From Candidatus Micrarchaeota archaeon (GTDB lineage: Archaea; Micrarchaeota; Micrarchaeia; Micrarchaeales; CABMGC01), in contig JAGWGN010000001.1 of NCBI GenBank assembly GCA_028867335.1, positions 22,910-86,909 on the forward strand: a stretch of 64,000 nucleotides of DNA, read 5' to 3'. This document shows, piece after piece, positions 1 through 64,000 of this stretch (positions within the stretch are counted from its first letter, which is position 1; each line of letters begins with the position of its first letter). The notes beneath the pieces are model-generated. The model did no database searches. It saw only the letters and a program-made list of their open reading frames with translations, and had not been told where the DNA came from. The translations under genes were made by a program, and so were the position numbers.

Positions 1-783
1 GATCTCCTTCTTCCCCAAAAGCCAAAAGACTGCGGCGTCGGCACCGGCGTCTATTGCGGCCTCCGCCGCGATGCTTGCGTGGGTTGTCGCAGGGCCGTAG
101 AGGAGCAGATGGCTGCCAACTATCTCCTTTGTCGCGGCGCATACCTCATTGAGCGATTCTAGCCTGCTAAATGCCGACACGCGCGGGCCGAATTTCTCAA
201 GGAACTGCGAATATCCCATTCCGCTGCTATGAAGCAGCTCTGAGATCTGCTTGAACGTCAGAGCATGCATGTTGTGGAAGTTTGCGGAATCCGCGACGAT
301 CCCGTTTAGCAGGGCAATCGACGCATCAACGCCTATCTTCATCCCCAGGCTGGAGAGGATCTGACAGATTAGGCTTGAGGTGGAGTTGTACCCAGGGTCG
401 CTGAAGACCATCGGCTTGCTCTCGTCGGTCTTGCCGAGCTCGTGGTGGTCAATGAAGAGAACCTGCTTCTTCATCTTCTTTATTGCTCCGGAAAAGTTTC
501 CTGCCGCCTCGGGAACGCTTGCGTCGACCACGATGATCCCGAATATGTCCTTTGGAACCTTGCCGATGATCTTCGGGGGGCTAGAGAGGCTCTCGATGAC
601 CCTCTTTGAGCTGTTGGTTATCAGATCAGGCATCGCGATTACGGAGTTTGAGAGATATGATTGGAGGGCGATTGCAGAACCGATGCTGTCGCGGTCGCCT
701 ATGGAATGGAAAGTTATGAGGAACTTTTCCTCCTTGTTAAGTATCAGAAAATTCAGCAGTTCGTTGAAGCTAATCTTCATCAT
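1..783 (-). CDS. DHH-family phosphoesterase (NrnA/RecJ-like), C-terminus runs off the window start
   Basis: My own translation of the minus strand from the ATG at 783 gives MMKISFNELLNFL...HSIGDRDSIGSA (DxD motif)...VLFIDHHE (DHH motif). The frame stays open to position 1. It is missing from the ORF track because it is truncated by the window edge. Confidence 0.7.
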   Translation of the reverse strand, partial: MMKISFNELLNFLILNKEEKFLITFHSIGDRDSIGSAIALQSYLSNSVIAMPDLITNSSKRVIESLSSPPKIIGKVPKDIFGIIVVDASVPEAAGNFSGAIKKMKKQVLFIDHHELGKTDESKPMVFSDPGYNSTSSLICQILSSLGMKIGVDASIALLNGIVADSANFHNMHALTFKQISELLHSSGMGYSQFLEKFGPRVSAFSRLESLNEVCAATKEIVGSHLLLYGPATTHASIAAEAAIDAGADAAVFWLLGKKEI

Positions 784-789
784 CAAATT

Positions 790-1149
790 TCACTGTTGCA
801 TCTTGCTAGATAGCGCCGTGATCTCCTCCCTGAGCCTCTTCTCCTTCGCCTTGAGCTCGTTGAGCTGCTTGGTCGTGGACTGCATCCTTACCTCTCCGGA
901 ATCCTTCTTCTCATCGATATTCTTGAGTGCGGTCTCCTTGCTCGTCTCGACTATCACGCCGCCTATGGTTACGTACACCTTGCCTGTCGCCTTTGCGATC
1001 TCCTCCTTGGCGCTGTCCAGCTCGCTTTTTTGGACGGACAGCTGGTCGACCTGCATGGAGTAGGCACGGATCTGCTCCTGGATCATCTGGTAGTCCCTTA
1101 GTATCTTCTCCACGTCCTGCGGCGAGGGTGTTGTAGCTGAATCTGCCAT
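790..1149 (-). CDS. pfdB: prefoldin beta subunit
   Basis: About 119 aa with coiled-coil / beta-hairpin / coiled-coil layout (ILRDYQMIQEQIRAYSMQVDQL...GKVYVTIGGVIVETSKE...LNELKAKEKRLREEI). The likely start is the ATG at 1149 (MADSATT); the ORF track extends to 1161. Confidence 0.8.
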   Translation of the reverse strand: MADSATTPSPQDVEKILRDYQMIQEQIRAYSMQVDQLSVQKSELDSAKEEIAKATGKVYVTIGGVIVETSKETALKNIDEKKDSGEVRMQSTTKQLNELKAKEKRLREEITALSSKMQQ

Positions 1150-1195
1150 AATATCACGCAATTATTGGGAGGGAAAGCAATATACTTCTATCCCA

Positions 1196-1429
1196 TCAGC
1201 CGCGGCCTGACTCCTCAGCGGTGATCTCGTCGACCTTCACATCCGAGGAGTCGGTGTCCTTGAAGAGGTCCTTGACCAGGTTCTCTATGCCGAACTTCAT
1301 CAGCTTGGCCTGGTACTTGGAGAGGAAGACCTTGTGGCCCGCCACGTCCTTTATTATGACCGCGCCGCTATCATCGACCGTGACAAAGATGGTCTCCTTG
1401 GAATCATGAACTTTGTAGTACTTTGGCAT
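1196..1429 (-). CDS. hypothetical small protein
   Basis: ORF with no antisense competitor. The ATG at 1429 (MPKYYKVHD...) overlaps the 3' end of the upstream gene. No recognisable motif. Confidence 0.45.
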   Translation of the reverse strand: MPKYYKVHDSKETIFVTVDDSGAVIIKDVAGHKVFLSKYQAKLMKFGIENLVKDLFKDTDSSDVKVDEITAEESGRG

Positions 1430-1790
1430 TTCCCTCACTGCATTCTATCTCTTTGGCGTATTCCTTCCTTTCCGATATCGCACCATCCTTGTCATAGAGG
1501 TAAAGCGTCACCTTAAGCGTGTAGGTGCTTGGATAGACCTCATTGCTTGCGTAAATCTTGACCCTTTTCTCCCGCGGCTGCGCTTTCTGCAGTATGCCTA
1601 TCAGGCTCTTGGCGGTGAGCAGGCTCTTATCCGGTGCAAGGGATAGGGGGTGTGGGACCTCGTAGACACACTCCACCCAGTAGGGCTCTGCATCTAAAGT
1701 GGCGACGGAGAGCTTTAGCTCAATTTCGTTGTACGTAAACGCTCTTAGCCTATCGGAATTTAGCGCTAAAGCGACGGTTATTTCTGGCAT
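1404..1790 (-). CDS. hypothetical protein
   Basis: 128-aa ORF with normal composition and a TATA-like CGATAAATTTATT upstream on the minus strand. No family recognised. Confidence 0.5.
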   Translation of the reverse strand: MPEITVALALNSDRLRAFTYNEIELKLSVATLDAEPYWVECVYEVPHPLSLAPDKSLLTAKSLIGILQKAQPREKRVKIYASNEVYPSTYTLKVTLYLYDKDGAISERKEYAKEIECSEGNAKVLQSS

Positions 1791-1834
1791 AGCTTGTAGT
1801 ATGGAGTATAGGATAATAAATTTATCGACAGGGA

Positions 1835-2341
1835 TTATCCCTGGGCGGACCTGACGTTTTCCGTGAGGATCTTGAGCGCCTCGGATTTGATCTCGTTGAT
1901 TTTATCGTCTGTCAGGCCCGGGCCGTTGAAATAAGGCGGCGCTTTTATCAGAGGATACACTTTCCTGGTGAACAGCTTCCTGAGTTTGGTCGCGATCTCC
2001 GGACTTATGGCATCAGGTTCGTCTCCAAAGACTTTCGCGGAGTGCGTTATTTTAAGGTGCGCGACCAGTTTTTCCGTGGTTATTCTGCCGAACTCTTTTA
2101 TTTGGTTGTGCACTGCCCAATCTGGGAGCTTGATGGGGGCGTTGCTGGTAACCTCAAGCACCTTATACTGCGCCATTGAGAATTTAGACGCTATTATCTC
2201 GGCTTCTTTTTCTAGAAAAGGGGCAAGGTCCTGTGGGCGCCTTGCGAGCCCCTTAAGCTTTGACGCCTTACTATTTGCCTCCGACCTTATCAGCATTGTT
2301 TCTCCAGGAGGTATCGGCTTTACTCTGGTCGCGGGGTCCAT
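1835..2341 (-). CDS. hypothetical protein
   Basis: 168-aa ORF with TATA CTTTATAAATACC about 35 nt upstream on the minus strand. No family recognised. Confidence 0.55.
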   Translation of the reverse strand: MDPATRVKPIPPGETMLIRSEANSKASKLKGLARRPQDLAPFLEKEAEIIASKFSMAQYKVLEVTSNAPIKLPDWAVHNQIKEFGRITTEKLVAHLKITHSAKVFGDEPDAISPEIATKLRKLFTRKVYPLIKAPPYFNGPGLTDDKINEIKSEALKILTENVRSAQG

Positions 2342-2600
2342 CTTGTCGCCTTTAACAAGTATTCTTTATAGGGTATTTATAAAGATTTTCTACGAATCCG
2401 TTTTGTGTATTTATTCATCAATTTTGGCAACTTTTTACACAGAAATCTTCTTTTTTACACAGAATTTTTCTGTGCCCGCTTTTTCTTTCAAAATTTTGAG
2501 GGGTGAGAAAATAGAATTCGGAAACTATATGGAAATTTTAATGTATCTATCTATGATAACTGGATTTTTGTTATTATTATTCGAATTACACCTAATATGA

Positions 2601-3749
2601 TTACAATGTAGGGAATGAAGGTATCTGTAATGAATGATAAACAAAAACTTGTAGAATAAATAATATCAAAACCAAAATGATAAATGCTATAGTAATAATA
2701 TTCGTTAGTCTTAATGTGCGAAATTCTCTTCCCATTCTATTAAGTGTAAAACCTTTATTAATATCATAGAGTTTATTTGTATCGAATTCCTTAGTGTGTC
2801 CCTCCCTAAGATTCTGGTAAGTTTCTTTTAATTTATGATAATTATTTAAAAATAATTGGGGTTGTGATAAATTGGTAAGAGCGATTTGAGTTTCATCAAA
2901 AACCTTAGAAAATTTATTAAAATCCTCCCCATTTGCCGACCTAATAAATCTATCAAATGTTGCTAAATTATTAACAAATTCTCTAACTCCAAATTTTTCC
3001 TCGATTGTTAATCCATTCAATTTTAAACTTCTAATAAAAAGTTTAGTGAGCCATAAATCTATCTGTATTTTATTTCTTTTCGGAATAGGGATAAATTCTG
3101 TTTTCTCACGTCTGAAAGTTTTGCCAGCTTCTATGCCTTCAGTAATAAATATGCTAAGCATCTTTTCAGTGGATAATGAATAATAAAGTCTTGAAAAAAG
3201 ATAAAAACCGATAAACATAAAACTAACCGTTCCAGCGAAAAAGAAAATACCATATAAAAGATCTAAAATAAGAAAAATGAGTGGAGTTTGATGATACAAA
3301 TTAGGATAATAAGAATAAATTATGGGTATAATCCACACTATTGCAAATGATAATATGGTAAGGAAAAATAACGGAATGGCTTTATAGTAAGACAGACGCC
3401 AGTTTTCACAATATCTTATTTCATCTTCAACAGGAACTGAATCCCTAAATCTCGGTAAATTTTTATAAATCTGATGAAAATGTTCAAAAGAAAAGTATCT
3501 TTTGAGTTCGATATTATTTTCCTTTTTAAAAAGGAAGTATGCTATTCTCAGTGCTACTATCCCTAAAACAAACATAACTATTAATTCGTAGACAAATCCC
3601 CAAAATATGCCTCCATTTTCTATTATCCCCCCAAGAACAAATATGCCATCTGAAAGATAGATTAAGTAAATTATGAATAAAGATAAAATCGAAATTGCCA
3701 TTATTAGAAGGAAAATTCCGAAAAACCATTCCCAAGTCACATTTTTCAT
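2601..3749 (-). CDS. multi-pass membrane protein of unknown function (passenger gene downstream of the transposase)
   Basis: 382 aa. It has N-terminal and central hydrophobic helices, a ~150-aa soluble charged region and a C-terminal TM helix. It is very AT-rich and starts 23 bp downstream of the transposase stop on the same strand. Confidence 0.6.
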   Translation of the reverse strand: MKNVTWEWFFGIFLLIMAISILSLFIIYLIYLSDGIFVLGGIIENGGIFWGFVYELIVMFVLGIVALRIAYFLFKKENNIELKRYFSFEHFHQIYKNLPRFRDSVPVEDEIRYCENWRLSYYKAIPLFFLTILSFAIVWIIPIIYSYYPNLYHQTPLIFLILDLLYGIFFFAGTVSFMFIGFYLFSRLYYSLSTEKMLSIFITEGIEAGKTFRREKTEFIPIPKRNKIQIDLWLTKLFIRSLKLNGLTIEEKFGVREFVNNLATFDRFIRSANGEDFNKFSKVFDETQIALTNLSQPQLFLNNYHKLKETYQNLREGHTKEFDTNKLYDINKGFTLNRMGREFRTLRLTNIITIAFIILVLILFILQVFVYHSLQIPSFPTL

Positions 3750-3772
3750 GATATTAATATCGTATAAAATAA

Positions 3773-4930
3773 CTAAAAACTTTGGTTTGTCTCATTATTT
3801 ACGACTACAATATTATGGCACAAAACCTTCAGCAACAACTCGTTAATCTGTGCTGTCTTTGTCTTGCTCTTTAGCATATCGCTAAACTTTGCCTTCAACA
3901 TAAAAAACGTGCTTTCCACATTACTTCTCTTGTGGTAATGCGCCATAAAATCCTCTCTATTTAGCATAAAGTAGTGATACATCTTCTTCCACGCAATACT
4001 ACCCACTGAGGACTTGACGGCGTTTCTTTTGAAAGGTATGAAGGGAATCCCTCCAACCTCTCTTACTTTTGTTAGGTTATCACGTGAGCTATACGCCAAA
4101 TCCGCAGATACTTCAGATATGTTGAACCCATTCTCTGAAGTCATCTTAACAAGTGGGATAAATTGCTGGCTATCGCTTGAGTATCCCTCGTTAACTTCTA
4201 CTGCCGTTATGATATTGGTCTTAACGCCAGTCATTATGTGGCATTTAATCCAATTGTGCTTTTTGATTAGGTTATGCTTCATCTTGCAATATTCTGAAAA
4301 CTTTGTAGTTCTAAATCCACTACTATCAATCGCAAAGTCCTTTTCTACTGCTTTCATAGGCAAAGCAGTAATTTGGATCAACTTACTAAGAATAGGTGTT
4401 AGTTCCTCTTTCTGCATAAAGTGTCCAACAGAAGCAAAACAGGGAGTATGCTCAACATATCCCTTTTCCTTTGCCGTCCTCAAATCACTCATAAATCGCC
4501 TTAGCGAGAACTGAGTATAAACCTTCAGAGCAGAGGCAAAAAGCAAGTCTTTATTAGCTATCTTAGGACGACCTTTGCAATTTGGCTGTTCTTCTGCCTC
4601 TTCGCACAGGTCATTAAGCATTTTCATAAAGCTGTCTTTCTCATTGATTTGACACTTATCATAGGTAGCCCAAGTTTGCTGATACGTCATACGTTTGCTC
4701 TGTGTGCCCTGTGGCGTTTCTATCTCTGCCTTAAGCATATACCTTACAGCGTAGGCGTGTTTGCAGGTGGTCTTGTGCAACTGACTATCGGCGCAATCAC
4801 AAACAAACTCTTGATTTACAAGATACTTCTTTCGCCCATCTGTTTGTGAAGGCACAATCCAACCAAACTTGTCTTTCTGTATCTGCAAAGTCTTCGCAAT
4901 TTCATATCCTTTTTCTTGTCTTCGTTCCAT
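3773..4930 (-). CDS. IS4/IS5-superfamily DDE transposase with N-terminal SWIM-type zinc finger
   Basis: The sequence CDCADSQLHKTTCKHAYAV fits a SWIM finger (CxC..CxH). DDE candidates are FAIDSSGF and SADLAYSS. The sequence YHKRSNVESTFFMLK fits the Y-2-R-3-E-6-K (YREK) signature of IS4/IS5 transposases. Confidence 0.85.
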   Translation of the reverse strand: MERRQEKGYEIAKTLQIQKDKFGWIVPSQTDGRKKYLVNQEFVCDCADSQLHKTTCKHAYAVRYMLKAEIETPQGTQSKRMTYQQTWATYDKCQINEKDSFMKMLNDLCEEAEEQPNCKGRPKIANKDLLFASALKVYTQFSLRRFMSDLRTAKEKGYVEHTPCFASVGHFMQKEELTPILSKLIQITALPMKAVEKDFAIDSSGFRTTKFSEYCKMKHNLIKKHNWIKCHIMTGVKTNIITAVEVNEGYSSDSQQFIPLVKMTSENGFNISEVSADLAYSSRDNLTKVREVGGIPFIPFKRNAVKSSVGSIAWKKMYHYFMLNREDFMAHYHKRSNVESTFFMLKAKFSDMLKSKTKTAQINELLLKVLCHNIVVVNNETNQSF

Positions 4931-4948
4931 TTTATCCCTTTATTCATC

Positions 4949-5013
4949 ATACGTATAGTATGTATTATGAATAAGCAGATATATAAAGGTATAGGTATAA
5001 TACGTATAGTATG
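4949..5013. promoter_or_regulatory. two 14-bp direct repeats ATACGTATAGTATG (each containing the palindrome ATACGTAT), 51 bp apart, in the divergent transposase/RHH intergenic region
   Basis: Exact copies lie at 4949-4962 and 5000-5013. The second copy overlaps the RHH start codon. This layout is typical of an operator for a ribbon-helix-helix repressor. Confidence 0.4.
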
Positions 5014-5175
5014 GGAAAGGCAAAGAAGATAGAGAAGGAAACGGCAATACCTAAGACAATAACGCTTATGCCAAAACACCAACGTTTTATCGAGGCAAAG
5101 AGCATTAATCTATCTCGTTTCGTTCAGAAAGCATTAGACGATGAGATAGAAGCGCAGGGTTGGAGAGAGGAATAA
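5011..5175 (+). CDS. small ribbon-helix-helix (CopG/Arc-like) DNA-binding protein
   Basis: My own translation (54 aa, below the track cutoff) is MGKAKKIEKETAIPKTITLMPKHQRFIEAKSINLSRFVQKALDDEIEAQGWREE. It has a beta-strand (TITLMP) followed by two helices. Its stop is 1 nt before the next ATG. Confidence 0.55.
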   Translation: MGKAKKIEKETAIPKTITLMPKHQRFIEAKSINLSRFVQKALDDEIEAQGWREE

Positions 5176-5176
5176 T

Positions 5177-5377
5177 ATGTGCAATAGTTGTGCTACTGGA
5201 AAAATGAAAGTTGGATGGCTATCTACACATTATGAAGAAGGTAAAATTTGCGAATGTAAATGTGCACCTAATCATATAATAAAAAAGATGGAAACTTATT
5301 ACGCAACAGACTCTGAAAAATCTTCGAAAGAAGAAGTTTTAGTATGTCTTAGTTGTAAACACCACTTAAGGATATAA
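5177..5377 (+). CDS. Cys-rich zinc-ribbon-like small protein
   Basis: 66 aa with CNSC...CECKC...CLSCKHH cysteine pairs. It is translationally coupled to the RHH gene. Confidence 0.5.
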   Translation: MCNSCATGKMKVGWLSTHYEEGKICECKCAPNHIIKKMETYYATDSEKSSKEEVLVCLSCKHHLRI

Positions 5378-5517
5378 TTTTACACAACAAGGCGATTAAA
5401 TACACAAAATGAAGTTAATACACAAAGCTCTACGAATCGTTTCCATCGTAGAATCAGGGATATAAGGGATTTATATAATTTAACGGAACTACAAGATAGA
5501 AATTGCACTGTGACTCC

Positions 5518-5982
5518 ATGGAATTAAACGAGGCCTCACTTATAGAGTCGGAGATAATGCTCAGAAAGTTGCGGCTTACAAACGAGGTGCTGGAGACCCG
5601 CCGCTCGATAGCGAGATGGCTTGCGCTCTCGCTTGGGATAATAAACCCGGGGGAGTCGAGGCTCAGCGCGGTCGCTGTGCTTGACGCCATGATAAACTTC
5701 CAGTTCGTGAAGGGGACCGACCCCGCATACGCGGACCTTGAAAAGTACATCAACGACAACTGGGAGGCCATGAACGAAAAGACTCTTAGATATCACCTTT
5801 TAAAATTGAAGAATATGGGACTGATAGAGAACAGCAAGGGCAAGTTCTACTTCAAGCCCCCGAGCTTCGGGGACCGCTTTGACGCGAACGCGTGGGCATC
5901 GAAGCTCTTCGAGGAGGAGCACAAGCAGATAGCGGTGAAGATCAGCGAGGCGATCAGGGAGCTAAAGAATAAGCAGCAGTGA
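5518..5982 (+). CDS. putative winged-helix DNA-binding protein
   Basis: The ATG at 5518 lies ~30-40 nt downstream of TATA GGATTTATATAATTT. The sequence TLRYHLLKLKNMGLIENSKGKFYF resembles a wHTH recognition helix plus wing. The stop overlaps the start of the next gene. Confidence 0.5.
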   Translation: MELNEASLIESEIMLRKLRLTNEVLETRRSIARWLALSLGIINPGESRLSAVAVLDAMINFQFVKGTDPAYADLEKYINDNWEAMNEKTLRYHLLKLKNMGLIENSKGKFYFKPPSFGDRFDANAWASKLFEEEHKQIAVKISEAIRELKNKQQ

Positions 5983-7622
5983 TTTTTATGAACAAGGAAT
6001 GGATTTTCTGGGCAGTGCTTGTGGCGGTGATAGCGATAGGGGCGCTCTACTTCAAGTTCTACAGCACCCAGACGATCTCGATGTTCGTCTCGATAAATGG
6101 CAGCGCGGCGGCTGGCACCACTTACCCGTTCGAGAAGGTCATCCTTCCGGTAACAGTGCAGAACACCGGAAGCGGGGCGATAACCAACCTCGTCTTCGAC
6201 GTTAAGAATAACGGCAACTCGAGCGTCGCATACCAGCTCAGCATACCTGCCGGTAAAAGCGTCACGCTCCAGTACAATTTTACTCCTTCGAAGGCTGGAA
6301 CCTACAACATCTCGGTTGTTGCGGACCCTGCGCAGGTGTACAACATAGCCGACAGGCAGAACTCGATGAACGCTACAGCAGTGGTGATTGCAAACTCCTC
6401 TGCGGGCGCGGCTTACTCGCTCATACCTCGAGGAAACTTCTCCGATTACAGCCAAAACAACTACGGAAGGGGGGGATTCGTAGCGTCAAGCTTCCTCTTC
6501 GGGTCGTATGGCCTTGATGCGTTTGCGCCTGTCGGGAACAGGGACACGTTCGTGACATCGCTGCTCAACATCACCCAGCTTTACATAAGGAATGTCTCTG
6601 TGGCGTCAGCTTCCTACAGGAACGGGACCTCCTCGTACTCGGTTTGGATACAGGGGTACCTGAGCCCGAGCGTCATGGGCGTGGCGGCATCCGGAAGGGG
6701 ATACAAGGTCTCAAACTACACGATAAATGGAACGGCGGTGACTGTCGCCAACATGACAAACACGACGACGCTCTGCAGCTGGTATCAGGGAGGCTGGATA
6801 AAGAGCGTGGTGTATAGCAGCGCAAGCGGCACATGCCTTGGAATATACAAGGGCTCGATAAGGACCCTAAACAAATCGCCAGCGTACGGGAACGCGACAT
6901 ATTTTGCGAAAGTGAACCCCCTAAACAGCACTCTGCTCGGAAATTTCAGCGGCAAGTTCAACGGAAAGATCTTCTACTCTACGCTTCTGCAGAACGGGGC
7001 GACTTTCGTCGCGCCGCAGATCTCAATAAACAGCTCCGAGGATTCCAGGTGCCTGGGTGTTATAAGCAGGCAGAATGGGACAAGCTTCTGCAGCGTCTTT
7101 GTTGTCCCGCTCAACGGCTTCATAACGGGGATTGCTCTGATAAGGACGACAGCTTACATAGGGAACTACAACCTCAGCGTCTACACCCTTGTGAACAACA
7201 GCCGCGTGTTCCAGTCAATACCTACCGCGTTCTCGATAATAAACAAGTTCAACATCAGCGGAACCTCTGCAAGCTTCAGCTCCGGATTTAGCAACACGTG
7301 CCAGTTCAACTTGAGCTTCCCGTGCAGCAACGCTAATTTCTACAACGGGACCCTTGTGCTTCGGGTAACAAACAAGCTAAACCAGAGCCTGCACCTCAAC
7401 TCACTTAGCTGCTACTCAATGGGCAACCCGGTGCCAACAAAGCTAAACCAGAGCCTGCCGGCTCTTGGTTCTATGAACCTCTCAGCAAGCTGCTATAGCC
7501 TAGGGAAGCCGCTTGGTGGGATACCGCTTAACCTGCAGCTAAGCCTGCGCCTAAACTACACGGCCGCCAACGTCACCAAGACAGTTGCAGGGAATGCTAC
7601 GATCAACATCTTCTCTTCTTGA
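5979..7622 (+). CDS. membrane-anchored extracellular protein, CARDB-like N-terminal domain, extremely rich in N-glycosylation sequons
   Basis: It has an N-terminal TM/signal anchor (WIFWAVLVAVIAIGALYF). The segment ITNLVFDVKNNGNSSVAYQLSIPAGKSVTLQYNFTPSKAGTYNISVVADP is CARDB-like. I count about 30 N-x-S/T sequons by eye. Confidence 0.6.
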   Translation: MIFMNKEWIFWAVLVAVIAIGALYFKFYSTQTISMFVSINGSAAAGTTYPFEKVILPVTVQNTGSGAITNLVFDVKNNGNSSVAYQLSIPAGKSVTLQYNFTPSKAGTYNISVVADPAQVYNIADRQNSMNATAVVIANSSAGAAYSLIPRGNFSDYSQNNYGRGGFVASSFLFGSYGLDAFAPVGNRDTFVTSLLNITQLYIRNVSVASASYRNGTSSYSVWIQGYLSPSVMGVAASGRGYKVSNYTINGTAVTVANMTNTTTLCSWYQGGWIKSVVYSSASGTCLGIYKGSIRTLNKSPAYGNATYFAKVNPLNSTLLGNFSGKFNGKIFYSTLLQNGATFVAPQISINSSEDSRCLGVISRQNGTSFCSVFVVPLNGFITGIALIRTTAYIGNYNLSVYTLVNNSRVFQSIPTAFSIINKFNISGTSASFSSGFSNTCQFNLSFPCSNANFYNGTLVLRVTNKLNQSLHLNSLSCYSMGNPVPTKLNQSLPALGSMNLSASCYSLGKPLGGIPLNLQLSLRLNYTAANVTKTVAGNATINIFSS

Positions 7623-10411
7623 CAGTGGTTATTTTGAGCGAAGTATACGAGGCCTTCCTAGAGGAATTTAAGCAGTTCACAAACGTACAGGAGAGGGCGA
7701 TCAGGGTCGTAGAATCTGGAGACAACTGCATCATCACGGCGGCGACAGGAAGCGGAAAGACCGAAGCGGCGCTGCTCCCTGTTCTCAGCAACATCGTGAA
7801 GGACAGCCGGAGGCAGGGGGTCAGCGCACTTTACGTCACCCCCCTGCGGGCGCTAAACAGGGATTTGCTAAAGAGGCTCCGCAAGCTCTGCTCCAAGTTC
7901 GGGGTGCGGGTGGAGGTCAGGCATGGGGACACGACCCAGTCCGAGAGGACAAAGCAGTCCAAGAATCCTCCCGACATACTGATAACCACGCCCGAGACGA
8001 TACAGAGCATCTTCCTCACAGGGAACCTGAGAAACTCGATGCGAAACCTGAAGGCGGTGATAGTCGACGAGCTCCATGAGCTCTACTACAACAAGCGCGG
8101 GGCGCAGTTCTCTGTCGCGCTGGAGCGCCTAGTTGAGCTTGCTGGGGAATTCCAGAGGATAGGGATAAGCGCAACTGTCGGGGATATAGACACCGCAGCC
8201 TATTTTCTGTGCGCGCAGAGGCCGTGCAGCGTGGTCGACGCGCGCGGGAACAAGGAGTTCGTGATCAGCATTGTTATGCCCAGAAACCTTGAGAAGGAAT
8301 ATGCGGAGTTCTCCGAAAAATTCGGCCTTGACAAGCAGGCTCTGGCAAGAATAGAGTACATGGCAGATAGGATAAGGGGGTCTCAGGCGACACTGCTCTT
8401 TGCAAACACAAGGCAGGTGGTGGAGTCGCTTGGCAATAAGCTCATACACTTTGACGGGGTGGCGGATTTTGGGGGGATAGGGGTTCACCACGGATCGCTC
8501 GACAAGGAGGAGCGAATCGGCACGGAGAATGCGTTCAAGGAGGGCAAGATAAGGTCGATAATCGCGACAAGCTCGCTTGAGCTCGGCATCGACATAGGGA
8601 ACATTGACCTTGTGATCCAGTACGGCTCGCCGAGGCAGGTGACAAGGCTTGTGCAGCGGGTGGGAAGGGCGGGCCACAGTGAGAAGAGGGCATCGCATGG
8701 GGACATAGTGGTCGCAAGCGTGATGGACGCGCTGGAATCCGCGGCGATAGTCTCCCTCAACAAAGTGGGGATGCTCGAGAAAAGGGAGATACAGGAGAAT
8801 GCGCTTGACGTTCTTGTCAACCAGCTCAGCTCGGTCGCGCTTGAATACAAGAAACTCGACCCCGAATTCTTCTACAACATGATAAAGCGAAGCTCGTGCT
8901 ACGCAAAACTTGAGAGGAAAAGCTTTGAGGAGGCGCTTGCTTTCGCAAGCGAGCAGCGGCTAATAAGAAACGGAAAAGAGATGACCACGGCGAGCAGGAC
9001 AAGGCGCTATGTGATAGAGAAAATAAGCGTGATACCCGACTCGACGCGGTTTGTGGTGAAAAACATCTCCACAAACAAGATAATCTCGAGCCTTGACGAG
9101 AATTTTGTCTACAACAACATCGAGGAGGGAACGACATTTGTGACAAAGGGCCTGGTCTGGAGGGTTGTGAGCATCGATGAGAAGGTGATCTTTGTGGAGC
9201 CCAGCGTCGAGATTGATGCTGCGATACCGGACTGGGAGGGTGAGGACATCCCTGTATCGCATGCTGTTGCAAGCACCGCGTTTAGCTTCTTTGGAAAGCA
9301 TCGCCTGGAAGATTTAAAGTCGCTCCTGAGCCCCGGCGCCTACTCGGCGGTCCTGGCAACCATCGAGGAACAGGAGAAGCACTTCCCAATAGACGAGGAT
9401 GCGATCCACATCGAGGAAACGGACGAGAGGGCGATAATATACGTGCCGCTCGGAAAGCTTGCAAACGATTTCTTCGGAAAGATAATAAGCGCGCTCGTCT
9501 CTGCAAGCGTCGGGAGGAAGGTTCTGACAAAGTCCACGCCGTACGCAATCATCTTGGAGTATGAGGGCGCAGGGAAGCCCGCAGACATGAAGAAGGTACT
9601 AGAGGCATTCAAGCAGTACAAGCTTGAGAACCTGCTGCAGAGCAGCGAGTTCGTCTCCAGCTTCGACCTGTTCCGCTACAAGTTTGTGCAGAACGCAAAG
9701 CTCTTCGGGGTGATTGAGCGCAAGGCTACGATAACGCGCAGCACGGCGCTGAAGCTGATCGGCTTCTACAGGGATTCGCAGATATTCGAGGAGACAGTGC
9801 GGGACCTCGTGAGGAACTACTTCGACATTGAGAGTGTCAGGGAGCTGCAGAGGAAGCTGATCGACAAGCAGACAAAGGTGTTTGTCTACAAGAGCTTTGG
9901 GTCGGCGATTGCAAATGAGGTACTGCGCTCTGCGTATTTCTACAGGGAGCTGATGAACCCGCTTGCGCCGAGCAGCGAGGAGATAGACCAGTTTGCGCAG
10001 GGGCTGATGAGCAAGAGCGCGGAGCTCATCTGCACCTACTGCGGCTTTAGGTTCAAGCGAAAGCTCTCCGAGATAAAGGAGCATGAGAGGATAAGGTGCG
10101 TCTCGTGCAGGAGCCCGATGGTTGCGGTGTACGAGGAGGGATACGAACAGGGGATAGAGAGGCGAAAGAACAGCGAACGCTTTATGAAGAAGAGCGAGGT
10201 TGCGCTCTACGCGGAGGCGATAGCCAACGCAAGCCTTGTCGAGGCGTACGGGCTTCGCGCCCTGATTGCACTTGCGACCTACGGGGTGGGAAACAAGACG
10301 GCGGCCAGGATACTCAAATGGCTCAGGAAGGACACGAAGCTTTTCCTGATAGACCTGATAAACGCGCAGAAGCAGTTCATAAAGAACAAGAAGTACTGGG
10401 CGGACAGATAG
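7619..10411 (+). CDS. lhr: Lhr-like large superfamily-2 (DEAD/DEAH) helicase
   Basis: Walker A is TAATGSGKTEAA, motif II is VDELHE, and motif VI is QRVGRAGH. There is a long C-terminal Lhr-type extension ending in a zinc ribbon (CTYCG...CVSCRS). Total length is 930 aa. Confidence 0.85.
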   Translation: MTVVILSEVYEAFLEEFKQFTNVQERAIRVVESGDNCIITAATGSGKTEAALLPVLSNIVKDSRRQGVSALYVTPLRALNRDLLKRLRKLCSKFGVRVEVRHGDTTQSERTKQSKNPPDILITTPETIQSIFLTGNLRNSMRNLKAVIVDELHELYYNKRGAQFSVALERLVELAGEFQRIGISATVGDIDTAAYFLCAQRPCSVVDARGNKEFVISIVMPRNLEKEYAEFSEKFGLDKQALARIEYMADRIRGSQATLLFANTRQVVESLGNKLIHFDGVADFGGIGVHHGSLDKEERIGTENAFKEGKIRSIIATSSLELGIDIGNIDLVIQYGSPRQVTRLVQRVGRAGHSEKRASHGDIVVASVMDALESAAIVSLNKVGMLEKREIQENALDVLVNQLSSVALEYKKLDPEFFYNMIKRSSCYAKLERKSFEEALAFASEQRLIRNGKEMTTASRTRRYVIEKISVIPDSTRFVVKNISTNKIISSLDENFVYNNIEEGTTFVTKGLVWRVVSIDEKVIFVEPSVEIDAAIPDWEGEDIPVSHAVASTAFSFFGKHRLEDLKSLLSPGAYSAVLATIEEQEKHFPIDEDAIHIEETDERAIIYVPLGKLANDFFGKIISALVSASVGRKVLTKSTPYAIILEYEGAGKPADMKKVLEAFKQYKLENLLQSSEFVSSFDLFRYKFVQNAKLFGVIERKATITRSTALKLIGFYRDSQIFEETVRDLVRNYFDIESVRELQRKLIDKQTKVFVYKSFGSAIANEVLRSAYFYRELMNPLAPSSEEIDQFAQGLMSKSAELICTYCGFRFKRKLSEIKEHERIRCVSCRSPMVAVYEEGYEQGIERRKNSERFMKKSEVALYAEAIANASLVEAYGLRALIALATYGVGNKTAARILKWLRKDTKLFLIDLINAQKQFIKNKKYWADR

Positions 10412-10479
10412 GCGGCCTTTCGGGGATGAAATTAGTAGACAAAGTTTTTATATCGGCCAAGAGCTATCCCTTAGATGTT

Positions 10480-10902
10480 ATGGCCATGGAGACTGTTTCG
10501 CACAAGCACAGAGTTCTTGTAGCAAAGCTCGGGCTTGACGGCCACGACCGGGGAGCGCTGGTGCTCTGCAAGGCGTTTAGGGACGCGGGGATGGAGGTCA
10601 TCTATTCCGGATTGTTTGCGACTCCGAAGCGGATTGCGCAGATAGCCGAGGATGAGGATGTGGACATTGTGGCCCTGAGCCTGCTAAACAATGCACACAT
10701 GACACTGTTTCCGAAAGTTGTTAATGAGCTTAGGGAAAAGAAGATTGATGGGATCTTGGTTCTTGGAGGGGGAACAATCCCGGAGGAGGACAAACCGAAA
10801 CTAGAGAAAGCGGGGGTGAAGGGTAACTTCGGCTCGGGCACACCCATTCCAGAGATACTACGATTTATTGAGAAGGAGATTGCTCTGGTGAAGAGGGAGT
10901 AG
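10480..10902 (+). CDS. methylmalonyl-CoA mutase small (B12-binding) subunit
   Basis: [16 protein letters not shown] contains the DxHxxG cobalamin-binding motif, followed by a Rossmann-like remainder. TATA AAGTTTTTATATC at ~10441 places a leaderless start at ATG 10480. The track ORF from 10096 is an upstream extension overlapping the helicase. Confidence 0.8.
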
Positions 10903-13321
10903 GCTGAGAAGGGGGAGCCTCGGAGGGCTCGCTTATCACCCTTGCGTCCACGACCTTGGCGCCTGGCTCGAGCTTCATGAGCCTCACTCCTGAGGCAGAT
11001 CTTCCTGTTATCCTAATCTCGTCAACCTCGAACTTTATCGTGACTCCCTTTGAGCTTATCATTATCACCTGGGACTTTCCGTGCACAAACATTGCCTTCG
11101 CCACGGCCCCGGTCTTCTGGTTTGTCTTTATGTTGATTATTCCGCTTCCGCTCCTGTTCTGGTCCCTATACTTGCCGATCTCGGTGAGCTTGCCGTATCC
11201 GTTTTCGGTTACGCTCAGCAAAAATCCTGTCTCCTCCACTGGGATTATGTTTTCTGAGACGTCGCCGGGGCCGAGCTTTATTCCCCTAACCCCCATTGCG
11301 GCCCTTCCGAGGAACCTGATGCTGGCCTCCTCGAACTTTATCGCCTTGCCGAGCTTTGTGGTTATCGCCATGTACTTTTCCTTCGTGTAGATCTGGACGT
11401 CAGCAATGGTGTCGCTCTGGTTTAGGCTTATCGCCCTCACCCCGGTGACCCTTGGGTGGGCAAAGAGCTTTGCCATCGTCTTCTTTATCAGCCCCTTTGC
11501 GGTGAGGAAGACAATCCTTGAATTCTCAAAGTCCTTTATGCTAAGTATCGTAACTATCTTCTCGTCCTTTAGGTTGAGCAGATTGACTATGGCCTTTCCT
11601 TCTGCGTATCTGCTTGCCTCAGGAACTCTATACGCCTTGAGCCAATATACACGCCCCTTATCGGATATGCACAGCAGGTAGTCCTTGGTCTTGCATGAGA
11701 CTATCTGCTTGACAAAGTCCCCCTCCTTTAGGTTAATTGCAATAACTCCCCTGCCTCCCCTTGCCTGCTCCTTGTATGTGGCGAGCGGCATCCTCTTCAC
11801 GTAGCCGGTGTTTGTGAATATCACGGAGACCCTTTCGTCAGATATTAGGTCCTCGTCCTTTATCTCAAGTCCCTCGTCATGCTGGAGCAGCTTTGTCCTT
11901 CTCGGCCTCCCGTACTTCTCCTTTATCTCGGCGGTCTCGGCCCTTATTATCTCGTCGACCTTCTTCGGATCGGCGAGGATCTCGTTGTAGTATTTTATCT
12001 TTCCCTCGAGTTCCACTTTCTCGTCGGAGAGCGAGGTGGACTCCAACGCCGTAAGCTTGCTGAGCCTCATCTCCAGGATCGCATTTGCCTGCTTCTCGGA
12101 AAGCGAGTAGTTCTTCATGATGAGGTGCCTTGCCGCTGAGAGCTCCTTGCTCTGCTTTATGTCCTTTACTATCTGGTCTATGTTGCTTATCGCAATCACA
12201 AGGCCCTCGACAATGTGGTGCCTCTCTGTCGCGACGTTCAGCTCGAAGGCACTCCTCTTTCGGACCATCTCCCTTCTGTGTTCGATGAATGTTGTGAGCA
12301 GCTGCAGCACGTTGAAGTTCTTTAGCCTCTTGCCGACTATCGCGAGGCTTATTATCGGGAATGTGGTCTCCATCTGGGTGTGTTTGTAGAGCGAGTTCAG
12401 CACCACCTCTGGCTGAACGTCCTCCCTAAGCTCGATTACGACCCTTATGTCCTTGTCGCTCTCGTCGCGCAGGTCAGTTATGCCCACTATCTTCTTCTCC
12501 TTGACCAGGGAGGCGATGTTTTGGATGAGCGCCGACTTGTTTACGCTGTATGGAAGCTCGTGGATTATGATCTGGTTCTCCTTGTTGTCAATCTCCACCT
12601 TTGCCTTTATAGTGACCTGCCCCTTTCCGTATCTGTATCCGTTGTATGAGTTCTCGGACATGAGTGCGATTCCTCCGGTCGGGAAATCTGGACCCTTGAT
12701 TATGCCGAGGATGTCCTGCGGCGTTGCCTGCTCGTGGCCCAGCACATACTCGACCGCATCGCATACCTCGATCAAGTTGTGCGGAGGGATGCTGGTCGAC
12801 ACGCCGACCGCAATTCCGTAGGTTCCGTTGACCAGAAGGTTCGGGACCTTTGCGGGAAGCACGTCGGGCTCCTGCTCGGTGTTGTCGAAGTTCGGAATCA
12901 TCGGGACCGTTCCCTTCTCAAGGTCCGCGATCATCTCCTCGGCCAGCTTTGTGAGGCGCACCTCGGTGTATCTCATTGCTGCTGGAGGGTCTCCGTCGAC
13001 CGAACCGAAGTTACCCTGGCCCTCGACAAACGTGTGGTTTAGCGAGAAATCCTGGGCCATCCTCACAAGGGATTCGTAGACGGCAGAGTCTCCGTGAGGG
13101 TGGAACTTACCGATCACCTCTCCGACAATCCTTGCACTCTTCTTTGTGGGCTGGTTGTGCACGTTGTTGATGTTGTACATTGCGTACAGTATCCTTCTCT
13201 GCACCGGCTTGAGGCCGTCCCTGGCGTCAGGTATCGCTCGCCCTATGATTACGCTCATCGCGTAGTCAATGTAGCTTGACTGCAACTCGTCTTCCAGTTG
13301 GCGTGATTCTATTCTGCCCAT
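10865..13321 (-). CDS. gyrA: DNA gyrase subunit A
   Basis: The sequence [14 protein letters not shown]...AMRYTE carries the active-site Tyr region. C-terminal beta-pinwheel repeats are present. Length is 818 aa, with a Pro/Ser-rich acidic tail. Confidence 0.95.
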
Positions 13322-13329
13322 TTAATCAT

Positions 13330-15273
13330 CTAGATGTCCAGGAACTTTACCTCTCCGGAGTGCTCCTCGAGGAACTTCTTTCTCTTTGCAACGTCCACTC
13401 CCATGAGTATCGTGAAGAGCTCGTTTGCCTTTGCCGCATCATCCACCTTTATCTGCTTGAGGACCCTGTTCTCAGGGTCCATCGTTGTCTCCCAGAGCTG
13501 CTCGGGGTTCATCTCTCCAAGACCCTTGTACCTCTGCACCGCTGCCTTGCCCTCGTATCCCCTGAGTTTTGTTTCAAGCTCCTCGTCGCTGTAGCAATAT
13601 GCCGACTCCCTGCCTTTTGTGATCTTGTAGAGAGGCGGCTGGGCGATATAGACATATCCGTTGTCTATTACCGGCTTTAGGTACCTGTAGAGGAATGTGA
13701 GTATGAGCGTCCTGATGTGGCTTCCGTCAACGTCCGCGTCGCTCATCAGTATGATCTTCTTGTACCTTATCTTGTCGATGTTTAGCGTCTCCTTTATTCC
13801 CGTGCCGAATGCCGCGACCATGGTGTGGATTTCCGCATTGTCGAATATCCTCTCCACGCTCGCCTTCTCCACGTTGAGAATCTTTCCCTTAAGGGGAAGT
13901 ATCGCCTGGAACTGCTTGTCTCTGCCCTGCTTGCTGGATCCCCCTGCGCTCTCACCCTCTACGATGAAAATCTCCGCCTTTGCAGGGTCGCCCTCTATGC
14001 AGTCCGCAAGCTTTCCTGGAAGAGCCGAGCTCTCGAAGATGCTCCTCTTTCGGACCATCTCTCTTGCCTTCTTTGCGCTCTCCCTTGCGGCAGCGGCGTT
14101 TATCACCTTTTCGGCGATGGTCTTCGCCTCTGAAGGATGCTCTTCTAGGTACCTTGAGAGCTGGGCGTAGACGACGTTCTCCACGATTCCCTTTATCTGC
14201 ATGCTCCCCAGCTTCTCCTTTGTCTGCCCCTCGAACTCGGGGTTCGCCATGAGCACGTTGATGACCACAGTGAGCCCCTCCCGCACGTCGTCTCCTATTA
14301 TCTTCACATCGCGCTTCTCTGCGATGCGGGACTTGGTCATGTAGTTTATTATCGCCCTTGAAAATGCAGACCTGAACCCGATCACGTGGGTTCCTCCCTC
14401 CATCGTCCTGATGTTGTTCACGAAGGCCTCGATTTTCTCGTCGTAGCCCTTGTCGTACTGTATGGCGATCTCAATTGTGTTTAGCTCGACCTGCTTCTTG
14501 AAATGGATTATGGGTGTTATCGCGTCGGTTCCCTTGTTTAGGTACGCGATGAAATCTGGAAGGCCGTTTTGCGAGAAGTACTCCTGCTCGTCCTTTGGGC
14601 TCACCCTTTCGTCCACGAATATTATCCTCACCCCGGGGTTGAGGAAAGTCGTGTACCTTAGCCTATGCTTTAGTATTTCAGCGTCAAAATTCGGAGTGAC
14701 GAAAATCTCTGGGTCCGGCTTGAACTTTATCGTTGTTCCGCGCCCTGTGGTCTCCCCTACCTGCTCAAGTGAGGATGTGGGGATCCCCTTGCTGAAACTC
14801 ATCTTGTACTCCTTGCCGTTTTTCTTTACGGTAATCTCCGTGAATTCGGAAAGCGAGTTTATTACCGTGAGTCCGACGCCGTGCAGCCCTCCCGCAGTCT
14901 TGTAAACGTCGTTGTTGAACTTTCCTCCCGAGTGAAGCGAGGTCATTATCACTTCAAGCGCAGGCTTGTTGTACTTCGGCATTATGTCAATTGGTATCCC
15001 CCTGCCATCGTCGGAGAGCTCTGCGACATCACCGGTCCCGTTTGTAGAAAGAGTGATCTTGATCGTCTTGCAGTAGCCCGCCATGGCCTCGTCGACCGCG
15101 TTGTCGAGCGCCTCGTAGAGAAGATGGAGCACTCCGCCAGGGCCTGTTGACCCGATGTACATTGCGGGCCTTTTTCTTATTCCAAGAGGCCCTTCAAGTA
15201 CCGTGATTTTCGATGCGTTATACTCATCTTCCACTCCTACCATGAAAATCAAACCGGTTCCCTCAAATTTCAT
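13330..15273 (-). CDS. gyrB: DNA gyrase subunit B
   Basis: VLEGPLGIRKRPAMYIG is present, followed by GHKL ATPase, TOPRIM (EGDSAGG-like IVEGESAGGS) and PLKGKILNVE motifs. The TATA position (ccttataaacc, ~15285-15295) suggests the real start is the ATG at 15243. Confidence 0.95.
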   Translation of the reverse strand: MKFEGTGLIFMVGVEDEYNASKITVLEGPLGIRKRPAMYIGSTGPGGVLHLLYEALDNAVDEAMAGYCKTIKITLSTNGTGDVAELSDDGRGIPIDIMPKYNKPALEVIMTSLHSGGKFNNDVYKTAGGLHGVGLTVINSLSEFTEITVKKNGKEYKMSFSKGIPTSSLEQVGETTGRGTTIKFKPDPEIFVTPNFDAEILKHRLRYTTFLNPGVRIIFVDERVSPKDEQEYFSQNGLPDFIAYLNKGTDAITPIIHFKKQVELNTIEIAIQYDKGYDEKIEAFVNNIRTMEGGTHVIGFRSAFSRAIINYMTKSRIAEKRDVKIIGDDVREGLTVVINVLMANPEFEGQTKEKLGSMQIKGIVENVVYAQLSRYLEEHPSEAKTIAEKVINAAAARESAKKAREMVRKRSIFESSALPGKLADCIEGDPAKAEIFIVEGESAGGSSKQGRDKQFQAILPLKGKILNVEKASVERIFDNAEIHTMVAAFGTGIKETLNIDKIRYKKIILMSDADVDGSHIRTLILTFLYRYLKPVIDNGYVYIAQPPLYKITKGRESAYCYSDEELETKLRGYEGKAAVQRYKGLGEMNPEQLWETTMDPENRVLKQIKVDDAAKANELFTILMGVDVAKRKKFLEEHSGEVKFLDI

Positions 15274-15393
15274 TACATTTCAATCCTTATAAACCTTTTG
15301 CGGGGGGTTTGTCGTCGAAAAACGGAGTTGGAAACAGGGCGCTAAAATCAGCTCAATATAAGAAGTTTTAGAACTTAGTTATAGTGTGAGTCA

Positions 15394-16713
15394 ATGGCAA
15401 AGAAGGTGCTCATAATAGGCGCTGCGGGAAGGGATTTCCACAACTTCAACATGCTCTTCAAAGGAAGAAAGGAGTACAGGGTTGTCGCATTCACTGCTGC
15501 GCAGATACCTTTCATCGAAAATAGAAACTATCCGAAAGCGCTTGCTGGCAAGGAATATGGAGAGGGGATCCCCATATACAGCGAGGCGCTTCTAACAAAA
15601 CTTATCGTCCAGCACAAGATAGACCTTTGCGTGATGTCGTATAGCGATTTGCAGAATCAGGAAGTGATGAACAAGGCAAGCGTAGTCAATGCCGCAGGAG
15701 CTGACTTCTGGCTCGTCGCACCCGCACACACAATGCTCAGGTCGAAAAAACCGGTGATTGCCGTTTGCGCCGTTAGGACTGGAAGCGGAAAGAGCCAGGT
15801 GTCAAGACACATTGCAAGGATAATCAAAAAGCTTGGCAAGGTGCCGGTTGCTATAAGGCATCCAATGCCTTACGGGGACCTGAGGAGGCAGGCTGTCGAG
15901 AGATTTGCAACGCTAAAGGACCTTGAAAAATACAAGACGACAATTGAGGAGAGGGAGGATTACGAACCCCACATAAGAAACGATACTGTGGTTTATTCGG
16001 GAGTGGACTACGAAAAAATACTCAGGGCTGCCGAGAAGGAAGCGGACATAATCATATGGGACGGAGGGAACAATGATGCGCCGTTCATCAAGCCCGACCT
16101 CTTTATCACGGTGGCAGACCCGCTCAGGGTTGGGGACGAGCTCTCGTATTATCCGGGCCAGACTGTGGCCAGAATGGCGGATCTGCTGATTATCAACAAG
16201 GCGAACTCTGCGACGGAGCTGGAGATAGAGGACCTAAGGCAGGATCTGGAGCTGATAAACAAGAAAGCAAGGATTGTGCTTGCGAACTCTGTGATAAGCG
16301 TTGCGCATCCCGAAAGCATACGCGGAAAGAGGGTGCTTGTGATAGAGGATGGGCCTACGGTGACCCATGGAGGGATGAAATTCGGCGCCGGAACTGTTGC
16401 GGCAAAGAAGTTCGGGGCGCGGGAGATAATCAGCCCCAAGAAGTACGCTGTTGGGAACATAGCCGCGCTCTACGAGAAGTACAAGCATCTTGACAAGATC
16501 CTGCCGGCGGTGGGATACAGCAAACGTGAGATTCGTGAGCTTCAAGAGACGATAAATAGCGCCAAATGCGACATCGTGGTCTCAGGCACCCCGACTGACC
16601 TTGGCAGGATACTGAAGATCAACAAGCCGCTCATTAACGTGAAATATGAGCTGGAAGAGAGGAACCCGCATTTGAGGGATACTATTATTAATTTTGCACG
16701 AGAAAGGAAATAA
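15394..16713 (+). CDS. COG2403-type P-loop protein (cyclic 2,3-diphosphoglycerate synthetase-like / predicted GTPase)
   Basis: The N-terminus VLIIGAAGRDFHNFNMLF...VVAFTAAQIPFI and P-loop VRTGSGKSQ match, from memory, this family. Not verified by search. Confidence 0.5.
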   Translation: MAKKVLIIGAAGRDFHNFNMLFKGRKEYRVVAFTAAQIPFIENRNYPKALAGKEYGEGIPIYSEALLTKLIVQHKIDLCVMSYSDLQNQEVMNKASVVNAAGADFWLVAPAHTMLRSKKPVIAVCAVRTGSGKSQVSRHIARIIKKLGKVPVAIRHPMPYGDLRRQAVERFATLKDLEKYKTTIEEREDYEPHIRNDTVVYSGVDYEKILRAAEKEADIIIWDGGNNDAPFIKPDLFITVADPLRVGDELSYYPGQTVARMADLLIINKANSATELEIEDLRQDLELINKKARIVLANSVISVAHPESIRGKRVLVIEDGPTVTHGGMKFGAGTVAAKKFGAREIISPKKYAVGNIAALYEKYKHLDKILPAVGYSKREIRELQETINSAKCDIVVSGTPTDLGRILKINKPLINVKYELEERNPHLRDTIINFARERK

Positions 16714-16723
16714 CGCTTTTTCT

Positions 16724-16798
16724 GGGTTCGTAACTCAGCTTGGTCAGAGTGGCTGGCTCTTAACCAGCAAGCCGGGGGTTCAAATCCCCCCGAGCCCA
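16724..16798 (+). tRNA. tRNA-Lys (CTT)
   Basis: Hand-folded cloverleaf. The acceptor is GGGTTCG/CGAGCCC, the anticodon arm is GCTGG-CTCTTAA-CCAGC, and the T arm is GGGGG-TTCAAAT-CCCCC. Confidence 0.9.
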
Positions 16799-16856
16799 TT
16801 TTTTATTGAAACAAACCCTGAGGACACTATAAATAATCTAAAAAGAAAACAAATTT

Positions 16857-17195
16857 ATGGCAAAAGAAGATCTTGCAGAGTTCAGTATTCCCGTAAAATT
16901 TTACGGCCAGCGCCTTAGCGATGCAGAGAAAGAAGGCGTTTGCGCGAATCTTAGCAAAGGTGAAAAATCGGTGCTCAAGCTATTTTGGATAAGCCAAGGA
17001 TTTGTGGACGTAAAGGATATTAGAAGACATGTGAAACCAGCGCTCTCGAAAGAGCTAGATCTAATTTTAGAGAGTCTTGAAAAAAAGAAGTTGATCTATT
17101 TGGCAAATGATCTAAACCATCCAGGGAACACTTATGCGATGGTGATGCCACAGGGGTTTCAGGTTATGGGAATCCTATTCTCAAAGAGAGACTAA
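16857..17195 (+). CDS. hypothetical protein (possible winged-helix)
   Basis: 112-aa ORF downstream of TATA ACACTATAAATAATC. No clear motif. Confidence 0.45.
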   Translation: MAKEDLAEFSIPVKFYGQRLSDAEKEGVCANLSKGEKSVLKLFWISQGFVDVKDIRRHVKPALSKELDLILESLEKKKLIYLANDLNHPGNTYAMVMPQGFQVMGILFSKRD

Positions 17196-17512
17196 TCTTA
17201 TACGGCACACATTACAAAACCACAAACATTCCTGCGTATTCTGCGAAAAATGTGGTTGTTTAAATATGACTGAAGCGTTAATCTAGTATGGATAAGATGG
17301 CTTCATTCAAGGAAAATGAAGGACTAAACCTCGCAGTTAGGAGAGCATACTTTGATCACAAGTTCAGAAGCGAAAAGAGTTTTGGGCTTGGAAGCGGCGT
17401 AGGTGTCGTGATAAGGTCAACATTTGAGAGCATGAAAGGCAGATTTAGATAAGATATAAATATGATTGATGCGTAATATTAGAGAAATACTATTTCTCTA
17501 CCGGTGATTTTC

Positions 17513-18262
17513 ATGAAAAACAACAAAAAAGCGACCAAAAAAGCTGCTTACAAGAATGCTTCAGCGAAGAAATCTGCCGCAAGGCATGTTTCCTCAAAGA
17601 AGGTCATTAGAAAGGCTGCAAAGGCGCAGAGAAAACAGTCGAAGTCGATGAAGAAGGTAAAGTCCCTGCCGAAGAGGGTCGCAAAGATGCAGACGAAGGC
17701 GGTGGCTGCACCGAAGGAGAGGAGGGCGAAGGAGGTCATTGACTTTAGGGCGGCGAACTTTGCGGACGAGGCGCTGATCAAGACGGTGATCGGAGAGCCC
17801 CACTTCACAAACCACGTTTCAAGGAGCGTCGGCAAGAGGGCAGGCGAGATAATCCAGCTGCTTGCAACGCCTCAGACTGATGATGCGATAGCGGAGAAGC
17901 TCGACATCAAGATAAACGAGGTGCGAAGGATGCTAAACACCCTAAACACCTACGGGGTCGCGCGCTACAACGTCAACAAGGACAGCAAGGGCTGGCTCAC
18001 ATTCAAGTGGTACATAGACGCAGGTAAGATAACCGAGATGAAGGACGACCTTGTCATGAAGAACGGCGAGGGCGCATACAAGCTCCCTGAGGGGTGCAAC
18101 GACTTCTTCATCTGCGGCAAGTGCTACAGCGAGGAGAAGACGATCTTCCCGTTCGAGAGCGCATTTGAGATGGGCTTCAAGCATGAGTGCGGAGGCGCAA
18201 TGAAGCAGGTCAACAAGATGGAGGTAGAGCAGCTAGTGATGCAGGAGGGAAAGATCCTGTAG
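17513..18262 (+). CDS. tfe: transcription factor E (TFE-alpha, TFIIE-alpha homologue) with Lys/Ala-rich N-terminal extension
   Basis: The winged-helix core is GEIIQLLATPQTDDAIAEKLDIKINEVRRMLNTLNTYGVARY. The zinc-ribbon region is FICGKCYS...HECGG. It is preceded by ~80 aa of K/A/R-rich sequence. Confidence 0.8.
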   Translation: MKNNKKATKKAAYKNASAKKSAARHVSSKKVIRKAAKAQRKQSKSMKKVKSLPKRVAKMQTKAVAAPKERRAKEVIDFRAANFADEALIKTVIGEPHFTNHVSRSVGKRAGEIIQLLATPQTDDAIAEKLDIKINEVRRMLNTLNTYGVARYNVNKDSKGWLTFKWYIDAGKITEMKDDLVMKNGEGAYKLPEGCNDFFICGKCYSEEKTIFPFESAFEMGFKHECGGAMKQVNKMEVEQLVMQEGKIL

Positions 18263-18270
18263 GTTGGTTT

Positions 18271-18423
18271 ATGGATTTGGCTACTAACAGCATAGTTTCC
18301 GTAAAGATACCGACCGATTTGAAAGTCGAGGTCTTTTCAGTACTGCGCAAAGATACCAAGTCAGGAGCAAAGTTCTTCCAGCCAATCAAAACTATATTCC
18401 CAGATAAGGACGAATTATTCTAA
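18271..18423 (+). CDS. possible small RHH-like protein (50 aa)
   Basis: My own translation is MDLATNSIVSVKIPTDLKVEVFSVLRKDTKSGAKFFQPIKTIFPDKDELF. The motif SVKIPTDLK resembles an RHH beta-strand. This is weak evidence. Confidence 0.3.
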   Translation: MDLATNSIVSVKIPTDLKVEVFSVLRKDTKSGAKFFQPIKTIFPDKDELF

Positions 18424-18474
18424 CTGCGAAGGTAAGGAAGATATTATAAGCTATTTACGTCAATACTATTTCAT

Positions 18475-18549
18475 AGCGAGGTAGGGTAGCCTGGAGTGCC
18501 CGCCGGGCTCATAACCCGGAGATCGATGGTCCAAATCCATCCCTCGCTA
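18475..18549 (+). tRNA. tRNA-Met (CAT), initiator-like
   Basis: There is an A1:U72 pair (AGCGAGG/CCTCGCT). Three G-C pairs close the anticodon stem (CCGGG-CTCATAA-CCCGG). The T loop reads TCCAAAT rather than the usual TTCAAAT. Confidence 0.8.
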
Positions 18550-18587
18550 TTATTTTCAAAACCGCTAGCTTCGCTCTCGCCAATGTA

Positions 18588-18704
18588 GGGGAGAGGGGGG
18601 CACAGTTCCACTAATGGTGTTGGTTATATATAATATACAAATAATAAATCATCATTAGTTCCATTGTTTTGAATTTTGCTTTTTCAAATATTAGTGGAAC
18701 TCTG
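18588..18704. repeat. 15-bp inverted repeat (CACAGTTCCACTAAT / ATTAGTGGAACTCTG) flanking a 74-bp AT-rich spacer, preceded by a G-string
   Basis: The left arm is 18601-18615 and the right arm is 18690-18704 (14/15 complementary). GGGGAGAGGGGGG lies at 18588-18600. The spacer is 16/74 G+C by hand count. A partial third copy, AGTTCCA, lies at 18657-18663. Confidence 0.6.
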
Positions 18705-18747
18705 CACTGGCAGTATGAAAGTGATTTAAGTTTGTTTTGGTGTATTT

Positions 18748-19215
18748 GTGGAAATCTCTGTAGATCAGCTTTTCAACATGATCCAGGCGGAAAAGAAAAC
18801 AGGGGAGGTAATTCCCCTTCCTAGGGACTTCTACAGAAACGCGATCCAAAAGCTCAGCAAGCTTGAGCAGATCCAGGAGGACCAGCAGCACTCTGGGAAC
18901 TTCAAGAAACTGCTTTCGCAGGTGAGGGAGAGGCGGGTACAGAAGCTATTAATATATTTGGCGTACAATAAACAATTACCTAGTCTGGTTCCTGAAGAGG
19001 AGGAAGAACTCTACAGAGGCATCAAGGCGCTCCTCGACAAAAAGGAGGCAGGTGTGACAAAGGTCCGCAAGATAAGGATAATCGCGGAGACACCGGAGCT
19101 TGTGATGCCAAACGGCGGCAAGAGCGGCCCGTACAAGGAGCACCAGGTAATAGAGACGACGGACAACTACGAGGCGGAATTCCTACTCAACAACAAGCTT
19201 GGCGAGCAAATCTAA
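18748..19215 (+). CDS. GINS subunit (Gins51/Sld5-like)
   Basis: The N-terminus ...QAEKKTGEVIPLPRDFYRNAIQKL...ERRVQKLLIYLAY resembles the A-domain of archaeal GINS. The start is GTG. Not verified by search. Confidence 0.5.
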   Translation: MEISVDQLFNMIQAEKKTGEVIPLPRDFYRNAIQKLSKLEQIQEDQQHSGNFKKLLSQVRERRVQKLLIYLAYNKQLPSLVPEEEEELYRGIKALLDKKEAGVTKVRKIRIIAETPELVMPNGGKSGPYKEHQVIETTDNYEAEFLLNNKLGEQI

Positions 19216-19224
19216 AGTGATGAA

Positions 19225-19518
19225 ATGAAGATAACAAAAGAACTTATGGCATACTGCCCCTACTGCAACAAGCACACGGAGCACACGGTTACGAAGATAC
19301 AAGCTTCAAAGCCGGCAAACCCAAGCAGGGGAATGAGCGTGAGCAACAGGAGGCACAACCGAAAGATCAGGGGATTCGTAGGAAAGGTCAAGGCCAAGAC
19401 CCCGGTTAAGAAGCTTGGAAAGAAGCAGAAGGCGATTTTGCAGTGCAAGGAGTGCAAGAAGTCGATAGAGCGGGTCTTCGGAAACAAGACCAAGAAGAAG
19501 CTTGAGATCAAGCGCTGA
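19225..19518 (+). CDS. rpl44e: ribosomal protein eL42 (L44e)
   Basis: CPYCNKHTEH...CKECKKS forms a zinc ribbon in a basic protein of typical length. It sits in the conserved position upstream of aIF2-alpha. Confidence 0.85.
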   Translation: MKITKELMAYCPYCNKHTEHTVTKIQASKPANPSRGMSVSNRRHNRKIRGFVGKVKAKTPVKKLGKKQKAILQCKECKKSIERVFGNKTKKKLEIKR

Positions 19519-19523
19519 ATTAC

Positions 19524-20288
19524 ATGATAATACCAAAGCCAATGCCTGAAGTTGGCGAACTTGTTCTGATAAGGGTAAAGAAGGTGATGCCCTTCGGCGC
19601 ATACTGCGAGCTCACCGAGTATAGTAACCACGACGCGTACATCCCGATAAAGGAGGTCGCATCGGGGTGGATCAAGAACATCCACGAGTTCGTAAAGGAG
19701 GGCCACAGGGGCGTCGGGAAGATAGTCTACATAGACAAGGAGAAGAAGGCAATCGATATCTCGCTAAAGAAGGTCACAAAGAAGGAGGAGAAGGACAAGG
19801 TCAACGACGCAAACCTGGAGAAGAGGGCCGAGAACCTCTTCACGCAGGCGGTCGCGGCTGCAGGGCTCAAGGAGAAGACCCAGGAACTCCTATCCGAAAT
19901 CACAAAGAAGTACCAGACCTACACGGAGATAATCAACACGTTTGTCGACGGCAAGGATGCGTTTGAGGGGATGAAGGTAAACCCAAAGTTCACCCTTGCG
20001 ATCAAGGAGATAGTCGCAAAGAACATCAAGCCGAAGATCTACCAGGTGGCGTACATCGCCGAGGTCACGGTCTACGACACAAAGAACGGGATCTCACTGA
20101 TAAAGAAGGCGTTCAAGGAGGTCGAGAAGCTCGGAGTATCAATCAACTATCTTGGCGCGCCAAGATATAAACTTCTCTCGGAGGATTCAAGCTATCCGAA
20201 GGCAGAGGAGAGGATAAAGAACGCGAATACGATACTCGAGAAGATCCTCGTGGACAGCACAATCAACCTCAAGAAGGACAAGGTATAG
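19524..20288 (+). CDS. eif2a: translation initiation factor aIF2 alpha subunit
   Basis: The N-terminal S1 domain is PEVGELVLIRVKKVMPFGAYCELTEY..DAYIPIKEVASGWIKNI. Length is 254 aa. Confidence 0.85.
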   Translation: MIIPKPMPEVGELVLIRVKKVMPFGAYCELTEYSNHDAYIPIKEVASGWIKNIHEFVKEGHRGVGKIVYIDKEKKAIDISLKKVTKKEEKDKVNDANLEKRAENLFTQAVAAAGLKEKTQELLSEITKKYQTYTEIINTFVDGKDAFEGMKVNPKFTLAIKEIVAKNIKPKIYQVAYIAEVTVYDTKNGISLIKKAFKEVEKLGVSINYLGAPRYKLLSEDSSYPKAEERIKNANTILEKILVDSTINLKKDKV

Positions 20289-20292
20289 TCTC

Positions 20293-21060
20293 ATGCACAA
20301 CACCAAGATCTACTGCAACAAGTCGGTGAAGCCGAGGAACCCGATACTTCTAGTCGGACTTCCGGGGATCGGAAACGTCGGAAGCCTCGTGGGCGAGCAC
20401 GTTAAGAACGAGCTCAAGGCAAACAAGTTCGCAACGCTATATTCCCCACATTTCCCCCACCAGGTGCTGATGCTAAAGTCAGGAGGCATAAGGCTGGTGA
20501 GCAACAGGTTCTACCACTGGAAGAACCCTTCCAAGGACAAGAAGGCAAGAGACCTCATCATCCTTGTCGGCGATTTCCAGGCGCTCTCCTCAGAAGGCCA
20601 GTACGAGATAAACGAGAAGATAGTCGAGTTCTACAAGAAGATGGGGGGCAAGATGATCTATACCGTCGGCGGCTACAACACGAGCAACCAGTACATAAAG
20701 GAGCCGAGGGTTTTTGCCGTCACAACGGACAAGGCAACAATCCCTGCGCTAAAGAGCAAGGGGGTGATATTCGGCCAGGCATCCGGAATGATCTGGGGAT
20801 CTGCAGGATTGCTGCTCGCTTTTGCAAAGAAGCACAAGCTGACCGGAACCTGCATCATGGGCGAAACAGGCATGCTTGAGGTCGACGCGCACGCCGCAAA
20901 GGCGGTTTTGGACATCCTCGTCAAGGAGCTGGGCCTAAAGATCGACCTAGACAACATGGAGAAGATAAGCCAGGAGACCCAGAAGATGATGAAGGCGATG
21001 GAGGAGGCAATGCAAAAGGAGAGCCAGGGGAACAAGGAGAACTTCACATACATCAGATAA
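20293..21060 (+). CDS. PAC2-family proteasome assembly chaperone (COG1938)
   Basis: The N-terminus PILLVGLPGIGNVGSLVGEH is characteristic of the family. It lies at the conserved position after the L44e/aIF2-alpha cluster. Confidence 0.7.
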   Translation: MHNTKIYCNKSVKPRNPILLVGLPGIGNVGSLVGEHVKNELKANKFATLYSPHFPHQVLMLKSGGIRLVSNRFYHWKNPSKDKKARDLIILVGDFQALSSEGQYEINEKIVEFYKKMGGKMIYTVGGYNTSNQYIKEPRVFAVTTDKATIPALKSKGVIFGQASGMIWGSAGLLLAFAKKHKLTGTCIMGETGMLEVDAHAAKAVLDILVKELGLKIDLDNMEKISQETQKMMKAMEEAMQKESQGNKENFTYIR

Positions 21061-21072
21061 TTCCTATTTCAT

Positions 21073-21148
21073 GCGAGTGTAGTCTAGCCTGGTAGGACAT
21101 GGCCTTCCCAAGGCTATAACCCGGGTTCAAATCCCGGCACTCGCACCA
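21073..21148 (+). tRNA. tRNA-Gly (CCC), genomically encoded CCA
   Basis: The acceptor is GCGAGTG/CACTCGC, the anticodon loop is TTCCCAA, and the T arm is CCGGG-TTCAAAT-CCCGG. Discriminator A is followed by CCA. Confidence 0.9.
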
Positions 21149-21371
21149 CCTTTATAAAACAAAACTCAAACTTAGGTATAAAAACAAGGCAAGAAAAGGT
21201 ATTTCCTATAAATTAATCGTAAGAATAACCATTCGTGACGGCACCGTCAAAGAACTACAAACCGATATCACAATTTAATTGGCTTGTATTACAAAATCAC
21301 AAACATCCTTGTTTTAAACGCCCGATAAATCACTCTTTTAAAGCGGGAAAACCGAATAATATTGTGAATCA

Positions 21372-21722
21372 ATGGAATACTCTAAAATCACACTTGGTAG
21401 AAGCTCGTTGCCTAGGATAGTTGAGAAAACGCTCACAATATACAACGAAAAGGCGAAAACCCCATCCGATATGGTTGATGGCCTAAAGGTCAAGTCTTTG
21501 CTCAGAGTCCAGGATGGGCAGGTAGTATTTGTCTCAAAAGCGACAAACCAGTATGAAAAATGCAGAGAGAACGAACTTCACCTAGCAGTTATCGGCGCAG
21601 AGCAGGAGATTTTAAAGGAGGAGCTGATAGAAATTGCGAGGCAAACCGACCTTCTCGCCAACACAAAACAGGAAATGACCAACACGTTCACAAATTACGC
21701 TAAGATATTCAACTTCTCGTAA
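21372..21722 (+). CDS. hypothetical protein
   Basis: 116-aa ORF. No motif recognised. Confidence 0.45.
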   Translation: MEYSKITLGRSSLPRIVEKTLTIYNEKAKTPSDMVDGLKVKSLLRVQDGQVVFVSKATNQYEKCRENELHLAVIGAEQEILKEELIEIARQTDLLANTKQEMTNTFTNYAKIFNFS

Positions 21723-21736
21723 AAACAGAAAGGAAA

Positions 21737-22402
21737 TCAAATTATCAAAAGCAGCAGAAGGCTCGCAGCCCAGCCTGCAACAGAGCAGAGGAAGTTTGTC
21801 GTGAACTTGTTTCCTATTCCCTGCTCCTCCCAGTAGCCCACGATGGAATCCACAAGGTTCCCGATCAGGCCAGCGATTATCACAACCACTAGCAGAACCC
21901 CGTAGTTTGATATATTGACCATGGTGACCCCTATCAGAAGGGATCCCAGAAGTCCGGCGCCAATTCCGAACGCCGTTATCCCTCCCGATGTCCCCTGCCT
22001 GACCTTCTTTAGGGTCATGAGCATTATCGGCTTTGCGCCGAGAACGCCTATCTCGCTTGAGAACTTGTCAGCGGTAATCGCTGCAACGCTCGCCACATAG
22101 GAGACGATTATGAAGCTATTTGGCATTATCGAGCCGTTTGAGTTGAAGTAGTAGAGCACTGTGATCAGCAGCGGGACGATGCCGTTTGCCACAACGTTGT
22201 TCCAGCTCCTGTACCTTTGGTAGACCCCGATCATCTTCTTCCTACGCCTGCCGATCCAGGTCACGATCCCGGAGAGCACAAGGAACCAGAGCATCACCAA
22301 AAGAAAGAATGGCCCCATGCTCCCCCCGAAGAACAAAATACCGATTCCTAAGACGACAGCGGCGAGTATCCCGTACCTATCCAAAGTCAAAAAGTTGATC
22401 AT
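21737..22402 (-). CDS. DUF92/TMEM19-family integral membrane protein
   Basis: Multi-TM protein with ADKFSSEIGVLG...VRQGTSGGITAFGIGAGLLGS, which matches the DUF92 signature from memory. Confidence 0.6.
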   Translation of the reverse strand: MINFLTLDRYGILAAVVLGIGILFFGGSMGPFFLLVMLWFLVLSGIVTWIGRRRKKMIGVYQRYRSWNNVVANGIVPLLITVLYYFNSNGSIMPNSFIIVSYVASVAAITADKFSSEIGVLGAKPIMLMTLKKVRQGTSGGITAFGIGAGLLGSLLIGVTMVNISNYGVLLVVVIIAGLIGNLVDSIVGYWEEQGIGNKFTTNFLCSVAGWAASLLLLLII

Positions 22403-22427
22403 GTTATCCTTCCATTTTTATGAAATA

Positions 22428-22455
22428 TTCCACTAAAAACATACGTTTTTAAATC
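22428..22455 (+). promoter_or_regulatory. TTCCACTAAA motif + 8 nt + TATA (TTTTTAAATC)
   Basis: This is one of four same-architecture sites (see findings). The TATA is near-palindromic and could also serve the divergent DUF92 gene. Confidence 0.35.
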
Positions 22456-22706
22456 TTAAATCCGCCAATATACTTACGGGTTCTCTACTGTAGGAAGGGT
22501 TAAACTGGTCGCCTTGCCAGTCCGTGCAAACGGATTGGCCTCTTCCTAATCTTACACCTTCTACTGTCATCTCCGATCCTAAATTTTCACTATCATCATT
22601 TATCTCTACTTATATATTCTTTACGCTCGGAAATGGGCCGTTTTTCGAAGGGTTAATATTCCTATTTCACCCTATATTACATACATCATTTTCTATAGTG
22701 GCTGCA

Positions 22707-23657
22707 ATGGCAAAGGAGAAAGGGGTAAAAAGCATCGAGGATCTTCCAGGAATCGGTCCTACCTCAGCCCAAAAGCTAATCACCGCAGGCTACGACACGC
22801 TAGACAAGGTCGCGGCAGCCCTGGCAGGCGAGCTCTCAGACACCACCGGCATCTCGGTCGAGGTCGCAAAGAAGGCGATCGAGGGGGCAAAGCAGGCAAC
22901 GACCCTCGAGTTCCAGACCGGAACCGAGGCGTACGAGACCACAAAGGCGCTGGGTAAGATAAGCACCGGCTCAAAGAGCTTTGACGACCTGATCGGCGGA
23001 GGAGTGGAGGTCAAGGCGATAACGGAGGCTTACGGGAGGTTTGCCTCCGGAAAGTCCCAGATAGGCTTCACACTGACCGTCAATGCCCAGCTCCCTATCT
23101 CCAAAGGGGGGCTTGACGGTGCGGTTCTATTCATCGACACGGAAGGGACCTTCAGCCCGGAGAGGATCGAGAGCATAGCCAAGGCGGCCGACCTTGACCC
23201 AAAGAAGGTCCTCGAGAACATCTTTTTGGTGAGGGCCCAGACAACCGAGCAGCAGATCCTCACCGCCGAGCGCGCAGACAAGCTGATCAAGGAAAAGAAC
23301 ATCAAGCTGATAGTGGTTGATTCCCTGACGTCCCTGTTCAGGGCGGAGTTCCTCGGCAGGGGGACGCTAAACGAGAGGCAGCAAAAGCTCAATGCGCACA
23401 TCCACAAGCTCCAGATGCTGGCCGACACGCACAACATAGCGGTCTATATCACAAACCAGGTCATGGACAACCCGGGAATCCTATTCGGCGACCCGACGAC
23501 CCCGATCGGGGGAAACATCCTCGCTCACGCCGCAAAGACGAGGCTGTACATGAGGAAGGGAAAGGAGGACAAGAGGATCGTAAGGCTGGTCGACTCCCCG
23601 AGCATGCCTGAGGGCGAGGCAGTCATAAAGATAACCACGGATGGAATAAGGGACTAG
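22707..23657 (+). CDS. radA: DNA repair and recombination protein RadA
   Basis: The HhH N-domain is IEDLPGIGPTSAQKLITAGY. Walker A is GRFASGKSQ and Walker B is LIVVDSLTSLFRAEF. The track ORF from 22524 adds a spurious N-terminal extension. Confidence 0.95.
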   Translation: MAKEKGVKSIEDLPGIGPTSAQKLITAGYDTLDKVAAALAGELSDTTGISVEVAKKAIEGAKQATTLEFQTGTEAYETTKALGKISTGSKSFDDLIGGGVEVKAITEAYGRFASGKSQIGFTLTVNAQLPISKGGLDGAVLFIDTEGTFSPERIESIAKAADLDPKKVLENIFLVRAQTTEQQILTAERADKLIKEKNIKLIVVDSLTSLFRAEFLGRGTLNERQQKLNAHIHKLQMLADTHNIAVYITNQVMDNPGILFGDPTTPIGGNILAHAAKTRLYMRKGKEDKRIVRLVDSPSMPEGEAVIKITTDGIRD

Positions 23658-23664
23658 TGTTTCA

Positions 23665-24432
23665 ATGCTCTTTCTAATCGGAATGGGACTAAGCCACAGG
23701 GAGATCCCAAGCAACGCACTCGGGGCGATAGCCGATGCGGATGAGGTACTGGTTGATCAGTACACAAACTTCATCACCGACGAGGACCTGGCATCAATCG
23801 GCGAGGATTTGGGGGTGAGCCTGATCTTGCTAAGCCGCTCGGACCTTGAGGAGAACGCAAAGTTGATGGTCGAGCGGGCAAGGACAAGGAAGATCGCAAT
23901 CCTTGTCTCCGGAGATCCGCTGATTGCGACAACCCACCACACAATACTCGATCTGGCGCACAAAATGAAGGTTGAGTATAGGGTTTATCACGCAGCGTCA
24001 ATCTTCTCTGCGGGAATCGGGGAGAGCGGACTTGACATCTACAAGTTCGGTCCAACAACGACGCTTGCCTTCTGGAGCGACAACTACAAGCCCCTCTCCC
24101 ACATAGATGTGATAAAGAAAAATCTGGAGGCAGGCGAGCACACGATGTGCCTGCTCGACTACCACTACGCAGAGAAGAGGAGGATGCGCCTTGCAGAGGC
24201 TCTCTCGCTGCTGCACGGCGCCGACAGGCAGAGAGACTACAACATCCTAAAGCACGAGACAAAGATACTCGTCCTAGGCGACATCGGAAAGGAGACCCAG
24301 AAGATCGCATACCTTGGGATCGCAAAGATTGGGAAGGAGGAACTGAGGATGTTTGAGGGGAAGGTCCTAACCATAATAATCCCTGCGAAGCTCAACTTTG
24401 CGGAGGAGGAGGCTCTGCTTAAGTTTTCCTAA
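23665..24432 (+). CDS. dph5: diphthine synthase
   Basis: Tetrapyrrole-methylase fold with MLFLIGMGL...ILVSGDPLIATTH. Length is 255 aa, typical of archaeal DphB. Confidence 0.85.
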   Translation: MLFLIGMGLSHREIPSNALGAIADADEVLVDQYTNFITDEDLASIGEDLGVSLILLSRSDLEENAKLMVERARTRKIAILVSGDPLIATTHHTILDLAHKMKVEYRVYHAASIFSAGIGESGLDIYKFGPTTTLAFWSDNYKPLSHIDVIKKNLEAGEHTMCLLDYHYAEKRRMRLAEALSLLHGADRQRDYNILKHETKILVLGDIGKETQKIAYLGIAKIGKEELRMFEGKVLTIIIPAKLNFAEEEALLKFS

Positions 24433-25468
24433 CTCCCCCCTTCCAGTACCTGAGTGTGTAGGCAAGAGAGGAGAACCCGAAGAGCTGCACGAACCAGATG
24501 TTAACAAGCCTGGAGAATATCGTAATCACGGAGGCAAGGCCTAGCGTTATTCCGAATCCCCCGAAGAACGCCACAAGGAAGCCGAGCAGCGTCGCGTCAG
24601 TCACGCCTATGTTTCCCGGAAGGCCGGTCACCATCCCAAGCATCGTGGAGATCGAGGAGATGAATATTATCGTGGGCAAATAAGCATACCCCACGTTTAT
24701 CCCGAAGGCGAGCATCACAAAGTAGAGGCTAAGCCCGCTTAGGATCATCGCCGGGATCGTGTAGGCCATAGAGTAGAGGTAAACCCTCTTGCCAAGCAGC
24801 TTGTTGTGTATGAAATACTTGTCCCCGACCTCAAAGAGCTTCTTGAAAATTGCGTATTTCCTCAGCCTTGTGCTAAATATCGAGTACGCCGCCTTGTTGT
24901 AGAGGAAGATGAACGGTATGAGCAAGAGCAGGCTCGCGACAATAGAGACAAGCACGTACTGCTTTACCAAAAGCGCCGAGGCGACAGCGACAATCGAAAA
25001 GCCGGCGAAATCGGTGAAGATGTCCGCCACGACCGCAGGGAAGGTCTTGCTGAACTTCACGTTGGTGAGCCTGTTTATCGTATAGGACACAATCGCCCTC
25101 CCCCATCTTCCAGGGGTTATGTCCATCGAGTACATCGAGAGGTATATCATGAAGTTCTTGCTGCGCTCTATCTTAACGCCCAGCCTGTTTGTGTACATCT
25201 CCCACTTCGGGAACCGCACCGCGTATCCCGCAAACACCACCACCACGGCTATTAGATAGTAGAAGAGGTTTATCGACTCGACGCTTTTGACAAATGTGTC
25301 CACCCCCTCGTTTAGTATCGCAAATGCCGCGATCGCGATGAAGACGACAAAGCTTAGCAGCATGATGAGTATGAGTATCTTCTCGTATCCGCGTATGCGC
25401 TCTCTGTAGTCGGAGCTCCTCTTTATGTCCCCAAGCCCGAATCCTACCCCGCGAGATTTTTTTGCCAT
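24419..25468 (-). CDS. flippase-like / lysyl-phosphatidylglycerol-synthase-TM-region family membrane protein (UPF0104)
   Basis: The protein has 8 or more TM helices. The ATG at 25468 (MAKKSRG) avoids an overlap with taw1. The family call is from general resemblance only. Confidence 0.45.
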   Translation of the reverse strand: MAKKSRGVGFGLGDIKRSSDYRERIRGYEKILILIMLLSFVVFIAIAAFAILNEGVDTFVKSVESINLFYYLIAVVVVFAGYAVRFPKWEMYTNRLGVKIERSKNFMIYLSMYSMDITPGRWGRAIVSYTINRLTNVKFSKTFPAVVADIFTDFAGFSIVAVASALLVKQYVLVSIVASLLLLIPFIFLYNKAAYSIFSTRLRKYAIFKKLFEVGDKYFIHNKLLGKRVYLYSMAYTIPAMILSGLSLYFVMLAFGINVGYAYLPTIIFISSISTMLGMVTGLPGNIGVTDATLLGFLVAFFGGFGITLGLASVITIFSRLVNIWFVQLFGFSSLAYTLRYWKGGVRKT

Positions 25469-25473
25469 CCTAC

Positions 25474-26493
25474 TCACTTCTCGAAATTTATTATCCTCCT
25501 GTTTGCAGCCTCCTCGTTTGCGCACAGAAGCACCACCTTGCTGTGCTCGTGGTAATCCGCCACCAGGTATCCGGAGCGCTGCGCAATCTGCTGCGCAAAC
25601 TCAATCACCTCCTCCTTCTTTGGCATGTGGTTATAGGTGAGGTGCCTGTCCTCCCCCCTTGCCCCACCCACAAACACAAAACCCTTGACTTCGACATAGT
25701 CCGGCCTGCCCTTTGCGACAAGATCCGCGTAGCCCTGGGCATCAGTCATGTTTATCCCGCGGACCAGCGTGAGCCTAAAGACCCTGCGCGTTTGCAGCGT
25801 TGAGAAGACCTTGAGGAACTCCTGGAAATTCTGCCAGGCATTGAGCGTCTTCGCCCTGGCGAGCTGCTCGTAGACCGCAGGGTTCGGGGCCTGTATGGAG
25901 ACGTAGAGCTGAGTTGGCATCACGCTCAGCCTCTTTAGCGCCTGCACCATCGTCCCGTTGGTCACAAGGAAGGTGCTGATCTTCCTTCTGTGGAATGCGT
26001 CAAGAAGCTTGCTCATCAGCGGATAAAACATCGGCTCGCCAGTGAGGCTGAGCGCGACATGCGCCGGGTCGTTTGCCTCCCTCCATCGCTTCAAATCCGT
26101 CTTCAGATTCTCCTTGTATCCTGAGACCAGCTTCCTCTGCTCGTCTATTAGCCCCTCCACAATCGAGTCAGGGTCGTCCCAGTTTCCAAGTGCGTTGAGC
26201 TCATTCCAGTTTATACCTATCTCCTCAGGGATTATCCTCCAGCAGAAGCTGCAGGCAAGGTTGCACCCTATCGCGGGCGTCGACTGCATGCATCTCCAGC
26301 TCTGTATCCCGTAGAACTGGTGCTTGTAGCATGTTGCACCCTCAAGCCGCATGCTGTCCGCGGTGTAAAAGCAGGTCTTTATCGCCGAGTGCTTGCCGAC
26401 AAAGTGGTACCCCTGCCTGACCATCATTGTCTTAAGCTCCTGCGGGACGTGCGGCTCGCTCTGTGCCTGGACCATGCTACTCTCCTGTCCCAT
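25474..26493 (-). CDS. taw1: tRNA 4-demethylwyosine synthase Taw1 (TYW1, radical SAM)
   Basis: The cluster region is HSAIKTCFYT...CYKHQFYGIQSWRCMQSTPAIGCNLACSFCWR. It is followed by a radical-SAM core. Confidence 0.85.
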   Translation of the reverse strand: MGQESSMVQAQSEPHVPQELKTMMVRQGYHFVGKHSAIKTCFYTADSMRLEGATCYKHQFYGIQSWRCMQSTPAIGCNLACSFCWRIIPEEIGINWNELNALGNWDDPDSIVEGLIDEQRKLVSGYKENLKTDLKRWREANDPAHVALSLTGEPMFYPLMSKLLDAFHRRKISTFLVTNGTMVQALKRLSVMPTQLYVSIQAPNPAVYEQLARAKTLNAWQNFQEFLKVFSTLQTRRVFRLTLVRGINMTDAQGYADLVAKGRPDYVEVKGFVFVGGARGEDRHLTYNHMPKKEEVIEFAQQIAQRSGYLVADYHEHSKVVLLCANEEAANRRIINFEK

Positions 26494-26544
26494 CTAAGCG
26501 CCTTTGTAGTAATAGAAAATAAGAATATTATAAACTTGCTGGAA

Positions 26545-27255
26545 CTATCTCTTGATTGCCTTGATTATGAGAGTACTTATTACCTTTATTCCCTCCTTGC
26601 TCTTCTTTGTGGACACTGATGTTCCTGCATTTCGGACGCCCACCTCATCAAGTAGCGCATCAACATCCTCTCCGTCTATCGCAAAAATTCCGAAATTGTA
26701 AAGCGGGTTCCCTGCGCCAAACAGCTTACCCCCCTCCATCTCAACAAATTCAATCCCTCTGGCGATGAGCCAATCGCTGTGGTGGGCGCTGAAAATAATC
26801 TTTCCTCCAGTTTTTGAGACTCGTGCCATTTCTTTCACTGCGTACTTTAAGAAAGGCCCTACAAAATCAATTCCATTGAAGCTAAAGGTCTTTTCGAAAA
26901 CTCCCTCCCTAAAAGGCAAGTAAGCCATGTCCGCCTGAACATAATTTGCCTCCCTGTTTCTCTTTGCGCCGACCCTGACCGCCTCCCATGCCACGTCTAT
27001 CCCAACGTAAAAACTATTTTTTGCAAGTCTTAGGTAGCGTCCGCTCCCGCATGCTGTTTCAAGAACGGGCCAATTCTTGGTCAAAAACAGCTTAACGTTG
27101 TAGCTTGTCGATTTGGTGCATCCCCCGTCAGGGTCCTTCCTCCACATTCGCTCCCAAACCTCCTTTCGATCAAGCGGTTCCTCCCTAATCTCACTTAAGA
27201 GTTCTTTGAGCACTCCATTGAGCTGCCCTTTGCGGGCCTTTGAAACTTTTGCCAT
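26545..27255 (-). CDS. class I SAM-dependent methyltransferase
   Basis: Motif I is VLETACGSGRY. The post-I acidic motif is VGIDV, and ADMAYLPF is also present. Confidence 0.7.
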   Translation of the reverse strand: MAKVSKARKGQLNGVLKELLSEIREEPLDRKEVWERMWRKDPDGGCTKSTSYNVKLFLTKNWPVLETACGSGRYLRLAKNSFYVGIDVAWEAVRVGAKRNREANYVQADMAYLPFREGVFEKTFSFNGIDFVGPFLKYAVKEMARVSKTGGKIIFSAHHSDWLIARGIEFVEMEGGKLFGAGNPLYNFGIFAIDGEDVDALLDEVGVRNAGTSVSTKKSKEGIKVISTLIIKAIKR

Positions 27256-27360
27256 GGTATAGGATTGGGCGGGGCATTTTTAAGCGTATCCGAGCCTTCG
27301 TATAAAACCCGTTTCTCAATCTTATTTATACCTTGATAGCGATTGATTGTTTAGGATTCA

Positions 27361-28509
27361 ATGGCACTTGCACTCGAGCTCAAAGGCGAAAAGGTATACG
27401 CCGCGGACCATCCGACAAAGGATGTGCTTGGCAAGAGCAGCTACGGCAAGATTGCAAAGGGGAGGCTCGAGCTTCTTCCAGAGGAGGCGCTCTATTTGAT
27501 GGACGTGCGCAACGCAGGGTGCAAAGCAAACAAGAAACAAATAACATTCACTTCGCTAGCACGCAAATTCTCAAACAGAAAGCTGATGTCTAGGTACTTC
27601 GCATACAAGGACTGGAGGGACAGGGGTCTGATTCTGCGCAGCCCAACACTTGGCCACATCTCGCCGCACGCGACCCCGATCAAGAGATACCCCGGCGGGA
27701 AGATAAAGCTGCCAGGCTACAGGCTAAAGGGCGCATTCTTTCCGCACGACCTGATGTCAGTTCTCGAGGACGACGCCAAGGGCAAGTACCTCTATGAGAA
27801 CTACTGGCTGGGTCAGTACGGGACCTACAAGGCAGCCGATAGGGGCAGGCTAAACAAGCTCGACGCCTACGAGACGCTCTTTCTGATGGACAAGGGAAGG
27901 CTCACACTCAGCAACGCGACAAAGGCCAAGGTCGCATCCATTGCAAGGAAGAGGCGGGCGGATTTCCCAAAGCTCTACGAGGTCTACAGGGACTGGAGGG
28001 AGCACGGATACGTGATAAAGACGGGCTTCAAGTTCGGCACGCATTTTAGGGTCTACTTCCCCGGGGCAAGGCCGATAAAGGACGACAACTGGGTGCACTC
28101 AAAGCACGTCATACACGTCTTTCCAAAGGAGTCAAAGCTCCTGATCTCAGAGTGGGCGAGGGCGATCAGGGTTGCGCACTCGGTTAGAAAGACATTCATC
28201 CTTGCGATTCCGGGAAAGGCAAGGGCCAAGGGAGGCGAGATCGACTTCATGCTATACCACAGAAAAGGCGGTGACACCGAGAGTCCGGACAAATCCCCTC
28301 CTAAGTTTGCGATGCTCTCGCTGGGCGAGGAGGAGTACATAGGGGGTAGCGAGCTATCTGGGGCGATAAGAAGCGCGCAGGGAAAGAGACTGGAACTCGT
28401 CCTTGCGATTGCAGACCGCGAGACCGCAGTAACATACTACAGGGTCAAGAGGATAGAGCTTCCTGGAAGCAAACACGACTACTACGAGATAGACTGGATG
28501 CAGCCATAG
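27361..28509 (+). CDS. endA: tRNA-splicing endonuclease EndA, long multi-unit form
   Basis: There are two N-domain-like signatures (YFAYKDWRDRGLILR and YEVYRDWREHGYVIKTG). There is one catalytic unit (FRVYFPG..HSKHVIHV..HSVRKTFILA, the Y/H/K triad) and a ~90-aa extra C-terminal unit. Total length is 382 aa. Confidence 0.85.
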   Translation: MALALELKGEKVYAADHPTKDVLGKSSYGKIAKGRLELLPEEALYLMDVRNAGCKANKKQITFTSLARKFSNRKLMSRYFAYKDWRDRGLILRSPTLGHISPHATPIKRYPGGKIKLPGYRLKGAFFPHDLMSVLEDDAKGKYLYENYWLGQYGTYKAADRGRLNKLDAYETLFLMDKGRLTLSNATKAKVASIARKRRADFPKLYEVYRDWREHGYVIKTGFKFGTHFRVYFPGARPIKDDNWVHSKHVIHVFPKESKLLISEWARAIRVAHSVRKTFILAIPGKARAKGGEIDFMLYHRKGGDTESPDKSPPKFAMLSLGEEEYIGGSELSGAIRSAQGKRLELVLAIADRETAVTYYRVKRIELPGSKHDYYEIDWMQP

Positions 28510-28516
28510 TGATGCC

Positions 28517-28882
28517 ATGAAAGATTGTATCTTCTGCAAGATTCCGGCGCAAGAAAGCGAAAAACTGCTCTTCAAGGACGACGCATGCTATGTTATCTAT
28601 GACAAGTACCCCATCGAGAAAGGCCACATGCTTGTGATCTCTCTGCAGCACTACGAAAACCTCCTAGAGGTGCCTGAGGATATCAGCGCCAAGATGATCG
28701 CGGTCGCAAAGAGGTTCGGCAAGAGCGCGCTAGAGGAGTTCAAAGCTACCGGAATCAACATCGTGGCAAACAACGGAAGGGATGCAAACCAGATAATAAT
28801 GCACGCACACATCCACGTTCTGCCAAGATATCCAAATACCTCCGGAAAGCCGCACTACAAGATTGCAGGGGCAAAGGAGTGA
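28517..28882 (+). CDS. HIT-family (histidine triad) protein
   Basis: CIFCKI is present at the N-terminus and the HAHIHVLPR histidine triad follows. Confidence 0.85.
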   Translation: MKDCIFCKIPAQESEKLLFKDDACYVIYDKYPIEKGHMLVISLQHYENLLEVPEDISAKMIAVAKRFGKSALEEFKATGINIVANNGRDANQIIMHAHIHVLPRYPNTSGKPHYKIAGAKE

Positions 28883-28901
28883 AGGGCTAGCTAACCTTTC
28901 C

Positions 28902-28940
28902 AATAAAAAATAATGCCCGCCGCCCAAGAAGGCGGAGGGC
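28902..28940. terminator. GC-rich hairpin plus A/T tract between convergent genes
   Basis: GCCCGCCGCC (28915-28924) pairs with GGCGGAGGGC (28931-28940) at 9/10 positions. AATAAAAAATAAT at 28902-28914 gives a T-tract on the minus strand, downstream of the 28955-29797 gene. Confidence 0.35.
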
Positions 28941-28954
28941 GAAAACCCGCCCTC

Positions 28955-29797
28955 TTACTTGAGGTCAATCACTATTCCTCCGATCTTCGATGCCACAAAG
29001 TTGAAGATCAGGATTCCAATGTACGCCGAGATGAATGTGACTATCACATTGGTTATCAGCGATGTTAAAATCCTCACCGCTCCTGCGGAGAAGTCGTGTC
29101 CCGTGCCAAGCGCTGTAAGCACGCCAATAATGAAGGTCATCACAACCCCTATCAAGGTGACTATCTTTGCGTAGCCCATCGGATCCACGCGCTTTAGCGC
29201 AGTCGGCTTCCCTGTGATGCTGATTCCTATCCCCCCGACATTCTTGGTGAAGAAGTTGAAGAGTATCACATACACCGCAGCCCCAATCGCCCCTATTATC
29301 AGGAAGAGTATCGGCAGCCCGACCAGCGCAAACCCTGAGACCACTCCCAGGAGCGCCCCGCCCGATCCCATCATCGCACTGCTCAGAAGGGATGGTAGCG
29401 CGAAGGTGGCCACTATTCCAAGCACAAGTCCTGCAATCAATGCCCCGATTGCAACGATCTTAACGTATGATGCCATGTCTATTCCATTCACACTCGTCGG
29501 CTTTCCCGAGATGTTGAACTTGACCCCGCCTATCGCCTCAGCGATAACGTTGTATATCGCAGCGCTGATCACGGAGAAAACGAAGCCCAAGATAGCACCC
29601 CCGACTATTCCGAGTATCGGCAGCCCGATTATCACGGCGCCTCCCAAGGCCCCGCTCAATGCCGCAGGGAAGAGCGTTTTTCCGAGCACCGCGAATACGG
29701 CGTCAAAAACCAGCATGGCAACAAGCCCGTAGATTGCCCCGAGCACCGCGTAAATCTTTCCAATCGACATCAGGTCGATCCTTCTTAAGGTCTGCAT
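28955..29797 (-). CDS. Gly-rich multi-pass membrane protein with internal repeats
   Basis: Repeated modules are ...YNVIAEAIGGVKFNISGKPTSVNGIDMASYVKIV..., ...FNFFTKNVGGIGISITGKPTALKRVDPMGYAKIV... and a terminal FNFVASKIGGIVIDLK. Confidence 0.55.
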   Translation of the reverse strand: MQTLRRIDLMSIGKIYAVLGAIYGLVAMLVFDAVFAVLGKTLFPAALSGALGGAVIIGLPILGIVGGAILGFVFSVISAAIYNVIAEAIGGVKFNISGKPTSVNGIDMASYVKIVAIGALIAGLVLGIVATFALPSLLSSAMMGSGGALLGVVSGFALVGLPILFLIIGAIGAAVYVILFNFFTKNVGGIGISITGKPTALKRVDPMGYAKIVTLIGVVMTFIIGVLTALGTGHDFSAGAVRILTSLITNVIVTFISAYIGILIFNFVASKIGGIVIDLK

Positions 29798-29887
29798 ATC
29801 ATCATAGTACTTGCCAATTCAAGATTTATATGCCTTTCAAGCCCCATCCGGGGCCGCAAAACACGCCCGACTTTCTCCGAGGCGAAA

Positions 29888-29915
29888 TTCCACTAATCCG
29901 AAAAACTTTATAAAT
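29888..29915 (+). promoter_or_regulatory. TTCCACTAAT motif + 9 nt + TATA (TTTATAAAT) upstream of the PRC-barrel gene
   Basis: The exact 10-mer lies at 29888-29897 and the TATA at 29907-29915. The ATG at 29946 is ~30 nt downstream, consistent with a leaderless geometry. Confidence 0.45.
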
Positions 29916-29945
29916 CTATAAGAAGTAAGCTACTCAGGCGAGCAT

Positions 29946-30227
29946 ATGAAAATATCTGACATATATCACATGGATATCTACAGTGATTCCGGACAATATC
30001 TTGGCGACGTCCAGGATGTAATAGTCGATCTGGAAAGAGGAGAACTCAGCAGGTTGCTGACAGTACCATGGAAGAATGCGAAGGGAGACGTCAAGGTTGT
30101 CCTTAGGCAGAAGAGCATTCTCTACAAGAACGTGAAGAACGTTGGAGACGTGGTTTTGGTTTCGTCATTGCCAGGGGCAAAGGCGGATGATGTCTCAAGG
30201 GAAGAAGCAACGGATCTTTCAAGATAA
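29946..30227 (+). CDS. PRC-barrel domain protein
   Basis: The sequence DIYSDSGQYLGDVQDVIVDLERGELSRLL is typical of PRC-barrel domains. Confidence 0.6.
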   Translation: MKISDIYHMDIYSDSGQYLGDVQDVIVDLERGELSRLLTVPWKNAKGDVKVVLRQKSILYKNVKNVGDVVLVSSLPGAKADDVSREEATDLSR

Positions 30228-30291
30228 GTTTTGTTTTACGGCAGGGGCTAGACTCCCCTTCTATTTTATCACACTCTAGCGCAAGCCCTGC

Positions 30292-30831
30292 CTACTCAGT
30301 TATCGGTTTTGGAAGCCTGACGCCTCGCTGAGCGTTGTATCCTCCCTGGTATGCGTTCTCCACCCTGCTTGTCGCCTTGACAAAGACAATGTGTGCAAAG
30401 CGCACCATCGGCCTGAGCCTTATCTTGTATGGGGAGTTGTTTATCACTTCAAGGGTTATCGTGCCCTTGAATCCTGCATCGATTATCGTAGGCGGCATGG
30501 AGAGTCCGTGCCTTGCCCATGTGCTTCTAAGCTCGACAAAGCCGACCACGTCATCAGGCATGCTGATGAACTCGTTTGTCGATAGGAGGACCTGTTCCTT
30601 TCCCTTGATTATTATCTCCTTGACTCCCTTCTCCACCTGGAAGGCGGATTCTATCGTGTCCTTGTCGTTTGGCTCCATGATGAACTCATCGCCCATCTGC
30701 TTGTGCCTGCCCACCTCATCTGCCAGCCTGAAGTCAACCCCGTTCTCGCGGACGATCGTCTCGGCGAACGGATCGATTATGAGCCTCTTGCTCTTTATCA
30801 TATTCATTAGGTCGAAGTCGGATAGTATCAT
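30292..30831 (-). CDS. dcd: dCTP deaminase (dUTPase superfamily)
   Basis: The N-terminus is MILSDFDLMNMIKSKRLIIDPF...NGVDFRL. IIDAGFKGTITLEV is also present. Confidence 0.9.
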   Translation of the reverse strand: MILSDFDLMNMIKSKRLIIDPFAETIVRENGVDFRLADEVGRHKQMGDEFIMEPNDKDTIESAFQVEKGVKEIIIKGKEQVLLSTNEFISMPDDVVGFVELRSTWARHGLSMPPTIIDAGFKGTITLEVINNSPYKIRLRPMVRFAHIVFVKATSRVENAYQGGYNAQRGVRLPKPITE

Positions 30832-30902
30832 TTAACCCCCATCAGAACATTATTAATAAATTAGCGAGCAATAAAGATTAAAGCCTATCAGTCAGGTTAG
30901 GC

Positions 30903-30977
30903 GCTCCCATCGTCTAGTCCGGTCAAGGACGTGGGGCTTTCAACCCTAAAACTCGGGTTCAAATCCCGATGGGAGCA
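30903..30977 (+). tRNA. tRNA-Glu (TTC)
   Basis: The acceptor is GCTCCCA/TGGGAGC, the anticodon loop is CTTTCAA, and the T arm is TCGGG-TTCAAAT-CCCGA. Confidence 0.9.
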
Positions 30978-30999
30978 ACTATTTTCATGGTGTGGCCGC

Positions 31000-31866
31000 A
31001 TGCAAGAGACATCCAAAGTCAGGGAGACAAACCTATCCCCTGCATACCTAAGGTCCCTTGCGGGGGACATCCCGTATTCTAGGGAGATTGCAAATGCTAT
31101 AAATGCGCAGAGGGAGTACGAGCTCAAGTGGAAAGGTGACAGCGGCTTCTTCTACATGGCGCCGTTCATGGAGTTCAGATACAAGTCCATCACCGAGTTC
31201 GTAAAGAAAACCGGATTCAAGCAGGTCCTCGAGATCGCGGCCGGCTGGTCGACGCGCGGAATGGAGATGACTGAGGACCCAACAATAACCTACCTGGAGA
31301 CGGATCAGAGCGGCGAGGAGATATCTAAGAAAAATAAGATAGTAAATGAGATGCTGGGCGGGCAAAGAGAGAACCTCCACCTCCTGCAGCTTGATGCCCT
31401 CACGGGCACAGGGCTTGCGGAGGCCCTCAAAATCCTTGGAAACAAACCCACGTGCGTTGTCCACGAGGGTTTGCTCAGGTACATGCTCCATGAAACCAAG
31501 GCGAAGATAATAGAGAACATAAAGTCGGTGATGCGCGCCACAGGCGGAGTATACATAACCCCTGACATAATCACCAGCGATTCGAGAGACCAGTTTCCGA
31601 ATCTGCAAAAGCACTTCAAAACGGCCGCGCAAGTCCAATCCAAAGCCCTGGGCATCGAGATAGAGAAATGCTTTTTCAAGGACCAGGACGAGGCGCAGAA
31701 TTTCTTCGAAGGGTGCGGGCTGAGCGTCGAGCGGCACACTCAGGGTGAGTTCGTTAAGAGCTCCTCATCGATCAAGAATCTGGAGTCGAGGGACCCCAAA
31801 GTCGAATGGAAGGACGTCCTGAAGTTTGTTTCGAATCGCCCTATCTGGATGATGAGGCTAAAATAA
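31000..31866 (+). CDS. SAM-dependent methyltransferase (LCMT/O-methyltransferase-like)
   Basis: VLEIAAGWSTRG is present, followed by an acidic motif. The ATG at 31000 lies just after tRNA-Glu. The track ORF start (30931) overlaps the tRNA and is rejected. Confidence 0.55.
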   Translation: MQETSKVRETNLSPAYLRSLAGDIPYSREIANAINAQREYELKWKGDSGFFYMAPFMEFRYKSITEFVKKTGFKQVLEIAAGWSTRGMEMTEDPTITYLETDQSGEEISKKNKIVNEMLGGQRENLHLLQLDALTGTGLAEALKILGNKPTCVVHEGLLRYMLHETKAKIIENIKSVMRATGGVYITPDIITSDSRDQFPNLQKHFKTAAQVQSKALGIEIEKCFFKDQDEAQNFFEGCGLSVERHTQGEFVKSSSSIKNLESRDPKVEWKDVLKFVSNRPIWMMRLK

Positions 31867-31877
31867 TCCTGTGCAAA

Positions 31878-32774
31878 CTATCTTTTCGAAAGCTTCGCAA
31901 TCTTGCCCAGGTCCCGCTCAATCACCGCGTCCGCAAGCGTGCTCTTCTCCCTGCCCTGCGGTGCAATCCTAAACGAGTCGATAATTCCTTTGGAGGCATA
32001 CACTCTCATTATCCTAAGCGCATCGTCTCTCTCCAGGATCCCAATCTCCATCAGCGCGTTAAGATCGTTTTGCGCATGCCATGTATTGAGCTCCCTTGCC
32101 ACAGCAGGGTTCTTTTTGTCGCCGCTCGAATAGAATCTTTCAGAGCCTGCACCGTTCAAACGTTCGAGAACGAGCGCCCCAAATTCCTGTTTTAGAAACG
32201 ACTTGCTGACCAAAGCATGTCTATGGAGCTCCTTTGCGAAGTCCGCGAACTCTGGAATCTTTCCCTCATTTATCCACCTCGAGCATATCCTCATTGCCTT
32301 ATCGACATACTCCGCGGTTTCCTTGCCGCTAAGTATCCCCGAAAGCTGCGCATTCTGCAACCTCTCCACAAAATCCGACACTCCAAGCGATATGCCCAGC
32401 TTGATCCCCATTTCGCCCTTCGACTCCTTCCTGCTTACCTCCCAGGCCCTCTCCAGGTTCCTGTTCAATGAAGACCTAACCCCTCTGCTTAACCCCTCCC
32501 TTAGTTTTTCTGGCAAAACCCTCTCTTGGTTTAGCCTCTTTATTATCAGAAACGAGTTTTTTATGTACCGATGCGATGCCGCATGGTAATCCTCCTTGAG
32601 ATGGCCCAGCAACATCCCATGGAGATTTGAGATAACCCTCTCCCGCTCAAATCCTATCTCTCTCGATTTGCCGATAAGCCCTTTGATTGACTGGTAGGAG
32701 TTTTCAAAAATAGCGTCTTGGAGTGAGTTCTCCAGGCTCTCGTTTGTAACCTTTCTTTGCAGCAACGTTCCCAT
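31878..32774 (-). CDS. hypothetical alpha-helical protein
   Basis: 298-aa ORF. No motif recognised. Confidence 0.5.
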   Translation of the reverse strand: MGTLLQRKVTNESLENSLQDAIFENSYQSIKGLIGKSREIGFERERVISNLHGMLLGHLKEDYHAASHRYIKNSFLIIKRLNQERVLPEKLREGLSRGVRSSLNRNLERAWEVSRKESKGEMGIKLGISLGVSDFVERLQNAQLSGILSGKETAEYVDKAMRICSRWINEGKIPEFADFAKELHRHALVSKSFLKQEFGALVLERLNGAGSERFYSSGDKKNPAVARELNTWHAQNDLNALMEIGILERDDALRIMRVYASKGIIDSFRIAPQGREKSTLADAVIERDLGKIAKLSKR

Positions 32775-32785
32775 GCGACCAACAT

Positions 32786-33451
32786 CTACCTTATCCTGTT
32801 TGCCTTCCTGAAATCCCCGTGGAACTCCGATCCCGCCCTGTATAGCATCAAGGCGCCTGTTATTGCAAAGACCACTATTATGCTGATGGATGCGACCATC
32901 AGTGAAAGCGACTGGAACTCAGGCGGGTTAGCGTACGCGATGTTTGAAAATGCGAATGCGCCCAGCACGAACACTATCCACATCACAAGCGAGGCAAAGC
33001 CTATCTCGTAGTACTTCTGCCCGAAGATAGCATCGAGGAACGTGTACATGAGCAGAAGTATCCCGCCCAGGCTAAAGAGGATCATAAGCGAGGCAAAGCC
33101 CGGCACAAGAGTCACGGGAAGCGTGAAGAGCACAGCGCCTATCCCGATCCCAAGCAGGAATATCCCGATGTTTCGGGAATGGATTGCGTGCTCCTTTGCG
33201 CTCATCATCCTTGTCGTGCTGTAGTGCTTGAGGCTGATGCTTGCCATTATCAGCGCAAGGCCGATTGCAAAGAGAATTCCCCACATGAAGAACACGTTGG
33301 GGACATTACCCATGAAGTTCTGGGAGAGAAGCGTTGTGAATACAAAGCCGATCGCATAGATCGTGGCGAACATGACCATCAAGAGCCCGATCGTCCTCCT
33401 GTTCTGGGCAGCCCAAAAGCGCCTTACATGATCCCTTGCATGCCTTACCAC
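32786..33451 (-). CDS. hypothetical multi-pass membrane protein
   Basis: 221 aa with about 6 hydrophobic helices. Confidence 0.5.
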   Translation of the reverse strand: MVRHARDHVRRFWAAQNRRTIGLLMVMFATIYAIGFVFTTLLSQNFMGNVPNVFFMWGILFAIGLALIMASISLKHYSTTRMMSAKEHAIHSRNIGIFLLGIGIGAVLFTLPVTLVPGFASLMILFSLGGILLLMYTFLDAIFGQKYYEIGFASLVMWIVFVLGAFAFSNIAYANPPEFQSLSLMVASISIIVVFAITGALMLYRAGSEFHGDFRKANRIR

Positions 33452-33495
33452 AATTCCACCAATAAGCTTGAGTATTATTAATTTAAAATCCTTCC

Positions 33496-34377
33496 CTAGA
33501 GGATCAGCAGTATCAGGTTTCCGAAGAGAAGCGCCGCCACAATTCCGATGAGGGTAGGGAAGGCGAGCGGTATGGCGTTCTTGTACACAGGCAGCTTTTT
33601 CCTCAGAGGCGAAAGCTTTCCGACCATCTCCTTTGTCGCAACCCTTCCGAATTCTTTGTATCTCTTGGCAAAGAAGGCAATGTCCTTTTTGCCCATTAGT
33701 TCTACGGCGACAAAGTCCTCAACCTCAAGCTCCCTTGGGTACACCCACCTCACCATCTGCGCCTTCATCTCCTCTTCGTATATGATTGCCACAACCGAGG
33801 GCACGCCAATCAGCGCTGTGATCGCCCATGCCACGATGCTAAATCCAAACGAGTAGGTCACAAAGAGCAGCAGCGAGCCGTAGGCCAGGATCATTATGCT
33901 CGCCTTTGCCGCCGTGTTCGCCTTCATGCCTCTTATTGGCGCAAGCCTCTTTCCCCTGCGCATGTGCGCTATGCAGTACGCCGGGACGAGCACGATCGCC
34001 GCGACCCCTGTCGCAACGAACACCGAGAGCATAAACGGCAGCCCCAGCTGGCTTGCCGCGGAGAGCAGGGGTGCTGGCTGCATCGGCACGATCAGGGAGA
34101 TTGCCACAAACTCAAAGCCGTCCCCAAGCCCCATCTGCCCGACCTTATAGAGCAGGTACGAGAGCGCGCCGACTATTGCGGCAACGATCGCGCTGTAGAG
34201 GATCTGCTGCACATCCCAGAGGGCGAGCGTGAAAACGATTCCAATGGCAACGCTCCCGTAGGCCATCATGTCCGGTATGTTCCTCCTGTTGAAGAGGTCG
34301 TAGCATGCGTAGACGATGGCGATGATGAGCAGGGCGGCGATGCGCAGAAAATTGACCTCAAAAGCAGGGAAAGGCAT
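33496..34377 (-). CDS. A24-family prepilin/pre-archaellin peptidase (PibD/FlaK-like)
   Basis: Two catalytic Asp contexts are present, CYDLFNRRNIPD and GLGDGFEF, in a polytopic membrane protein. Confidence 0.7.
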   Translation of the reverse strand: MPFPAFEVNFLRIAALLIIAIVYACYDLFNRRNIPDMMAYGSVAIGIVFTLALWDVQQILYSAIVAAIVGALSYLLYKVGQMGLGDGFEFVAISLIVPMQPAPLLSAASQLGLPFMLSVFVATGVAAIVLVPAYCIAHMRRGKRLAPIRGMKANTAAKASIMILAYGSLLLFVTYSFGFSIVAWAITALIGVPSVVAIIYEEEMKAQMVRWVYPRELEVEDFVAVELMGKKDIAFFAKRYKEFGRVATKEMVGKLSPLRKKLPVYKNAIPLAFPTLIGIVAALLFGNLILLIL

Positions 34378-34667
34378 CTAACCAATCATTCTTTCTTGTA
34401 GAAAAGATTTAAATATCATGATCTCCACAATCTAATCAAGGAGAAAGCTATGCAATACCGACTATGGCAGTTCTATGTACATAGGTGTGTGGTTAGCGTA
34501 GCTACAAAGTTCTTTATTGGAGGCAACATGAACATCTCATTGTTGCCTGCCATCGCATAAGGGTTTCTGTCTTTCAGTTTTGGTGGTGCCCTATGCGAGG
34601 AATATATAGAGAATATATCAAGAATTCAATAAAAGCCCTAGTTAGAACCAGAAAGGAGCAGATCATT

Positions 34668-34952
34668 ATGGCCGAAATCGGCTTTGACGAGATATCCACA
34701 GCGACGAGCTTTGTGGAGTACCTCTACGAGAAGTACGGGTTCTCGAGATCCTGCATCTGGTACAACCTAAAGAAGCTTAAGCACAAGGGAGTGCTTGATT
34801 TTGCTGAAAAGTGCGAGTCGGAGGTGAACAAGCCTCTGTTCCTGACCAAGGAGGGAGTTGGGACTCTGAGGGCCATTCTATCACGAGGAGTTGCGGCGCA
34901 GGGAGTGGCGCCGAAACCCTCAGGGTTTGGCGGTGTGGTTAGCCCTTCCTAG
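34668..34952 (+). CDS. putative winged-helix transcriptional regulator
   Basis: The protein starts MAEIGFDE and contains SCIWYNLKKLKHKGVLDF...LFLTKEGVGTL, which is wHTH-like. Confidence 0.5.
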   Translation: MAEIGFDEISTATSFVEYLYEKYGFSRSCIWYNLKKLKHKGVLDFAEKCESEVNKPLFLTKEGVGTLRAILSRGVAAQGVAPKPSGFGGVVSPS

Positions 34953-35000
34953 AGCACAGATAGCTTTTTAAGCCTGAATATGTTAGTAAGTGTGATATTT

Positions 35001-35225
35001 ATGGCGAAGAAAAGCACAACCAAAAACGTAAGCGTAAGCGATGAGGTAAAGAAGGCGGTGAGCGACAAAGCATCACGAAACATAGTCGCAGCACTTGCGA
35101 TAATCATCGGAGTACTACTCATTTTGTTCAATCTTGCAGGAATAATCTATTCTGTGGCGGGATTGGTCCTGATCTACTTCGGGCTAAAGCTCTTCGGGTA
35201 CAGCATACCGATGCCAAAGATGTAA
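35001..35225 (+). CDS. small membrane protein
   Basis: The N-terminus is MAKKSTTKNVSV, followed by two hydrophobic helices. Confidence 0.4.
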   Translation: MAKKSTTKNVSVSDEVKKAVSDKASRNIVAALAIIIGVLLILFNLAGIIYSVAGLVLIYFGLKLFGYSIPMPKM

Positions 35226-35226
35226 G

Positions 35227-35532
35227 TCAGATCTTTGCGCCCTCCAGGGCAAGGAGAACTTTCTTAGTGGCAACTCCGTAGGCGTAGCCTCCCAATTTGC
35301 CCTTTGAGGCCACTACGCGGTGGCAGGGTATGAGGAAGGGGAGCGGATTCTTGTTCATTATGTTCCCAACCGCGCGATACGCCCTGGGCCTTCCGCTCAT
35401 CGCCGCAAGCTGCTTGTATGAGAGCGTCGAGCCGCGCTTTATCTCAAGGGTGTTTAGCAGCACCCGTTTCTCAAAATCGGTTAGCCCATAGAATTCAAGG
35501 CCTCGCCTGAGCACGCTTTTTAGGATCGGCAT
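35227..35532 (-). CDS. ogt: methylated-DNA--protein-cysteine methyltransferase, short single-domain form
   Basis: The active-site motif IPCHRVV lies within the DNA-binding C-domain. At only 101 aa it lacks the N-terminal domain. Confidence 0.8.
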   Translation of the reverse strand: MPILKSVLRRGLEFYGLTDFEKRVLLNTLEIKRGSTLSYKQLAAMSGRPRAYRAVGNIMNKNPLPFLIPCHRVVASKGKLGGYAYGVATKKVLLALEGAKI

Positions 35533-35590
35533 TGCACCACAGATACCCTTTAGACGCAGAGTTTTAAATCCTAAATGCGCTTATCCTACC

Positions 35591-36502
35591 ATGCCTAATC
35601 AGCAATACATCTGGTTCGACGGAAAGTTTCAGAAGTTCGAGGACGTGAAGGTCCACGTGCTGACCCACTCGCTGCAGTACGGCAGCGGAATATTCGAGGG
35701 GATAAGGTCGTATGAGACAAAGGGCAACGCCGCGGTGTTTAGGCTAAAGGAGCACGTCGACAGGTTCTTTAGGAGCGCGGAGGTCTACATGATCCCTCTC
35801 AACTACAGCCGCGAGCAGATACACGACGCGATACTTGCGACTCTAAAGAAGAACAATCTCAAGACCGCATACGTAAGGCCATTTGGTTTCTACAACGACC
35901 AGAGGATAGGCCTCGACGTCACGGGTAAGAAGACGAGCATCTCGATCGCTGCGATTCCATTCGGCAACTACTTTGCGGGAAAGGAGAAGGGAGTGAGGTG
36001 CAAGGTCTCCTCCTGGCACAAGATCAACTCGCTGATACTTCCGCCCCAGGCAAAGGCGAGCGGGAACTACCTCAACTCAATCATCGCCTCGATCGACGCG
36101 AAGGTCGCAGGATTTGACGAGGCTATCCTTCTCTCGGGAAACGGATACGTGGCCGAGGGGCCCGGGGAGAACGTCTTTGCAGTTAGGGAAAACACCCTGG
36201 TTACCCCGTCAAAAGATGCGGACATACTTCTCGGGATAACAAGGGACTCTGTGATAAAGATTGCACAGAGCATGGGGATAGAGGTTGTGGAGAGGCAGAT
36301 GCACAAAGAGGAGCTCTACACCGCCGACGAGCTCTTCTTCACCGGGACGGCCGCCGAGATAACCCACATCTCCGAGGTCGACGGCAGGGTGATAAACAAG
36401 GCAAAGATGGGTCCCATCACAAAGATGCTCTCCTCAAAGTTCTCGGACATAATCACGGGACGGGACAAGGAGTTCTCAGAGTGGCTTACAAACATATACT
36501 AG
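35591..36502 (+). CDS. ilvE: branched-chain amino acid aminotransferase (class IV)
   Basis: The sequences HSLQYGSGIFEGIR, AKASGNYLNS and EGPGENVF are typical of IlvE. The start is leaderless, ~30 nt after TATA GTTTTAAATCC. Confidence 0.9.
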   Translation: MPNQQYIWFDGKFQKFEDVKVHVLTHSLQYGSGIFEGIRSYETKGNAAVFRLKEHVDRFFRSAEVYMIPLNYSREQIHDAILATLKKNNLKTAYVRPFGFYNDQRIGLDVTGKKTSISIAAIPFGNYFAGKEKGVRCKVSSWHKINSLILPPQAKASGNYLNSIIASIDAKVAGFDEAILLSGNGYVAEGPGENVFAVRENTLVTPSKDADILLGITRDSVIKIAQSMGIEVVERQMHKEELYTADELFFTGTAAEITHISEVDGRVINKAKMGPITKMLSSKFSDIITGRDKEFSEWLTNIY

Positions 36503-36509
36503 TGAAATC

Positions 36510-36782
36510 ATGGAGAGCGAAACAACGGAGTGGATGGAGATAATTGCCTGGTTTGCGATTCCGATAGTATTTCTTGGTGCGATAGCCGGATACGAGTACG
36601 CCTCTGGCAACCTTATTGTCGCGGCGATATTTGTGATCCTCTTCCTCGTGGTGATTGCAAGGAGGATTATCATAACGCGCAAGGAGGTCGAGCCGATCTT
36701 CGAGGCGGAGATGCAGCTTGAGAAGGGAAAGGATGAAACAGAGGGTCAGGATGCGCCTAAAGAAGCTTCAGGGCCGCAGTGA
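36510..36782 (+). CDS. small membrane protein with acidic tail
   Basis: 90 aa with two TM helices. Its 3' end overlaps pth2 convergently. Confidence 0.4.
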   Translation: MESETTEWMEIIAWFAIPIVFLGAIAGYEYASGNLIVAAIFVILFLVVIARRIIITRKEVEPIFEAEMQLEKGKDETEGQDAPKEASGPQ

Positions 36783-37131
36783 ACTTGTCTATCTCCTCGC
36801 TCTTCCAGGGCCCTATTCCAAGGGCGGTCTTCGTGTCCGGAGGGAGCTGCGTCATCCCCCTGTCCGATATGAGGGCGCAGGGTATCCCCTTGTACTTGAA
36901 TGCTTGGAACAGCTTTACCATCGTCTCGACGCTGTCGACCTTTAGGACGATCTTCTTCTGCCCTGCCTCAAGCCAGCGCTCAACAACCTTCTTGTCCTTC
37001 TCGACCGCGTCCATGTAGCTTGAGAGCGAGGCGTGCGCGCACTGTGCGGCGAGCTTGCCCTTGCCCATCTCTATGTCGGTGCGGATAACTATGACCTGTT
37101 TTATCTCGTCCTCAGCTGCCGTCTTTGCCAT
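36757..37131 (-). CDS. pth: peptidyl-tRNA hydrolase, archaeal type (Pth2)
   Basis: The sequence VIRTDIEMGKGKLAAQCAHAS...LISDRGMTQLPPDTKTALGIGP is diagnostic of the family. Confidence 0.85.
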   Translation of the reverse strand: MAKTAAEDEIKQVIVIRTDIEMGKGKLAAQCAHASLSSYMDAVEKDKKVVERWLEAGQKKIVLKVDSVETMVKLFQAFKYKGIPCALISDRGMTQLPPDTKTALGIGPWKSEEIDKFTAALKLL

Positions 37132-37457
37132 GTCAGAGTTGTGGGAACCAAACTTTTTATTACCGTAAGTATGCGAAATTCCTCAATCAACGAAGTGCAA
37201 AGAAGCATTATTAAATAGCAAAGCACGAAGGATTTCACCGTGATGCAATGGCGAAACAAAAAACATTCGATTTCGGCGCAGAGCTGATAGGCTCCCGATC
37301 GAAGTCCCAGGTGGATTCCTCCGCTTCGATGACAGGCGTGCTCAAGAACACCAGAAGATCCGACCTTCTCGATTAGAAAAAATCGCAGAAACCCTTGTTT
37401 TATTGCGTAAAAAACGCTGGATAAAGAACGCTTATAAACCGCCAAAACAAGATTATT

Positions 37458-38096
37458 GTGGTTAACATGCCAACAACAAATAGCATCTCAAAAATCTATG
37501 ACAGCGCGATACAGGCGAAGGTTACGGGCAACAAGCTTGCAGTTGTGGAGGACAAGGAGTTCTCATTTGGCAGGATGCACACCGAGCTTGTGAACATGCC
37601 GATGAGCATCATAACTGAGCAAAAACCGGAGATCGAAGGATTTCTGATGGACCTGCTCGGCGGGTCAAGCTCAAAAGGCGCTAAAGGCAGAAGGGCGAAA
37701 AGCATCCAAAATTCTACAAACCTCGACAATATCGAGGCCACGATTTCAACCTTGAAGAAAGTGCAGAGACCTGCCCCTGTGGAAATCGGGATCTCCCCTG
37801 GCCAGAAGAGCAGGGTCCTGACAAGCAGGCAGGTGGAGAAGGCACTTGCGCACGACATCGAGTACAGCGAGGCCGAAATGTACCTTATGGATTCTGTAAA
37901 GAGGGGAAACACCTTCACATCAGAAGCGGTTGAACTTATCGTAAACGTTGCCTCGCACATGAGGAAGTTTGCAGTGGTGGAGCTGGAAAAGATCGCGCTA
38001 GAAAGAAGCATCCTATCTCCTCTAGAAAAGAGCCTTTCGTCTCTTGCGTCAAAATTGCACAATCTGCACGCCACAATGAACAAGGGCTCAGAGTAA
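37458..38096 (+). CDS. hypothetical protein upstream of primase
   Basis: 212-aa ORF after TATA CGCTTATAAACC. No motif recognised. Confidence 0.5.
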   Translation: MVNMPTTNSISKIYDSAIQAKVTGNKLAVVEDKEFSFGRMHTELVNMPMSIITEQKPEIEGFLMDLLGGSSSKGAKGRRAKSIQNSTNLDNIEATISTLKKVQRPAPVEIGISPGQKSRVLTSRQVEKALAHDIEYSEAEMYLMDSVKRGNTFTSEAVELIVNVASHMRKFAVVELEKIALERSILSPLEKSLSSLASKLHNLHATMNKGSE

Positions 38097-38175
38097 AGCA
38101 AGCCCTTTTTCCCTTTTTATTTTCTTTTTTCACACTCTTTATATATTTTAAAACCGCTATCTCTCACGTGGTTTC

Positions 38176-39351
38176 TTGTTTGACCCAAGGCAGCTGATTT
38201 CACGCCTGATAAGTGCCTACTATAGGGACGCAACAGACCTCTATCCCAGGCACATAGAGAAGCGGGAGTTCAGCTTCGGCACATTCGATTCGAAGGTGGC
38301 CGGAAGGCACTTTGCCTTCGAGAGCGAGAAGAGGTTCACGGAATACCTCACCAGCGCAGCCCCGCTCTACGTCTCCTGCTCGCAGGCATACTACCGCTTC
38401 CCCGCCGCAAGGCCGATGGAGGCAAAGGTCCTGCTCGGGGCGGAGATGGTCTTCGATATAGACGCGACCGACATGAATTTGCCCTGCCAAAAGGAGCATG
38501 GCAAGAAGTGGGTCTGCGCAGTCTGCTTCGATGCCGTCAAGGCTGAGACGATAAAGCTGATAGAGGAGTTTCTCGTGCCGGATTTCGGGTTCGCCGAGAA
38601 GGAGATCGCGATAAACTTCAGCGGCAACAGGGGATACCACCTCCACATCAACTCAAAGAGCGTGCTCAAGCTCGACAACTACGCGAGGCGAGAGATAAGC
38701 GAGTACATCGCCGGGACGGGAATAAACTTCGACGAGTTCTTCCCCACAGTCGGGGTCGAGGGAACAAGACTCAAGAAGCTGATGGGCCCAAAGCCCACCG
38801 ACAAGGGATGGCAGGGAAAGATCGCAAATAATTTTCTAGACAGCCTAAATAAGGGGGTAGAGAGCCTCGAGGGGCTCGGAATGACCCCGATCCAGGCAAA
38901 GCAGCTCTACGAGAAGAGGGCGCTAGTCGAGCTTGGGATAAGGAGCGGAAACTGGGACATGGTTTTTATCAAGAAGAAGGACGAGTTCTGGAAGGGCGTG
39001 ATCGCAAAGCAGGCTATAATGCAGGGCGACAAGATAGACAAGAACGTAACCGCGGACCCCACTCACCTGCTCAGGCTGCCAAACTCGATTCACGGAGACA
39101 CGGGGCTGCTCGCAAAGAAGGTCGGCACAAGATCGAGCCTCGAAAAGTTCGAGCCGATGAAGGAGGGCATTGCATTTAGAAAAGGAGAGGCGAAGATCCA
39201 CGTCACAAATTCGCCGCAGCTCACAATAAACGGGCAGAGCTACGGCCCGTATGCCGACGAGGACGTCATACTTCCGATCTATGCCGCAGCGTACCTGCAC
39301 CTAAAGGGCGTAGGGTCAATCAAGGGATACCGCAGCTCCGCCAAAGCCTGA
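38176..39351 (+). CDS. priS: DNA primase small (catalytic) subunit PriS
   Basis: AEP motifs are present: MVFDIDATD (DxD) and NFSGNRGYHLHI, plus the zinc knuckle CQKEHGKKWVCAVC and LLRLPNSIHGDTG. Confidence 0.85.
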   Translation: MFDPRQLISRLISAYYRDATDLYPRHIEKREFSFGTFDSKVAGRHFAFESEKRFTEYLTSAAPLYVSCSQAYYRFPAARPMEAKVLLGAEMVFDIDATDMNLPCQKEHGKKWVCAVCFDAVKAETIKLIEEFLVPDFGFAEKEIAINFSGNRGYHLHINSKSVLKLDNYARREISEYIAGTGINFDEFFPTVGVEGTRLKKLMGPKPTDKGWQGKIANNFLDSLNKGVESLEGLGMTPIQAKQLYEKRALVELGIRSGNWDMVFIKKKDEFWKGVIAKQAIMQGDKIDKNVTADPTHLLRLPNSIHGDTGLLAKKVGTRSSLEKFEPMKEGIAFRKGEAKIHVTNSPQLTINGQSYGPYADEDVILPIYAAAYLHLKGVGSIKGYRSSAKA

Positions 39352-39422
39352 TTTGGCCCATCGGCGCAAAACGATTGATAAGTCAAATATATAAACAGGG
39401 CAAGCCAACCACAACTGATCTA

Positions 39423-39851
39423 ATGCCGCAGTCTGTCAAGAAGGAATTGACTCCCGCCCAAAAGGAGATAGAGGCCTCGCTACTGAGGTCAGCGCAATCG
39501 AACTTCCGCTCAAGCAACATAGTCGTCGAGATGAAATACTTCGGCGACTGGGGCTATCCAAACCAGCTCATAAAAGTGCTGGGAGGGTATTTGGGCACAA
39601 CGACAAGGTCCGACGTGATAGACATAGGGGAGGACGGGGTGACGCTCTCAAGGCTTGAGGTCGGCTGCTTTAGCCAGCAGATACTTGGCAGCTACAAGCT
39701 CAGCTGGCAGAGAATCGAGGATTTGATAAGGACCGAACCAGGCACATTCAGGGACGGTCCAGTCGTCATCTCAAAGAAGGACCTCTACAGGCTCCTTGAG
39801 CTCAAAGGCACCTACAAGGAGAGGGAGGAAGAAGCGCTAAAGCGATCATAG
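39423..39851 (+). CDS. hypothetical protein
   Basis: The ATG at 39423 lies ~30 nt downstream of TATA CAAATATATAAAC. No motif recognised. Confidence 0.45.
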   Translation: MPQSVKKELTPAQKEIEASLLRSAQSNFRSSNIVVEMKYFGDWGYPNQLIKVLGGYLGTTTRSDVIDIGEDGVTLSRLEVGCFSQQILGSYKLSWQRIEDLIRTEPGTFRDGPVVISKKDLYRLLELKGTYKEREEEALKRS

Positions 39852-39859
39852 ATGATAAA

Positions 39860-40129
39860 ATGAAGGAAAAACTGACCGGGACCCTGTATGTGGGCTGCGA
39901 GGAGAAGGCGATCGATTCCGTCGTGAAGGAGATAAGGCGATTGCATCCCGAGGCGAGAGGGGGCAAGGTGATGAAGGGATTTAGGGCCCACAACGCTGAG
40001 ATAATAATGACTCTCAAGGTGTCAGATCAAAAGGAGCTGTCGGCCCTTGGCAAGTCCCTCTTCGCCGCGATGCGGGGGATAAGGGCCATCCAGCCAACAA
40101 TCGAAGTGAGCGGCACGGCAACGGGTTGA
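39860..40129 (+). CDS. hypothetical small protein
   Basis: 89-aa ORF tightly following the previous gene. Confidence 0.45.
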   Translation: MKEKLTGTLYVGCEEKAIDSVVKEIRRLHPEARGGKVMKGFRAHNAEIIMTLKVSDQKELSALGKSLFAAMRGIRAIQPTIEVSGTATG

Positions 40130-40133
40130 ATTG

Positions 40134-40161
40134 TGCCACAAATAAGCAATCCTTTTATAAT
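40134..40161 (+). promoter_or_regulatory. TGCCACAAAT (variant of the TTCCACTAAT motif) + 9 nt + TATA (TTTTATAAT) upstream of rpl15e
   Basis: The spacing matches the other sites, but the 10-mer has three mismatches. Confidence 0.25.
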
Positions 40162-40231
40162 CTTTCAACAGAATATATTTGTACTTTTCAGATATTTTTC
40201 ACACATTTAGAAGAACGCATCGGTGCATAGG

Positions 40232-40810
40232 ATGGGCGCATACAAATACATAAAACAGAGCTTCGAGCAGAGCTACAAGGAGAGAGGGGACGAGCTCAAG
40301 CAGAGAATATCCGCCTGGAGAAGGGACGGGGCGGTCGTCAAGCTCAGCGGGCCGACAAACATCGCAAGGGCAAGGGAGCTCGGATACAAGGCAAAGCCGG
40401 GAGTCGTCGTCGCAAGGATCAAGATACCAAAGGGTCTCTCAAAGAGGCCAAAGCCTGTGAGAGGAAGAAAGCCATCAAAGACGGGAAGATTTTACGCTTA
40501 TGCAAAGTCGCTTCAGTCAAGGGCGGAGGAAAGGGCCGCACGCAAGTTCGACAACTGCGAACTGCTCAACTCATACTATGTCGGAGAGGACGGAGAGTAC
40601 AAATTCTTCGAGGCGATACTAGTCGACAGGACAGCGCCGACCGTGCTAAGCGACAAGCAGCTATCCCAGGTGATCTCCCAGAAGAGCAGGGTCTACAGGG
40701 GACTATCAAGCTCCGGAAGAAAGCACAGGGGAATAAGGATCAGGGGCTTTGGGACAAACCAGAACAGGCCAAGCGTAAGGGCAGGAAGGAGAAACATCTA
40801 CAGGAACTAG
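40232..40810 (+). CDS. rpl15e: ribosomal protein eL15 (L15e)
   Basis: The N-terminus is MGAYKYIKQSF. The sequences ARELGYKAKPGVVVARIKI and YYVGEDGEYKFFEAILVD are also present. Confidence 0.9.
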   Translation: MGAYKYIKQSFEQSYKERGDELKQRISAWRRDGAVVKLSGPTNIARARELGYKAKPGVVVARIKIPKGLSKRPKPVRGRKPSKTGRFYAYAKSLQSRAEERAARKFDNCELLNSYYVGEDGEYKFFEAILVDRTAPTVLSDKQLSQVISQKSRVYRGLSSSGRKHRGIRIRGFGTNQNRPSVRAGRRNIYRN

Positions 40811-40818
40811 ATGCTGCC

Positions 40819-41130
40819 ATGCGAGTGCGCATAATCGTAAAGGGAAAGGTCCAGGGCGTCGGTTTTAGAAATTTCATAAGGGTCACTGCAAAGTACAGCA
40901 ACCTCAGGGGCCTGGTCAGAAATCTAAGCGATGGCAGCGTCGAGATCTTCGCGGAGGGCAGCGAGGAGAACATCGCAAAGATGGTCAATATAATAAAGAC
41001 GAACATCGGGATAACTGTCCCCGCAAGAATCGACAACGTGGACCTCTATAACGAGGGCTCCGAGAACTTCATGCCCGCATGGAAGGAATACGCTGACAAG
41101 TTCTCGATAGACAGAAAGACAAGTGATTGA
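40819..41130 (+). CDS. acyP: acylphosphatase
   Basis: The signature VKGKVQGVGFRNF...GLVRNLSDGSVEI is present. Confidence 0.85.
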   Translation: MRVRIIVKGKVQGVGFRNFIRVTAKYSNLRGLVRNLSDGSVEIFAEGSEENIAKMVNIIKTNIGITVPARIDNVDLYNEGSENFMPAWKEYADKFSIDRKTSD

Positions 41131-41358
41131 TTGTTTAGCGCATCAGTAAAACTAGAGCTCGGGAAGGAGGCGAAAGAATATTTTGCGTTGCTAGACAAGA
41201 AGCTTAACTACAAGAGGAGCAAAGTCTCGGTAAAGCTAAGCAAAAACACTCTACTAATCGAAGTGAAAGCAGAAGATCCTATCGCGCTTGTAGCCTCTAT
41301 TGGCAGCATCCTCAAGCAGATAAGGATAATTGGAAACGCAGAAAAATTATTTGATTGA
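41131..41358 (+). CDS. possible KEOPS subunit Pcc1-like protein
   Basis: 75 aa. The segment LLIEVKAEDPIALVASIGSILKQIRI resembles the Pcc1 A.D..ALRA..NS pattern. The call is tentative. Confidence 0.4.
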   Translation: MFSASVKLELGKEAKEYFALLDKKLNYKRSKVSVKLSKNTLLIEVKAEDPIALVASIGSILKQIRIIGNAEKLFD

Positions 41359-41702
41359 AGAGAAGGCATAAAAGGTTTCAATTGCTCATTTTATTCGATA
41401 AAGTGTCAGGACAAAAAGTCAGTAGAACAAAACTTGTAGAAGCAGACGTCATCCTCCAAGTTTCAGATGGACGAGGCATCACAACCTTGAAAAATGCTCT
41501 TCTCGACTCATTCAACAACCTAAAGGAAGTAATGCTAGCGCGGGAAATTAAGGGCAATATCCTCGGAAAATATACGATACACGCAACTGCAGTAATCGAT
41601 CCTCAAAAAGCACTTCCCCTTCAGAGAGCACTCAGGAGATTCAGTACCGATAAAAGCGTTGCAACCTTTCTAAAGGCAAAAGTTAACGTAGTTATAGAAT
41701 AA
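41355..41702 (+). CDS. hypothetical protein
   Basis: 115-aa ORF with a non-ATG start in the track. No motif recognised. Confidence 0.35.
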   Translation: MKRRHKRFQLLILFDKVSGQKVSRTKLVEADVILQVSDGRGITTLKNALLDSFNNLKEVMLAREIKGNILGKYTIHATAVIDPQKALPLQRALRRFSTDKSVATFLKAKVNVVIE

Positions 41703-41742
41703 TCTTAAATTCTTTCACAGCAATAATATTTTAGGAATTGAA

Positions 41743-41943
41743 ATGCCAACAAAGTTAAAGTTAACGCCAAAGCAGTCAATAGAGCAGGGCAAGTGCATAG
41801 AGTGCGGAAAGGATCTAAATGATATGTACGCCGAAAAGAAGGAGACAAAGATTGGGCTTTTCTGCGCAGATGACTACTACACGCAACTTGGGAACCACAT
41901 CGAAAAGCATCCCCTCGGCGGCCCGCATACAAGACGAGGGTAA
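41743..41943 (+). CDS. hypothetical small protein
   Basis: 66 aa with CIECG...FCADD, a possible partial zinc site. Confidence 0.4.
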   Translation: MPTKLKLTPKQSIEQGKCIECGKDLNDMYAEKKETKIGLFCADDYYTQLGNHIEKHPLGGPHTRRG

Positions 41944-41983
41944 TTCACCCAAAATCCCTTCTTTTATCGGATTTATTTCGCTG

Positions 41984-42013
41984 TTCCACTATTAGCGATA
42001 TGCTTATAAATAT
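41984..42013 (+). promoter_or_regulatory. TTCCACTATT motif + 10 nt + TATA (TTATAAATAT) upstream of the ribosomal protein operon
   Basis: The motif lies at 41984-41993 and the TATA at 42004-42013. The rpl3 ATG is at 42091. Confidence 0.4.
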
Positions 42014-42090
42014 AAGTCGACTAATTAATTCGAATACTCTCAGTTTTAATGCTCTACTTTACGGTTAAAGTGAGTTAAGAAGTGTTTACT

Positions 42091-43065
42091 ATGAGACGAG
42101 GCTCTATGGAATATTGGCCACACAGGAGGGCCAAGAAAGTTATGCCGCGGGTTCGCAACTGGCCCGACATAGCAGCGCCATCATTCACAGGGCTCGTAGC
42201 ATTCAAGGCAGGAATGACGCACGTAGGATTGATCGACGACAGCGAGGAATCATCGAAGGGAACTGAGGTCATCAAGCCGGTGACTGTCCTCGAATTCCCG
42301 AGGGTTTTCATCTACGGAGTAAGATTCTATTCAAGAAAGGCAAACCAGTACACTGGAGTAACAAAGGACCTCTATGTGAAGGAGCTTGCATCGAAGCTCG
42401 GCATCAACAAGACCTCAAACACAACGGACAAGCTTGAGGAGGTGAAGAAGGAGATGTCACACATAACAAACGTTTCAGCGCTCGCATACCTCGACGCATC
42501 GCCTCTCGGATTCGGCAGCAAGAGATGGATGAGGTTCGAGCTTGACGTCGGAGGGAAGGACAACGCGGAAAAGCTCACGTTCATTGAGCAGTGGCTCGGA
42601 AAGGAGGTAAAGGCAAAGGACTTCCTAGGCGAAGGCGACTATCTCGACGTAAAGTCGATCTCAAAAGGAAAGGGATGGGCCGGAGTCATCAAGAGATACG
42701 GAGTCGCAAGGCTCATGAGAAAGGCAACCCAGAAGATCAGGCACACGGGAACCATGGGAGCATGGCACCCGCCAAAGGTCCTCTACACGATCCCTCAGGC
42801 CGGTCACATGGGATACAACTACAGATCCGAGATGAACAAGAGAGTCCTCAAGGTCGGAACGGCGGCAGAGGCAAACCAGATCAACGTCAAGGGAGGCTAC
42901 CTAAACTACGGCCTCGTCAAAAACGATTTCATACTTCTTGAAGGTTCAATTCCGGGAGTCCCAAAGAGGCTCGTGAGGATCAGAAAGGCAATTAGAAACA
43001 AGACGGTTGCAAAGAAGCCACAGTTGACATACATCTCAACCGCATCAAAGCAGGGTGCCGCATAA
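42091..43065 (+). CDS. rpl3: ribosomal protein uL3
   Basis: The sequences RRGSMEYWPHRRA and FKAGMTHV are present. This is the first gene of the conserved operon. Confidence 0.95.
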   Translation: MRRGSMEYWPHRRAKKVMPRVRNWPDIAAPSFTGLVAFKAGMTHVGLIDDSEESSKGTEVIKPVTVLEFPRVFIYGVRFYSRKANQYTGVTKDLYVKELASKLGINKTSNTTDKLEEVKKEMSHITNVSALAYLDASPLGFGSKRWMRFELDVGGKDNAEKLTFIEQWLGKEVKAKDFLGEGDYLDVKSISKGKGWAGVIKRYGVARLMRKATQKIRHTGTMGAWHPPKVLYTIPQAGHMGYNYRSEMNKRVLKVGTAAEANQINVKGGYLNYGLVKNDFILLEGSIPGVPKRLVRIRKAIRNKTVAKKPQLTYISTASKQGAA

Positions 43066-43066
43066 T

Positions 43067-43864
43067 ATGGAAACATCACTTTATCAAATTGACGGCAAGG
43101 TGGAGAAAAAGATAGCTCTGCCGGAGACGTTCGCAAAGCCATTTAGGCCAGACCTTGTAAGGAGGGCAATACTCGCAGAGCAGTCTCTAAAGTATCAGCC
43201 ACAGGGACACTTCATAAGCGCGGGAATGCAGACCAGCGCGATGTACATCGGAGAATATTCGACATGGAGAACAGGACGTCACATGGGAACCGCAATAAGA
43301 CCGAGACAGAAGCTCGCAGGCGGCGCACAGGGAGAGGTCAGAAAAATTCCTTCCGCAAAGAAGGGAAGAAGGGCACACCCTCACCAGGTCGAGAAGATAA
43401 TCATAGAAAGAATCAACGCGGTCGAGTACAGAAGGGCACTTGAGTCCGCAATCGCAGGAACCGCAAAGCCTGACGCAATAAAGGAGAGGCACACAGTCAA
43501 GCTCGCAGCAGTTCCAATCGTGATGGACAACAAGATCGAGTCCATCACAAAGACAAATGAGCTAATCAAAGTCCTCAAAGGCCTAGGCCTAGAGGAGGAC
43601 CTTCAGAAGTCTCACGACCCGAAGCTAAGAAAGGGACTTAGGAGACTATCAAAGCGAAGGCTCTTCAGAAAGTCAGTTCTCATAATCGTAAAGGATGCAG
43701 CAAAGATCGGCAAGGCGGGAAGAAACATCCCTGGAGTCGATGTCATGTCGATTGACAAGATGACTGTTGGAAACGTCGCGCCAGGAGCAATCCCAAGGGT
43801 GACGATCTACTCCGAGCACGCAATCAACGGAATGGTAGAGGCAGTGAAGAAGGCAAAATTGTGA
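43067..43864 (+). CDS. rpl4: ribosomal protein uL4
   Basis: The sequence FRPDLVRRAILAEQS..QPQG is present, and the operon position fits. The ATG is 1 nt after the rpl3 stop. Confidence 0.9.
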   Translation: METSLYQIDGKVEKKIALPETFAKPFRPDLVRRAILAEQSLKYQPQGHFISAGMQTSAMYIGEYSTWRTGRHMGTAIRPRQKLAGGAQGEVRKIPSAKKGRRAHPHQVEKIIIERINAVEYRRALESAIAGTAKPDAIKERHTVKLAAVPIVMDNKIESITKTNELIKVLKGLGLEEDLQKSHDPKLRKGLRRLSKRRLFRKSVLIIVKDAAKIGKAGRNIPGVDVMSIDKMTVGNVAPGAIPRVTIYSEHAINGMVEAVKKAKL

Positions 43865-43868
43865 TCAC

Positions 43869-44120
43869 ATGGCAACACTAATGTACCCGATAGCAACAGA
43901 AAAGGCAATAAACATGATCGAGAAAAGCAACATAATCGAGTACGTAGTCGACATGAGGGCGACAAAGCCCGAGATCAAGGCTGAGTTCGAGAAGATATTC
44001 AAGGTAAAGGTGAAGAGCGTCGCAACTGCGCTAACGCCTAGGAACACGAAGAAGGCTTACATCAAGATCGCCCCTGCGTTCAAGGCATCCGACATCGCCC
44101 TGAAGTTGAAACTGGTATAA
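43869..44120 (+). CDS. rpl23: ribosomal protein uL23
   Basis: The sequence YPIATEKAINMIEKSNIIEYVVDMRATKPEIK is present. Confidence 0.9.
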   Translation: MATLMYPIATEKAINMIEKSNIIEYVVDMRATKPEIKAEFEKIFKVKVKSVATALTPRNTKKAYIKIAPAFKASDIALKLKLV

Positions 44121-44136
44121 TTAGAAAGGTTAGAAA

Positions 44137-44853
44137 ATGGGTAAAAAGCTCAAGCAGCAACGACGTGGAAAAGGCTCAAATGCCTACAGAAAGCCGCCAA
44201 ACCGCTTCAAGGCGGACATCGTTATTGGAAACGCCGTTCTTTCAGGGAAGATTTACGCTGAGGTAATCGAGTTCGTCGACGATCCAGGGCACACGGCCCC
44301 GCTCATGCTTGTCAAGTACGACGACATGAGGGAGCAGATGTTCATCGCCCCAGAGGGAATCAAGGTCGGGGACAGGATACAGATCGGGCCTGAGGCGGCA
44401 ATCGGAATCGGAAACATAACATACATTTCAAAGATCCCAGAGGGTCTTCCCGTCTACAACATAGAGAGAACCCCGGGAGACGGAGGAAAGCTCGTCCGCG
44501 CTGCAGGAAGCTTTGCAACAATCATCGGACACACGGAGAACACGACAACAATCAACATGCCTTCAAAGAAGCCAATTGAGCTCAGCAACATGTGCAGGGC
44601 GGAGATCGGAATAATCTCGGGAGGAGGAATGGAGATGCTTCCAATCATGAAGGCAGGAAAGAACCATTACATTAAGCATGCAATCAATGCGAAGTGGCCC
44701 GTAAACAGGGGAGTAAAGTCAAACCCTGTGGACCACCCGTTCGGAGGTAAACAGCACCACAAGGGAGCGAGCTCGATGATCTCGAGGAACGCGCCTCCAG
44801 GGGCTAAGGTCGGACACATTGCCGCACGCAGAGTAGGAAGAAAGAAGAGATGA
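44137..44853 (+). CDS. rpl2: ribosomal protein uL2
   Basis: The sequences GDGGKLVRAAGS and HPFGGKQHHKG are present. Confidence 0.95.
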   Translation: MGKKLKQQRRGKGSNAYRKPPNRFKADIVIGNAVLSGKIYAEVIEFVDDPGHTAPLMLVKYDDMREQMFIAPEGIKVGDRIQIGPEAAIGIGNITYISKIPEGLPVYNIERTPGDGGKLVRAAGSFATIIGHTENTTTINMPSKKPIELSNMCRAEIGIISGGGMEMLPIMKAGKNHYIKHAINAKWPVNRGVKSNPVDHPFGGKQHHKGASSMISRNAPPGAKVGHIAARRVGRKKR

Positions 44854-44857
44854 GCAT

Positions 44858-45244
44858 ATGGCGCGAGTTTACACATTTAGAGGACTTACGATCGAGGAGC
44901 TTCAGAAGCTTAACCTTGAGCAGTTCACGGCACTGCTAAAGTCAAGGCAGAGAAGGGCGATCGAGAGGATGGGAATCCAGTACAAGGAGCTCATCGCAAA
45001 GGTCGAGAAGGCAAAGAAGACTGGCAAGGTAGTCAAGACGCACGAGAGAGACGGAGTGATCCTCCCATCGTGGGTCGGGATGAATTTCGCGGTTCATACA
45101 GGAAAGGAGTTCAAGCAGATGGAGATTCGAGTAGAGATGCTCGGACACAGACTCGGCGAGTTCGCATTCTCAACTAAGAGGGTGCAGCACAGCGCTCCTG
45201 GTATCAGGGCAACAAGAGGTAGCAAGTTCCTCGCGGTGAAGTAA
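44858..45244 (+). CDS. rps19: ribosomal protein uS19
   Basis: The sequence VHTGKEFKQMEIRVEMLGHRLGEFAFSTK is present. Confidence 0.95.
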   Translation: MARVYTFRGLTIEELQKLNLEQFTALLKSRQRRAIERMGIQYKELIAKVEKAKKTGKVVKTHERDGVILPSWVGMNFAVHTGKEFKQMEIRVEMLGHRLGEFAFSTKRVQHSAPGIRATRGSKFLAVK

Positions 45245-46044
45245 TGGGATATAGTTTCAATATTGGCGGTGAGTTCATCAAGGCTCAGAAGACGGGCATC
45301 AACGCTAGCTACAAGGATCTCTCGATTGTCTGCAATGCAATCCGGTACACAAGGGCGGCAAACGCGCTTCACATAATCGACAAGCTGATCTCGATGGAGA
45401 TGCCGATCGCATTCACAAAGTACAACAAGTACATGGGCGCAAGGCACGAGCTCCACGGCAGAAAGGGTGCATACCCTATCAAGGCCGCAAAGGAGATAAG
45501 AGTGGTCATCCAGAACGCTCTTGCAAATGCGGACAACAAGGGAATGGTCGATGCAGACACGATGTTCATCGTTCATGCAGCCGCAAACAAGACCCAGACA
45601 ATTAGAAGGCAGCCAAGCAAGGGTTCGCTTGCACAGGGAAGGGGAATGTACGGAAGGAGCGCAATCAACCACAGCGACATCGAGCTCGCAAAGGTCGAGA
45701 TCATACTTGGAACAGGAACGGAGGAATCCCTCTCATCCAACATGAAGTACTTCATGAAGAAGAAGGACACAAAGCCGATCGTCAGAAAGGCTGCTCCAAA
45801 GGCGCCAGCAAAGAAGATGCCAAAGAGCGTCGACGCGACAAACCCTGCGGAGATGCAGAAGCTCGCGACCGCAATCAAGGAGAACATGCCAAAGAAGCAG
45901 GCAGCAGAACACACTCATACTCACGAGGAACACGCACATGCGACCCACGACCACGCGGCGCACAGCCACGAACACGAGGGACATTCGCATGAGCACGAAC
46001 ACCAGCATGAGCAAAAGGAAGTGAAGAAGGAACACAAAGAGTAG
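45244..46044 (+). CDS. rpl22: ribosomal protein uL22 with ~110-aa Lys-rich then His-rich C-terminal extension
   Basis: The uL22 core runs to about aa 150 (..ELAKVEIILG). The tail is KPIVRKAAPKAPAKKMPK...EHTHTHEEHAHATHDHAAHSHEHEGHSHEHEHQHEQ. Confidence 0.9.
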   Translation: MGYSFNIGGEFIKAQKTGINASYKDLSIVCNAIRYTRAANALHIIDKLISMEMPIAFTKYNKYMGARHELHGRKGAYPIKAAKEIRVVIQNALANADNKGMVDADTMFIVHAAANKTQTIRRQPSKGSLAQGRGMYGRSAINHSDIELAKVEIILGTGTEESLSSNMKYFMKKKDTKPIVRKAAPKAPAKKMPKSVDATNPAEMQKLATAIKENMPKKQAAEHTHTHEEHAHATHDHAAHSHEHEGHSHEHEHQHEQKEVKKEHKE

Positions 46045-46053
46045 AATGATATC

Positions 46054-46680
46054 ATGGTAATAGAGAGAAAATTCATAGAGGACGCAATGGTGAAGGACAA
46101 GGTCTCAAAGTACCTTGAGAAGACGCTCACAAGGGCAGGCTTCTCAAGAGTGGAGATCCAAAAGACACCGCTTCTAACCAGAATCACGGTCTTTGTAACC
46201 ACCCCAGGAAAGGTAATCGGAAGGGGAGGAGAGACAATCAACGCGCTCACGGAGACCCTCAAGTCAAGGTTCCATGTCGACAACCCTCAGATAAGCGTAT
46301 CTGAGGTCTCAAACCCAAGGCTTGAGCCAAGGCTTGTCGCAAGATACGTCGCAAACTCGCTTGAGAGGGGCGCAAACGCAAGGTCACTGCTTCACTCGGT
46401 TGTCAGGGATATCATGATGAATGGCGCACTAGGCGCTGAAGTTATCGCCTCAGGAAAGCTCGCAGCAAAGGGAGCAAAGAAGAGGAGGATCAAGGTAAGG
46501 CTCGGATACATGCCAATGGCCGGAGACACGGTCAAGCTTGTCGACTCCGCAGCCCTTGCCGCGTACCCTAAGTACGGTGCAATCGGAATAAAGGTCAGGA
46601 TCGTGCAGCCGGGAACGGTCTTCCCAGACAGGAAGGCAACGCCGATCGCGCTTCCAAAGAGCATCGCCGCAGCCCAATAG
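46054..46680 (+). CDS. rps3: ribosomal protein uS3
   Basis: The KH domain is PGKVIGRGGETINALTE, and the operon position fits. Confidence 0.95.
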   Translation: MVIERKFIEDAMVKDKVSKYLEKTLTRAGFSRVEIQKTPLLTRITVFVTTPGKVIGRGGETINALTETLKSRFHVDNPQISVSEVSNPRLEPRLVARYVANSLERGANARSLLHSVVRDIMMNGALGAEVIASGKLAAKGAKKRRIKVRLGYMPMAGDTVKLVDSAALAAYPKYGAIGIKVRIVQPGTVFPDRKATPIALPKSIAAAQ

Positions 46681-46702
46681 TATTTATATCAGAAAAGAGA
46701 AA

Positions 46703-46909
46703 ATGATTGTTATGCACATAAAGGATTTGAGATCACTTGCGCCTGAAGCGCTCAAGGCAAAGCTAGCCGAGGTCCGATTCGAGCTCGGGATAGAAAGGAG
46801 AAAGATTGCCTCAACTGGAGTAGCAAGCAAGAAGATCAAGTCAAGAGAGATGAAGCGAACGATCGCACAGATTCTAACCCTGCTAAAGGAAAAAGGTGTC
46901 GCTGAGTAA
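46703..46909 (+). CDS. rpl29: ribosomal protein uL29
   Basis: The sequence IKDLRSLAPEALKAKLAEVRFEL is present. The start may be the ATG at 46712. Confidence 0.85.
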   Translation: MIVMHIKDLRSLAPEALKAKLAEVRFELGIERRKIASTGVASKKIKSREMKRTIAQILTLLKEKGVAE

Positions 46910-47211
46910 TGGCTGAAATATGTCCTAAATGCGGCCTGCCAAAGGAGCTTTGCGTGTGCGATGTCCTTGACAGGGAGACCACCAAGAAGATCAAAGTCTC
47001 AAAAGTGAAGAAGAAGTTCCAAAAGTACATGACCATAGTCGAAGGGCTCACCGGAGAGGAGCTTGAGAGGACCGCAAAGTCGCTTAAGACTCGCCTTGCC
47101 TGCGGAGGGACCTACAAGAACGGGGTCATCGAGCTGCAGGGAGACCACAAGGACCAGGTAAAGAAGGAGCTGCTAAAGCTGGGATACCCGGAGAGCAGCA
47201 TCGACGCTTAA
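46909..47211 (+). CDS. sui1: translation initiation factor aIF1 (SUI1)
   Basis: The N-terminal zinc knuckle is CPKCGLPKELCVC. The SUI1 core is MTIVEGL...LKTRLACGGTYKNGVIELQGDH. Confidence 0.85.
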   Translation: MAEICPKCGLPKELCVCDVLDRETTKKIKVSKVKKKFQKYMTIVEGLTGEELERTAKSLKTRLACGGTYKNGVIELQGDHKDQVKKELLKLGYPESSIDA

Positions 47212-47284
47212 AACTTTTTCTATAAAAAATTAGATTTTTTTCGCAGGATTTAAAAGTAAATCCGTCAAATTAAATAACACTGAT

Positions 47285-47545
47285 TTGATGAGAGTGGTAG
47301 TGGATCCTAAAGTCGAAAAAGTATTTACCACCTTTCCAAAATTTGTACAATCCAGATTATTAAAAAAGATAAATCTGCTAGAAAGATTTCCTTTAATAAA
47401 TGCAGACATAAAGAAATTAGGGGATGGCGTATACAGAATGAGATCTGGAAGATACAGGCTACTATTTAGGGCTAAAAAGGAAAAAGATTTAATTGTTGTT
47501 TACGAAATAGATACAAGAGGAAAGATAAGTTATGCAAAAGGTTAG
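47285..47545 (+). CDS. RelE/ParE-family type II toxin
   Basis: The sequence GVYRMRSGRYRLLFRAKKEKDLIVVYEIDTRGKI is typical of a RelE-fold C-terminus. The gene is AT-rich. Confidence 0.75.
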   Translation: MMRVVVDPKVEKVFTTFPKFVQSRLLKKINLLERFPLINADIKKLGDGVYRMRSGRYRLLFRAKKEKDLIVVYEIDTRGKISYAKG

Positions 47546-47771
47546 CCTTGTGAAAATGCACCGAGACATCGAAAAGCTAAAGAAGGCCGTAAATACACTC
47601 AACCAGAAGATACGATTCAGAGGAGATTCCATCAAAATAGAAAGAATAGACGAAAGCAAGCTCTCCCCACTCCAGAGAAGGAGACTAAAAGAGGTTGACA
47701 GGCAAATAGAAAGTGGGAATTTAAAGAATTTTCTTACGCTAAACGAATTGAAAAAGAAATATCATCTTTAA
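47532..47771 (+). CDS. candidate cognate antitoxin (downstream, overlapping the toxin by 14 nt)
   Basis: 79 aa, coiled-coil and basic, ending in ..ESGNLKNFLTLNELKKKYHL. The assignment rests on position only. Confidence 0.4.
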   Translation: MQKVSLVKMHRDIEKLKKAVNTLNQKIRFRGDSIKIERIDESKLSPLQRRRLKEVDRQIESGNLKNFLTLNELKKKYHL

Positions 47772-47785
47772 TTACACGTGCTAAA

Positions 47786-48133
47786 ATGCAGAAGTCAAAT
47801 GTTAATGCAGACACCAAATCCTACAGCGACGGGGAGCTAAGGCAGATAAGAAAGGAGCTCACTCCAGTCCAGAAGCAGATCCTAAATGCGCTATACACAA
47901 ATCCCATCCTCATAAGGGACACTCTCTCCCTTGAGAACGAGGTGCTAAAGAAAGCAAGTTCCCTCAAGATCATAGAGGTAAGGGAGGCGATAAACACCCT
48001 CAGGGATAAGAAGCTGCTGAAGACTGACGGAACAGTTTCAGGCTCTCTGGTGTCGCTTACGCTAAACGGGGTCTACCTATTCCTAATCACGGAATTAAGA
48101 AAAGACGTAAATGTCAAGACCTTCCAGTCTTAA
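47786..48133 (+). CDS. hypothetical protein, possible MarR-like wHTH
   Basis: The sequence LTPVQKQILNALYTNPILIRD...VREAINTLRDKKLLK is present. Confidence 0.45.
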   Translation: MQKSNVNADTKSYSDGELRQIRKELTPVQKQILNALYTNPILIRDTLSLENEVLKKASSLKIIEVREAINTLRDKKLLKTDGTVSGSLVSLTLNGVYLFLITELRKDVNVKTFQS

Positions 48134-48302
48134 TTTTTTCAGATAGATTAAGTATCTCAATTCCAATAATTTTTCCACTTTTTGTATAATCCACAATAAT
48201 TCCCTCCTCTATTTCTGCACTTATGTGATAGTTTCCTTTTCCAAACCTTATGTTTGCAGCATCGGCTTGCTTATCGTAACTTATTTTCAAAATTTCACCC
48301 AT
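48114..48302 (-). CDS. DUF2283-domain protein
   Basis: The sequence ISYDKQADAANIRF...IIVDYTKSGKIIGIEILN matches the DUF2283 pattern. Confidence 0.7.
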   Translation of the reverse strand: MGEILKISYDKQADAANIRFGKGNYHISAEIEEGIIVDYTKSGKIIGIEILNLSEKIKTGRS

Positions 48303-48305
48303 TAC

Positions 48306-48800
48306 TCAGACCTTAAGCCCAACTTCTCCGGACTCCTTGAGATATCCTGTGTCGATTATCTCATTTAGCACTTCGATTAGCGCGCTTGAGTGCCTCATTA
48401 TGTCGTTGTCGGTCACGATGCCGATTAACCTTCCGTCAGTGTCCACAACGCAGAGCCTCTTCACCTTGCGCTCCATCATCATGCGCGCAGCCTGCTCAAG
48501 CCTCTTGTTCTTGTCCACCGTGGCTATCGGACGAGACATAACCCCCTTCACCTTCGTGAAGAGCATCATCTTTAGCATGAATCGTTTCTTTGTGACGAGC
48601 CTTCTGACTATGTCCCCCTTTGTTATTATCCCAAGGGGCCTGTTCATGTTGTCGACTATGACGACCGAACCGAGGTTGTGCTTCTCCATCTTCACGGCGA
48701 TGCTCTTTATGCTGTCGTCCTGCGCTGCCGTGATGACCGGGTGGCTCATGATGTCGTTAATCAGTATCGATCTGGTGTTCGAATACATCTCCACTCCCAA
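48306..48800 (-). CDS. CBS-domain pair protein
   Basis: Two CBS repeats are present: IMSHPVITAAQDDSIKSIAVKMEKHNLGSVVIVD and VMSRPIATVDKNKRLEQAARMMMERKVKRLCVVD. Confidence 0.8.
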   Translation of the reverse strand: MGVEMYSNTRSILINDIMSHPVITAAQDDSIKSIAVKMEKHNLGSVVIVDNMNRPLGIITKGDIVRRLVTKKRFMLKMMLFTKVKGVMSRPIATVDKNKRLEQAARMMMERKVKRLCVVDTDGRLIGIVTDNDIMRHSSALIEVLNEIIDTGYLKESGEVGLKV

Positions 48801-48936
48801 ATGAACTGCGAATCATAGCTCTTTAAAGGTTCTCTGCAAGTTCGTTAATTCCAATAAAGAAAATGGACGCAAGTGCAAAATTTGGAGCAGAGAAGCGTTT
48901 TTAGCGTTTGACAGGAAAGAGATATCAAGTGAGCAA

Positions 48937-49323
48937 ATGCCAAGAGAGAAGCACTCCCATCATCCGATACTTAAGCTTGCGGGGATACTGATATTCCTTG
49001 CAATCCTTCTGGCTCTCGCGTTTGTGATATATGACATAGTCCTCTCGCACGCACCTGTTGCGCAGGTGGCGATAGTAACCGGGACGATCAAGACCATAGG
49101 ATTTAGCACCTATCCGCTTGCGGCGAGCTTCGCCTCCCCATCGGGAACCTACTTCACGACCGTGGTCAACGGCAGGTACGCAATCTCGCTGCTCGCGGGG
49201 CACAGCTACAACATGGTGGTCTCCTACAAGTCGCTTGCCGGCCTGGGATCCGGAACATGCAGCGCAGGAACCCTGAGCCTGCCCCTCAACGGCACGATAA
49301 TAACCTACAACGCAACCTGCTGA
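48937..49323 (+). CDS. membrane-anchored small extracellular protein
   Basis: There is an N-terminal TM helix (ILKLAGILIFLAILLALAFVIY), followed by a beta-rich domain. Confidence 0.45.
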   Translation: MPREKHSHHPILKLAGILIFLAILLALAFVIYDIVLSHAPVAQVAIVTGTIKTIGFSTYPLAASFASPSGTYFTTVVNGRYAISLLAGHSYNMVVSYKSLAGLGSGTCSAGTLSLPLNGTIITYNATC

Positions 49324-49947
49324 TCATCCGTGCAGTAAAATGCCCGTCACGATGTAGTAGATTGGCATGAAGACGTAGAAGAGCAGGCTGATCTCCGGAT
49401 TTATGAAAGAGAAGAGTATCCCTCCCATATAGACCAGGATCCCAACAGAGCCCCTTTTCAGCGAGGTCTTGAACCACTTCTTGTCCACCTCCTTGTGCGC
49501 CAACTTCTCAAGCAGCGCGTAAGCCCAGAAGAGATTGTATATTATCGCAACCCCAAGCAGGTTTATCCCGTATACAAGGACCGCAACATGGTCCAGCGGA
49601 TATCTTCCCAAGAGCGCTGTGGTAAATGGTATGAAGCCGATGCTTAGAAGGAACATCAGGTTGATCCATTGCACCTTCCTTCCTGCCTTCTCAAGGTAGC
49701 GGAAGATGTTGTTGTGGCCGATCCACAGCGTCCCAAGCACAAGGAAGCTCATCGCATAGGTGAGCACGTTAGGAAAGAGGCCAAGAAGGTCGTCTGAGAG
49801 CAATTGATCCACATTTCCAGAAGTAATAACCGGGACAACAAGGCTGAGTACCAAAATGGTCATGACTGTGGCAAAGATTCCATCAGTCAGCGCCTCTGCG
49901 CGGTCTTTTGTGAAGTCGCGGATTGCGTGTATGTCCTCCCTTGGCAT
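49324..49947 (-). CDS. TMEM175/DUF1211-family potassium channel
   Basis: The sequence RAEALTDGIFATVMTILVLSL is the signature first helix. Six TM helices are present. Confidence 0.75.
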   Translation of the reverse strand: MPREDIHAIRDFTKDRAEALTDGIFATVMTILVLSLVVPVITSGNVDQLLSDDLLGLFPNVLTYAMSFLVLGTLWIGHNNIFRYLEKAGRKVQWINLMFLLSIGFIPFTTALLGRYPLDHVAVLVYGINLLGVAIIYNLFWAYALLEKLAHKEVDKKWFKTSLKRGSVGILVYMGGILFSFINPEISLLFYVFMPIYYIVTGILLHG

Positions 49948-50075
49948 AAGCTACTTTATGCCAGGTAAAATTTATTAAGGAACCAGAGTGCTCTATTGCT
50001 TCTAAAAAAAGTCAAATTTTTTCGAAGGGTTTATTAATCTAGAAATTGAAACATGATTGTTAAAGGTGTAGCATA

Positions 50076-50447
50076 ATGGGACATACCTACGTTGATGCTA
50101 TCTTCTCAAATCCTAACGATTCCTCAAAGAGGGCAATAGTATCCGGACTAGTAGATACCGGTGCGACTTTTTCCATGATTCCTAAGGAAGTGGCAAATAA
50201 GCTTGGAATAAAGCCTGAGGGCAAAACGGCGGTCAGAACCGCAAAAGGCGTTATGATGTTGGAATACGCGGTTGTGAAGACGAAGATTGATGGCGAGGAA
50301 TCCGTATTTAAGACTCTTATAAATCCCGTGATAAACAAGTCCCTGATAGGCGTGATTGTACTCGAAGCTCTGGGTTTCAAGGTAAATCCAATCACTAAGA
50401 AGCTCGAAAAACATGAAATCGAGCAGTATCAGGCCATAGTCTGCTAA
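50076..50447 (+). CDS. retropepsin-like (clan AA) aspartic protease
   Basis: LVDTGATFSMIP contains the DTG active-site motif. Length is 123 aa. Confidence 0.7.
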   Translation: MGHTYVDAIFSNPNDSSKRAIVSGLVDTGATFSMIPKEVANKLGIKPEGKTAVRTAKGVMMLEYAVVKTKIDGEESVFKTLINPVINKSLIGVIVLEALGFKVNPITKKLEKHEIEQYQAIVC

Positions 50448-50522
50448 TGTTTCTTAAAAAGGTGCAGATACCCCCTTAGCGATACCAATAAAATAGTTTA
50501 ATCCCCCTACAATAGCGGTTGA

Positions 50523-51938
50523 ATGTTTCCGTTCCTGCCGCTAATGGTGATCTTGCCATTCCTTGTGGTCATTCCGATTGCCCTAATTGGCGAGAGGCAC
50601 TCGCACAAGATCGCCTTAATAACATCAACCATAATCTTGGCACTAACCGCATACGTCCTCTACCTTGTAAACCAGGGCGGACTCGCATCCCTTTCGTTTA
50701 CAGCCACTTACCTGACAAATCTGGGGATAAACCTCAGTTTCCAGATAACCTCACTATCGCTCATACTTGCGCTGATGACTGCGATAGTGTTCTTTGCAGC
50801 CGCGATAGTGGGTAAGGAGTTCATCCAGAAGGATCAGAAGCTCTACAGCATAATTTTCATGCTGGTTGAGGGAGGAGCCCTGGGACTATTCCTTTCAGGG
50901 AACCTCTTCCTGTTCTACATCTTCTGGGAGATAGCGGAGTTCGCGATGTTTTTCATCATCTTCGCCTACGGGGGGTACGACAGAAGATACGCAGCAATCA
51001 AGTTCATAATCTACTCCATAATCGCCTCGCTCCTGCTCCTCGTGGGCATAATGATGCTCTACTTCTACTCCACGCCACACTCTTTCGATATTTATCAATT
51101 ACAACAGTCGGCATCTACACTTCCTATAGCAGTACAGCCAATAATACTAGTCTTACTATTGGTCGCCTTCATGATCAAGGCGCCAATCTTCCCATTCCAC
51201 AACTGGCTCCCAGACGCCCACACCGAGGCCCCAACAACAGGTAGTATGATACTAGCCGGAGTCCTCCTTAAGTTCGGGGGATACGGACTCCTGCTGATGT
51301 TCCTACTGATTCCACTTGCATCCCATTACGCAATGTACATTGCGGCAATCTTCGGATTCTCCGCAATCTACGGAGCTATGGTGGCACTTAGGCAAACGCA
51401 TCTCAAGAGAATGATTGCATACACCTCAATAGTGGACATGGGAATAATCGCGATTGGGATTGCTGCAATCAACCACTTCGGAACCGCAGGAGCAATCTAC
51501 GGCATGATGGCGCATGCACTTGCAATATCACTTCTGTTCCTGCTCGCAGGAACAATAGACAAGGTGTACGGAACCCTCTTCATTGACAAGCTCAAGGGAA
51601 TAATTGATACCTCGCCGAAGATGACCTACCTCTTCATCTTCGGGGCCCTGGCTGCAATAGGCCTGCCGCTCACGGCAGGATTCATCGGAGACCTTCTGAT
51701 ATTCATAGGGTCGTACAGCACATTCGGGGCGATAGGATTGATACCAATAGGTGCAATACTACTGGTTGGAGCATACTTCTTCTGGGTAATTGAGAAGTCG
51801 TTCTTCAACATCAAGAACAAGAGTGAGACTTACGCGCTGGTTGGGAGGTCGGTGCTGGTTTCGGGAGGGGTTTTGGTCATGCTTACAATACTTTTAGGAA
51901 TATTCCCCTCAATAATGCTTATTTTTTCTAATTTGTAA
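50523..51938 (+). CDS. NuoM/MrpD-like proton-translocating antiporter subunit (complex I subunit 4 family)
   Basis: About 14 TM helices are present. The sequences FYIFWEIAEFAMFFII, MIKAPIFPFHNWLPDAHTEAPT and GSMILAGVLLKFGGYG are also present. Confidence 0.8.
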   Translation: MFPFLPLMVILPFLVVIPIALIGERHSHKIALITSTIILALTAYVLYLVNQGGLASLSFTATYLTNLGINLSFQITSLSLILALMTAIVFFAAAIVGKEFIQKDQKLYSIIFMLVEGGALGLFLSGNLFLFYIFWEIAEFAMFFIIFAYGGYDRRYAAIKFIIYSIIASLLLLVGIMMLYFYSTPHSFDIYQLQQSASTLPIAVQPIILVLLLVAFMIKAPIFPFHNWLPDAHTEAPTTGSMILAGVLLKFGGYGLLLMFLLIPLASHYAMYIAAIFGFSAIYGAMVALRQTHLKRMIAYTSIVDMGIIAIGIAAINHFGTAGAIYGMMAHALAISLLFLLAGTIDKVYGTLFIDKLKGIIDTSPKMTYLFIFGALAAIGLPLTAGFIGDLLIFIGSYSTFGAIGLIPIGAILLVGAYFFWVIEKSFFNIKNKSETYALVGRSVLVSGGVLVMLTILLGIFPSIMLIFSNL

Positions 51939-51941
51939 TTC

Positions 51942-53063
51942 TTACTCGTCCGATTCAGAGACCTGTCTCATCGCTAAAAATGCTTCCTTAAGTGGTTGGC
52001 TTACAGCTGAGTCAGATTCTTTCAAAACAAGTTCCTGATACCTGTTCAGAAAATCCATTCTTACCTCATTGAATAAATGTAGAAAGTGTCTAAGAAATCC
52101 TATACAATCAAGTATAGCGATTTCAGTTCCTCCTGTTTTTTCATAAAAACTATTTGCATATTCTACAACTTTTCTATCTATTTTTTCTGTTGTTATAAAG
52201 ATGTAATTATGAATTCTAGGTTTAACTCTTATAATTTTACTAAGTGCTGCATCTACATCATCGTTTGTTACCTCTTTCATTTTCATTTCATAAGTGGTGA
52301 CTATGTTTTTTCTACCGGTAAAACATATTTCAACATCTCCGATAGACTTTGTCTGCAGATCTGCAGCATTATGTGAATTTAATGGAAGTGGAATTTTACC
52401 CAATTTTAAACTTGCAGATTGGTATGCCGCAGCAACAATTAGCACTGGTAGCCTGCTAGAATTTTTAGAGGCCAGATGCTGACCTATAAGAGTAATTATT
52501 GCTTCTGATGAAAGAGGCAAGGAACCCTTACTCCTACCTAAACTTTCAAGTAGTTTTTTCATCCTATCTCCTTTTTCATTTTTGAATATTATAAGTTGTC
52601 TGATTACTTCGATAAGTACATCTTCTGAATTAACCACATTTCTTTGAACTGCATCCAAAACATCTATTGTGTAAATGTAAACCTCTCTCGGCCTTCCTAC
52701 CATATCAATTTTTTTATTTAATGCCTGATCTCTATTTCTTAATGCTGGGGTCAAAAACGCAGTAGTAGAATTACAAGGTAATCCATATTCGTTTATAAAA
52801 TGAGTTATATACTGTTCATCATATGTCCTTCCTGAAAAGGAGTCTTTATCCCCAATCTCCGTATAAGGTTTAAGGATGTTAAATTTGGGATTATCTATCT
52901 TAGCTAATAAACACGAAAGTAAAAGTCTTGCACCCGCTCTATTCGACCCACATTTACAAACATATTCTATTTTATCAAGTATCTTTCTGTCCACAATTAT
53001 TGGTTTTAGAATATTTTTTACGGCGAGCCTCATACTATCTTTTAATATCCTCTCTGGTTTCAT
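51942..53063 (-). CDS. putative type II restriction endonuclease (PD-(D/E)XK candidate)
   Basis: It lies directly downstream of the Dam-like MTase with a 5-nt gap. It is AT-rich. The segment SIGDVEICFTGRKNIVTTYEMKMK fits D...ExK. The specific family is not recognised. Confidence 0.5.
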   Translation of the reverse strand: MKPERILKDSMRLAVKNILKPIIVDRKILDKIEYVCKCGSNRAGARLLLSCLLAKIDNPKFNILKPYTEIGDKDSFSGRTYDEQYITHFINEYGLPCNSTTAFLTPALRNRDQALNKKIDMVGRPREVYIYTIDVLDAVQRNVVNSEDVLIEVIRQLIIFKNEKGDRMKKLLESLGRSKGSLPLSSEAIITLIGQHLASKNSSRLPVLIVAAAYQSASLKLGKIPLPLNSHNAADLQTKSIGDVEICFTGRKNIVTTYEMKMKEVTNDDVDAALSKIIRVKPRIHNYIFITTEKIDRKVVEYANSFYEKTGGTEIAILDCIGFLRHFLHLFNEVRMDFLNRYQELVLKESDSAVSQPLKEAFLAMRQVSESDE

Positions 53064-53068
53064 CTAAT

Positions 53069-53941
53069 TCACTGAAGATTAACTTGTTTAGGAAGTTTAT
53101 AATTTATCCACAAAAATTCTCTTCTGGTATCTTTTGTAGAATGAATAGTTTTTAAAGGCCCAACTATTTTAGTCCATTTAGGTTCTGGATAAAGCTTATT
53201 CATTATTTCACAATCATAATTGGATATCGCTACCCTTCCTTCTACCTTATTTAAAACCTCTGCAAGCTCAATATGATCTTTATCAGTCATTTCTGCTCCG
53301 TACGCATTTTTGTCTCCACGAGTCGAATGGACATATGGCGGATCGCAATAAAATAATGTATTTGGTGAATCGTATAGCGAAATTATTTCAATAGCGTTTC
53401 GATTTTCAATTTGAACCCTTAGTAACCTATCAGCTATCTCAGGTAATGCCTCAACCGCACCAAGCCATCTACTAACTGACCCACTCATACCTGCCCGTGA
53501 GGTATTTTTGCAATTTGCCCATCTCCCCAATGTAGCTTTTTGTGCAAGTCCTGTTCTTACTTGTCTTGCACGAACATAAAATCTACGAGCGCGTTCTAAA
53601 TCTCCTAAGTTTTTTTCTAAATTACAAGCATGCAAAAATTCTTCGCGGGAAAAAGGCGTAAGACCTATTGCTTCTATCAATTCTGCTTTTTGTGTTCTTA
53701 GCACTTTAAAAAAATTAACTACTTCCCCATCAATATCATTGTAGGTTTCTATTGGAGAAGGTTTACGATTAAGCAAAATTGCTGCTGATCCTCCAAAAGG
53801 TTCACAAAAATGATACGATTCTGGTAAATATGGTAGTAACCAGTCCAGATGTGAATATTTGCCCCCATACCAACCAAATGCTATTAATTTTTTCTTATGC
53901 CCTCTAACTACTGTTTGAACTTTTGTTTTAGTACTTAGCAT
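53069..53941 (-). CDS. D12-class N6-adenine DNA methyltransferase (Dam-like)
   Basis: The sequences FGWYGGKYSHLDWLLPYLP and FCEPFGGSAAI (SAM binding) are present. YCDPPY is the catalytic DPPY motif. Confidence 0.85.
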   Translation of the reverse strand: MLSTKTKVQTVVRGHKKKLIAFGWYGGKYSHLDWLLPYLPESYHFCEPFGGSAAILLNRKPSPIETYNDIDGEVVNFFKVLRTQKAELIEAIGLTPFSREEFLHACNLEKNLGDLERARRFYVRARQVRTGLAQKATLGRWANCKNTSRAGMSGSVSRWLGAVEALPEIADRLLRVQIENRNAIEIISLYDSPNTLFYCDPPYVHSTRGDKNAYGAEMTDKDHIELAEVLNKVEGRVAISNYDCEIMNKLYPEPKWTKIVGPLKTIHSTKDTRREFLWINYKLPKQVNLQ

Positions 53942-54004
53942 AAGACTACCTATAATAGAATTAGAAAAATAACCTTATAAACTGCTCGAAACTTTCCAGT
54001 TTTT

Positions 54005-54275
54005 TAATGTAGACTATACACACCGTATCTCTCTTCATCTATCCTATGTAACATCTTATTTCTCTCGACAAGATCGATCTGAATATACACTTAAAAGGTA
54101 AAGGGCATACATACGATTCTAAGATACTCTTAGAGATTCTCCACACTCTATATCTCTTCCCCTACCCCTGTGGAGAGTCCTCTTTCTCTCGACAAATCCA
54201 TCAAAAATGTACACACCAAGCTGCAGGGGGTGTGTAGAGTCTTCTAAGATTGTTTTAGAAGGATTTTCACAAATT
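54005..54275 (+). repeat. hairpin-repeat block 1 (units A+B, ~128 bp each)
   Basis: See findings. The block contains the arms TCTCCACA (54138-54145) / TGTGGAGA (54169-54176) and TACACACC / GGTGTGTA. A small hairpin TCTAAGA-TAC-TCTTAGA lies at 54118-54134. 14-bp inverted termini AGACTATACACACC (54011-54024) / GGTGTGTAGAGTCT (54229-54242) are present. The block ends in GGATTTTC. Confidence 0.6.
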
Positions 54276-54294
54276 TTGACATGAATTTCCTAAA

Positions 54295-54783
54295 TCAGTC
54301 TGAATATTCAAAAGAAAGTTTGTTATATTCATCCGTATTATAACTGCCAATCCCTTCCTCGTGCCACAGAACAAATTCCTTTATCCCAACGTCAAGCGCC
54401 ATCTTGCTGCAGATGGTGCAGTACGGCTTTCCTGCCCTGGTTGGCAGGTTCCTCTCATCTAATCTTATGAAGTATAATCTTGACCCGACTATCTTGGTCG
54501 GGTTTGTCTTCAGGGCTTCGATTATCGCCCTCTGCTCGGCGTGGACGCAGCAGGTCTTGTCTGTCACCCTCTTGTTGTATAGCTCCTTCTCATTGCCGCA
54601 CCTTCTCTGGTCCTCCCTGTTTGCTGGTGGTGAGTTGAATCCCCTTCCTATGATGGTTCCATCGCTGCCCACTATCACGCTTCCGCACTTGTGCCTCTGG
54701 CAGCTTGCTTGGGAGGCAGCCTCCGCTGCCTCAAGCATGTATTCTTCAGCCTCGATCTGCTCCTTTGTGGACATATATCGCAT
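54295..54783 (-). CDS. dCMP deaminase (cytidine/deoxycytidylate deaminase family)
   Basis: HAEQRAI (zinc His plus catalytic Glu) and PCTICSKM (PCxxC) are present. A leaderless start is likely at ATG 54783 (MRYMSTKE), ~27 nt from TATA. The track extends to 54840, into the repeat. Confidence 0.85.
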   Translation of the reverse strand: MRYMSTKEQIEAEEYMLEAAEAASQASCQRHKCGSVIVGSDGTIIGRGFNSPPANREDQRRCGNEKELYNKRVTDKTCCVHAEQRAIIEALKTNPTKIVGSRLYFIRLDERNLPTRAGKPYCTICSKMALDVGIKEFVLWHEEGIGSYNTDEYNKLSFEYSD

Positions 54784-54829
54784 ACTTTTGTTATGGCCGC
54801 AAAATTCTATATCGTTTATGTCCTGCCTT

Positions 54830-55090
54830 GGGATATACACACTCTATATCTACTCCCAACTCCAGTGTACACTCCTGTTTCTGCCGACAAGACCTCTTGG
54901 GATATACACGCAAAACAAGGAGGGTGTGCAGATGGTTCTAGGATGTTTTTAGAGACTCTCCGCACTATATATCTCTCCCCCACCCCTGTGGAGAGTCCCT
55001 TCTCTCTCGACAGATGGGTTAAGGGTCTCCACGCTATGCCCATGGGGGTGCGGAGAGCATTCCAAGATGTTCTTGGCGGATTTTATCCTA
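54830..55090 (+). repeat. hairpin-repeat block 2 (units C+D), paralogous to block 1
   Basis: Unit D aligns to unit B at roughly 80% identity over the first ~60 nt (hand alignment). The arms CTCTCCGCAC (54956-54965) and GTGCGGAGAG (55048-55057) are perfectly complementary. A small hairpin CCAAGA-TGT-TCTTGG lies at 55062-55076. The block ends in GGATTTTAT. Confidence 0.6.
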
Positions 55091-55708
55091 ACCCTTCTGG
55101 ATTGAGAGGACCTTGATCTTGAATATCAGGGTCTGGCCCGCAAGCGGTGCGTTGAAGTTGACAGTTGCAACTGTCGCATTGAGCGAGGTTACCACCCCCC
55201 TTCTCTGGATGCCGCTGATTATCGTGCTGATCTGGTCTCCTAACTTGATCGAGCTGCTCTGGTTGCCAAAGGCGCTAAGAGGGACCGGTATTATCAGGGA
55301 TGGATCTACAGGCCCGTATGCCTGCTCTGGCGGTATTGTGATGTTCTTTGTCTCGTTGAGACTCATTCCTATCACTCCCATATCAAATCCCTGGATAAGC
55401 TGCCCTCCTCCCACCTTGAATGTAAGCGGCGGCTTGCCGTTGCCTGCGTTCGTGTCAAAGACGGTTCCGTTTGTGAAGGTTCCCGTGTACTCAACGCTTA
55501 TGTTGTCCCCTGTCGCCACTACTGGCGCAGAGACTCCTGCCGCTTTCGCGGATGTGCTGCTTATTGCCAAGTAAATCACTCCAATTACTATGATTGCCGC
55601 AAGGATGTAGAGAGGCTTTATCTCAAATTTTGCCTTCTTCTGGGTTTCATGGGCCTTGTGGTCGTGCTTTGTGGTTTCGTGTGCCGCTTTTTGTTGATCT
55701 GCCGCCAT
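55088..55708 (-). CDS. membrane-anchored FKBP-type peptidyl-prolyl cis-trans isomerase
   Basis: An N-terminal TM helix is followed by VEYTGTFTNGTVFDTN...FKVGGGQLIQGFDMGVIGM...IPPEQAYG. Confidence 0.85.
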   Translation of the reverse strand: MAADQQKAAHETTKHDHKAHETQKKAKFEIKPLYILAAIIVIGVIYLAISSTSAKAAGVSAPVVATGDNISVEYTGTFTNGTVFDTNAGNGKPPLTFKVGGGQLIQGFDMGVIGMSLNETKNITIPPEQAYGPVDPSLIIPVPLSAFGNQSSSIKLGDQISTIISGIQRRGVVTSLNATVATVNFNAPLAGQTLIFKIKVLSIQKG

Positions 55709-55712
55709 CTTA

Positions 55713-56954
55713 TCACTCTGGTTTTAGTATAACAGAACTGTAGCTTTTCGTCTTAATATACTTTTTGCAATACTTCTTAACATCCGCAAGCTTAACCTGC
55801 GATATCAGGTCCGGAAGGTTTTCAGTGTACTTGTAATCTCCGGTGGTCAGTGTCATGCTCGTTATCGAATTTGCCATCGCCATCGTGTTCTCCCTGAGGA
55901 TCCTGTACTGGGCGATGAGTCCTTCCTTCGCCTTTTTGATGTCATCCTCAGTTATCTGGCCCTTCCTCATCTTTTCAAATTCTTCGAGTATTATCCCCTT
56001 CACCTCCTGAATCTTCTTGGGCTCCACTCCCGCCTGCACCGCAATGAAACCAAAGGTGCTGAGCTGGAAGTAAGATGCCCACTGAATGTATGAAAGCCCC
56101 CTCTTCTCCCTAACCTCATCGGTTATCCTGTAGTTAAGCACCCTGGCCGCAGTGATGAGCGCGGTGGTTTCCCTTACTGTGGACGGATGGAATTCCCTGC
56201 ACTTGAAACCCACCCCGATTATTGCCTGCTTTATGTTCTCCTTTCTTACAGTAACCTCATTCTTTACCTGCGGTTCCCTTGCAAGCGGCCTCTGCTTCTT
56301 TACCTCCCTCTTATTAAACTTCGAGAAATATTTTTCAGCAAGCCTCTTTGCGACTTCTATTCCTACGCTTCCGTATATGGCAACAACCGTGTTTTGAGGA
56401 GTGTAGTAAGTCTGGTATATCTTAAGCAAATCTTCCCTCTTGATCCCCTTTATCGACTCCCTATTTCCGACCATCTTCCTTCCTGCAGGGTGCCTTTTGT
56501 AGAGTGCCTTAGGGAGGTGGTCCCAGAAGAAGTACTGGTTGTTGTCCTCCCTCATCAGCTCCTCGTTTAGAACAGGTCCCCTCTCCAATTCAAATTCGGT
56601 TTTTGGTATTGTCGAGTTGAGGAACAAATCCGAAAGCAGCTCTATCATTTTTGGGAAATTGTCCTTGTATGCCTGGAAGTAGTATGTTGTTCTCTCAAAA
56701 TCAGTGTAGGCATTCCACATTATCCCCATGTCGCGTATCTCTTCTTTTATCTGGCTTACAGTTCGTGTCTTTGTGCCCTTGAAAAGCATGTGCTCAAGGA
56801 AATGGGCAGCTCCCATTGTCTGGTCACTGTCATCCATCGAGCCGTAGCTCACTCCGATAGCGATAGATACGCTCTCAAGGTAAGGCGTAGGATATATGAA
56901 GATTCTAACTCCGTTTTTCAAGGTGAAGGATTCGCTTTTCATGTTTTTCCTCAA
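55713..56954 (-). CDS. M16-family (pitrilysin/insulinase) zinc peptidase
   Basis: GAAHFLEHMLFKGT carries the inverted HxxEH zinc motif. Confidence 0.85.
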   Translation of the reverse strand: MRKNMKSESFTLKNGVRIFIYPTPYLESVSIAIGVSYGSMDDSDQTMGAAHFLEHMLFKGTKTRTVSQIKEEIRDMGIMWNAYTDFERTTYYFQAYKDNFPKMIELLSDLFLNSTIPKTEFELERGPVLNEELMREDNNQYFFWDHLPKALYKRHPAGRKMVGNRESIKGIKREDLLKIYQTYYTPQNTVVAIYGSVGIEVAKRLAEKYFSKFNKREVKKQRPLAREPQVKNEVTVRKENIKQAIIGVGFKCREFHPSTVRETTALITAARVLNYRITDEVREKRGLSYIQWASYFQLSTFGFIAVQAGVEPKKIQEVKGIILEEFEKMRKGQITEDDIKKAKEGLIAQYRILRENTMAMANSITSMTLTTGDYKYTENLPDLISQVKLADVKKYCKKYIKTKSYSSVILKPE

Positions 56955-57442
56955 TTGCCTAAGGCTTCCCCAAGCTTGTCAAGAGACTCGTTCCAGCCCT
57001 GCCTTGCCCTGTCGATCATTTCGTCTGGAAGCCCCATGTATCTAACGGTGAGCTTGGTCTTTCCCCCAACCTCATTGAATGTGACCGTGACCATGGCCTC
57101 AAGCGCCATATCTGCGCTCATGCCGTAGGTTGACGCAGGGATAACGTTTCCCTTCTCGTCCGAGAAGCTGGTTGTTGCCACGATCTTGCTATGCGGAACT
57201 ATCTCCTTGAACTTGCCCGTGTTCCAAAAGTCCTTCTGCCCACCCATCGCCTTTGCGATCTCATCAGATGCGCGCATGCAGTAGAGGTACTTTCCTCCGA
57301 CTTTGAAGTCTATTGTGATAAATGGTGCCGTGAATCCTCTCGGTCCCCACCACTTCATAATCTCCTTTTGCGTGGTCCATGCCTTCCACACCCTCTCCCT
57401 TGGCACATCGAAAATCCGCTCTACGACAAGTTCCTTGCCCAT
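56951..57442 (-). CDS. SRPBCC/AHSA1-domain protein
   Basis: The sequence ERIFDVPRERVWKAWTTQKEIMKWWGPRGFT is present. Confidence 0.8.
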   Translation of the reverse strand: MGKELVVERIFDVPRERVWKAWTTQKEIMKWWGPRGFTAPFITIDFKVGGKYLYCMRASDEIAKAMGGQKDFWNTGKFKEIVPHSKIVATTSFSDEKGNVIPASTYGMSADMALEAMVTVTFNEVGGKTKLTVRYMGLPDEMIDRARQGWNESLDKLGEALGN

Positions 57443-57444
57443 TA

Positions 57445-57639
57445 TTATCTACCCTTCTGTGCAATCTTCTTAACCTTCAAATATAATCCTAAGTCAAAGT
57501 TCGCAGATTCGAGTACGGAGTTTATCAAAACTGCCTGCTGTCTTGACCATTGGGCATCGGTGCTGACTCTTATGTGGTTGGCCCATAATCTAACAAAACT
57601 GAGCCTTTCAACCATGTCTCTTTTACTATGCGATTCCAT
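57445..57639 (-). CDS. hypothetical small protein overlapping the NTase gene by 14 nt
   Basis: 64-aa ORF in an operon position. No motif recognised. Confidence 0.35.
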   Translation of the reverse strand: MESHSKRDMVERLSFVRLWANHIRVSTDAQWSRQQAVLINSVLESANFDLGLYLKVKKIAQKGR

Positions 57640-58228
57640 ATCTCTTCATCCACTTTTCTACCTTAAGTTCCTTACTCATCTTTGCCATCAATTCCTTATT
57701 AAGTTTGCCCTTGAAGAGCTCACTTATATGAACTGCGTCCTCAATGTCCTTTTCTGATCCCAACCAGAGCTTGAATGGTATCTGAACCTCAAGTGGCGAC
57801 ATGAAAAATATCCTTCTCTTTACGATTACCTTCAAAGGCGTTCTGAGAATCGTCAAGTCAAGGACCTTCTTCGGGAATTTTATCTCAAAATTCGGTATCC
57901 ATTTCCCCTTCTCAGCAATTCTTATTGCAAGCCCATCTTCAAGGAATCCAAAAGCCTCCCTTTTGCTGTCGGTGTTCACTATCCAGTATCCATTTTCAAT
58001 CAGCCTGTCAAAAAACAAGGAGAATCTTCGGTAACTTAGTTTCTCTATAAAGAGATCTATGTCCTCGGTGGTCCTGCTCCTGCCCAAAAAGATCGCAACG
58101 TAGCCGCTTACTATTACATATCTTATCTTGGACTTTGAAACCAGGTCCAAAAAATCTAGCACGATCCTGTCAAGCTCGTTAAGCGTCTTGTCGAACTTAA
58201 GAGTCCCTTTTTCAAGGCTAAATTTCAC
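57626..58228 (-). CDS. nucleotidyltransferase-fold protein (MNT/AbiEii-like)
   Basis: VSGYVAIFLGRSRTTEDIDLFI fits the NTase G[SG]...DxD motif. The gene is AT-rich and directly downstream of tRNA-Asp. Confidence 0.5.
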   Translation of the reverse strand: MKFSLEKGTLKFDKTLNELDRIVLDFLDLVSKSKIRYVIVSGYVAIFLGRSRTTEDIDLFIEKLSYRRFSLFFDRLIENGYWIVNTDSKREAFGFLEDGLAIRIAEKGKWIPNFEIKFPKKVLDLTILRTPLKVIVKRRIFFMSPLEVQIPFKLWLGSEKDIEDAVHISELFKGKLNKELMAKMSKELKVEKWMKRYGIA

Positions 58229-58242
58229 TTACGCACTACAGG

Positions 58243-58348
58243 TGGCGCCTCGGCCGGGATTCGAACCCGGGTTTCAGGGTCTATTAGAGCAAACTAATAG
58301 GCTTACCAGCGTGACAGGCTAGTGTGCTAACCACTACACTACCGAGAC
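58243..58348 (-). tRNA. tRNA-Asp (GTC) with a ~30-nt insertion (intron) 3' of the anticodon stem; encoded CCA
   Basis: The minus strand reads GTCTCGG-TA-GTGT..GCAC-A-CTAGC-CTGTCAC-GCTGG, then 35 nt (TAAGCCTATTAGTTTGCTCTAATAGACCCTGAAAC). It continues CCGGG-TTCGAAT-CCCGG-CCGAGGC-G-CCA. The insertion contains a 7-bp hairpin, CTATTAG/CTAATAG. Confidence 0.8.
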
Positions 58349-58395
58349 ACACACCCACTACTTATTGGTGGATAAATGGTTAAAATGCTTTGGTT

Positions 58396-58656
58396 TTAGT
58401 AGGAATAATCATGGTGTTCAAAGGATTTGAGTGCTACCTGTCGTATTTCCTCATTTATTGTATATTCCAAAACAAATGGGCCGATGTGCACATGCCATAT
58501 TCCTTTTAGGTAGGATCTCATCGGGTCTGCAATTCTAGGATTAATGAGGAGTTGGCCAATCTTTCTGTATAGCTGCCTGTGCGTCGCAAGGTCCCTTCTT
58601 CTAAGTTTGTTTAACTCCTTTTGGAGTTTATTTGGTACGAAAAGCGAATAAGGCAT
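58396..58656 (-). CDS. RelE/YafQ-like type II toxin
   Basis: 86 aa. The sequence LKGIWHVHIGPFVLEYTINEEIRQVALKSFEHHD fits the RelE-fold C-terminal pattern. Confidence 0.6.
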   Translation of the reverse strand: MPYSLFVPNKLQKELNKLRRRDLATHRQLYRKIGQLLINPRIADPMRSYLKGIWHVHIGPFVLEYTINEEIRQVALKSFEHHDYSY

Positions 58657-58705
58657 CTCATCCTCTCGCCAAGGTCCGTCCTATGCAACACCCAGAATTA
58701 GGCTA

Positions 58706-58984
58706 TTACGAAGTTGCTTTTGCAAACTCCGCGAAATCCTTGTAAACCGTGCCTTTTATTTTTCCATTTTTGTAATCCGTCAGCCATTTCTTGATTCTTT
58801 TTGCAGCCTCCGGTTTAATTTTGTGGTCTTTGACGGGTTTACCACAGTATTCGCAAATATTAGACTCCCTTTCATTTTCCTTGACTACCTTCTCCAAAAG
58901 CATAGTAATCCTGTCAAGTTTCCTCTCTATACGTCCCTCCACCGCTTTCTTTCTTTGAACGCTTACAGCCTTCATTTCTACCAA
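58706..58984 (-). CDS. candidate antitoxin of the upstream-antitoxin/downstream-toxin pair
   Basis: 92-aa ORF, 50 nt upstream of the toxin on the same strand. The assignment rests on position only. Confidence 0.4.
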   Translation of the reverse strand: MVEMKAVSVQRKKAVEGRIERKLDRITMLLEKVVKENERESNICEYCGKPVKDHKIKPEAAKRIKKWLTDYKNGKIKGTVYKDFAEFAKATS

Positions 58985-59036
58985 TTAATTTACTTTCTTA
59001 ACTGCTTTAAACCTTCCGAAATTTTTATAAAAATTA

Positions 59037-59498
59037 TTAACTTTTATTGCCCAAAATCTGTTTCTGCAGAGCTCTTAGTTCCTTCTCCGTTGCCTTTGGC
59101 CCCATAAGGGTTGAGACGTATCCCGGGTACTCCTCGAAGAAGATCTCCTGCTTTGCGAGCACCTCCTCGAACTCCTTTTGGTGCAGGCCTATTGCAGGGT
59201 AGAGCTTCGCGTGGAGGTGGTTCACCCCCATGCCTTCTAGTACCATATGGACTCTCCCAACATCAATCCCCTTTTCAAGTACTGCTGCAACCTTTTTTAT
59301 CGCCTTGATGAACTCGGCAAGCACCGCATCGTCAAGCTTGAATGCATCGCTTTGGTAGTGCCTCTTTGGGATCACAAGCGTCTGCCCCCTGATGTTTGGG
59401 AAGATGTCTAGGAACGCGTAGAAATTTTCGTCCTCCCAGATCTTGTAGGAGGGAATCTCCCCATTTGCAATCCTGCAGAACAGGCAGCTTTCGGCCAT
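59037..59498 (-). CDS. HIT-family protein (second paralogue)
   Basis: The sequences CLFCRIANGEIPSYKIWEDE and VNHLHAKLYP are present. Confidence 0.85.
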   Translation of the reverse strand: MAESCLFCRIANGEIPSYKIWEDENFYAFLDIFPNIRGQTLVIPKRHYQSDAFKLDDAVLAEFIKAIKKVAAVLEKGIDVGRVHMVLEGMGVNHLHAKLYPAIGLHQKEFEEVLAKQEIFFEEYPGYVSTLMGPKATEKELRALQKQILGNKS

Positions 59499-59557
59499 AT
59501 CCTTACTATTCCATTGCAGGATTTATAACTTTACCGCGATATATCTGCGGTGAGATC

Positions 59558-60202
59558 ATGAACATAGGGGTACTTGGGACAGGAATGGTCGGACGTGTAA
59601 TATCAAGCAAGCTGATTCAGCTGGGCCACAGCGTCAAGATGGGATCAAGGACTGCTGACAATGCGTCAGCTGCGGAGTGGGTGAAGGCAAACGGCGCAGG
59701 CGCTACCCAGGGAACATTTGAGGACGCGGCAAAGTTCGGTGAGATTGTATTCAACTGCACGCTGGGCATGGCATCTCTTGAGGCGCTGAAGGCGGCAGGC
59801 GAGCAGAACCTGGGCGGAAAGATCCTTGTCGACCTCTCAAACCCCCTTGACTTCTCGCACGGCATGCCCCCATCATTTTCCGTTTGCAACACCGACTCGC
59901 TCGGCGAGCAGATCCAAAGGGCATTCCCTGCGGCCAAGGTTGTCAAGACCTTAAACACGATGAATGCGCTCATCATGGTCAATCCCTCGATTGTCCCAGG
60001 CGAACATGACATCTTTGTGTGCGGAGACGATTCTGCCGCCAAGGCAAAGGTAAGCGAGATTCTCAAGGCATTCGGCTGGAGCTCCATACTTGACATGGGG
60101 GACATCAAGAGCGCAAGGGGAACGGAGATGCTTGTTATGATGTGGGCGCTGCTCTACGGAAAGTTCGGCAGCCCGAACTTCAACTTCAGGATAGTGAAGT
60201 AG
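59558..60202 (+). CDS. NADP-binding oxidoreductase (F420-dependent NADP reductase / ProC-like Rossmann)
   Basis: MNIGVLGTGMVGRVISSKL contains the GxGxxG motif. The track ORF from 59396 is a spurious upstream extension, antisense to HIT. Confidence 0.65.
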   Translation: MNIGVLGTGMVGRVISSKLIQLGHSVKMGSRTADNASAAEWVKANGAGATQGTFEDAAKFGEIVFNCTLGMASLEALKAAGEQNLGGKILVDLSNPLDFSHGMPPSFSVCNTDSLGEQIQRAFPAAKVVKTLNTMNALIMVNPSIVPGEHDIFVCGDDSAAKAKVSEILKAFGWSSILDMGDIKSARGTEMLVMMWALLYGKFGSPNFNFRIVK

Positions 60203-60436
60203 TCATTTTGCCCTTAGGAATTTGAATCTCGGCACCATTTTGCCGTTTATTTTTACCTTTTCGGCAAACATCTTCGCTGGCCTCACCCAGATTGCGTTCT
60301 TTCCGAACTCCCTGCTTTTGTAGAATGCCTGATAGACAACAAGTTCATCCAGCGTCTCGCTGTGCCGCGCAATTCCCAGGACCCTGTACCTCTTGCCTTT
60401 GTAGTGCCCGTATATTCCCTTTTTTATCTTAATCAT
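60203..60436 (-). CDS. DUF1653-domain protein
   Basis: The sequence GIYGHYKGKRYRVLGIARHSETLDELVVYQA is present. Confidence 0.7.
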   Translation of the reverse strand: MIKIKKGIYGHYKGKRYRVLGIARHSETLDELVVYQAFYKSREFGKNAIWVRPAKMFAEKVKINGKMVPRFKFLRAK

Positions 60437-60934
60437 CTAATCCCCGGAAAGAATCCTCTTGATTGACTCCACAATCTCCTCTATCGCCTTGTCTGTGACC
60501 TTCTCGTTTCTTTTATCCTCCTCCGGGGAATAGACCTTCTTGTGCTCCTCCCCGACGATTCCCCTTCCGCCGCCCGCCGCGATCGCCCCATCTAGAACCG
60601 GGTTTGGTATGCGCATCCTGACCTCGTCTAGGTCCACCGTGAAATCTATGCTCGTGTTCACCTTGTAGAGCGCCTCAATCTCGTTAGGCATCGTCTTTAG
60701 TATGTAGTTTAGCGCCCCGTACTTTGTTTGGAGCAGCTCCTCAAAGAGCTTGAGCAACTCCCTTAACTGCCTCTTCTCATCACCTGTGTAGTCCTTGAAG
60801 TAGTCACCGCGCCTGACAAGCAGCCCTTTCTCTATCTGCTTTATCCGCTTTACCAGCGGCTCCTCCTCAAGGTTCTTGTGCAGCCTCTTTACTGCCTCGC
60901 TTGGCTCTTCCTCTGGCTTGTTTGGCGGATACAT
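60437..60934 (-). CDS. hypothetical protein
   Basis: 165-aa ORF abutting DUF1653 with no gap. No motif recognised. Confidence 0.5.
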   Translation of the reverse strand: MYPPNKPEEEPSEAVKRLHKNLEEEPLVKRIKQIEKGLLVRRGDYFKDYTGDEKRQLRELLKLFEELLQTKYGALNYILKTMPNEIEALYKVNTSIDFTVDLDEVRMRIPNPVLDGAIAAGGGRGIVGEEHKKVYSPEEDKRNEKVTDKAIEEIVESIKRILSGD

Positions 60935-61030
60935 ATCAACGTAGAAGCAATCTCCTCGCTGATATAAAATACCTTTGGGAATTTTGGCAATAGTAATTTA
61001 AATTTGAGGAACCCTGTCTAATGTGATACT

Positions 61031-61273
61031 ATGAAAAACGGCAAGAAGCCCTCAAGAAACGAGCTCATGAACGATTACAAGCTACTAGACAAGATGTCCA
61101 GGGAGATAATCCTTCACCAAAAGAATATCAAAATCATCCGCGACGCGATCGCAAAGAAGGTGAACTCGGACGTCAAGTTCGGCCTGATTGAGAACCTTGA
61201 TGTGGTCATGGGCCACATGAAGAAGGCGATGAAGGAGATGGACGATGCGCGCAAGGAGCTCAAGGAGATCTAG
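61031..61273 (+). CDS. hypothetical coiled-coil small protein
   Basis: 80-aa ORF. Confidence 0.45.
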   Translation: MKNGKKPSRNELMNDYKLLDKMSREIILHQKNIKIIRDAIAKKVNSDVKFGLIENLDVVMGHMKKAMKEMDDARKELKEI

Positions 61274-61297
61274 ATCCCTCTTTTTATCAGAAAGAAC

Positions 61298-61401
61298 TCC
61301 CGTTGGGGAGAATCGAACTCCCAACCTGTCGGTATCCAGCAATGCATAGCAGTGCTAGTCACAAACTACAGCCGACCGCTCTACCTTTGAGCTACAACGG
61401 G
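61298..61401 (-). tRNA. tRNA-Tyr (GTA) with a ~32-nt canonical (37/38) intron
   Basis: The minus strand reads CCCGTTG-TA-GCTC..GAGC-G-GTCGG-CTGTAG, then [TTTGTGACTAGCACTGCTATGCATTGCTGGAT]. It continues A-CCGAC-AGGTT-GGGAG-TTCGATT-CTCCC-CAACGGG-A. The C1:G72 pair is as expected for archaeal tRNA-Tyr. Confidence 0.85.
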
Positions 61402-61522
61402 GCATAATCATTATTGCCTTAAGATTAATATTAATATCCGATTACGCCGTATCCGGGCTAATTATACAAAACCATAAACCTGATTTAAAAACTCCAAGGG
61501 CCAAAGCAATCTGTCTGATTCA

Positions 61523-61987
61523 ATGGCGCTTTTCAGGGAAAAACCCGCATCCCAGAGGAAGGACGTGCACATCCTCGAGCTCTGCGAGACCGCCGACATA
61601 GACCGCATATACGGCGCTCTGAAGGAGGCGCTGAGGGAGGGCGGGGCCAAGGGCGCATTCCGCGACGGCGCGCAGATAAACCAGCTGCTCAACTCCAAGG
61701 GGATGGTCGCGATCTGGCACATCCTGGAGAACGCCCCCAACTATGCCGAGGAGCTTGCCGCGATGCGAAAGGGCTATGAGGAGAGGGGAAAAGTCGTCCC
61801 AGAGTCCGCCCAGGCAGCCTTCATAGCAAAATACTCAAACCCTGACCATCTGGTCGCGATCGTCGAGGTCGGCGAATCGAGCATTCGGGTGCGCACGTAC
61901 GGGCTTGAAAAGGGGATGGTGCTCTCCGCGCTGCTGAGGGAGAGGCTGATTGGCGAGGGGCTCTGCAGCCCTGAGCAGAATATGTGA
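61523..61987 (+). CDS. hypothetical protein (first gene of an orphan operon)
   Basis: 154-aa ORF, GC-rich, after TATA GATTTAAAAAC. No motif recognised. Confidence 0.5.
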   Translation: MALFREKPASQRKDVHILELCETADIDRIYGALKEALREGGAKGAFRDGAQINQLLNSKGMVAIWHILENAPNYAEELAAMRKGYEERGKVVPESAQAAFIAKYSNPDHLVAIVEVGESSIRVRTYGLEKGMVLSALLRERLIGEGLCSPEQNM

Positions 61988-61991
61988 TAAG

Positions 61992-62441
61992 ATGGCAACC
62001 GACGCAATCTCAAAGAAGACCTACTACGGGGTGAACGAGGAGAAGTTCGAGAAGTTCGCGTTCGCGCTCTCCGAGAAGATGGCTCCGTACCTGGATGGCG
62101 AGAGGGTGATCGGGCGCTTTAGGCTCAAGGACCTGACAAGGTACATCATCTACGACCGCGTCCCCTCGCACCTAATCGGGCTGGGGCAGATACTAAAGGG
62201 CGCAGAGGTGGAGGCGCAGTTCGCTCTGCATCCCGAATTCTTTAGGATTGCGGTAATAATGGATCTGCACAGGGGCTCACTTGACATGGGGCTCGGCTCC
62301 GATTTCGTGGGCCATCTGCAGCAGACGTTCGCAGAGACATACGCTCCGCTGCTAAAGCAGTACAACATCCCTGCGGGCTCCGCCACTCCGATATTTCGTC
62401 AGGTCCGAAGGGACTCAGGGTTCGACAACAATGCCAAATAA
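61992..62441 (+). CDS. hypothetical protein
   Basis: The ATG at 61992 lies 4 nt after the previous stop. No motif recognised. Confidence 0.5.
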   Translation: MATDAISKKTYYGVNEEKFEKFAFALSEKMAPYLDGERVIGRFRLKDLTRYIIYDRVPSHLIGLGQILKGAEVEAQFALHPEFFRIAVIMDLHRGSLDMGLGSDFVGHLQQTFAETYAPLLKQYNIPAGSATPIFRQVRRDSGFDNNAK

Positions 62442-63228
62442 GATGATAAAGGAGGAGGAGTCGCTCAAGAAGAGCAGGCTGATCCTCGAGGCCGCGCTTA
62501 GCAGCGTGTGCGAGAGGGCGAGCGGCCACTTCAAGGGGCTGCCGCTGATCCGCTGGAGGATAAGCAAGGACCTCACAGTAGTCAACCTGCTCGACACCAA
62601 GCGCCCCGGTGGCGGCGCTGAGGCAGACCCTCTGATGACGATAAGGATCAAGGATGGCCTATACAGCCTCAACCCTCGCGAGAACGAGCAGGAGCTGCTC
62701 AACATGCTGGTGCAGGAGGTGAGGAGGCTTAACGCGGCAGAGGGCATCAGCTCTTATGTGGTGGATTCGGTCAGGATCCTCAGCCTGCCCCAGGGCGATC
62801 GGTTCGCCCCAGAGAGCAACCCCACGAAGATCATCGAGAACATGAACCAGAACCTGCCTGTCGACAACCTGATAAACGTCGCGACCAGAAGGATGATGGA
62901 CCTCAAGATCCTAGGCGAGGACACAATCTCGCTGAGGGGGAAGGACCAGAGCGGCAACAACGTCTGGGAGATCTACGACAACGCCCTGCCCATGCTCAAC
63001 CAGATACCCCCTTTAGAGGATGAGGAGATGGAGATGCAGAACCCCCAGAACCTGCGCGTCGCGCTAAACAACACCAAGGGCTCAAAGCCCATGCTCGCGA
63101 TAAGGCGCGCGGGGAGCGAGCTGCACATGTACGCGAACACGGAGAGCGGAAAGATACTCCTCGCATTCATGGACCACGCGATCCTGGAGGATTGCCTTGG
63201 CAGCGCAAGGCGCGAGCTAAACGGCTAA
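62431..63228 (+). CDS. hypothetical protein
   Basis: 265-aa ORF overlapping the previous gene by 11 nt. Confidence 0.5.
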   Translation: MPNKMIKEEESLKKSRLILEAALSSVCERASGHFKGLPLIRWRISKDLTVVNLLDTKRPGGGAEADPLMTIRIKDGLYSLNPRENEQELLNMLVQEVRRLNAAEGISSYVVDSVRILSLPQGDRFAPESNPTKIIENMNQNLPVDNLINVATRRMMDLKILGEDTISLRGKDQSGNNVWEIYDNALPMLNQIPPLEDEEMEMQNPQNLRVALNNTKGSKPMLAIRRAGSELHMYANTESGKILLAFMDHAILEDCLGSARRELNG

Positions 63229-63284
63229 GGCGCAACTTCTCAGTCGAATGCAAGGTTTAAAATCCCCCCCTTCAATATACTAGC

Positions 63285-64000
63285 ATGCCAGAGACTTCGA
63301 AAGTTGGCAGGCCTAGCGTCGATACTGCAAAGAAGCCCTCCCCGTCGTTTGGCAAGAGGCCCACACCTGCAAAGAGCGAGCCCACATACAAGCTCACCCC
63401 GCTCTACATGTACAAGTTCAAGGACATGCTCCGCCAGCTCGTCTCAGCGCAGCACTTCCCTGACGCCGTGGCCGCAGTGTTTGCGCTGATCTCGGTCGCA
63501 TCGGCGCTCCCGCTCTTTCCCCTCCCGATACTCGGGATTCTCACGGTCTTCACATTCATCATAACGCTGCTCCAGCCGCTGATCGGGCTGATGGCGCTGC
63601 TCTTTGAGACCTTCCCAATGTTCCTCTTCCAGGTCCCTCTGATCGCCTGGCTCTTCACGCTCTTTATGAGCCTCTCGTTCTTTTTGGGATACAAGCACTA
63701 CCGCTCCATCATCTTCATCTTCGCCCTGCTAGCCCTGCCCTTCTCCATTTTCGGATACATCTTCGAGATACCTGTGTTCGTGCTGACGATTCTCACAATC
63801 GGGCTCAAGAGGGGCGCGATAGCAGCGGCAATAACCGTGCTGATCGTGTCCGCCTCCTCCGGCCTGACCGGGATAACAAACACTGGTAGCATAGCCTTCA
63901 ACTCCACCTACGCATTCGCGCAGACTGTAAACAACGGCGCAAGCCTCTTCACGGTCCCAGGCAAGGCGCTGCCCACATTCGCCACCTTCTCAGGCGCATT
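63285..64000 (+). CDS. polytopic membrane protein, 3' end beyond the window
   Basis: My own translation from ATG 63285 is MPETSKVGRPSVDTAKKPSP.., followed by several TM helices. The frame stays open to the window end. It is absent from the track because it is truncated. Confidence 0.55.
   Translation, partial: MPETSKVGRPSVDTAKKPSPSFGKRPTPAKSEPTYKLTPLYMYKFKDMLRQLVSAQHFPDAVAAVFALISVASALPLFPLPILGILTVFTFIITLLQPLIGLMALLFETFPMFLFQVPLIAWLFTLFMSLSFFLGYKHYRSIIFIFALLALPFSIFGYIFEIPVFVLTILTIGLKRGAIAAAITVLIVSASSGLTGITNTGSIAFNSTYAFAQTVNNGASLFTVPGKALPTFATFSGA

Follow-up and report, generated by a model that had tools for sequence, protein, structure and literature searches.

The window analysed here, a stretch of 64,000 nucleotides from a Micrarchaeota genome, holds an AT-rich block of about 3 kb between two divergently transcribed host genes. 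The locus raises the question whether this block, with all of its genes, is one mobile element, and what placed it beside a promoter. We find that positions 2399-5429 very probably represent a single intact DDE transposon (3,031 bp, 33.4% GC, with its transposase gene on the minus strand), recently acquired and apparently single-copy, from a lineage of the IS5 family that is archaeal, rich in DPANN members and nearest to the IS903 group.

The interior had been described in the original prediction as more AT-rich than its surroundings, and composition agrees with this. GC content is 0.334 within the element versus 0.513 and 0.531 in the flanks, and the element is the lowest-GC 3,031-bp stretch of the window. 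Host genes have a GC3 of 0.60-0.76, the genes for the transposase and a probable ribbon-helix-helix (RHH) protein 0.42-0.44, and two passenger genes 0.19-0.23. The direct repeat TCTACGAATC is present at both 2389-2398 and 5429-5438, where a 10-bp target-site duplication (TSD) had been proposed. The repeat itself stands, but a duplication of 9 bp is the best reading, the tenth matching base being part of the terminal repeat. The end rule of the family (an end is RGC+YTTG and the TSD is 9 bp) fixes the element at 2399-5429, flanked by copies of CTACGAATC at 2390-2398 on the left and, as assigned from the sequence and this rule, at 5430-5438 on the right. The two 61-bp segments around the boundaries shared a direct match of 10 bp or longer in 13 of 5,000 shuffles, and an inverted repeat of 12/14 was reached in 64 of 5,000. 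The empty site described below and the family-wide end consensus are stronger evidence for insertion than these shuffle tests.

A sister Micrarchaeota genome (GCA_028867095.1), 84-88% identical to the window at the nucleotide level, carries an empty site that lacks the entire 3,031 bp. There the genes for the 168-aa and 154-aa host proteins are divergent across a spacer of 136 bp in which TCTACTAATC is present once, and the left TSD copy has its counterpart in a single copy (CTACTAATC). This spacer is exactly that of the window minus the element and one duplication (3,031 + 9 bp), and the BLAST blocks meet at the duplication. The empty-site allele that was to be sought in related genomes thus exists. 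Flank contigs in two independent Logan assemblies, from two samples, stop at base 2398, which is the junction; no contig across an empty allele was retrieved from those same samples. We consider the insertion, the ends, the TSD and the empty site of the 2399-5429 element to be established.

A direct repeat bounding a compositionally foreign block might also be produced by an island of integrase type, the remnant of a plasmid or virus in which TCTACGAATC served as att core, or the repeats might be chance matches in AT-rich DNA, given that the 10-mer match is only moderately rare among shuffles. However, the block has neither integrase nor tRNA, its repeats adjoin inverted repeats that fit the family consensus, and the repeat length is that of the family's 9-bp duplication; we give these readings almost no credence. 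Among candidate element types, three were rejected: an integrase-mediated genomic island (no recombinase domain in any ORF, no RNA family in 1800-6000), a composite transposon (one transposase gene, no second copy, no internal end motif), and a Mutator-like (MULE)/IS256 element (only PF01609, of IS4/IS5 type, and SWIM were matched).

The transposase (385 aa; 3773-4930, minus strand) joins an N-terminal SWIM zinc finger (C44, C46, C56, H58) to an IS903-like DDE domain (D202, D277, E339; Y332-R335-E339-K346). It matches Pfam DDE_Tnp_1 (PF01609) with an E value of 2.8e-19, and BLASTP aligns it with IS903B at 23% identity (E 9e-14), placing D202, D277 and E339 opposite the D, D and E of that element. 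IS903B and ISVa2 are the top annotated relatives among plasmid records. The Pfam match to SWIM is sub-threshold (E 0.0042), and the pattern CxCx9CxH is invariant across 23 relatives; these results bear out the SWIM plus DDE(YREK) transposase first noticed in the sequence. Every catalytic and zinc-binding residue is conserved in the window transposase. The NCBIfam model IS5_2 (NF033579) scores 119.3 bits, under its equivalog cut-off of 140, and scores from the other IS5, IS4 and IS1182 models are far below this. Mutator/MULE and IS256 transposases also combine a SWIM zinc finger with a DDE domain, and the window protein, with its Pfam SWIM match and precomputed hits, resembles them in this respect. 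Unlike theirs, its catalytic domain is of IS4/IS5 type (PF01609) and its SWIM is N-terminal.

The left inner end (2399-2413) reads CGTTTTGTGTATTTA and the right inner end, reverse-complemented, reads (A)GCTTTGTGTATTAA. The transposase-distal terminal inverted repeat, CGTTTTGTGTATTTATTC (2399-2416, plus strand), begins CGTTTTG where the family consensus is RGCTTTG, a difference at positions 1 and 3. The transposase-proximal end (5378-5429, minus strand) holds three same-orientation copies of the terminal motif, at 5378-5392, 5394-5409 and, as the terminal copy, 5414-5429 (reverse complement AGCTTTGTGTATTAAC). The family end motif is matched once in the window, at 5416-5429 within that terminal copy. 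We count the two ends, AGCTTTGTGTATTAAC and CGTTTTGTGTATTTAT, as GGC-type ends of the IS903 group. Across the transposase gene, the strongest inverted repeat pairs 2401-2416 with 5394-5409 (15/16). The predicted imperfect terminal inverted repeats and second inward copy are both real, the inward copy being the partner of 2401-2416. Subterminal repeats occupy 2432-2474 (plus strand) and consist of two tandem 20-bp units (TTTTTACACAGAA...) with a TGTGTA core inverted relative to the terminus and a hairpin at 2458-2474. The subterminal TTTT(T)ACACA is confirmed at 2432 and 2452, which form the 20-bp tandem pair, and at 5378. A terminal copy with an inverted inner copy is a layout common to two relatives (L027 and L005). 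By analogy with IS903 and DDE chemistry, the transposase would bind the terminal repeat and the subterminal TGTGTA-core copies, three per end and arranged differently at each. It would then excise the element and join it to a target cut with a 9-bp stagger, the repair of which would give the CTACGAATC duplication.

The gene divergent from the transposase gene encodes a probable RHH DNA-binding protein of 54 aa (5011-5175, plus strand). RHH-like homologues, up to 85% identical, lie divergently upstream of the transposase at 14 of 74 loci. This makes the gene a core accessory gene of the subfamily, and of the three passengers originally counted only two remain, the membrane-protein and Cys-rich genes described below. 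The RHH assignment draws on weak, sub-threshold CcdA matches, found for 7 out of 12 members (E 9.4e-4 at best), and on the sequence pattern. A PDB profile search with the 54-aa protein gave no meaningful match, and a single-sequence monomer model has an extended N-terminus followed by one long helix. Between the two genes, the divergent promoter/operator region (4931-5010) has a central TATA-like TTTATATA and flanking direct repeats ATACGTATAGTATG at 4946-4962 and 4997-5013. L010, L004, L023, L008 and others share this operator-like layout, each with repeat sequences of its own. The RHH-like protein, small and divergently transcribed, probably binds the paired ATACGTATAGTATG repeats around the shared TATA, and such binding would repress both its own gene and the transposase gene.

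The first passenger gene (2601-3749, minus strand; GC3 0.23) encodes an all-helical multi-pass membrane protein of 382 aa from a very rare family, with just 10 relatives among 1.84 billion representative proteins. It has no match in Pfam, NCBIfam or PADLOC, and its AlphaFold2 pLDDT is 54.6. The second (5177-5377, plus strand; GC3 0.19), 1 nt from the RHH gene, encodes a 66-aa Cys-rich orphan protein (CxxC ... CxC ... CxxC). Its only homologue in the fetched loci is 100% identical and comes from L001, a Logan contig of the same element; it has a weak Pfam match to SopA_C (E 0.037, under the cut-off) and none in NCBIfam or PADLOC. The closest relative of the element, L004, has the order small ORF, RHH, transposase, membrane protein within the same kind of ends, with a membrane-protein homologue (36% identical) in the same slot. 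Neither passenger protein, nor the homologue in L004, matched a PADLOC defence model. At L004, the nearest element to share this cargo, no TSD is detectable. Cargo occupies two slots in the element, the first lying past the RHH gene and the second past the transposase gene, and its composition differs from that of the core.

This difference in GC3, 0.19-0.23 against 0.42-0.44, might instead be explained by a plain IS of about 1.7 kb (RHH plus transposase) inserted beside a pre-existing AT-rich island, which would leave the membrane gene and the far repeat outside the mobile unit. The membrane-protein family is in fact also found without the SWIM-DDE transposase, beside a tyrosine recombinase gene. 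However, the empty site lacks all 3,031 bp and not the core alone, and the stretch from the transposase gene to the membrane gene contains no end motif; the sole window match, at 5416-5429, has its inverted partner at 2399-2416. Moreover, L004 keeps the transposase-then-membrane order inside GGCTTTGT ends, and all bounded relatives are at least 2.9 kb. We regard the plain IS as very unlikely, and the passenger genes as part of the element, as had been predicted.

In other genomes we identified 31 relatives with IS903-like ends, (G/A)GCTTTG(T/C), and under a single fixed end rule an exact 9-bp TSD is present in 28 of 32 elements, the window's included. The expectation that the same termini would recur elsewhere was correct, with about 30 related TSD-bounded elements matching. 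The relatives measure 2.9-8.4 kb and therefore all carry extra genes. The window element is larger than a plain IS, as was originally remarked; this is no peculiarity, since such sizes are the norm for the family. In the 31 relatives the cargo lies within TSD-bounded ends and consists mostly of restriction-modification and other defence genes, with many PADLOC RM models matched; it includes MTases, REs, ThsB-TIR, AEP-TOTE, HicB, Schlafen/AlbA_2 and AAA_14-DUF4143. More than 6,000 transposase relatives were found, mostly in DPANN and other uncultured archaea, and 17 relatives are on IMG/VR contigs. The window element falls within a large archaeal branch of the IS903 group that is apparently undescribed.

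The outermost terminal bases of IS903 matter for catalysis, and the distal tip of the window element is CGT where the consensus is RGC. The element could thus be an immobilised fossil, a genuine old insertion that is no longer mobile through one decayed end and its solitary copy. Only one copy is seen, with no second within the 64 kb, and the end sequence has no exact match in JGI metagenomes. Present-day activity is only putative, since the element is single-copy and the identical transposase is on record on just one NCBI contig and one Logan contig. However, all four ORFs are intact with every catalytic and zinc-binding residue in place, the duplication is perfect, and the sister genome, at 84-88% identity, is without the element. 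In addition, assembly graphs in two samples branch exactly at the junction, as if filled and empty alleles coexist, and variant tips (GCC, GAC, AGC) are tolerated in other members of the family. A fossil is therefore rather unlikely, and an intact, recently acquired transposon remains our preferred reading.

The site of insertion was originally placed between two divergent host promoters. This is correct, and both core promoters are intact. The promoter of the 168-aa gene (2376-2389, minus strand) comprises the TATA box TTTATAAA (2376-2383), next to which a BRE-like spacer of 6 nt, AAAATC (2384-2389), adjoins the TSD; the empty site of the sister genome keeps the same TATA. In 25 of the 28 exact-TSD sites, including that of the window, a TATA (at most 2 mismatches) lies 5-11 nt past the duplication. 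Its commonest position is nt 7, directly after a 6-nt BRE-like spacer; 15 of 56 flanks have it there, with p = 4e-30 when tested against background and p = 9e-19 against a uniform distribution within 60 nt. The signal is one-sided and not palindromic, and orientation is random, with 11 sites on each side. The geometry of TSD, 6-nt BRE-like spacer and TATA is a family-wide site rule, which the window element obeys.

Two explanations of this rule may be considered. IS903 has a target motif, TRAAW, immediately past its 9-bp duplication (PMC2577343), and an IS903-like weak preference beside the duplication (WTTYA-N9-TRAAW), met by the BRE (RAAAG) and combined with purifying selection against intragenic insertions in compact genomes, would place TATA at this spacing without active targeting. 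We give this close to an even chance. The spacers, which read GAAAG, AAAAG and ACAAAG, are consistent with it, and no TATA was found at the insertion sites of more distant members on viral contigs. In contrast, half-sites of 3-4 nt abound in AT-rich DNA, but TATA is concentrated at offsets 5-11 and at exactly offset 7; the signal is one-sided, unlike the palindromic IS903 target, and does not follow the variation in the inner part of the terminal repeats. The second explanation, which we advance tentatively as possible rather than probable, is that SWIM-DDE transposons actively home to archaeal promoters. The transpososome would read BRE/TATA, either as bound (and bent) by TBP/TFB or as sequence alone, and insert at its upstream edge in either orientation, which would provide a safe site in compact DPANN genomes for a vehicle of defence genes among archaea and viruses. 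Yeast Ty3 inserts at Pol III start sites (PMC6673722) and IS1202-group IS insert 5 bp from the XerC sites of pdif (PMC10132070), in each case at a set distance from a site that a host protein complex binds. The site of the window family, 6 nt upstream of a TATA box, resembles these in its fixed spacing. Unlike those elements, the window family is random in orientation, its chemistry and family are unrelated to theirs, and a role for TBP/TFB is hypothetical.

Elements of the IS903 group are about 1 kb long and have a single transposase gene (ISfinder description). The window family shares with IS903 and IS903B a DDE_Tnp_1 transposase with aligned D, D, E and YREK residues, terminal repeats that start GGCTTTGT (the relative L041 has GGCTTTGTTGAATAAATAGG versus GGCTTTGTTGAATAAATC in IS903B) and a 9-bp duplication. 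The inverted repeat GGCTTTGTTGAATAAATC and 9-bp direct repeat of IS903B are published (PMC10569121) and also seen in L100. Unlike IS903 (about 1.06 kb, one gene), the window family measures 3-8 kb with passengers, the window element having 3,031 bp and four ORFs, and its transposase, at 23% identity, falls under the NCBI IS5 cut-off. It further differs in its N-terminal SWIM zinc finger, divergent RHH-like gene, several subterminal repeat copies, archaeal hosts and one-sided placement by a promoter in lieu of a palindromic WTTYA-N9-TRAAW target. Tn7-like and other defence-carrying transposons have cargo dominated by restriction-modification and other conflict systems, as do the relatives of the window element. 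Unlike Tn7-like elements, the window family is much smaller, has one IS903-like transposase protein in place of TnsABC-type machinery and has no attachment-site or CRISPR-guided targeting. Familiar examples of transporter IS (tIS) and unit transposons are bacterial and usually carry a regulator, methylase or resistance gene, unlike the window element's archaeal lineage, which as a whole has two cargo slots of variable content, occupied chiefly by defence genes. The passengers of the window element lie inside a single inverted-repeat pair, in agreement with the definition of a tIS as an IS-type transposase and passengers within one such pair (PMC9330008).

According to a 2019 survey of archaeal mobile elements, no passenger-carrying transposon had by then been detected in archaea (PMC6563490), and a 2026 census of archaeal IS makes no mention of passenger genes or of a SWIM-DDE type (PMC13343696). 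The end motif and 9-bp TSD rule enable automatic annotation of these elements, and their insertion sites mark archaeal promoters where genomes have no transcription data. The geometry of TSD, 6 nt and TATA poses the question of how a one-protein transposase finds the upstream edge of an archaeal promoter. If these transposons do home to promoters, their targeting of the transcription machinery would parallel that of Ty3 in a prokaryotic setting, and they would form the first archaeal lineage of cargo-carrying unit transposons to be described. The SWIM-DDE lineage is a simple vehicle by which defence genes can move among tiny archaea that depend on hosts, and possibly among the viruses of these archaea.

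The 3,031-bp stretch at 2399-5429, which separates the divergent host genes for a 168-aa protein (left) and a 154-aa protein (right), is very probably an intact transposon of an IS903-like family; the finding is real, and its original interpretation as an insertion is correct. The host is, by source names, a Candidatus Micrarchaeota MAG. An 87% identical homologue of the 168-aa protein is encoded on JAGWHA010000003.1, from another Micrarchaeota MAG (L092), where the gene order matches that of the window (Lhr helicase, CARDB protein, 154-aa gene, 168-aa gene, 128-aa gene, prefoldin) and only 136 bp separate the divergent 154-aa and 168-aa genes. This distance equals the 3,176-bp spacer of the window minus 3,031 + 9 bp. 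The site reads ...TATTTATAAAGATTTTCTACTAATCGTTTTG... in L092, with the repeat present once, and the reconstructed empty junction is ...AAAGATTTTCTACGAATCGTTTCCATCG.... Window positions 2-2406 and 5429-10409 match adjoining stretches of L092 by BLAST, with a 17-bp overlap because the L092 sequence after the repeat resembles the tip of the element. Thus, the empty site that had been proposed as a check exists in a related genome, and the prediction of a ~3 kb element with passenger genes is borne out by the 3,031 bp missing between the L092 host genes. This comparative sequence evidence settles the question of insertion. Just past the single repeat, L092 carries GTTTTGT, which is similar to the element tip CGTTTTGT; this may be coincidence, or it may point to a preference of the element for targets that look like its own end.

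An identical 168-aa gene is present on Logan contigs from two sequencing runs, both of which terminate at window base 2398. Where two continuations exist, a k-mer assembly graph ends the flank contig at the last shared base, and we infer that these contig ends reflect the pattern expected of coexisting filled and empty alleles. Look-ups for the empty allele with the right-flank gene (three alternative starts) and the next gene found no record. No further copies of the element occur in the window, and its 35-nt end has no exact match in JGI metagenomes. The only other assembly of the element interior is a Logan contig (L001, window 3568-5386) that stops within the membrane protein gene and 43 nt before the element end, which could reflect low coverage or variants.

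All of the sequence features listed in the original prediction were found at their coordinates. The direct repeat TCTACGAATC occurs at 2389-2398 and 5429-5438, and immediately inside it one end reads CGTTTTGTGTATTTA and the other, reverse-complemented, (A)GCTTTGTGTATTAA. Shuffling the two boundary windows produced a direct match of 10 bp or more in 13 cases of 5,000 and an inverted match in 64 of 5,000; taken alone, these results are suggestive. The repeat had been described as a 10-bp target duplication. While the repeat stands, its length does not: it is best read as the 9-bp CTACGAATC (2390-2398 and 5430-5438) because 28 of 32 elements delimited by a fixed end rule (three bases, then YTTG, at the element start), including that of the window, have a perfect duplication of 9 bp. 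The tenth match, at the tip of AGCTTTG, is element end rather than duplication. The second inward end copy is also real, with 5394-5409 pairing with 2401-2416 at 15 of 16 positions, and the two form the best inverted repeat spanning the transposase gene. As predicted, there are subterminal repeats, namely a 20-bp tandem pair of TTTTTACACAGAA at 2432 and 2452 with a related copy at 5378. The two ends are laid out differently: the transposase-proximal end (5378-5429) has three copies of the terminal motif, all in the same orientation, and the distal end (2399-2474) has a single terminal copy and then two more in inverted orientation, which form a hairpin. Two relatives (L027 and L005) are likewise asymmetric.

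The AT-rich interior is evident from a GC content of 0.334, compared to 0.513 and 0.531 in the flanks, and this is the lowest value of any 3,031-bp stretch in the window. GC3 falls into layers of 0.60-0.76 in host genes, 0.42-0.44 in the transposase and ribbon-helix-helix (RHH)-like genes, and 0.19-0.23 in the cargo, which fits a foreign element with passengers of yet another origin. A second low-GC island (51942-53941; GC 0.33-0.36 versus about 0.5) holds genes for a D12-class adenine methyltransferase of 290 aa (DPPY motif) and, next to it, a protein of 373 aa, and resembles an acquired restriction-modification pair. The island was rejected as a family element, since its bounds (51.9-54 kb) carry no GCTTTG end motif.

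The transposase (385 aa; 3773-4930, minus strand) matches Pfam DDE_Tnp_1 at 2.8e-19, and its SWIM match is weak. Nevertheless, the predicted SWIM and DDE(YREK) composition holds: the SWIM residues C44, C46, C56 and H58 are unchanged across an alignment of 23 relatives, in which D202, D277, E339 and the Y332-R335-E339-K346 motif are likewise invariant. An 80-bp divergent control region (4931-5010) containing the paired repeats ATACGTATAGTATG separates the transposase from an RHH-like gene (54 aa; 5011-5175). The latter had been listed as a passenger. The gene is present, but a gene that 14 of 74 loci keep upstream of the transposase in divergent orientation, with identity of up to 85%, is not a passenger. 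In all such loci the intergenic region has a central TATA-like box between repeats whose sequence is element-specific yet duplicated inside each element (CATACTATACGTAT twice in the window). The repeat pair fits an operator for a small repressor, a role the RHH-like protein would fill. Its fold assignment comes from CcdA matches in 7 of 12 members, all sub-threshold (best E 9.4e-4); a PDB profile search gave spurious matches only, and a single-sequence structure model was uninformative. A sigma-70 promoter scan, which does not apply to archaea, performed no better than shuffles.

The cargo of this copy consists of a 382-aa membrane protein (2601-3749, minus strand) and a Cys-rich ORF (66 aa; 5177-5377) that starts 1 nt after the RHH-like gene and has no homologue among the fetched loci. 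For the membrane protein, exhaustive HMMER searches of 1.84 billion representative proteins recovered 10 relatives and a word-indexed search 3, with no match in Pfam, NCBIfam or PADLOC; an AlphaFold2 model from a 3-sequence alignment (pLDDT 54.6) was too low in confidence for a fold search. The NCBI name "ABC transporter ATP-binding protein" (P0121) appears to be an annotation error, as the protein lacks an ABC ATPase domain and matches nothing in Pfam or NCBIfam. A 36% identical relative occupies the same slot in L004, the locus with the closest transposase among those fetched (62% identity). The L004 element (4211-7546) has family ends and the same transposase-then-membrane order, but lacks a target duplication; its left flank has a 19-bp inverted copy 2 kb downstream (9619-9637), a hint of rearrangement at a later stage. 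The homologue nearest to the membrane protein (P0122, L083-L091; 49% identical) is encoded beside genes for a 277-aa tyrosine recombinase and DUF8203, with no transposase; the membrane gene thus has a second setting, in which it either travels or resides.

Transposase relatives number 6,279 at E < 1e-5, are about 400 aa long, and many have a precomputed SWIM match. The few for which a source is named come from Micrarchaeota, Nanoarchaeota and Nitrosotalea, and a scan of one genome per species gave 79 loci, mostly in DPANN and other uncultured archaea with a few MAGs labelled bacterial. A search using solely a direct repeat and adjacent inverted repeat found (G/A)GCTTTG(T/C) ends in 31 loci, bounding elements of 2.9-8.4 kb. 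Apart from the RHH-like gene and transposase, content varies. Among 81 cargo ORFs of relatives, Pfam and PADLOC identified DNA methyltransferases of five classes, Eco57I/MmeI-type fused enzymes, nucleases (MamI, Mrr, GmrSD/HNH, Vsr), a type I specificity subunit, ThsB-TIR, AEP-TOTE, HicB, NYN, Schlafen/AlbA_2 with HATPase_c_4, and AAA_14/DUF4143; a further element, L093, has genes for an N6-methylase, a specificity subunit and a PD-(D/E)xK protein. The window element is an ordinary member of its own family.

Several side observations concern this family. Seventeen viral or proviral IMG/VR contigs (L101-L117) encode transposase relatives with 40-49% identity, and several of these elements have GGCTTTGC ends flanked by 9-bp duplications. 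In L031 (about 6452-6480) the flank right after the duplication opens with another family end, GGCTTTGCACGG, and the downstream flank of L112 begins at the same point with CGGCTTTGCTACGCATTC, that element's own IR; both suggest tandem or nested insertion beside existing ends. Compared with L010, window 4868-5168 (RHH gene, control region and transposase start) and 3792-3985 (transposase 3' end) are 77-79% identical in DNA, and the transposases overall are 57% identical in protein. This patchiness suggests mosaic recombination between family members.

The GCTTTG-type ends and 9-bp duplication of the family are hallmarks of IS903. IS903B has the IR GGCTTTGTTGAATAAATC and a 9-bp DR (PMC10569121), both of which we confirmed in L100, and in the relative L041 the end reads GGCTTTGTTGAATAAATAGG. 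Among plasmid records, the best annotated relatives are IS903B and ISVa2, and the transposase aligns with that of IS903B (23% identity, E 9e-14) with all three catalytic residues matched. Transposase homology, terminal sequence and duplication length thus agree with the IS903 group. However, the element differs in its size, in having more than one gene, and in a curated score below the cut-off (119 bits against 140 for the NCBI IS5 equivalog). Judged from these sequence features, it is probably IS903-group by mechanism and ancestry. Its organisation agrees with the definition of a transporter IS or unit transposon (PMC9330008), and it is organised as such. A composite transposon is ruled out by the single transposase gene, an integrase island by domain scans that found no recombinase and by the lack of any Rfam family in 1800-6000, and a Mutator/IS256 element by the domain scan, despite the SWIM finger.

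The insertion lies between two divergent host promoters, as predicted, with a TATA box outside each duplication. One duplication lies directly against AAAATC-TTTATAAA, which is the BRE/TATA of the 168-aa gene, and the ATG of that gene is 35-42 nt beyond; the TATA of the 154-aa gene is 31 nt from the other duplication, and both core promoters therefore survive. This promoter-edge position is not peculiar to a single insertion. Among 56 outward flanks at 28 sites, a TATA-like octamer (at most one mismatch to TTTAWATA) starts exactly at nucleotide 7 past the duplication in 15, and at offsets 5-11 in 21. Such octamers occur in the same loci at a background frequency of 0.00145 per position (p = 4e-30), and p = 9e-19 when the comparison is with uniform placement up to 60 nt from a TATA box. 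With two mismatches allowed, 25 of the 28 sites qualify. The 6-nt spacers (GAAAGA, ACAAAG, GAAAAG and similar) resemble the archaeal BRE. The TATA is found on either side of the element (11 versus 11) and in the empty site, and is therefore host sequence rather than part of the element. Two additional elements (L093 and L101) also obey the rule; six more distant elements on viral contigs have no TATA beside the site. Sites without an outward ORF are not explained by tRNA genes.

Two explanations may account for this placement. IS903 prefers the target WTTYA-N9-TRAAW (PMC2577343), and a weak preference of this kind may suffice if the BRE satisfies the TRAAW half-site and selection purges insertions in genes. 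Alternatively, what the transpososome recognises may be the BRE-TATA sequence or its TBP/TFB complex. We lean slightly toward a real targeting component in site choice, because the signal is one-sided, reaches well past the IS903 half-site, and is very sharp.

According to a 2019 survey, no passenger-carrying transposon had been detected in archaea (PMC6563490). We found no account, in the searchable literature, of a lineage with a SWIM N-terminus, an RHH partner, two cargo slots with defence genes and promoter-edge insertion; ISfinder lay outside this search, so a named archaeal entry may exist. The family seems to be a variant, so far undescribed, of a known type of element, and it shows an unexpectedly precise relation to archaeal promoters.

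Follow-up and report, generated by a model that had tools for sequence, protein, structure and literature searches.

Inverted ORB-like boxes conserved between the initiator tRNA and GINS genes as a candidate core of the Micrarchaeota replication origin

In Sulfolobus islandicus, the 130-bp ORB3-DUE-ORB2 segment of oriC1 is the functional core of the origin and both ORBs are required; the two ORBs are inverted and each binds one Orc1-1 monomer with a defined polarity (PMC12141716). An 11-bp motif midway in the DUE is also essential, and the abundant protein UBP binds this midway motif (ucm) as well as more than 300 other intergenic sites (PMC12141716). The published ORB consensus reads CTTCCAGTGGAAACGAAAGGGGT for archaea and GTTCCAGTGGAAATGG-AGGGGT for Methanomassiliicoccales (PMC4153887), and ORB1/2 of P. 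furiosus read CCCCC...TTTCCACTGGA (PMC1904270). Many archaeal origins have more than two boxes (PMC1904270), and an origin adjacent to orc1/cdc6 is the usual archaeal arrangement, not a universal one (PMC4010727). For Micrarchaeota or other DPANN archaea, we found no description of a replication origin in the literature searched. Here we analysed a 64-kb stretch of DNA from a Micrarchaeota genome (the window) and describe an element in which two inverted boxes enclose an AT-rich spacer. Judging from its sequence, we consider the chances about even that this element is the core of the Micrarchaeota chromosomal replication origin, with an ORB-DUE-ORB layout, in which case the origin core probably overlaps the promoter of the GINS gene.

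The element lies between a tRNA gene and a GINS-family gene in the following neighbourhood.

10865–13321, minus strand: gyrA (Pfam)
13330–15273, minus strand: gyrB (Pfam)
17504–18262, plus strand: TFE-alpha (Pfam)
18474–18550, plus strand: tRNA-Met(CAT), predicted by ARAGORN (Rfam tRNA, 58.6 bits), the invariant left neighbour
18748–19215, plus strand: GINS-family gene with a weak Pfam Sld5 match (E=3.6e-4), the invariant right neighbour
19225–19518, plus strand: L44e (Pfam)
19524–20288, plus strand: aIF2-alpha (Pfam)
20293–21060, plus strand: PAC2 (Pfam)

The tRNA has A1:U72, and its anticodon stem includes three G:C pairs; we take these to be the features of an initiator tRNA (tRNA-iMet). 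The product of the GINS-family gene is identical to KGH65_00280, and its homologues are labelled GINS by their sources. The GINS-L44E-aIF2alpha cluster is a known archaeal arrangement (PMC2643942). At one related locus (L021), a small RFC-like ATPase, named by its Walker A motif alone, is encoded directly upstream of the module. We counted these replication genes around the module (GINS, gyrA/gyrB and the RFC-like ATPase) in favour of an origin.

In the window, the module measures approximately 111 bp from outer edge to outer edge and is composed of the following parts, with an additional degenerate copy further to the right.

18588–18600, plus strand: G-run GGGGAGAGGGGGG, which flanks the left arm and replaces the C-run of most relatives (ACCCC) with opposite polarity
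18597–18615, plus strand: left box in the 19-nt register, GGGGCACAGTTCCACTAAT, with a PWM score of 22.5 (range of all arms, 12–30)
18606–18615, plus strand: left core 10-mer TTCCACTAAT, inside the left box
18616–18689, no strand: 74-bp spacer, candidate duplex-unwinding element, with TATA-like runs within
18624–18637, plus strand: TATA-like run TTATATATAATATA, 8 nt past the left core
18646–18653, plus strand: central block AAATCATC, conserved in the clade by alignment
18657–18664, plus strand: partial third copy AGTTCCAT, conserved in the clade together with the central block by alignment
18690–18708, minus strand: right box, reading ATTAGTGGAACTCTGCACT on the plus strand, with a PWM score of 18.0 and no G-string
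18690–18699, minus strand: right core ATTAGTGGAA, inside the right box
18743–18757, minus strand: degenerate extra copy TATTTGTGGAAATCT, with 3 mismatches, overlapping the GINS start codon

The left arm, CACAGTTCCACTAAT at 18601–18615, and the right arm, ATTAGTGGAACTCTG at 18690–18704, were extended by a repeat finder to 16 nt each (18600–18615 and 18690–18705), of which 15/16 (94%) are complementary, with 74 nt between them. No other inverted repeat in the window reaches 15/16 with a loop of 20–120 nt; none at all was obtained in 20 first-order Markov simulations, and the analytic expectation is about 0.07 per window, so a chance origin of the repeat is unlikely. The spacer contains 16 G+C out of 74 (21.6%), a value that ranks among the lowest 0.26% of 74-nt windows, and its duplex is the least stable in the 64 kb, two low-GC islands excepted. 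At the place of the degenerate extra copy, relatives read ATGGAAAT or ATGGAAGA, and this copy is probably a by-product of encoding Met-Glu-Ile. The first-pass annotation, made from the window alone, had reported the 15-bp arms, the spacer with its G+C count, the tRNA-iMet and GINS neighbours and a partial third copy inside the spacer, all of which were confirmed at the positions given above (the third copy, AGTTCCA, at 18657–18663). Its G-string is right in part: the run exists at 18588–18600, but it stands on the same strand as TTCCAC, opposite to the canonical CCCC-N4-TTCCAC, and the right arm has no G or C run.

A scan based on a GINS alignment, with one genome per species, returned 26 loci, of which 24 are of Micrarchaeota type and 23 are distinct (L021 and L022 are duplicates). 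All 24 Micrarchaeota-type loci keep tRNA-iMet, box, AT-rich spacer, inverted box and GINS in this order, and across them the identity of GINS to that of the window falls from 74% to 28%. The distance from TTCC in the left core to GGAA in the right core is 90–95 nt in 17/24 loci and 96–110 nt in the remainder, and the G+C content of the spacer is 0.16–0.28 in all relatives. In the same 24 loci, the distance from the tRNA to the left core ranges from 9 to 56 nt and that from GGAA of the right core to the GINS ATG from 25 to 137 nt. Because the flanking distances vary while the internal spacing is nearly fixed, the module is self-contained rather than an appendage of the tRNA or of GINS. The variation on the right side also led us to reject a Shine-Dalgarno role of the G-run, for which there was no general fit. 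Within the spacer, the central motifs differ by clade, with AATAATAAATCATC and TTCCAT in the clade of the window and the palindrome TATAACTnAGTTATA in another. An 18-mer scan of metagenomes gave 121 matches, mostly chance occurrences in unrelated DNA, with an AT-rich inner flank in only about 35 of the 121; approximately 14 more loci with the same unit were found on metagenome contigs in this way. One metagenome genome has an overall G+C content of 0.59 and a spacer that is still at 0.26, and the AT-richness of the spacer is thus independent of genome composition. Conservation of the inverted repeat and its AT-rich spacer in relatives, which the first-pass annotation had named as a check, is therefore borne out at all 24 loci and on the metagenome contigs.

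This distribution bears on two mobile-element readings, in which the module would be either a miniature transposable element whose ends are terminal inverted repeats or what is left of an integration site beside a tRNA gene. Inverted termini of an element of about 110 bp do adjoin a tRNA gene, and in L087 and L072 a box has a tyrosine-recombinase gene next to it. However, each locus has a single copy, which occupies the orthologous position throughout the phylum, and further copies are absent from the 64 kb and from about 470 kb of sequence at related loci. No target-site duplication was seen on reading the flanks, no integrase is near in the window, and the sole transposase lies 14 kb away in a separate low-GC island. 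We regard a mobile origin of the module as close to negligible.

Both arms in relatives fit a 19-nt box, ACCCYACAnTTCCACTAWT (reverse complement AWTAGTGGAAnTGTGGGGT). When this box is compared with the archaeal ORB consensus, AGTGGAA and GGGGT are identical, which amounts to 12/12 positions in two blocks (PMC4153887), an agreement that, at the level of sequence, would be hard to credit to chance. The linker between the two blocks is 4 nt long versus 5–6 nt in published ORBs, and the left half of the dyad is absent; the earlier suggestion that TTCCAC(T) represents one half of the ORB dyad agrees with this, since the AGTGGAA block matches the consensus and the second half is missing. With ORB1/2 of P. 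furiosus, the Micrarchaeota box has a C-run plus TTCCACT in common (PMC1904270). The strict form AGTGGAA-N4-GGGGT occurs in the arms only, across all Micrarchaeota loci including the orc1 loci. A run of at least three C is present in 27/48 arms and one of at least three G in 7/48, and on a given strand the G:C tract appears as a G-run in some loci and as a C-run in others, flips that a composition-dependent contact would tolerate. In the window and its nearest relative, L002, the canonical tract is gone from both arms while the core and the spacing are kept, and L002 has the same G-rich replacement beside its left arm. The arms of the window retain the core and CACA alone, without the canonical G-string, and a search for the canonical dyad ORB in the window gave 29 matches versus 29.7 expected. 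We counted these degenerate boxes, which lack a G:C tract of canonical polarity, against an origin, and likewise the fact that there are only two boxes.

An inverted repeat could also reflect base pairing between its arms, whether in RNA, as a processing stem or the stem of a small structured RNA, or in DNA, as a hairpin or cruciform. The 15/16 complementarity in the window would fit such pairing, and changes on both sides are slightly more common than in the shuffled control (32 cells versus 20). On the other hand, the complementarity of the arms is 79.2% within loci versus 76.2% when arms are shuffled between loci, and the variable arm positions are unpaired in 4–12 of the 24 loci, up to half of them. 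The consensus of each arm is thus conserved while pairing is barely above the shuffled level, as would be expected of two protein-binding sites and not of a stem. The flips between G-run and C-run break complementarity in several loci, and the interior, with about 20% G+C and a clade-specific sequence, is unlike a structured RNA. An Rfam scan of 16–24 kb returned the tRNAs and a mir-890 match at 20.9 bits (threshold 56, E=0.9) alone. Pairing of the arms is accordingly a very improbable basis for their conservation.

As an origin, the module would work as follows. Each of the two inverted 19-bp ORB-like boxes would bind one Orc1/Cdc6 monomer, with the G:C tract of each box facing away from the centre, and the boxes would bracket the 74-bp AT-rich unwinding element. 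The nearly fixed length of the spacer may allow the two bound initiators to load MCM between them, as proposed for Sulfolobus oriC1. In the lineage of the window, the boxes would be reduced to the TTCCACTAAT core plus CACA, with the G:C tract lost or flipped. In addition, the GINS operon is probably transcribed from a promoter in this spacer, which may couple origin and promoter function. The anatomy of the module, its conservation, its match to the ORB consensus and the vicinity of orc1 are documented by the sequences; binding by Orc1, unwinding and initiation are inferred.

The position of the initiator gene is informative in this respect. As the first-pass annotation had noted, the window lacks orc1/cdc6: no Orc1/Cdc6-type Walker A motif was present in its ORFs of at least 150 aa. 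In 5/5 genomes, orc1/cdc6 is found on the same contig as the module at the following distances, roughly 10–24 kb.

JBOGSA010000002.1: orc1/cdc6 to module, 22.2 kb
CAWHXT010000005.1: orc1/cdc6 to module, 24.4 kb
JAWDMB010000001.1: orc1/cdc6 to module, 22.0 kb
Ga0326728_10000021: orc1/cdc6 to module, 21.3 kb
L009: orc1/cdc6 to module, 9.7 kb

At the orc1 loci themselves, there are no boxes nearby and no sizeable intergenic region, and other genes flank orc1 tightly. One genome offers an unbroken stretch of 32.7 kb that runs from orc1 through to the module, and the 10-mer is found there in the two arms alone. From position 5441 on, the window is collinear with L002, and it shares nothing with the orc1 locus of L002, so by synteny the orc1 of the window is expected past its left end. 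Linkage of orc1/cdc6 to the module, together with the conserved order, the ORB-like box and the consensus kept by each arm, supports the ORB/DUE-like architecture proposed in the first-pass annotation. The gene is linked to the module yet not adjacent to it, and we counted this against an origin.

Local strand signals were uninformative. GC skew in the window tracks gene strand. Across the 24 loci, GC3/AT3 skew differs between the left and right of the module, but each side holds a recurring set of orthologous genes. On the left flank, the plus-strand share is about 50% in most loci and 83–100% in four, with no orientation bias away from the element. Because the same few gene families are found again and again on either side and skew follows gene strand, skew and orientation tests do not discriminate between the readings. 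These local tests of 24 loci revealed no clear change of skew or gene orientation at the module, which was counted against an origin. The AT-rich intergenic region at 4931–5502 was considered as an alternative origin in the window and rejected, as it contains small ORFs within a low-GC island that carries a DDE transposase, and has no boxes.

The core of the box is not confined to the module. The window contains three further copies of the 10-mer, and a TATA box follows closely downstream of each.

22428–22437, plus strand: single core TTCCACTAAA, 7 nt before GTTTTTAAAT, in the promoter of a small RNA
29888–29897, plus strand: single core TTCCACTAAT, then ccGAAAAac and TTTATAAAT, ahead of a PRC-barrel gene (29946–30227)
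41984–41993, plus strand: single core TTCCACTATT, 10 nt before TTATAAAT, upstream of the rpL3 operon (42082–43065)

These single copies have a common geometry, in which the core is followed after 1–3 nt by a GAAA-type BRE, the TATA box and about 25 nt to the start of the RNA or ORF. Their orientation is fixed, they lie 1–10 nt before the BRE/TATA, and orthologous sites exist in up to 13 lineages. The small RNA is about 70 nt long (approximately 22478–22552) and conserved upstream of radA, with the same arrangement in at least 13 lineages. L003 and L005 retain the PRC-barrel site ahead of the orthologous gene; since the gene to its left points the same way in both, the downstream gene must be the one that it serves. 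We had also considered that the single sites at the PRC-barrel gene and the small RNA serve divergent left-hand genes, and rejected this because several lineages have no divergent neighbour. In L011 and L013, a single copy with the same geometry precedes a 92-aa ORF. The first-pass annotation had pointed out that the 10-mer recurs upstream of TATA boxes and that an operator was an equally live explanation. The recurrence extends from the three sites in the window to orthologous promoters in relatives, and the operator is a live alternative given the fixed distance of the single copies from BRE/TATA at conserved promoters. That the core doubles as a promoter element of unrelated genes was counted against an origin.

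The module itself shows promoter-like features. In the clade of the window (the window, L002, L004, L005, L010 and L018), a TATA-like run is conserved, and the left arm is followed after 8 nt by TTATATATAAT. The placement of TTATATATAATATA in the window is that of the single-copy promoter sites, but without a GAAA-type BRE. In several lineages, GINS starts a few to about 20 nt past the right box (GGAA-to-ATG distance, 25–38 nt), so close that the spacer has to accommodate the GINS promoter. Whatever its other roles, the spacer thus likely acts as a promoter, and a promoter within the presumed unwinding element was counted against an origin.

Boxes were also found in other genomic contexts. In the metagenome scan, three small virus-like contigs (L058, L085 and L159) have paired boxes in the gap that separates two divergently oriented genes. 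L058 carries a packaging-ATPase-like gene; in L058 and L085, an RHH-like gene starts 4–5 nt after the G-run. Single full boxes are located immediately before the start of a conserved 203-aa ORF. An archaeal contig of 1.24 Mb has a PRC-barrel gene, next to an integrase, that is enclosed by two boxes in inverted orientation at a distance of 790 bp. All of these contexts can be fitted to both an origin and a regulator, and we listed the virus-like and start-codon ones against an origin. Paired 10-mers in viral contigs (17 matches) were set aside as chance occurrences, being coding-like, with a spacer G+C near the value of the locus and no C-run.

Taken at face value, the promoter sites raise the possibility that the module serves transcriptional control only, with TTCCACTAWT as the site of a regulator or of Orc1/Cdc6 acting solely as one. 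A protein bound at a single site just upstream of BRE/TATA would activate, and the paired sites, which would face the same side of the helix, with centres about 84 or 94 bp apart, and bracket the GINS-operon promoter, would activate or repress, possibly through a short DNA loop. In line with this, the single copies keep their promoter geometry at orthologous positions in up to 13 lineages, the PRC-barrel site has no divergent neighbour in L003 and L005, and a box is again found beside a PRC-barrel gene in the distant lineage L087. The promoter geometry of the left arm in the clade of the window, the GINS promoter that must be placed in the spacer where the start codon closely trails the right box, and the box pairs between divergent genes in virus-like contigs with their RHH-like genes also fit. 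Moreover, the centre-to-centre distances cluster at 83–84 and 94–95 bp, hinting at helical phasing. Several observations speak against a purely transcriptional module, however. The left arm is conserved equally to the right, yet there is no gene to control on its outer side. The G:C-tract extension belongs to the paired arms and not to the single promoter sites: the G+C content at positions -9 to -5 is 0.67–0.69 in the arms versus 0.29 in 20 single promoter copies (p=5e-9), and the 19-nt form with the G:C tract is absent from single-copy promoters. Agreement with the ORB consensus at 12/12 positions in two blocks is difficult to attribute to chance, and an operator does not need 74 bp of 16–28% G+C in a genome of 59% G+C. 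In addition, the module lies at varying distances from the GINS start, and the linkers of the arms do not contain the GAAA BRE of the single sites. A module for transcription alone is the main rival to an origin and, on balance, somewhat less likely.

A further reading, which we consider unlikely, combines the two roles. Here the element would be both the chromosomal origin and the GINS-operon promoter, and Orc1/Cdc6 would be a global regulator in these reduced genomes. Full boxes (core plus G:C tract), inverted and at the fixed 74-bp spacing, would load the helicase, and core-only half-sites upstream of BRE/TATA would drive the rpL operon, the PRC-barrel (division-type) gene and the small RNA. 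Viruses and plasmids carrying paired boxes would do so to capture the host initiator. If this were true, replication initiation would be coupled directly to the expression of translation and division genes.

Two aspects of the locus deserve attention, namely that the putative origin is detached from orc1 and that the core of its boxes is common to conserved promoters. If the module is an origin, the combination of tRNA-iMet, paired AWTAGTGGAAnTGTGGGGT boxes 74 bp apart and GINS would locate oriC in the fragmentary MAGs of this phylum and make coverage-based growth-rate estimates possible for these uncultured symbionts. It would also provide an example of an origin separated from orc1 with a minimal half-dyad ORB, and the nearly fixed spacer would make the positioning of MCM by two archaeal initiators directly testable. 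Since promoters have the core too, it could be tested whether the initiator is a transcription regulator as well.

Among systems in which transcription is the issue, the Orc1/Cdc6 paralogue Orc1-2 of Sulfolobus regulates transcription in the DNA-damage response. Its motif differs from the Micrarchaeota 10-mer, and the likeness would be that of an initiator-family protein at short promoter-upstream motifs. In the lac O1-O3 and gal OE-OI repression loops, paired operators approximately 90–115 bp apart bracket a promoter and are helically phased. These loops are bacterial and involve another protein family, so the likeness is limited to two sites for the same protein that bracket a promoter; we know of no archaeal repression loop with lac/gal-type geometry.

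Among origins, the Micrarchaeota module resembles Pyrococcus oriC and the ORB pairs of Methanomassiliicoccales in its inverted arrangement of TTCCACT/AGTGGAA with a C/G-run (PMC1904270, PMC4153887). Isolated mini-ORB or ORB copies occur elsewhere in the genome in Pyrococcus and Methanomassiliicoccales, and likewise in Micrarchaeota. Unlike the Micrarchaeota module, the origins of these two groups have the full dyad TTCCAnTGGAA, often many mini-ORBs, and a place beside orc1/cdc6. In Pyrococcus, the isolated copies lack conservation and in vivo binding, whereas the single copies in Micrarchaeota are conserved at orthologous promoters. With respect to Sulfolobus oriC1, the ORBs there are 36 bp long with a dyad core, lie beside orc1-1 and have a linker of 6 nt to the G-run, whereas the Micrarchaeota boxes, known from sequence, are 19 bp long with half a dyad and a linker of 4 nt. 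As in oriC1, inverted boxes surround an AT-rich stretch with a total length of approximately 110–130 bp and a conserved motif near the middle, and in both cases a motif resident in the origin or candidate origin, ucm in Sulfolobus and the 10-mer in Micrarchaeota, is also found at many intergenic sites.

The full boxes of the module, the candidate origin core in which two inverted 19-nt ORB-like boxes and their AT-rich spacer lie between tRNA-iMet and GINS, were also resolved as inverted pairs in three virus- or plasmid-like metagenome contigs:

L058, 3950-4125: inverted pair of full boxes, with doubled cores
L085, ~450-600: inverted pair of full boxes
L159, ~730-880: inverted pair of full boxes

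All three pairs sit between divergent genes and enclose an AT-rich, repeat-filled spacer. In L058 and L085, an RHH-like gene starts 4-5 nt past the G-run, and a small protein encoded on L058 resembles packaging ATPases (phrog_2666, E=4e-12). Two full boxes, inverted and 790 bp apart, were further found in another archaeal lineage (L087 2424-3250; contig Ga0066333_11, 1.24 Mb), where they enclose a PRC-barrel gene that has a tyrosine-recombinase gene next to it; L098, L112, L148, and L166 belong to the same set of loci. A conserved 203-aa ORF (N-terminus ..GYFIQYKFI..), which gave no match in Pfam, begins directly past a box, and its family has a palindrome (ATGTATA...TATACAT) approximately 27 nt inside the box.

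Upstream of radA, the window carries a short element with its promoter at 22428-22454:

22478-22552, + strand: small RNA of ~70 nt

This element, found in at least 16 Micrarchaeota loci, contains an invariant hairpin (CTGGTCGCCTTGCCAG) and another whose sequence shows compensatory changes from one lineage to the next; a stem (AGGAAGGG/CCTCTTCC) closes the structure, and a T-run comes after it. A comparison of this conserved small RNA with Rfam at E values up to 1 returned no match. Upstream of its promoter, a second TTCCAT lies 16 nt 5' of the TTCCAC core (cTTCCAtttttatgaaataTTCCAC, window 22412-22433); the divergent DUF92 gene has its start codon close by. The orthologous sites in L002-L006 and L015 likewise contain this second TTCCAT. 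This TTCCAT may be a second half-site.

On the left side of the module, insertions interrupt the initiator tRNA-Met gene in some lineages:

L003, ~9760-9850: one insertion, 3' of the anticodon
L006, ~9740-9850: two insertions
L111, 14370-14540: ~100 nt inserted

These insertions look like introns; the tRNA-iMet gene of the window is uninterrupted. In L021, a gene for a 321-aa P-loop ATPase (8755-9720) replaces TFE-alpha directly 5' of tRNA-iMet and the module, and its product, assigned from the Walker A motif FAGPAGVGKTT alone, resembles the replication factor C small subunit.

The window also contains a low-GC island (~2000-5500; GC 0.30-0.40 vs ~0.50) and, further on, a large helicase gene:

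2601-3749: unannotated 382-aa ORF, in the island
3773-4930: DDE transposase, in the island
from 5013: small RHH-like ORF, in the island
from 5178: small zinc-ribbon-like ORF, in the island
7619-10411: Lhr-type helicase (domains DEAD, Helicase_C, DEAD_assoc, WH_Lhr)

The island is probably an insertion; the close relative L002 lacks it in the part that is collinear with the window. The Lhr-type gene is likewise missing there between collinear flanks (L002 2608 and 2698 correspond to window 7622 and 10929, respectively).

Within the spacer, a palindrome (TATAACTnAGTTATA) is conserved approximately midway between the boxes in one Micrarchaeota clade (L008, L011-L013, L015-L017, and L020), and GTAACTATAGTTAC occupies a similar position in contigs L085, L107, L120, and L127. 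This position is reminiscent of 'ucm', the motif at the centre of Sulfolobus origins, which is essential and lies midway in the oriC1 core.

Follow-up and report, generated by a model that had tools for sequence, protein, structure and literature searches.

The region described here lies in a 64,000-nt stretch of DNA from a Candidatus Micrarchaeota archaeon, the whole of which is called the window (W). It carries a repeat unit in four copies, arranged as two-unit blocks on either side of a dCMP-deaminase gene, with units A and B forming block 1 and units C and D forming block 2. A repeat search of the 64 kb window gave four collinear repeats with start-to-start steps of 123, 696 and 123 nt. 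A search of the whole window with nhmmer found exactly four sites that match the unit profile (E 2e-29 to 5e-35), and the window outside units A-D contains zero further matches to the unit profile, motif or covariance model. Four units had already been recognized in a sequence-only reading of this DNA and were recovered within a few bases of the coordinates claimed there, with a period of 123-125 nt instead of the proposed ~128. The features of the locus are the following, with positions given in the window.

51942-53941, minus strand: low-GC (0.33-0.35) island with a putative restriction endonuclease and a D12-class adenine methylase
53944-54009, plus strand: left flank of block 1, AAGACTAC...GAAAAATAACCTTATAAAC...TTTTTTAATG
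54011-54136, plus strand: unit A, u1-type, degenerate (nhmmer E=2e-29; alignments); intact parts are L1 54014-54023, linker 54060-54071, L2 54084-54090 and H3 54118-54134
54134-54261, plus strand: unit B, u2-type, intact (covariance-model score 126.7 bits); L1 54137-54146, TATA-like loop 54147-54157, C-string 54165-54168, R1 54169-54177, linker 54184-54195, L2 54208-54214, G-string 54226-54229, R2 54230-54239, H3 54243-54259
54260-54271, plus strand: end tail of block 1, AGGATTTTCACA, a T-tract after H3
54295-54786, minus strand: dCMP/cytidine deaminase gene, 162 aa (Pfam PF00383), between the blocks
54831-54955, plus strand: unit C, u1-type (nhmmer E=5e-35); L1 54833-54842, loop 54843-54853, R1 54864-54872, linker 54879-54890, L2 54903-54909, R2 54924-54933, H3 54937-54953
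54953-55079, plus strand: unit D, u2-type, best preserved (covariance-model score 136.6 bits; folding z = -3.5); L1 54956-54965, loop 54966-54976, C-string 54983-54986, R1 54987-54995, linker 55002-55013, L2 55026-55032, G-string 55044-55047, R2 55048-55057 (perfect 10-bp partner of L1), H3 55061-55077
55078-55089, plus strand: end tail of block 2, GGATTTTATCCT, reaching into the FKBP stop codon (55088-55090, minus strand)
55088-55708, minus strand: membrane-anchored FKBP-type peptidyl-prolyl isomerase gene, the conserved right neighbour

Each unit follows the order arm L1, loop (CTATATCTCT plus a C-string), R1, linker TTCTCTCGACAA, L2, G-string, R2 and a small hairpin H3, and the alignments bear out the shared layout that had been proposed. 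The arms read CTCTCCACA or TATACACA, with inverted partners 12-23 nt apart, and imperfect palindromes with conserved mismatches are present in the units. Units B and D are most alike in their first half, as had been noted, and show 72% identity overall. In unit A, R1, R2 and the C- and G-strings have decayed, and half of the L1:R2 pairs are broken. Several details of the earlier description hold: unit D contains the perfect 10-bp complement between 54956-54965 and 55048-55057 and the change from T-A to C-G in its small hairpin, and the 14-bp inverted pair of block 1 (54011-54024 and 54229-54242) is present, consisting of L1 of unit A and R2 of unit B. Both blocks also close with a hairpin followed by GGATTTT, and the hairpin of unit D (55062-55076) with its tail was scored as terminator-like in a scan for terminators of the bacterial type.

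The same element occupies the same place in three related lineages known from metagenomes, namely S1, S2 and a more distant one, T; their FKBP proteins are 84-86% (S1/S2) and 53-55% (T) identical to that of the window. In 4/4 lineages the FKBP stop codon adjoins the element, which starts 8-20 nt past the stop, and the GGATTT(T) tail after u2 is kept in 5/5 blocks (W block 1, W block 2, S1, S2 and T). Both S1 and S2 possess a single block (u1+u2), of which the u1 units are 73% identical to unit C, and in T the array is split by another inserted ORF (129 aa) with partial duplication of a unit. The deaminase gene is missing from the element locus in S1, S2 and T. The window deaminase has a 100% identical counterpart in a Micrarchaeota MAG, and its closest homologues (65-72% identity) occur in other contexts, with no units nearby; a weak nhmmer match at the end of locus L002 consisted of a tRNA fragment and a chance TTCTCTCGACA, and is no real unit. 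Between the element and an antiporter gene lies the low-GC island, a variable segment with a different gene content in every lineage. Elsewhere in the window, a seemingly conserved 82-nt stretch (47476-47557) is part of the gene for a small ParE-like toxin, not an RNA.

Searches of genome, metagenome and viral collections gave two true pattern matches, which represent the orthologous S1/S2 locus, plus one chance match. A degenerate two-motif pattern had no match in genome contigs, a collection that does not include this MAG, a scan of genome contigs for the M16 peptidase returned unrelated bacteria only, two pattern scans of viral contigs yielded none and then one chance match, and phage and plasmid collections gave no BLAST match. 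At FKBP loci of 50-60% identity, T excepted, neither a spacer past the gene nor the element is present. As judged from the 64 kb window and ~93 kb of related DNA, the element is not a dispersed repeat but keeps to a single chromosomal position in a small group of Micrarchaeota; the 'family' of units put forward earlier comes down to a conserved locus present in single copy. A link to the deaminase and restriction-modification genes as such was claimed as well. Since the normal form is one block downstream of FKBP and the second block is specific to this lineage, the tie is rather to the 3' end of FKBP and to a hotspot of insertion. The second block in this genome is a lineage-specific duplication tied to the insertion of the deaminase gene.

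These observations bear directly on the suggestion that the blocks are MITE-like, non-autonomous mobile elements that inserted on either side of the deaminase gene. The hairpin-rich units, the inverted termini of block 1 (complementary at 13/14 positions) and the presence of a DDE transposase gene in the window (3773-4930) would be in line with such an origin, but the termini are ordinary L1 and R2 arms as found in every unit, and scans of the 64 kb window and ~93 kb of DNA from related genomes by nhmmer and the covariance model detected no other copy. Furthermore, the blocks show no target-site duplication and no flanking direct repeat, and their position is fixed and syntenic in four lineages down to 53% FKBP identity. 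Because dispersed copies are lacking in the DNA searched, target-site duplications are missing, synteny is kept and the termini are internal arms, the MITE reading is rejected; the chance that it is correct is negligible. A similar distinction applies to REP/BIME sequences, which are likewise tandem hairpin-forming extragenic repeats at gene 3' ends, but occur in hundreds of dispersed copies and not at a single locus.

Between S1 and S2, identity is 96% for u1 and 84% for u2, as compared to 81% for third codon positions of FKBP; between W and S1/S2 the block is 73-78% identical and the FKBP third codon positions are 68-72% identical. The likeness of S1 and S2 ends at most ~5 nt to the left of L1, and on the right side the element adjoins FKBP. 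Other intergenic stretches gave no BLAST alignment between W and S1/S2. As judged from these alignments, the element is shown to be under purifying selection, because its identity stays at 73-96%, whereas the DNA just outside it on the left is unrelated and intergenic stretches elsewhere gave no BLAST alignment. A protein-coding explanation was discarded: units differ by 1-nt indels, and the ORFs over the blocks vary in strand and frame, with none common across lineages. The genomes of DPANN archaea are tiny and contain hardly any non-coding DNA. Since a fixed non-coding element of 250 nt has nevertheless been retained in such small and coding-dense genomes, at one position and down to 53% FKBP identity, it is very likely functional.

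The claim that the element matches no described RNA family is confirmed by the absence of a match among 4227 Rfam families even at E<=10. At the gathering threshold, Rfam 15 detects only six tRNAs in the window, and with E<=10 the region 53900-55200 and the S2 block gave chance-level matches, with no meaningful score over the units. Inspection by eye revealed no conserved C/D box, H/ACA, K-turn, BHB, hammerhead or other ribozyme, SRP or RNase P motifs. The locus is most readily compared to orphan structured ncRNA motifs (e.g. Weinberg et al. 2017, PMC5737381), with which it shares a conserved, sharp-edged intergenic block, compensated stems, invariant loop motifs and a narrow taxonomic range. 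It differs from these in consisting of two tandem homologous domains, each with 4-5 mutually similar arms. Type III antitoxin RNAs also have repeated units and a terminator-like hairpin at the end, but their repeats are 36-45 nt long and lie directly upstream of a ToxN-like gene, whereas the units of the element measure 123-125 nt; among the genes downstream of the element, which differ in every lineage, no match to toxin models was found.

Evidence for pairing comes from ten units. A nested structure, in which L1 pairs with R2, is 83.5% paired over the 10 units, as compared to only 35-61% when it is slid by 1-3 columns. Its covariation score of 0.209 was reached in 0/500 shuffles, a control that is optimistic for related sequences such as these ten related units from four lineages. 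Ten pairs of the nested structure have changed on both sides. The L1:R2 pair at alignment columns 17/107 is A-U in eight units and G-C in two, and the close relatives S1 and S2 are separated here by a double substitution; the corresponding R1 position changes in such a way that L1:R1 is never Watson-Crick in those units. In H3, one pair occurs as U-A, C-G or U-G, and another as A-U, G-C or G-U. RNAalifold independently selected the L1:R2 closing helix in both units. On the other hand, local hairpins are 85% paired and rival the nested fold; the two cannot be cleanly separated since the arms within a unit are all alike, and much of the 'covariation' is a single arm difference between u1 and u2. 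The compensatory changes support pairing, which in the predicted fold chiefly concerns the long-range L1:R2 helix and H3.

Folding of the blocks on the plus strand gives z values of about -2 to -3, with z <= -2 in 4/4 full blocks (W block 1, W block 2, S1 and S2), as compared to one full block at z <= -2 and a second at z = -1.9 on the minus strand. It had been argued that G-T pairs are compatible with pairing only if the plus strand is read as RNA. This is correct for H3, with 10 G-T versus 3 A-C, but it does not extend to the large arms, in which the numbers are about equal. The RNAalifold energies of the two strands are also equal (-39.96 versus -39.78 kcal/mol), and for several single units the minus strand gives the better fold. 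The H3 counts and the block folds, together with the conserved GGATTT(T) tail and the A-rich and TATA-like sequences upstream of the blocks, weakly favour the plus strand as the coding strand of a candidate RNA.

A minus-strand RNA deserves attention in this respect. It would be a structured 3' UTR of the FKBP mRNA, or an RNA processed from it, whose function would be to stabilize the FKBP transcript, to end it, or to shield it from same-strand genes that were inserted downstream. The element lies 8-20 nt past the FKBP stop codon in every lineage with no minus-strand T-tract in between, and the genes directly past the blocks (the deaminase, both methylases, a nuclease-like ORF in S2 and the ORF in T) are all on the FKBP strand. 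Further arguments are the equal consensus fold energy, the better minus-strand folding of several single units and, in S2, a minus-strand TTTTTATTTT run past the element. However, T-tracts after the element are not conserved on this strand and are missing in S1 and after block 1 of W, while the sixth pair of H3 would be lost in most units by conversion of a conserved G-U to A-C. The conserved GGATTT(T) tail would have no role, and whole-block folding is more consistent on the plus strand. We consider an origin from the FKBP transcript unlikely.

Sequences upstream of the blocks give a mixed picture. In the left flank of block 1 an A-rich stretch is followed by TTATAAA, which looks like a BRE/TATA pair facing block 1. 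This flank is common to the S1 block, despite unrelated adjoining methylase genes (PF02086 in the window versus PF01555 in S1), and an A-rich stretch plus a TATA-like element occurs 20-70 nt upstream in each case. The promoter-like sequence upstream is not kept between the close relatives S1 and S2. The TATA boxes to which attention had been drawn are indeed present, but their distance to the element varies by lineage and they also serve neighbouring genes.

Much of the above can also be read at the level of DNA. A block contains ~10 similar half-sites of 9-10 bp (CTCTCCACA or TATACACA, in both orientations), which could be bound by protein or be folded as single-stranded or cruciform DNA. The element would then be a cis-acting recombination/attachment site or other chromosomal site, at which foreign genes are captured and the site is partly duplicated. 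Every unit has five arm-like sites, including the linker CTCTCGACA, that are conserved both in sequence and in complementarity; the conservation of stem sequences is compatible with a protein-binding array, and conserved loops combined with numerous half-sites of like sequence are just as characteristic of complex sites for recombination or binding. Next to the element is a variable island with different contents in 4/4 lineages, and the array has been interrupted by two independent insertions, the deaminase in W and the 129-aa ORF in T, each with duplicated units on its flanks. In its size of ~250 bp and its many arm sites the element is reminiscent of complex att sites such as lambda attP. 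Compensatory changes are compatible with folded single-stranded DNA as much as with RNA, and are also expected of folded-DNA sites such as integron attC. Against this, no integrase, recombinase or transposase gene was seen in the ~20 kb annotated around the S2 element or among the adjoining window genes, the sole DDE transposase of the window is ~50 kb away, and the arm motifs occur elsewhere in the window at chance frequency only. Coordinated changes in L1 and R2 would be unexpected for simple protein half-sites, the blocks are ~72% identical, unlike the near-identical repeats of recent site-specific integration, and the conserved loops and T-tract would be left unexplained. A DNA-level site is a possibility that has to be reckoned with, although a rather doubtful one.

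Two known systems are instructive in this context. Integron attC and other folded-DNA sites resemble the element in being imperfect inverted repeats of ~60-140 nt that keep their pairing by compensatory changes and sit between captured genes of one orientation. The element differs from them by conservation in sequence as well as structure, and by the presence of 1-2 sites per genome without a cassette array. No IntI-type or other integrase/recombinase domain was found in the element-flanking genes of W, S1, S2 and T, and inspection of the unit sequences revealed no attC cores R''/R' (RYYYAAC / GTTRRRY). The hotspots formed by tRNA and tmRNA genes likewise involve a small conserved non-coding gene (here a candidate) that borders a restriction-modification/nuclease island, with partial or whole copies on both sides of inserted DNA, as in W and T. 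Differences are that the element is not a tRNA and has no integrase, that its repeats are long (~125-250 nt) and only ~72% identical, and that the island would be on its 5' side if the RNA is encoded on the plus strand. It is conceivable, but quite improbable, that the element represents a clade-specific gene-capture site of Micrarchaeota, made of folded DNA (or RNA-templated), with the hairpin units as recombination substrate and with single-gene cassettes inserted in one orientation, such as the deaminase, methylases, nucleases and small ORFs, 1-2 units being duplicated each time. Such a site would be an integron- or att-like platform in DPANN archaea without a recognizable integrase nearby.

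The likeness of the arms to ORB boxes with G-strings also raises the possibility of a replication origin or some other target of Orc1/Cdc6. There are CTCCAC-type boxes followed 10-12 nt on by a G-run (e.g. TCTCCACGCTATGCCCATGGGGG at 55026-55048), the short boxes are numerous and occur in both orientations, and the cumulative GC skew and gene orientation switch at ~48-52 kb, only a few kb off. However, ORB and mini-ORB elements are built around a dyad core with invariant TTCC and GAA, of the TTCCAGTGGAAA type (PMC1904270). This core (TTCCAGTGGAA-type dyad) is missing here, and the arms have no GGAA half. No orc1/cdc6 gene was found among the scanned window ORFs of 327-547 aa or in ~20 kb around the S2 element, an AT-rich unwinding region between inverted boxes is missing, and the G- and C-strings are not conserved in lineage T. 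At the skew switch the genes converge, as near a terminus, and the skew tracks the coding strand, GC skew within a single window being uninformative as a marker of either origin or terminus. An interpretation as ORB-type boxes is not supported, the TTCC...GAA dyad being absent and no orc1/cdc6 having been seen nearby among the genes scanned, and an origin at this position is very improbable. No RNA family or DNA site described to date accounts for the element.

The best single explanation is the one that had been offered as an undescribed structured ncRNA; its proposed association with the deaminase and restriction-modification genes as such does not stand. Our preferred reading is an ncRNA gene with two domains that is specific to this lineage, the plus strand being weakly favoured; it is to be held tentatively, as a serious possibility that falls somewhat short of being probable. 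The locus would originally have been the spacer of a convergent gene pair, encoding an Mrp-type antiporter subunit and FKBP, and would harbour an independently selected non-coding gene for a structured RNA of ~250-260 nt. This RNA would consist of two homologous domains of ~125 nt, u1 and u2, each closed by the long-range L1:R2 helix of 9-10 bp. Inside, the C-string may pair with the G-string and R1 with L2, leaving two invariant single-stranded motifs exposed, CUAUAUCUCU and UUCUCUCGACAA, at which a protein or RNA partner would be likely to bind. Each domain would be followed by H3 as a small hairpin of 6-7 bp, and the U-tract past u2 would end the transcript a few bases short of the FKBP stop codon. 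We infer transcription, the strand used and the transcript end from these features. In the genome studied here, insertion of the deaminase gene with duplication of the whole block would have produced the order block 1 - deaminase - block 2, after which block 2, next to FKBP, stayed conserved and unit A of block 1 started to decay. The element and its left edge would act as a hotspot for incoming methylase and nuclease genes.

If the element indeed encodes an RNA, it would be a structured RNA limited to one clade and unusual in its design of two domains with multiple arms, in a group of organisms of which the RNA biology is almost unexplored. Apart from this, the locus records two independent gene insertions with long element duplications, next to a methylase/nuclease island, and thus provides a concrete place for studying gene acquisition by reduced archaeal genomes. 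The covariance model of the element offers a direct means of surveying further genomes.

Four collinear repeat units occupy positions 54005-55090 of the window. Their starts lie 123, 696 and 123 nt apart in a repeat search, and a MAFFT alignment of them has a mean column identity of 72% (n=4). An nhmmer profile made from these units recovers exactly these four sites in the 64 kb window (E 2e-29 to 5e-35), and no fifth. The unit boundaries according to nhmmer and the surrounding genes are as follows.

51942-53941, two-gene low-GC island (0.33-0.35), from the antiporter stop codon to block 1
53069-53941, minus strand, D12-class adenine methylase gene (Dam-like, type II), left of units A and B
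54011-54136, unit A
54134-54261, unit B
54295-54786, minus strand, dCMP/cytidine-deaminase gene (162 aa), between units B and C
54831-54955, unit C
54953-55079, unit D
55088-55708, minus strand, FKBP-type isomerase gene, its stop codon adjoining unit D

Units A and B (block 1) sit between the methylase gene and the 3' end of the deaminase gene, and units C and D (block 2) between the deaminase start and the FKBP stop codon. A and C are of one type (u1), B and D of the other (u2), and a u1+u2 array is called the element here. All units have the order L1, loop, R1, linker, L2, G-run, R2, H3, and both blocks of the window end in GGATTTT.

Arm L1: CTCTCCACAC in B and D, TATACACAC in A and C
Loop after L1: holds CTATATCTCT and a C-run
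Arm R1: TGTGGAGAG
Linker between R1 and L2: TTCTCTCGACAA, invariant
H3: hairpin of 6-7 bp, TCTAAGA-NNN-TCTTAGA, the last part of the unit

A coordinate-level check found this layout to have been drawn accurately in the sequence-only reading, apart from the period, which is 123-125 nt and not 128 nt. Unit A, from which R1, R2 and the C- and G-runs have all been lost, looks like a decaying duplicate. With PADLOC, the deaminase has a weak match (E=5e-9) to a dCTP-deaminase defence protein, located in the deaminase domain of the latter. Proteins labelled DPANN archaea and Candidatus Magasanikbacteria are among its nearest homologues (65-72% identical), and the nearest ones looked at lie in genomic contexts other than that of the window. 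The window's deaminase is 100% identical to a protein of a 'Candidatus Micrarchaeota archaeon' MAG, and two tRNA genes carrying long introns identify the window as archaeal.

A degenerate two-motif DNA pattern had no match in the genome collection, which does not include the window's own MAG, and matched two JGI metagenome contigs, which share synteny and about 80% nucleotide identity with the window. Together with further contigs reached via FKBP homologues, these define two related lineages, S1 (loci L010-L015, FKBP 86% identical to that of the window) and S2 (L009 and L017-L021, 84%). In both, the gene order is antiporter gene, short low-GC island, one u1+u2 block and FKBP stop codon, and the deaminase and a second block are absent from the locus. 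In a more distant lineage, T (locus L022, GCA_028866785.1), whose FKBP is 53-55% identical to the window's, gene neighbourhood and element are the same, and the units are still detectable by nhmmer (E 2e-19 and 9e-16). The FKBP loci of more distant Micrarchaeota have neither a spacer 3' of the gene nor the element, and a covariance model from ten units found no extra copy in 157 kb of window and related DNA. Judged by these loci, what had been taken for a family of repeat units is single-copy and syntenic within one Micrarchaeota clade rather than a dispersed repeat family, and its ancestral setting is the spacer between the convergent antiporter and FKBP genes. A MITE is scarcely credible, as the copy number is that of a single locus, target-site duplication is lacking and the positions are orthologous.

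Regarding the history of the two blocks, A and C are each 72-75% identical to u1 of S1/S2 and 64.5% to each other, while u2 of S1/S2 shares 65-71% identity with B and 77-78% with D, against 72% between B and D. Block 1 and the S1 block have matching left flanks, and block 2 keeps the FKBP junction. The simplest reading would be that one ancestral block was duplicated upon insertion of the deaminase gene, with later divergence of both copies and decay of unit A; a diverged block copy may alternatively have arrived with the incoming DNA. The bracketing of the deaminase by two blocks is real in the window and is judged to be a secondary duplication; S1 and S2 have one block and no deaminase. In T the array (L022 4596-5410) is split by an unrelated 129-aa ORF (4771-5160). 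Left of the ORF, u1 is intact and u2 is partial and degenerate; right of it, a remnant of H3 from u1 precedes an intact u2 adjoining FKBP. This is a second, independent insertion inside the array, with a different span duplicated.

The island beside the element is variable as well. In the window it carries the D12-class methylase and a 373-aa ORF whose sole match, a weak one, is to SacI endonuclease (putative endonuclease), in S1 an N6/N4 methylase, in S2 an Mrr/NERD-like protein (weak matches), and in T small proteins of no recognised family. Since the cargo differs in all four, the element marks an insertion hotspot. Such an arrangement resembles tRNA-gene-adjacent islands and the 'insertion with long target duplication' known from R-M genes. 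The flanking genes (window neighbours and S2 annotation) include no integrase, the phage and plasmid collections gave no similarity to the element, and, different from integron attC sites and type III antitoxin repeats, the respective partner genes are absent.

Between S1 and S2, u1 is 96% and u2 84% identical, compared with 81% for FKBP third codon positions; between the window and S1/S2 the values are 73-78% for the element and 68-72% for these codon positions, and other intergenic stretches give no BLAST alignment. The similarity of S1 and S2 stops about 5 nt or less left of L1, where unrelated island DNA starts, and the right edge adjoins the FKBP stop codon; the conserved span is exactly L1 of u1 through the T-tract after u2. 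This conservation indicates that the element is under selection.

Several pairing schemes compete, because all arms within a unit resemble each other. A scheme of local hairpins (L1:R1, L2:R2, H3) has 85.2% of cells paired and a covariation of 0.193, reached by 6 of 500 shuffles, and a nested fold (L1:R2 closing helix, C-run:G-run, R1:L2, H3) has 83.5% and 0.209, reached by 0 of 500, statistics that rest on ten related units with a shuffle control that is optimistic for related sequences. Sliding the partners of the nested fold by 1-3 columns lowers pairing to 35-61%. Both sides have changed at ten of its pairs, much of which is a single u1-versus-u2 arm difference (A-U versus C-G at the fourth arm position). 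The most informative position is the seventh arm base, where unit D and u2 of S1 have G, T and C in L1, R1 and R2, and u2 of S2 and T have A, C and T. As the L1 and R2 states change together, L1:R2 is always Watson-Crick (G-C or A-U), while L1:R1 never is in these four units (G-U or A-C). This coordinated change, which separates the close relatives S1 and S2, favours a putative long-range L1:R2 helix closing each unit and would be hard to explain by independent protein half-sites. RNAalifold chooses the same helix for both u1 and u2, and the perfect 10-bp complement noticed earlier in unit D corresponds to it. H3 varies at three pairs, the first being U-A, C-G or U-G, the second A-U, G-C or G-U, and the third G-U or G-C. 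Compensatory changes fit a folded single-stranded DNA site equally well as an RNA; a folded or protein-bound DNA site taking part in gene insertion is considered somewhat unlikely.

The G-T pairs, previously put forward as plus-strand evidence, hold as such in H3 (10 G-U versus 3 A-C) and not in the large arms, which have no G-U bias. In each of the five blocks, u2 is followed by a GGATTT(T) or pyrimidine tail that is wedged in between H3 and the FKBP stop codon, and that of unit D is rated terminator-like by a terminator scan. The blocks have A/T-rich TATA-like elements with an A-run before them at 20-70 nt upstream; the flank AAGACTAC...GAAAAATAACCTTATAAAC...TTTTTTAATG is common to block 1 and S1 despite adjoining methylases of different families, and the upstream sequences of the S1 and S2 blocks are unrelated. 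A folding z <= -2 is obtained on the plus strand for all four full blocks and on the minus strand for one (a second at z = -1.9); the consensus fold energies of the two strands are equal. A minus-strand RNA or an FKBP 3' UTR is considered quite unlikely. Our tentatively preferred reading is that the element may be a clade-specific two-domain structured ncRNA gene, the plus strand being weakly favoured.

In line with the earlier claim of an undescribed element, Rfam gave no family match even at E<=10; of that interpretation, a selected, hairpin-built element stands, at a single conserved locus instead of a repeat family. ORB and mini-ORB sites are defined by a TTCC...GAA dyad (PMC1904270). With this dyad absent from the element, the G/C runs not kept in T, and no orc1/cdc6 gene found nearby (scanned window ORFs and S2 surroundings), the proposed ORB-type boxes are not supported and a replication origin is very improbable.

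Elsewhere in the window, a low-GC patch (2000-5000; 0.30-0.40) holds a DDE transposase gene (3773-4930) and a 382-aa ORF without Pfam match (2601-3749). An AT-rich stretch at 47270-47770, rearranged relative to S1/S2, contains small ParE-like toxin and antitoxin-type ORFs; an 82-nt piece considered as conserved non-coding DNA falls inside the toxin gene. The M16 peptidase beside FKBP (55713-56954, compared with L011 and L019 152-1360) evolves much faster than its neighbours, with 58-69% protein identity and 41-46% at third codon positions, against 85-91% for FKBP and about 81% at the nucleotide level for most genes. Between this gene and a tRNA gene, 56951-58228 holds AHSA1 and a 200-aa ORF, absent there from S1 and S2. 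That tRNA gene (58246-58348) and another (61298-61401), both on the minus strand and about 103 nt long, were detected by Rfam and missed by ARAGORN, presumably due to introns; S1 and S2 match the first of the two (58240-58398) at 99% identity. A 382-aa tRNA-splicing endonuclease (27361-28509) combines an N-terminal and a catalytic domain within one long chain, and we presume that it may belong to the fused multi-unit type described from ARMAN-group archaea.
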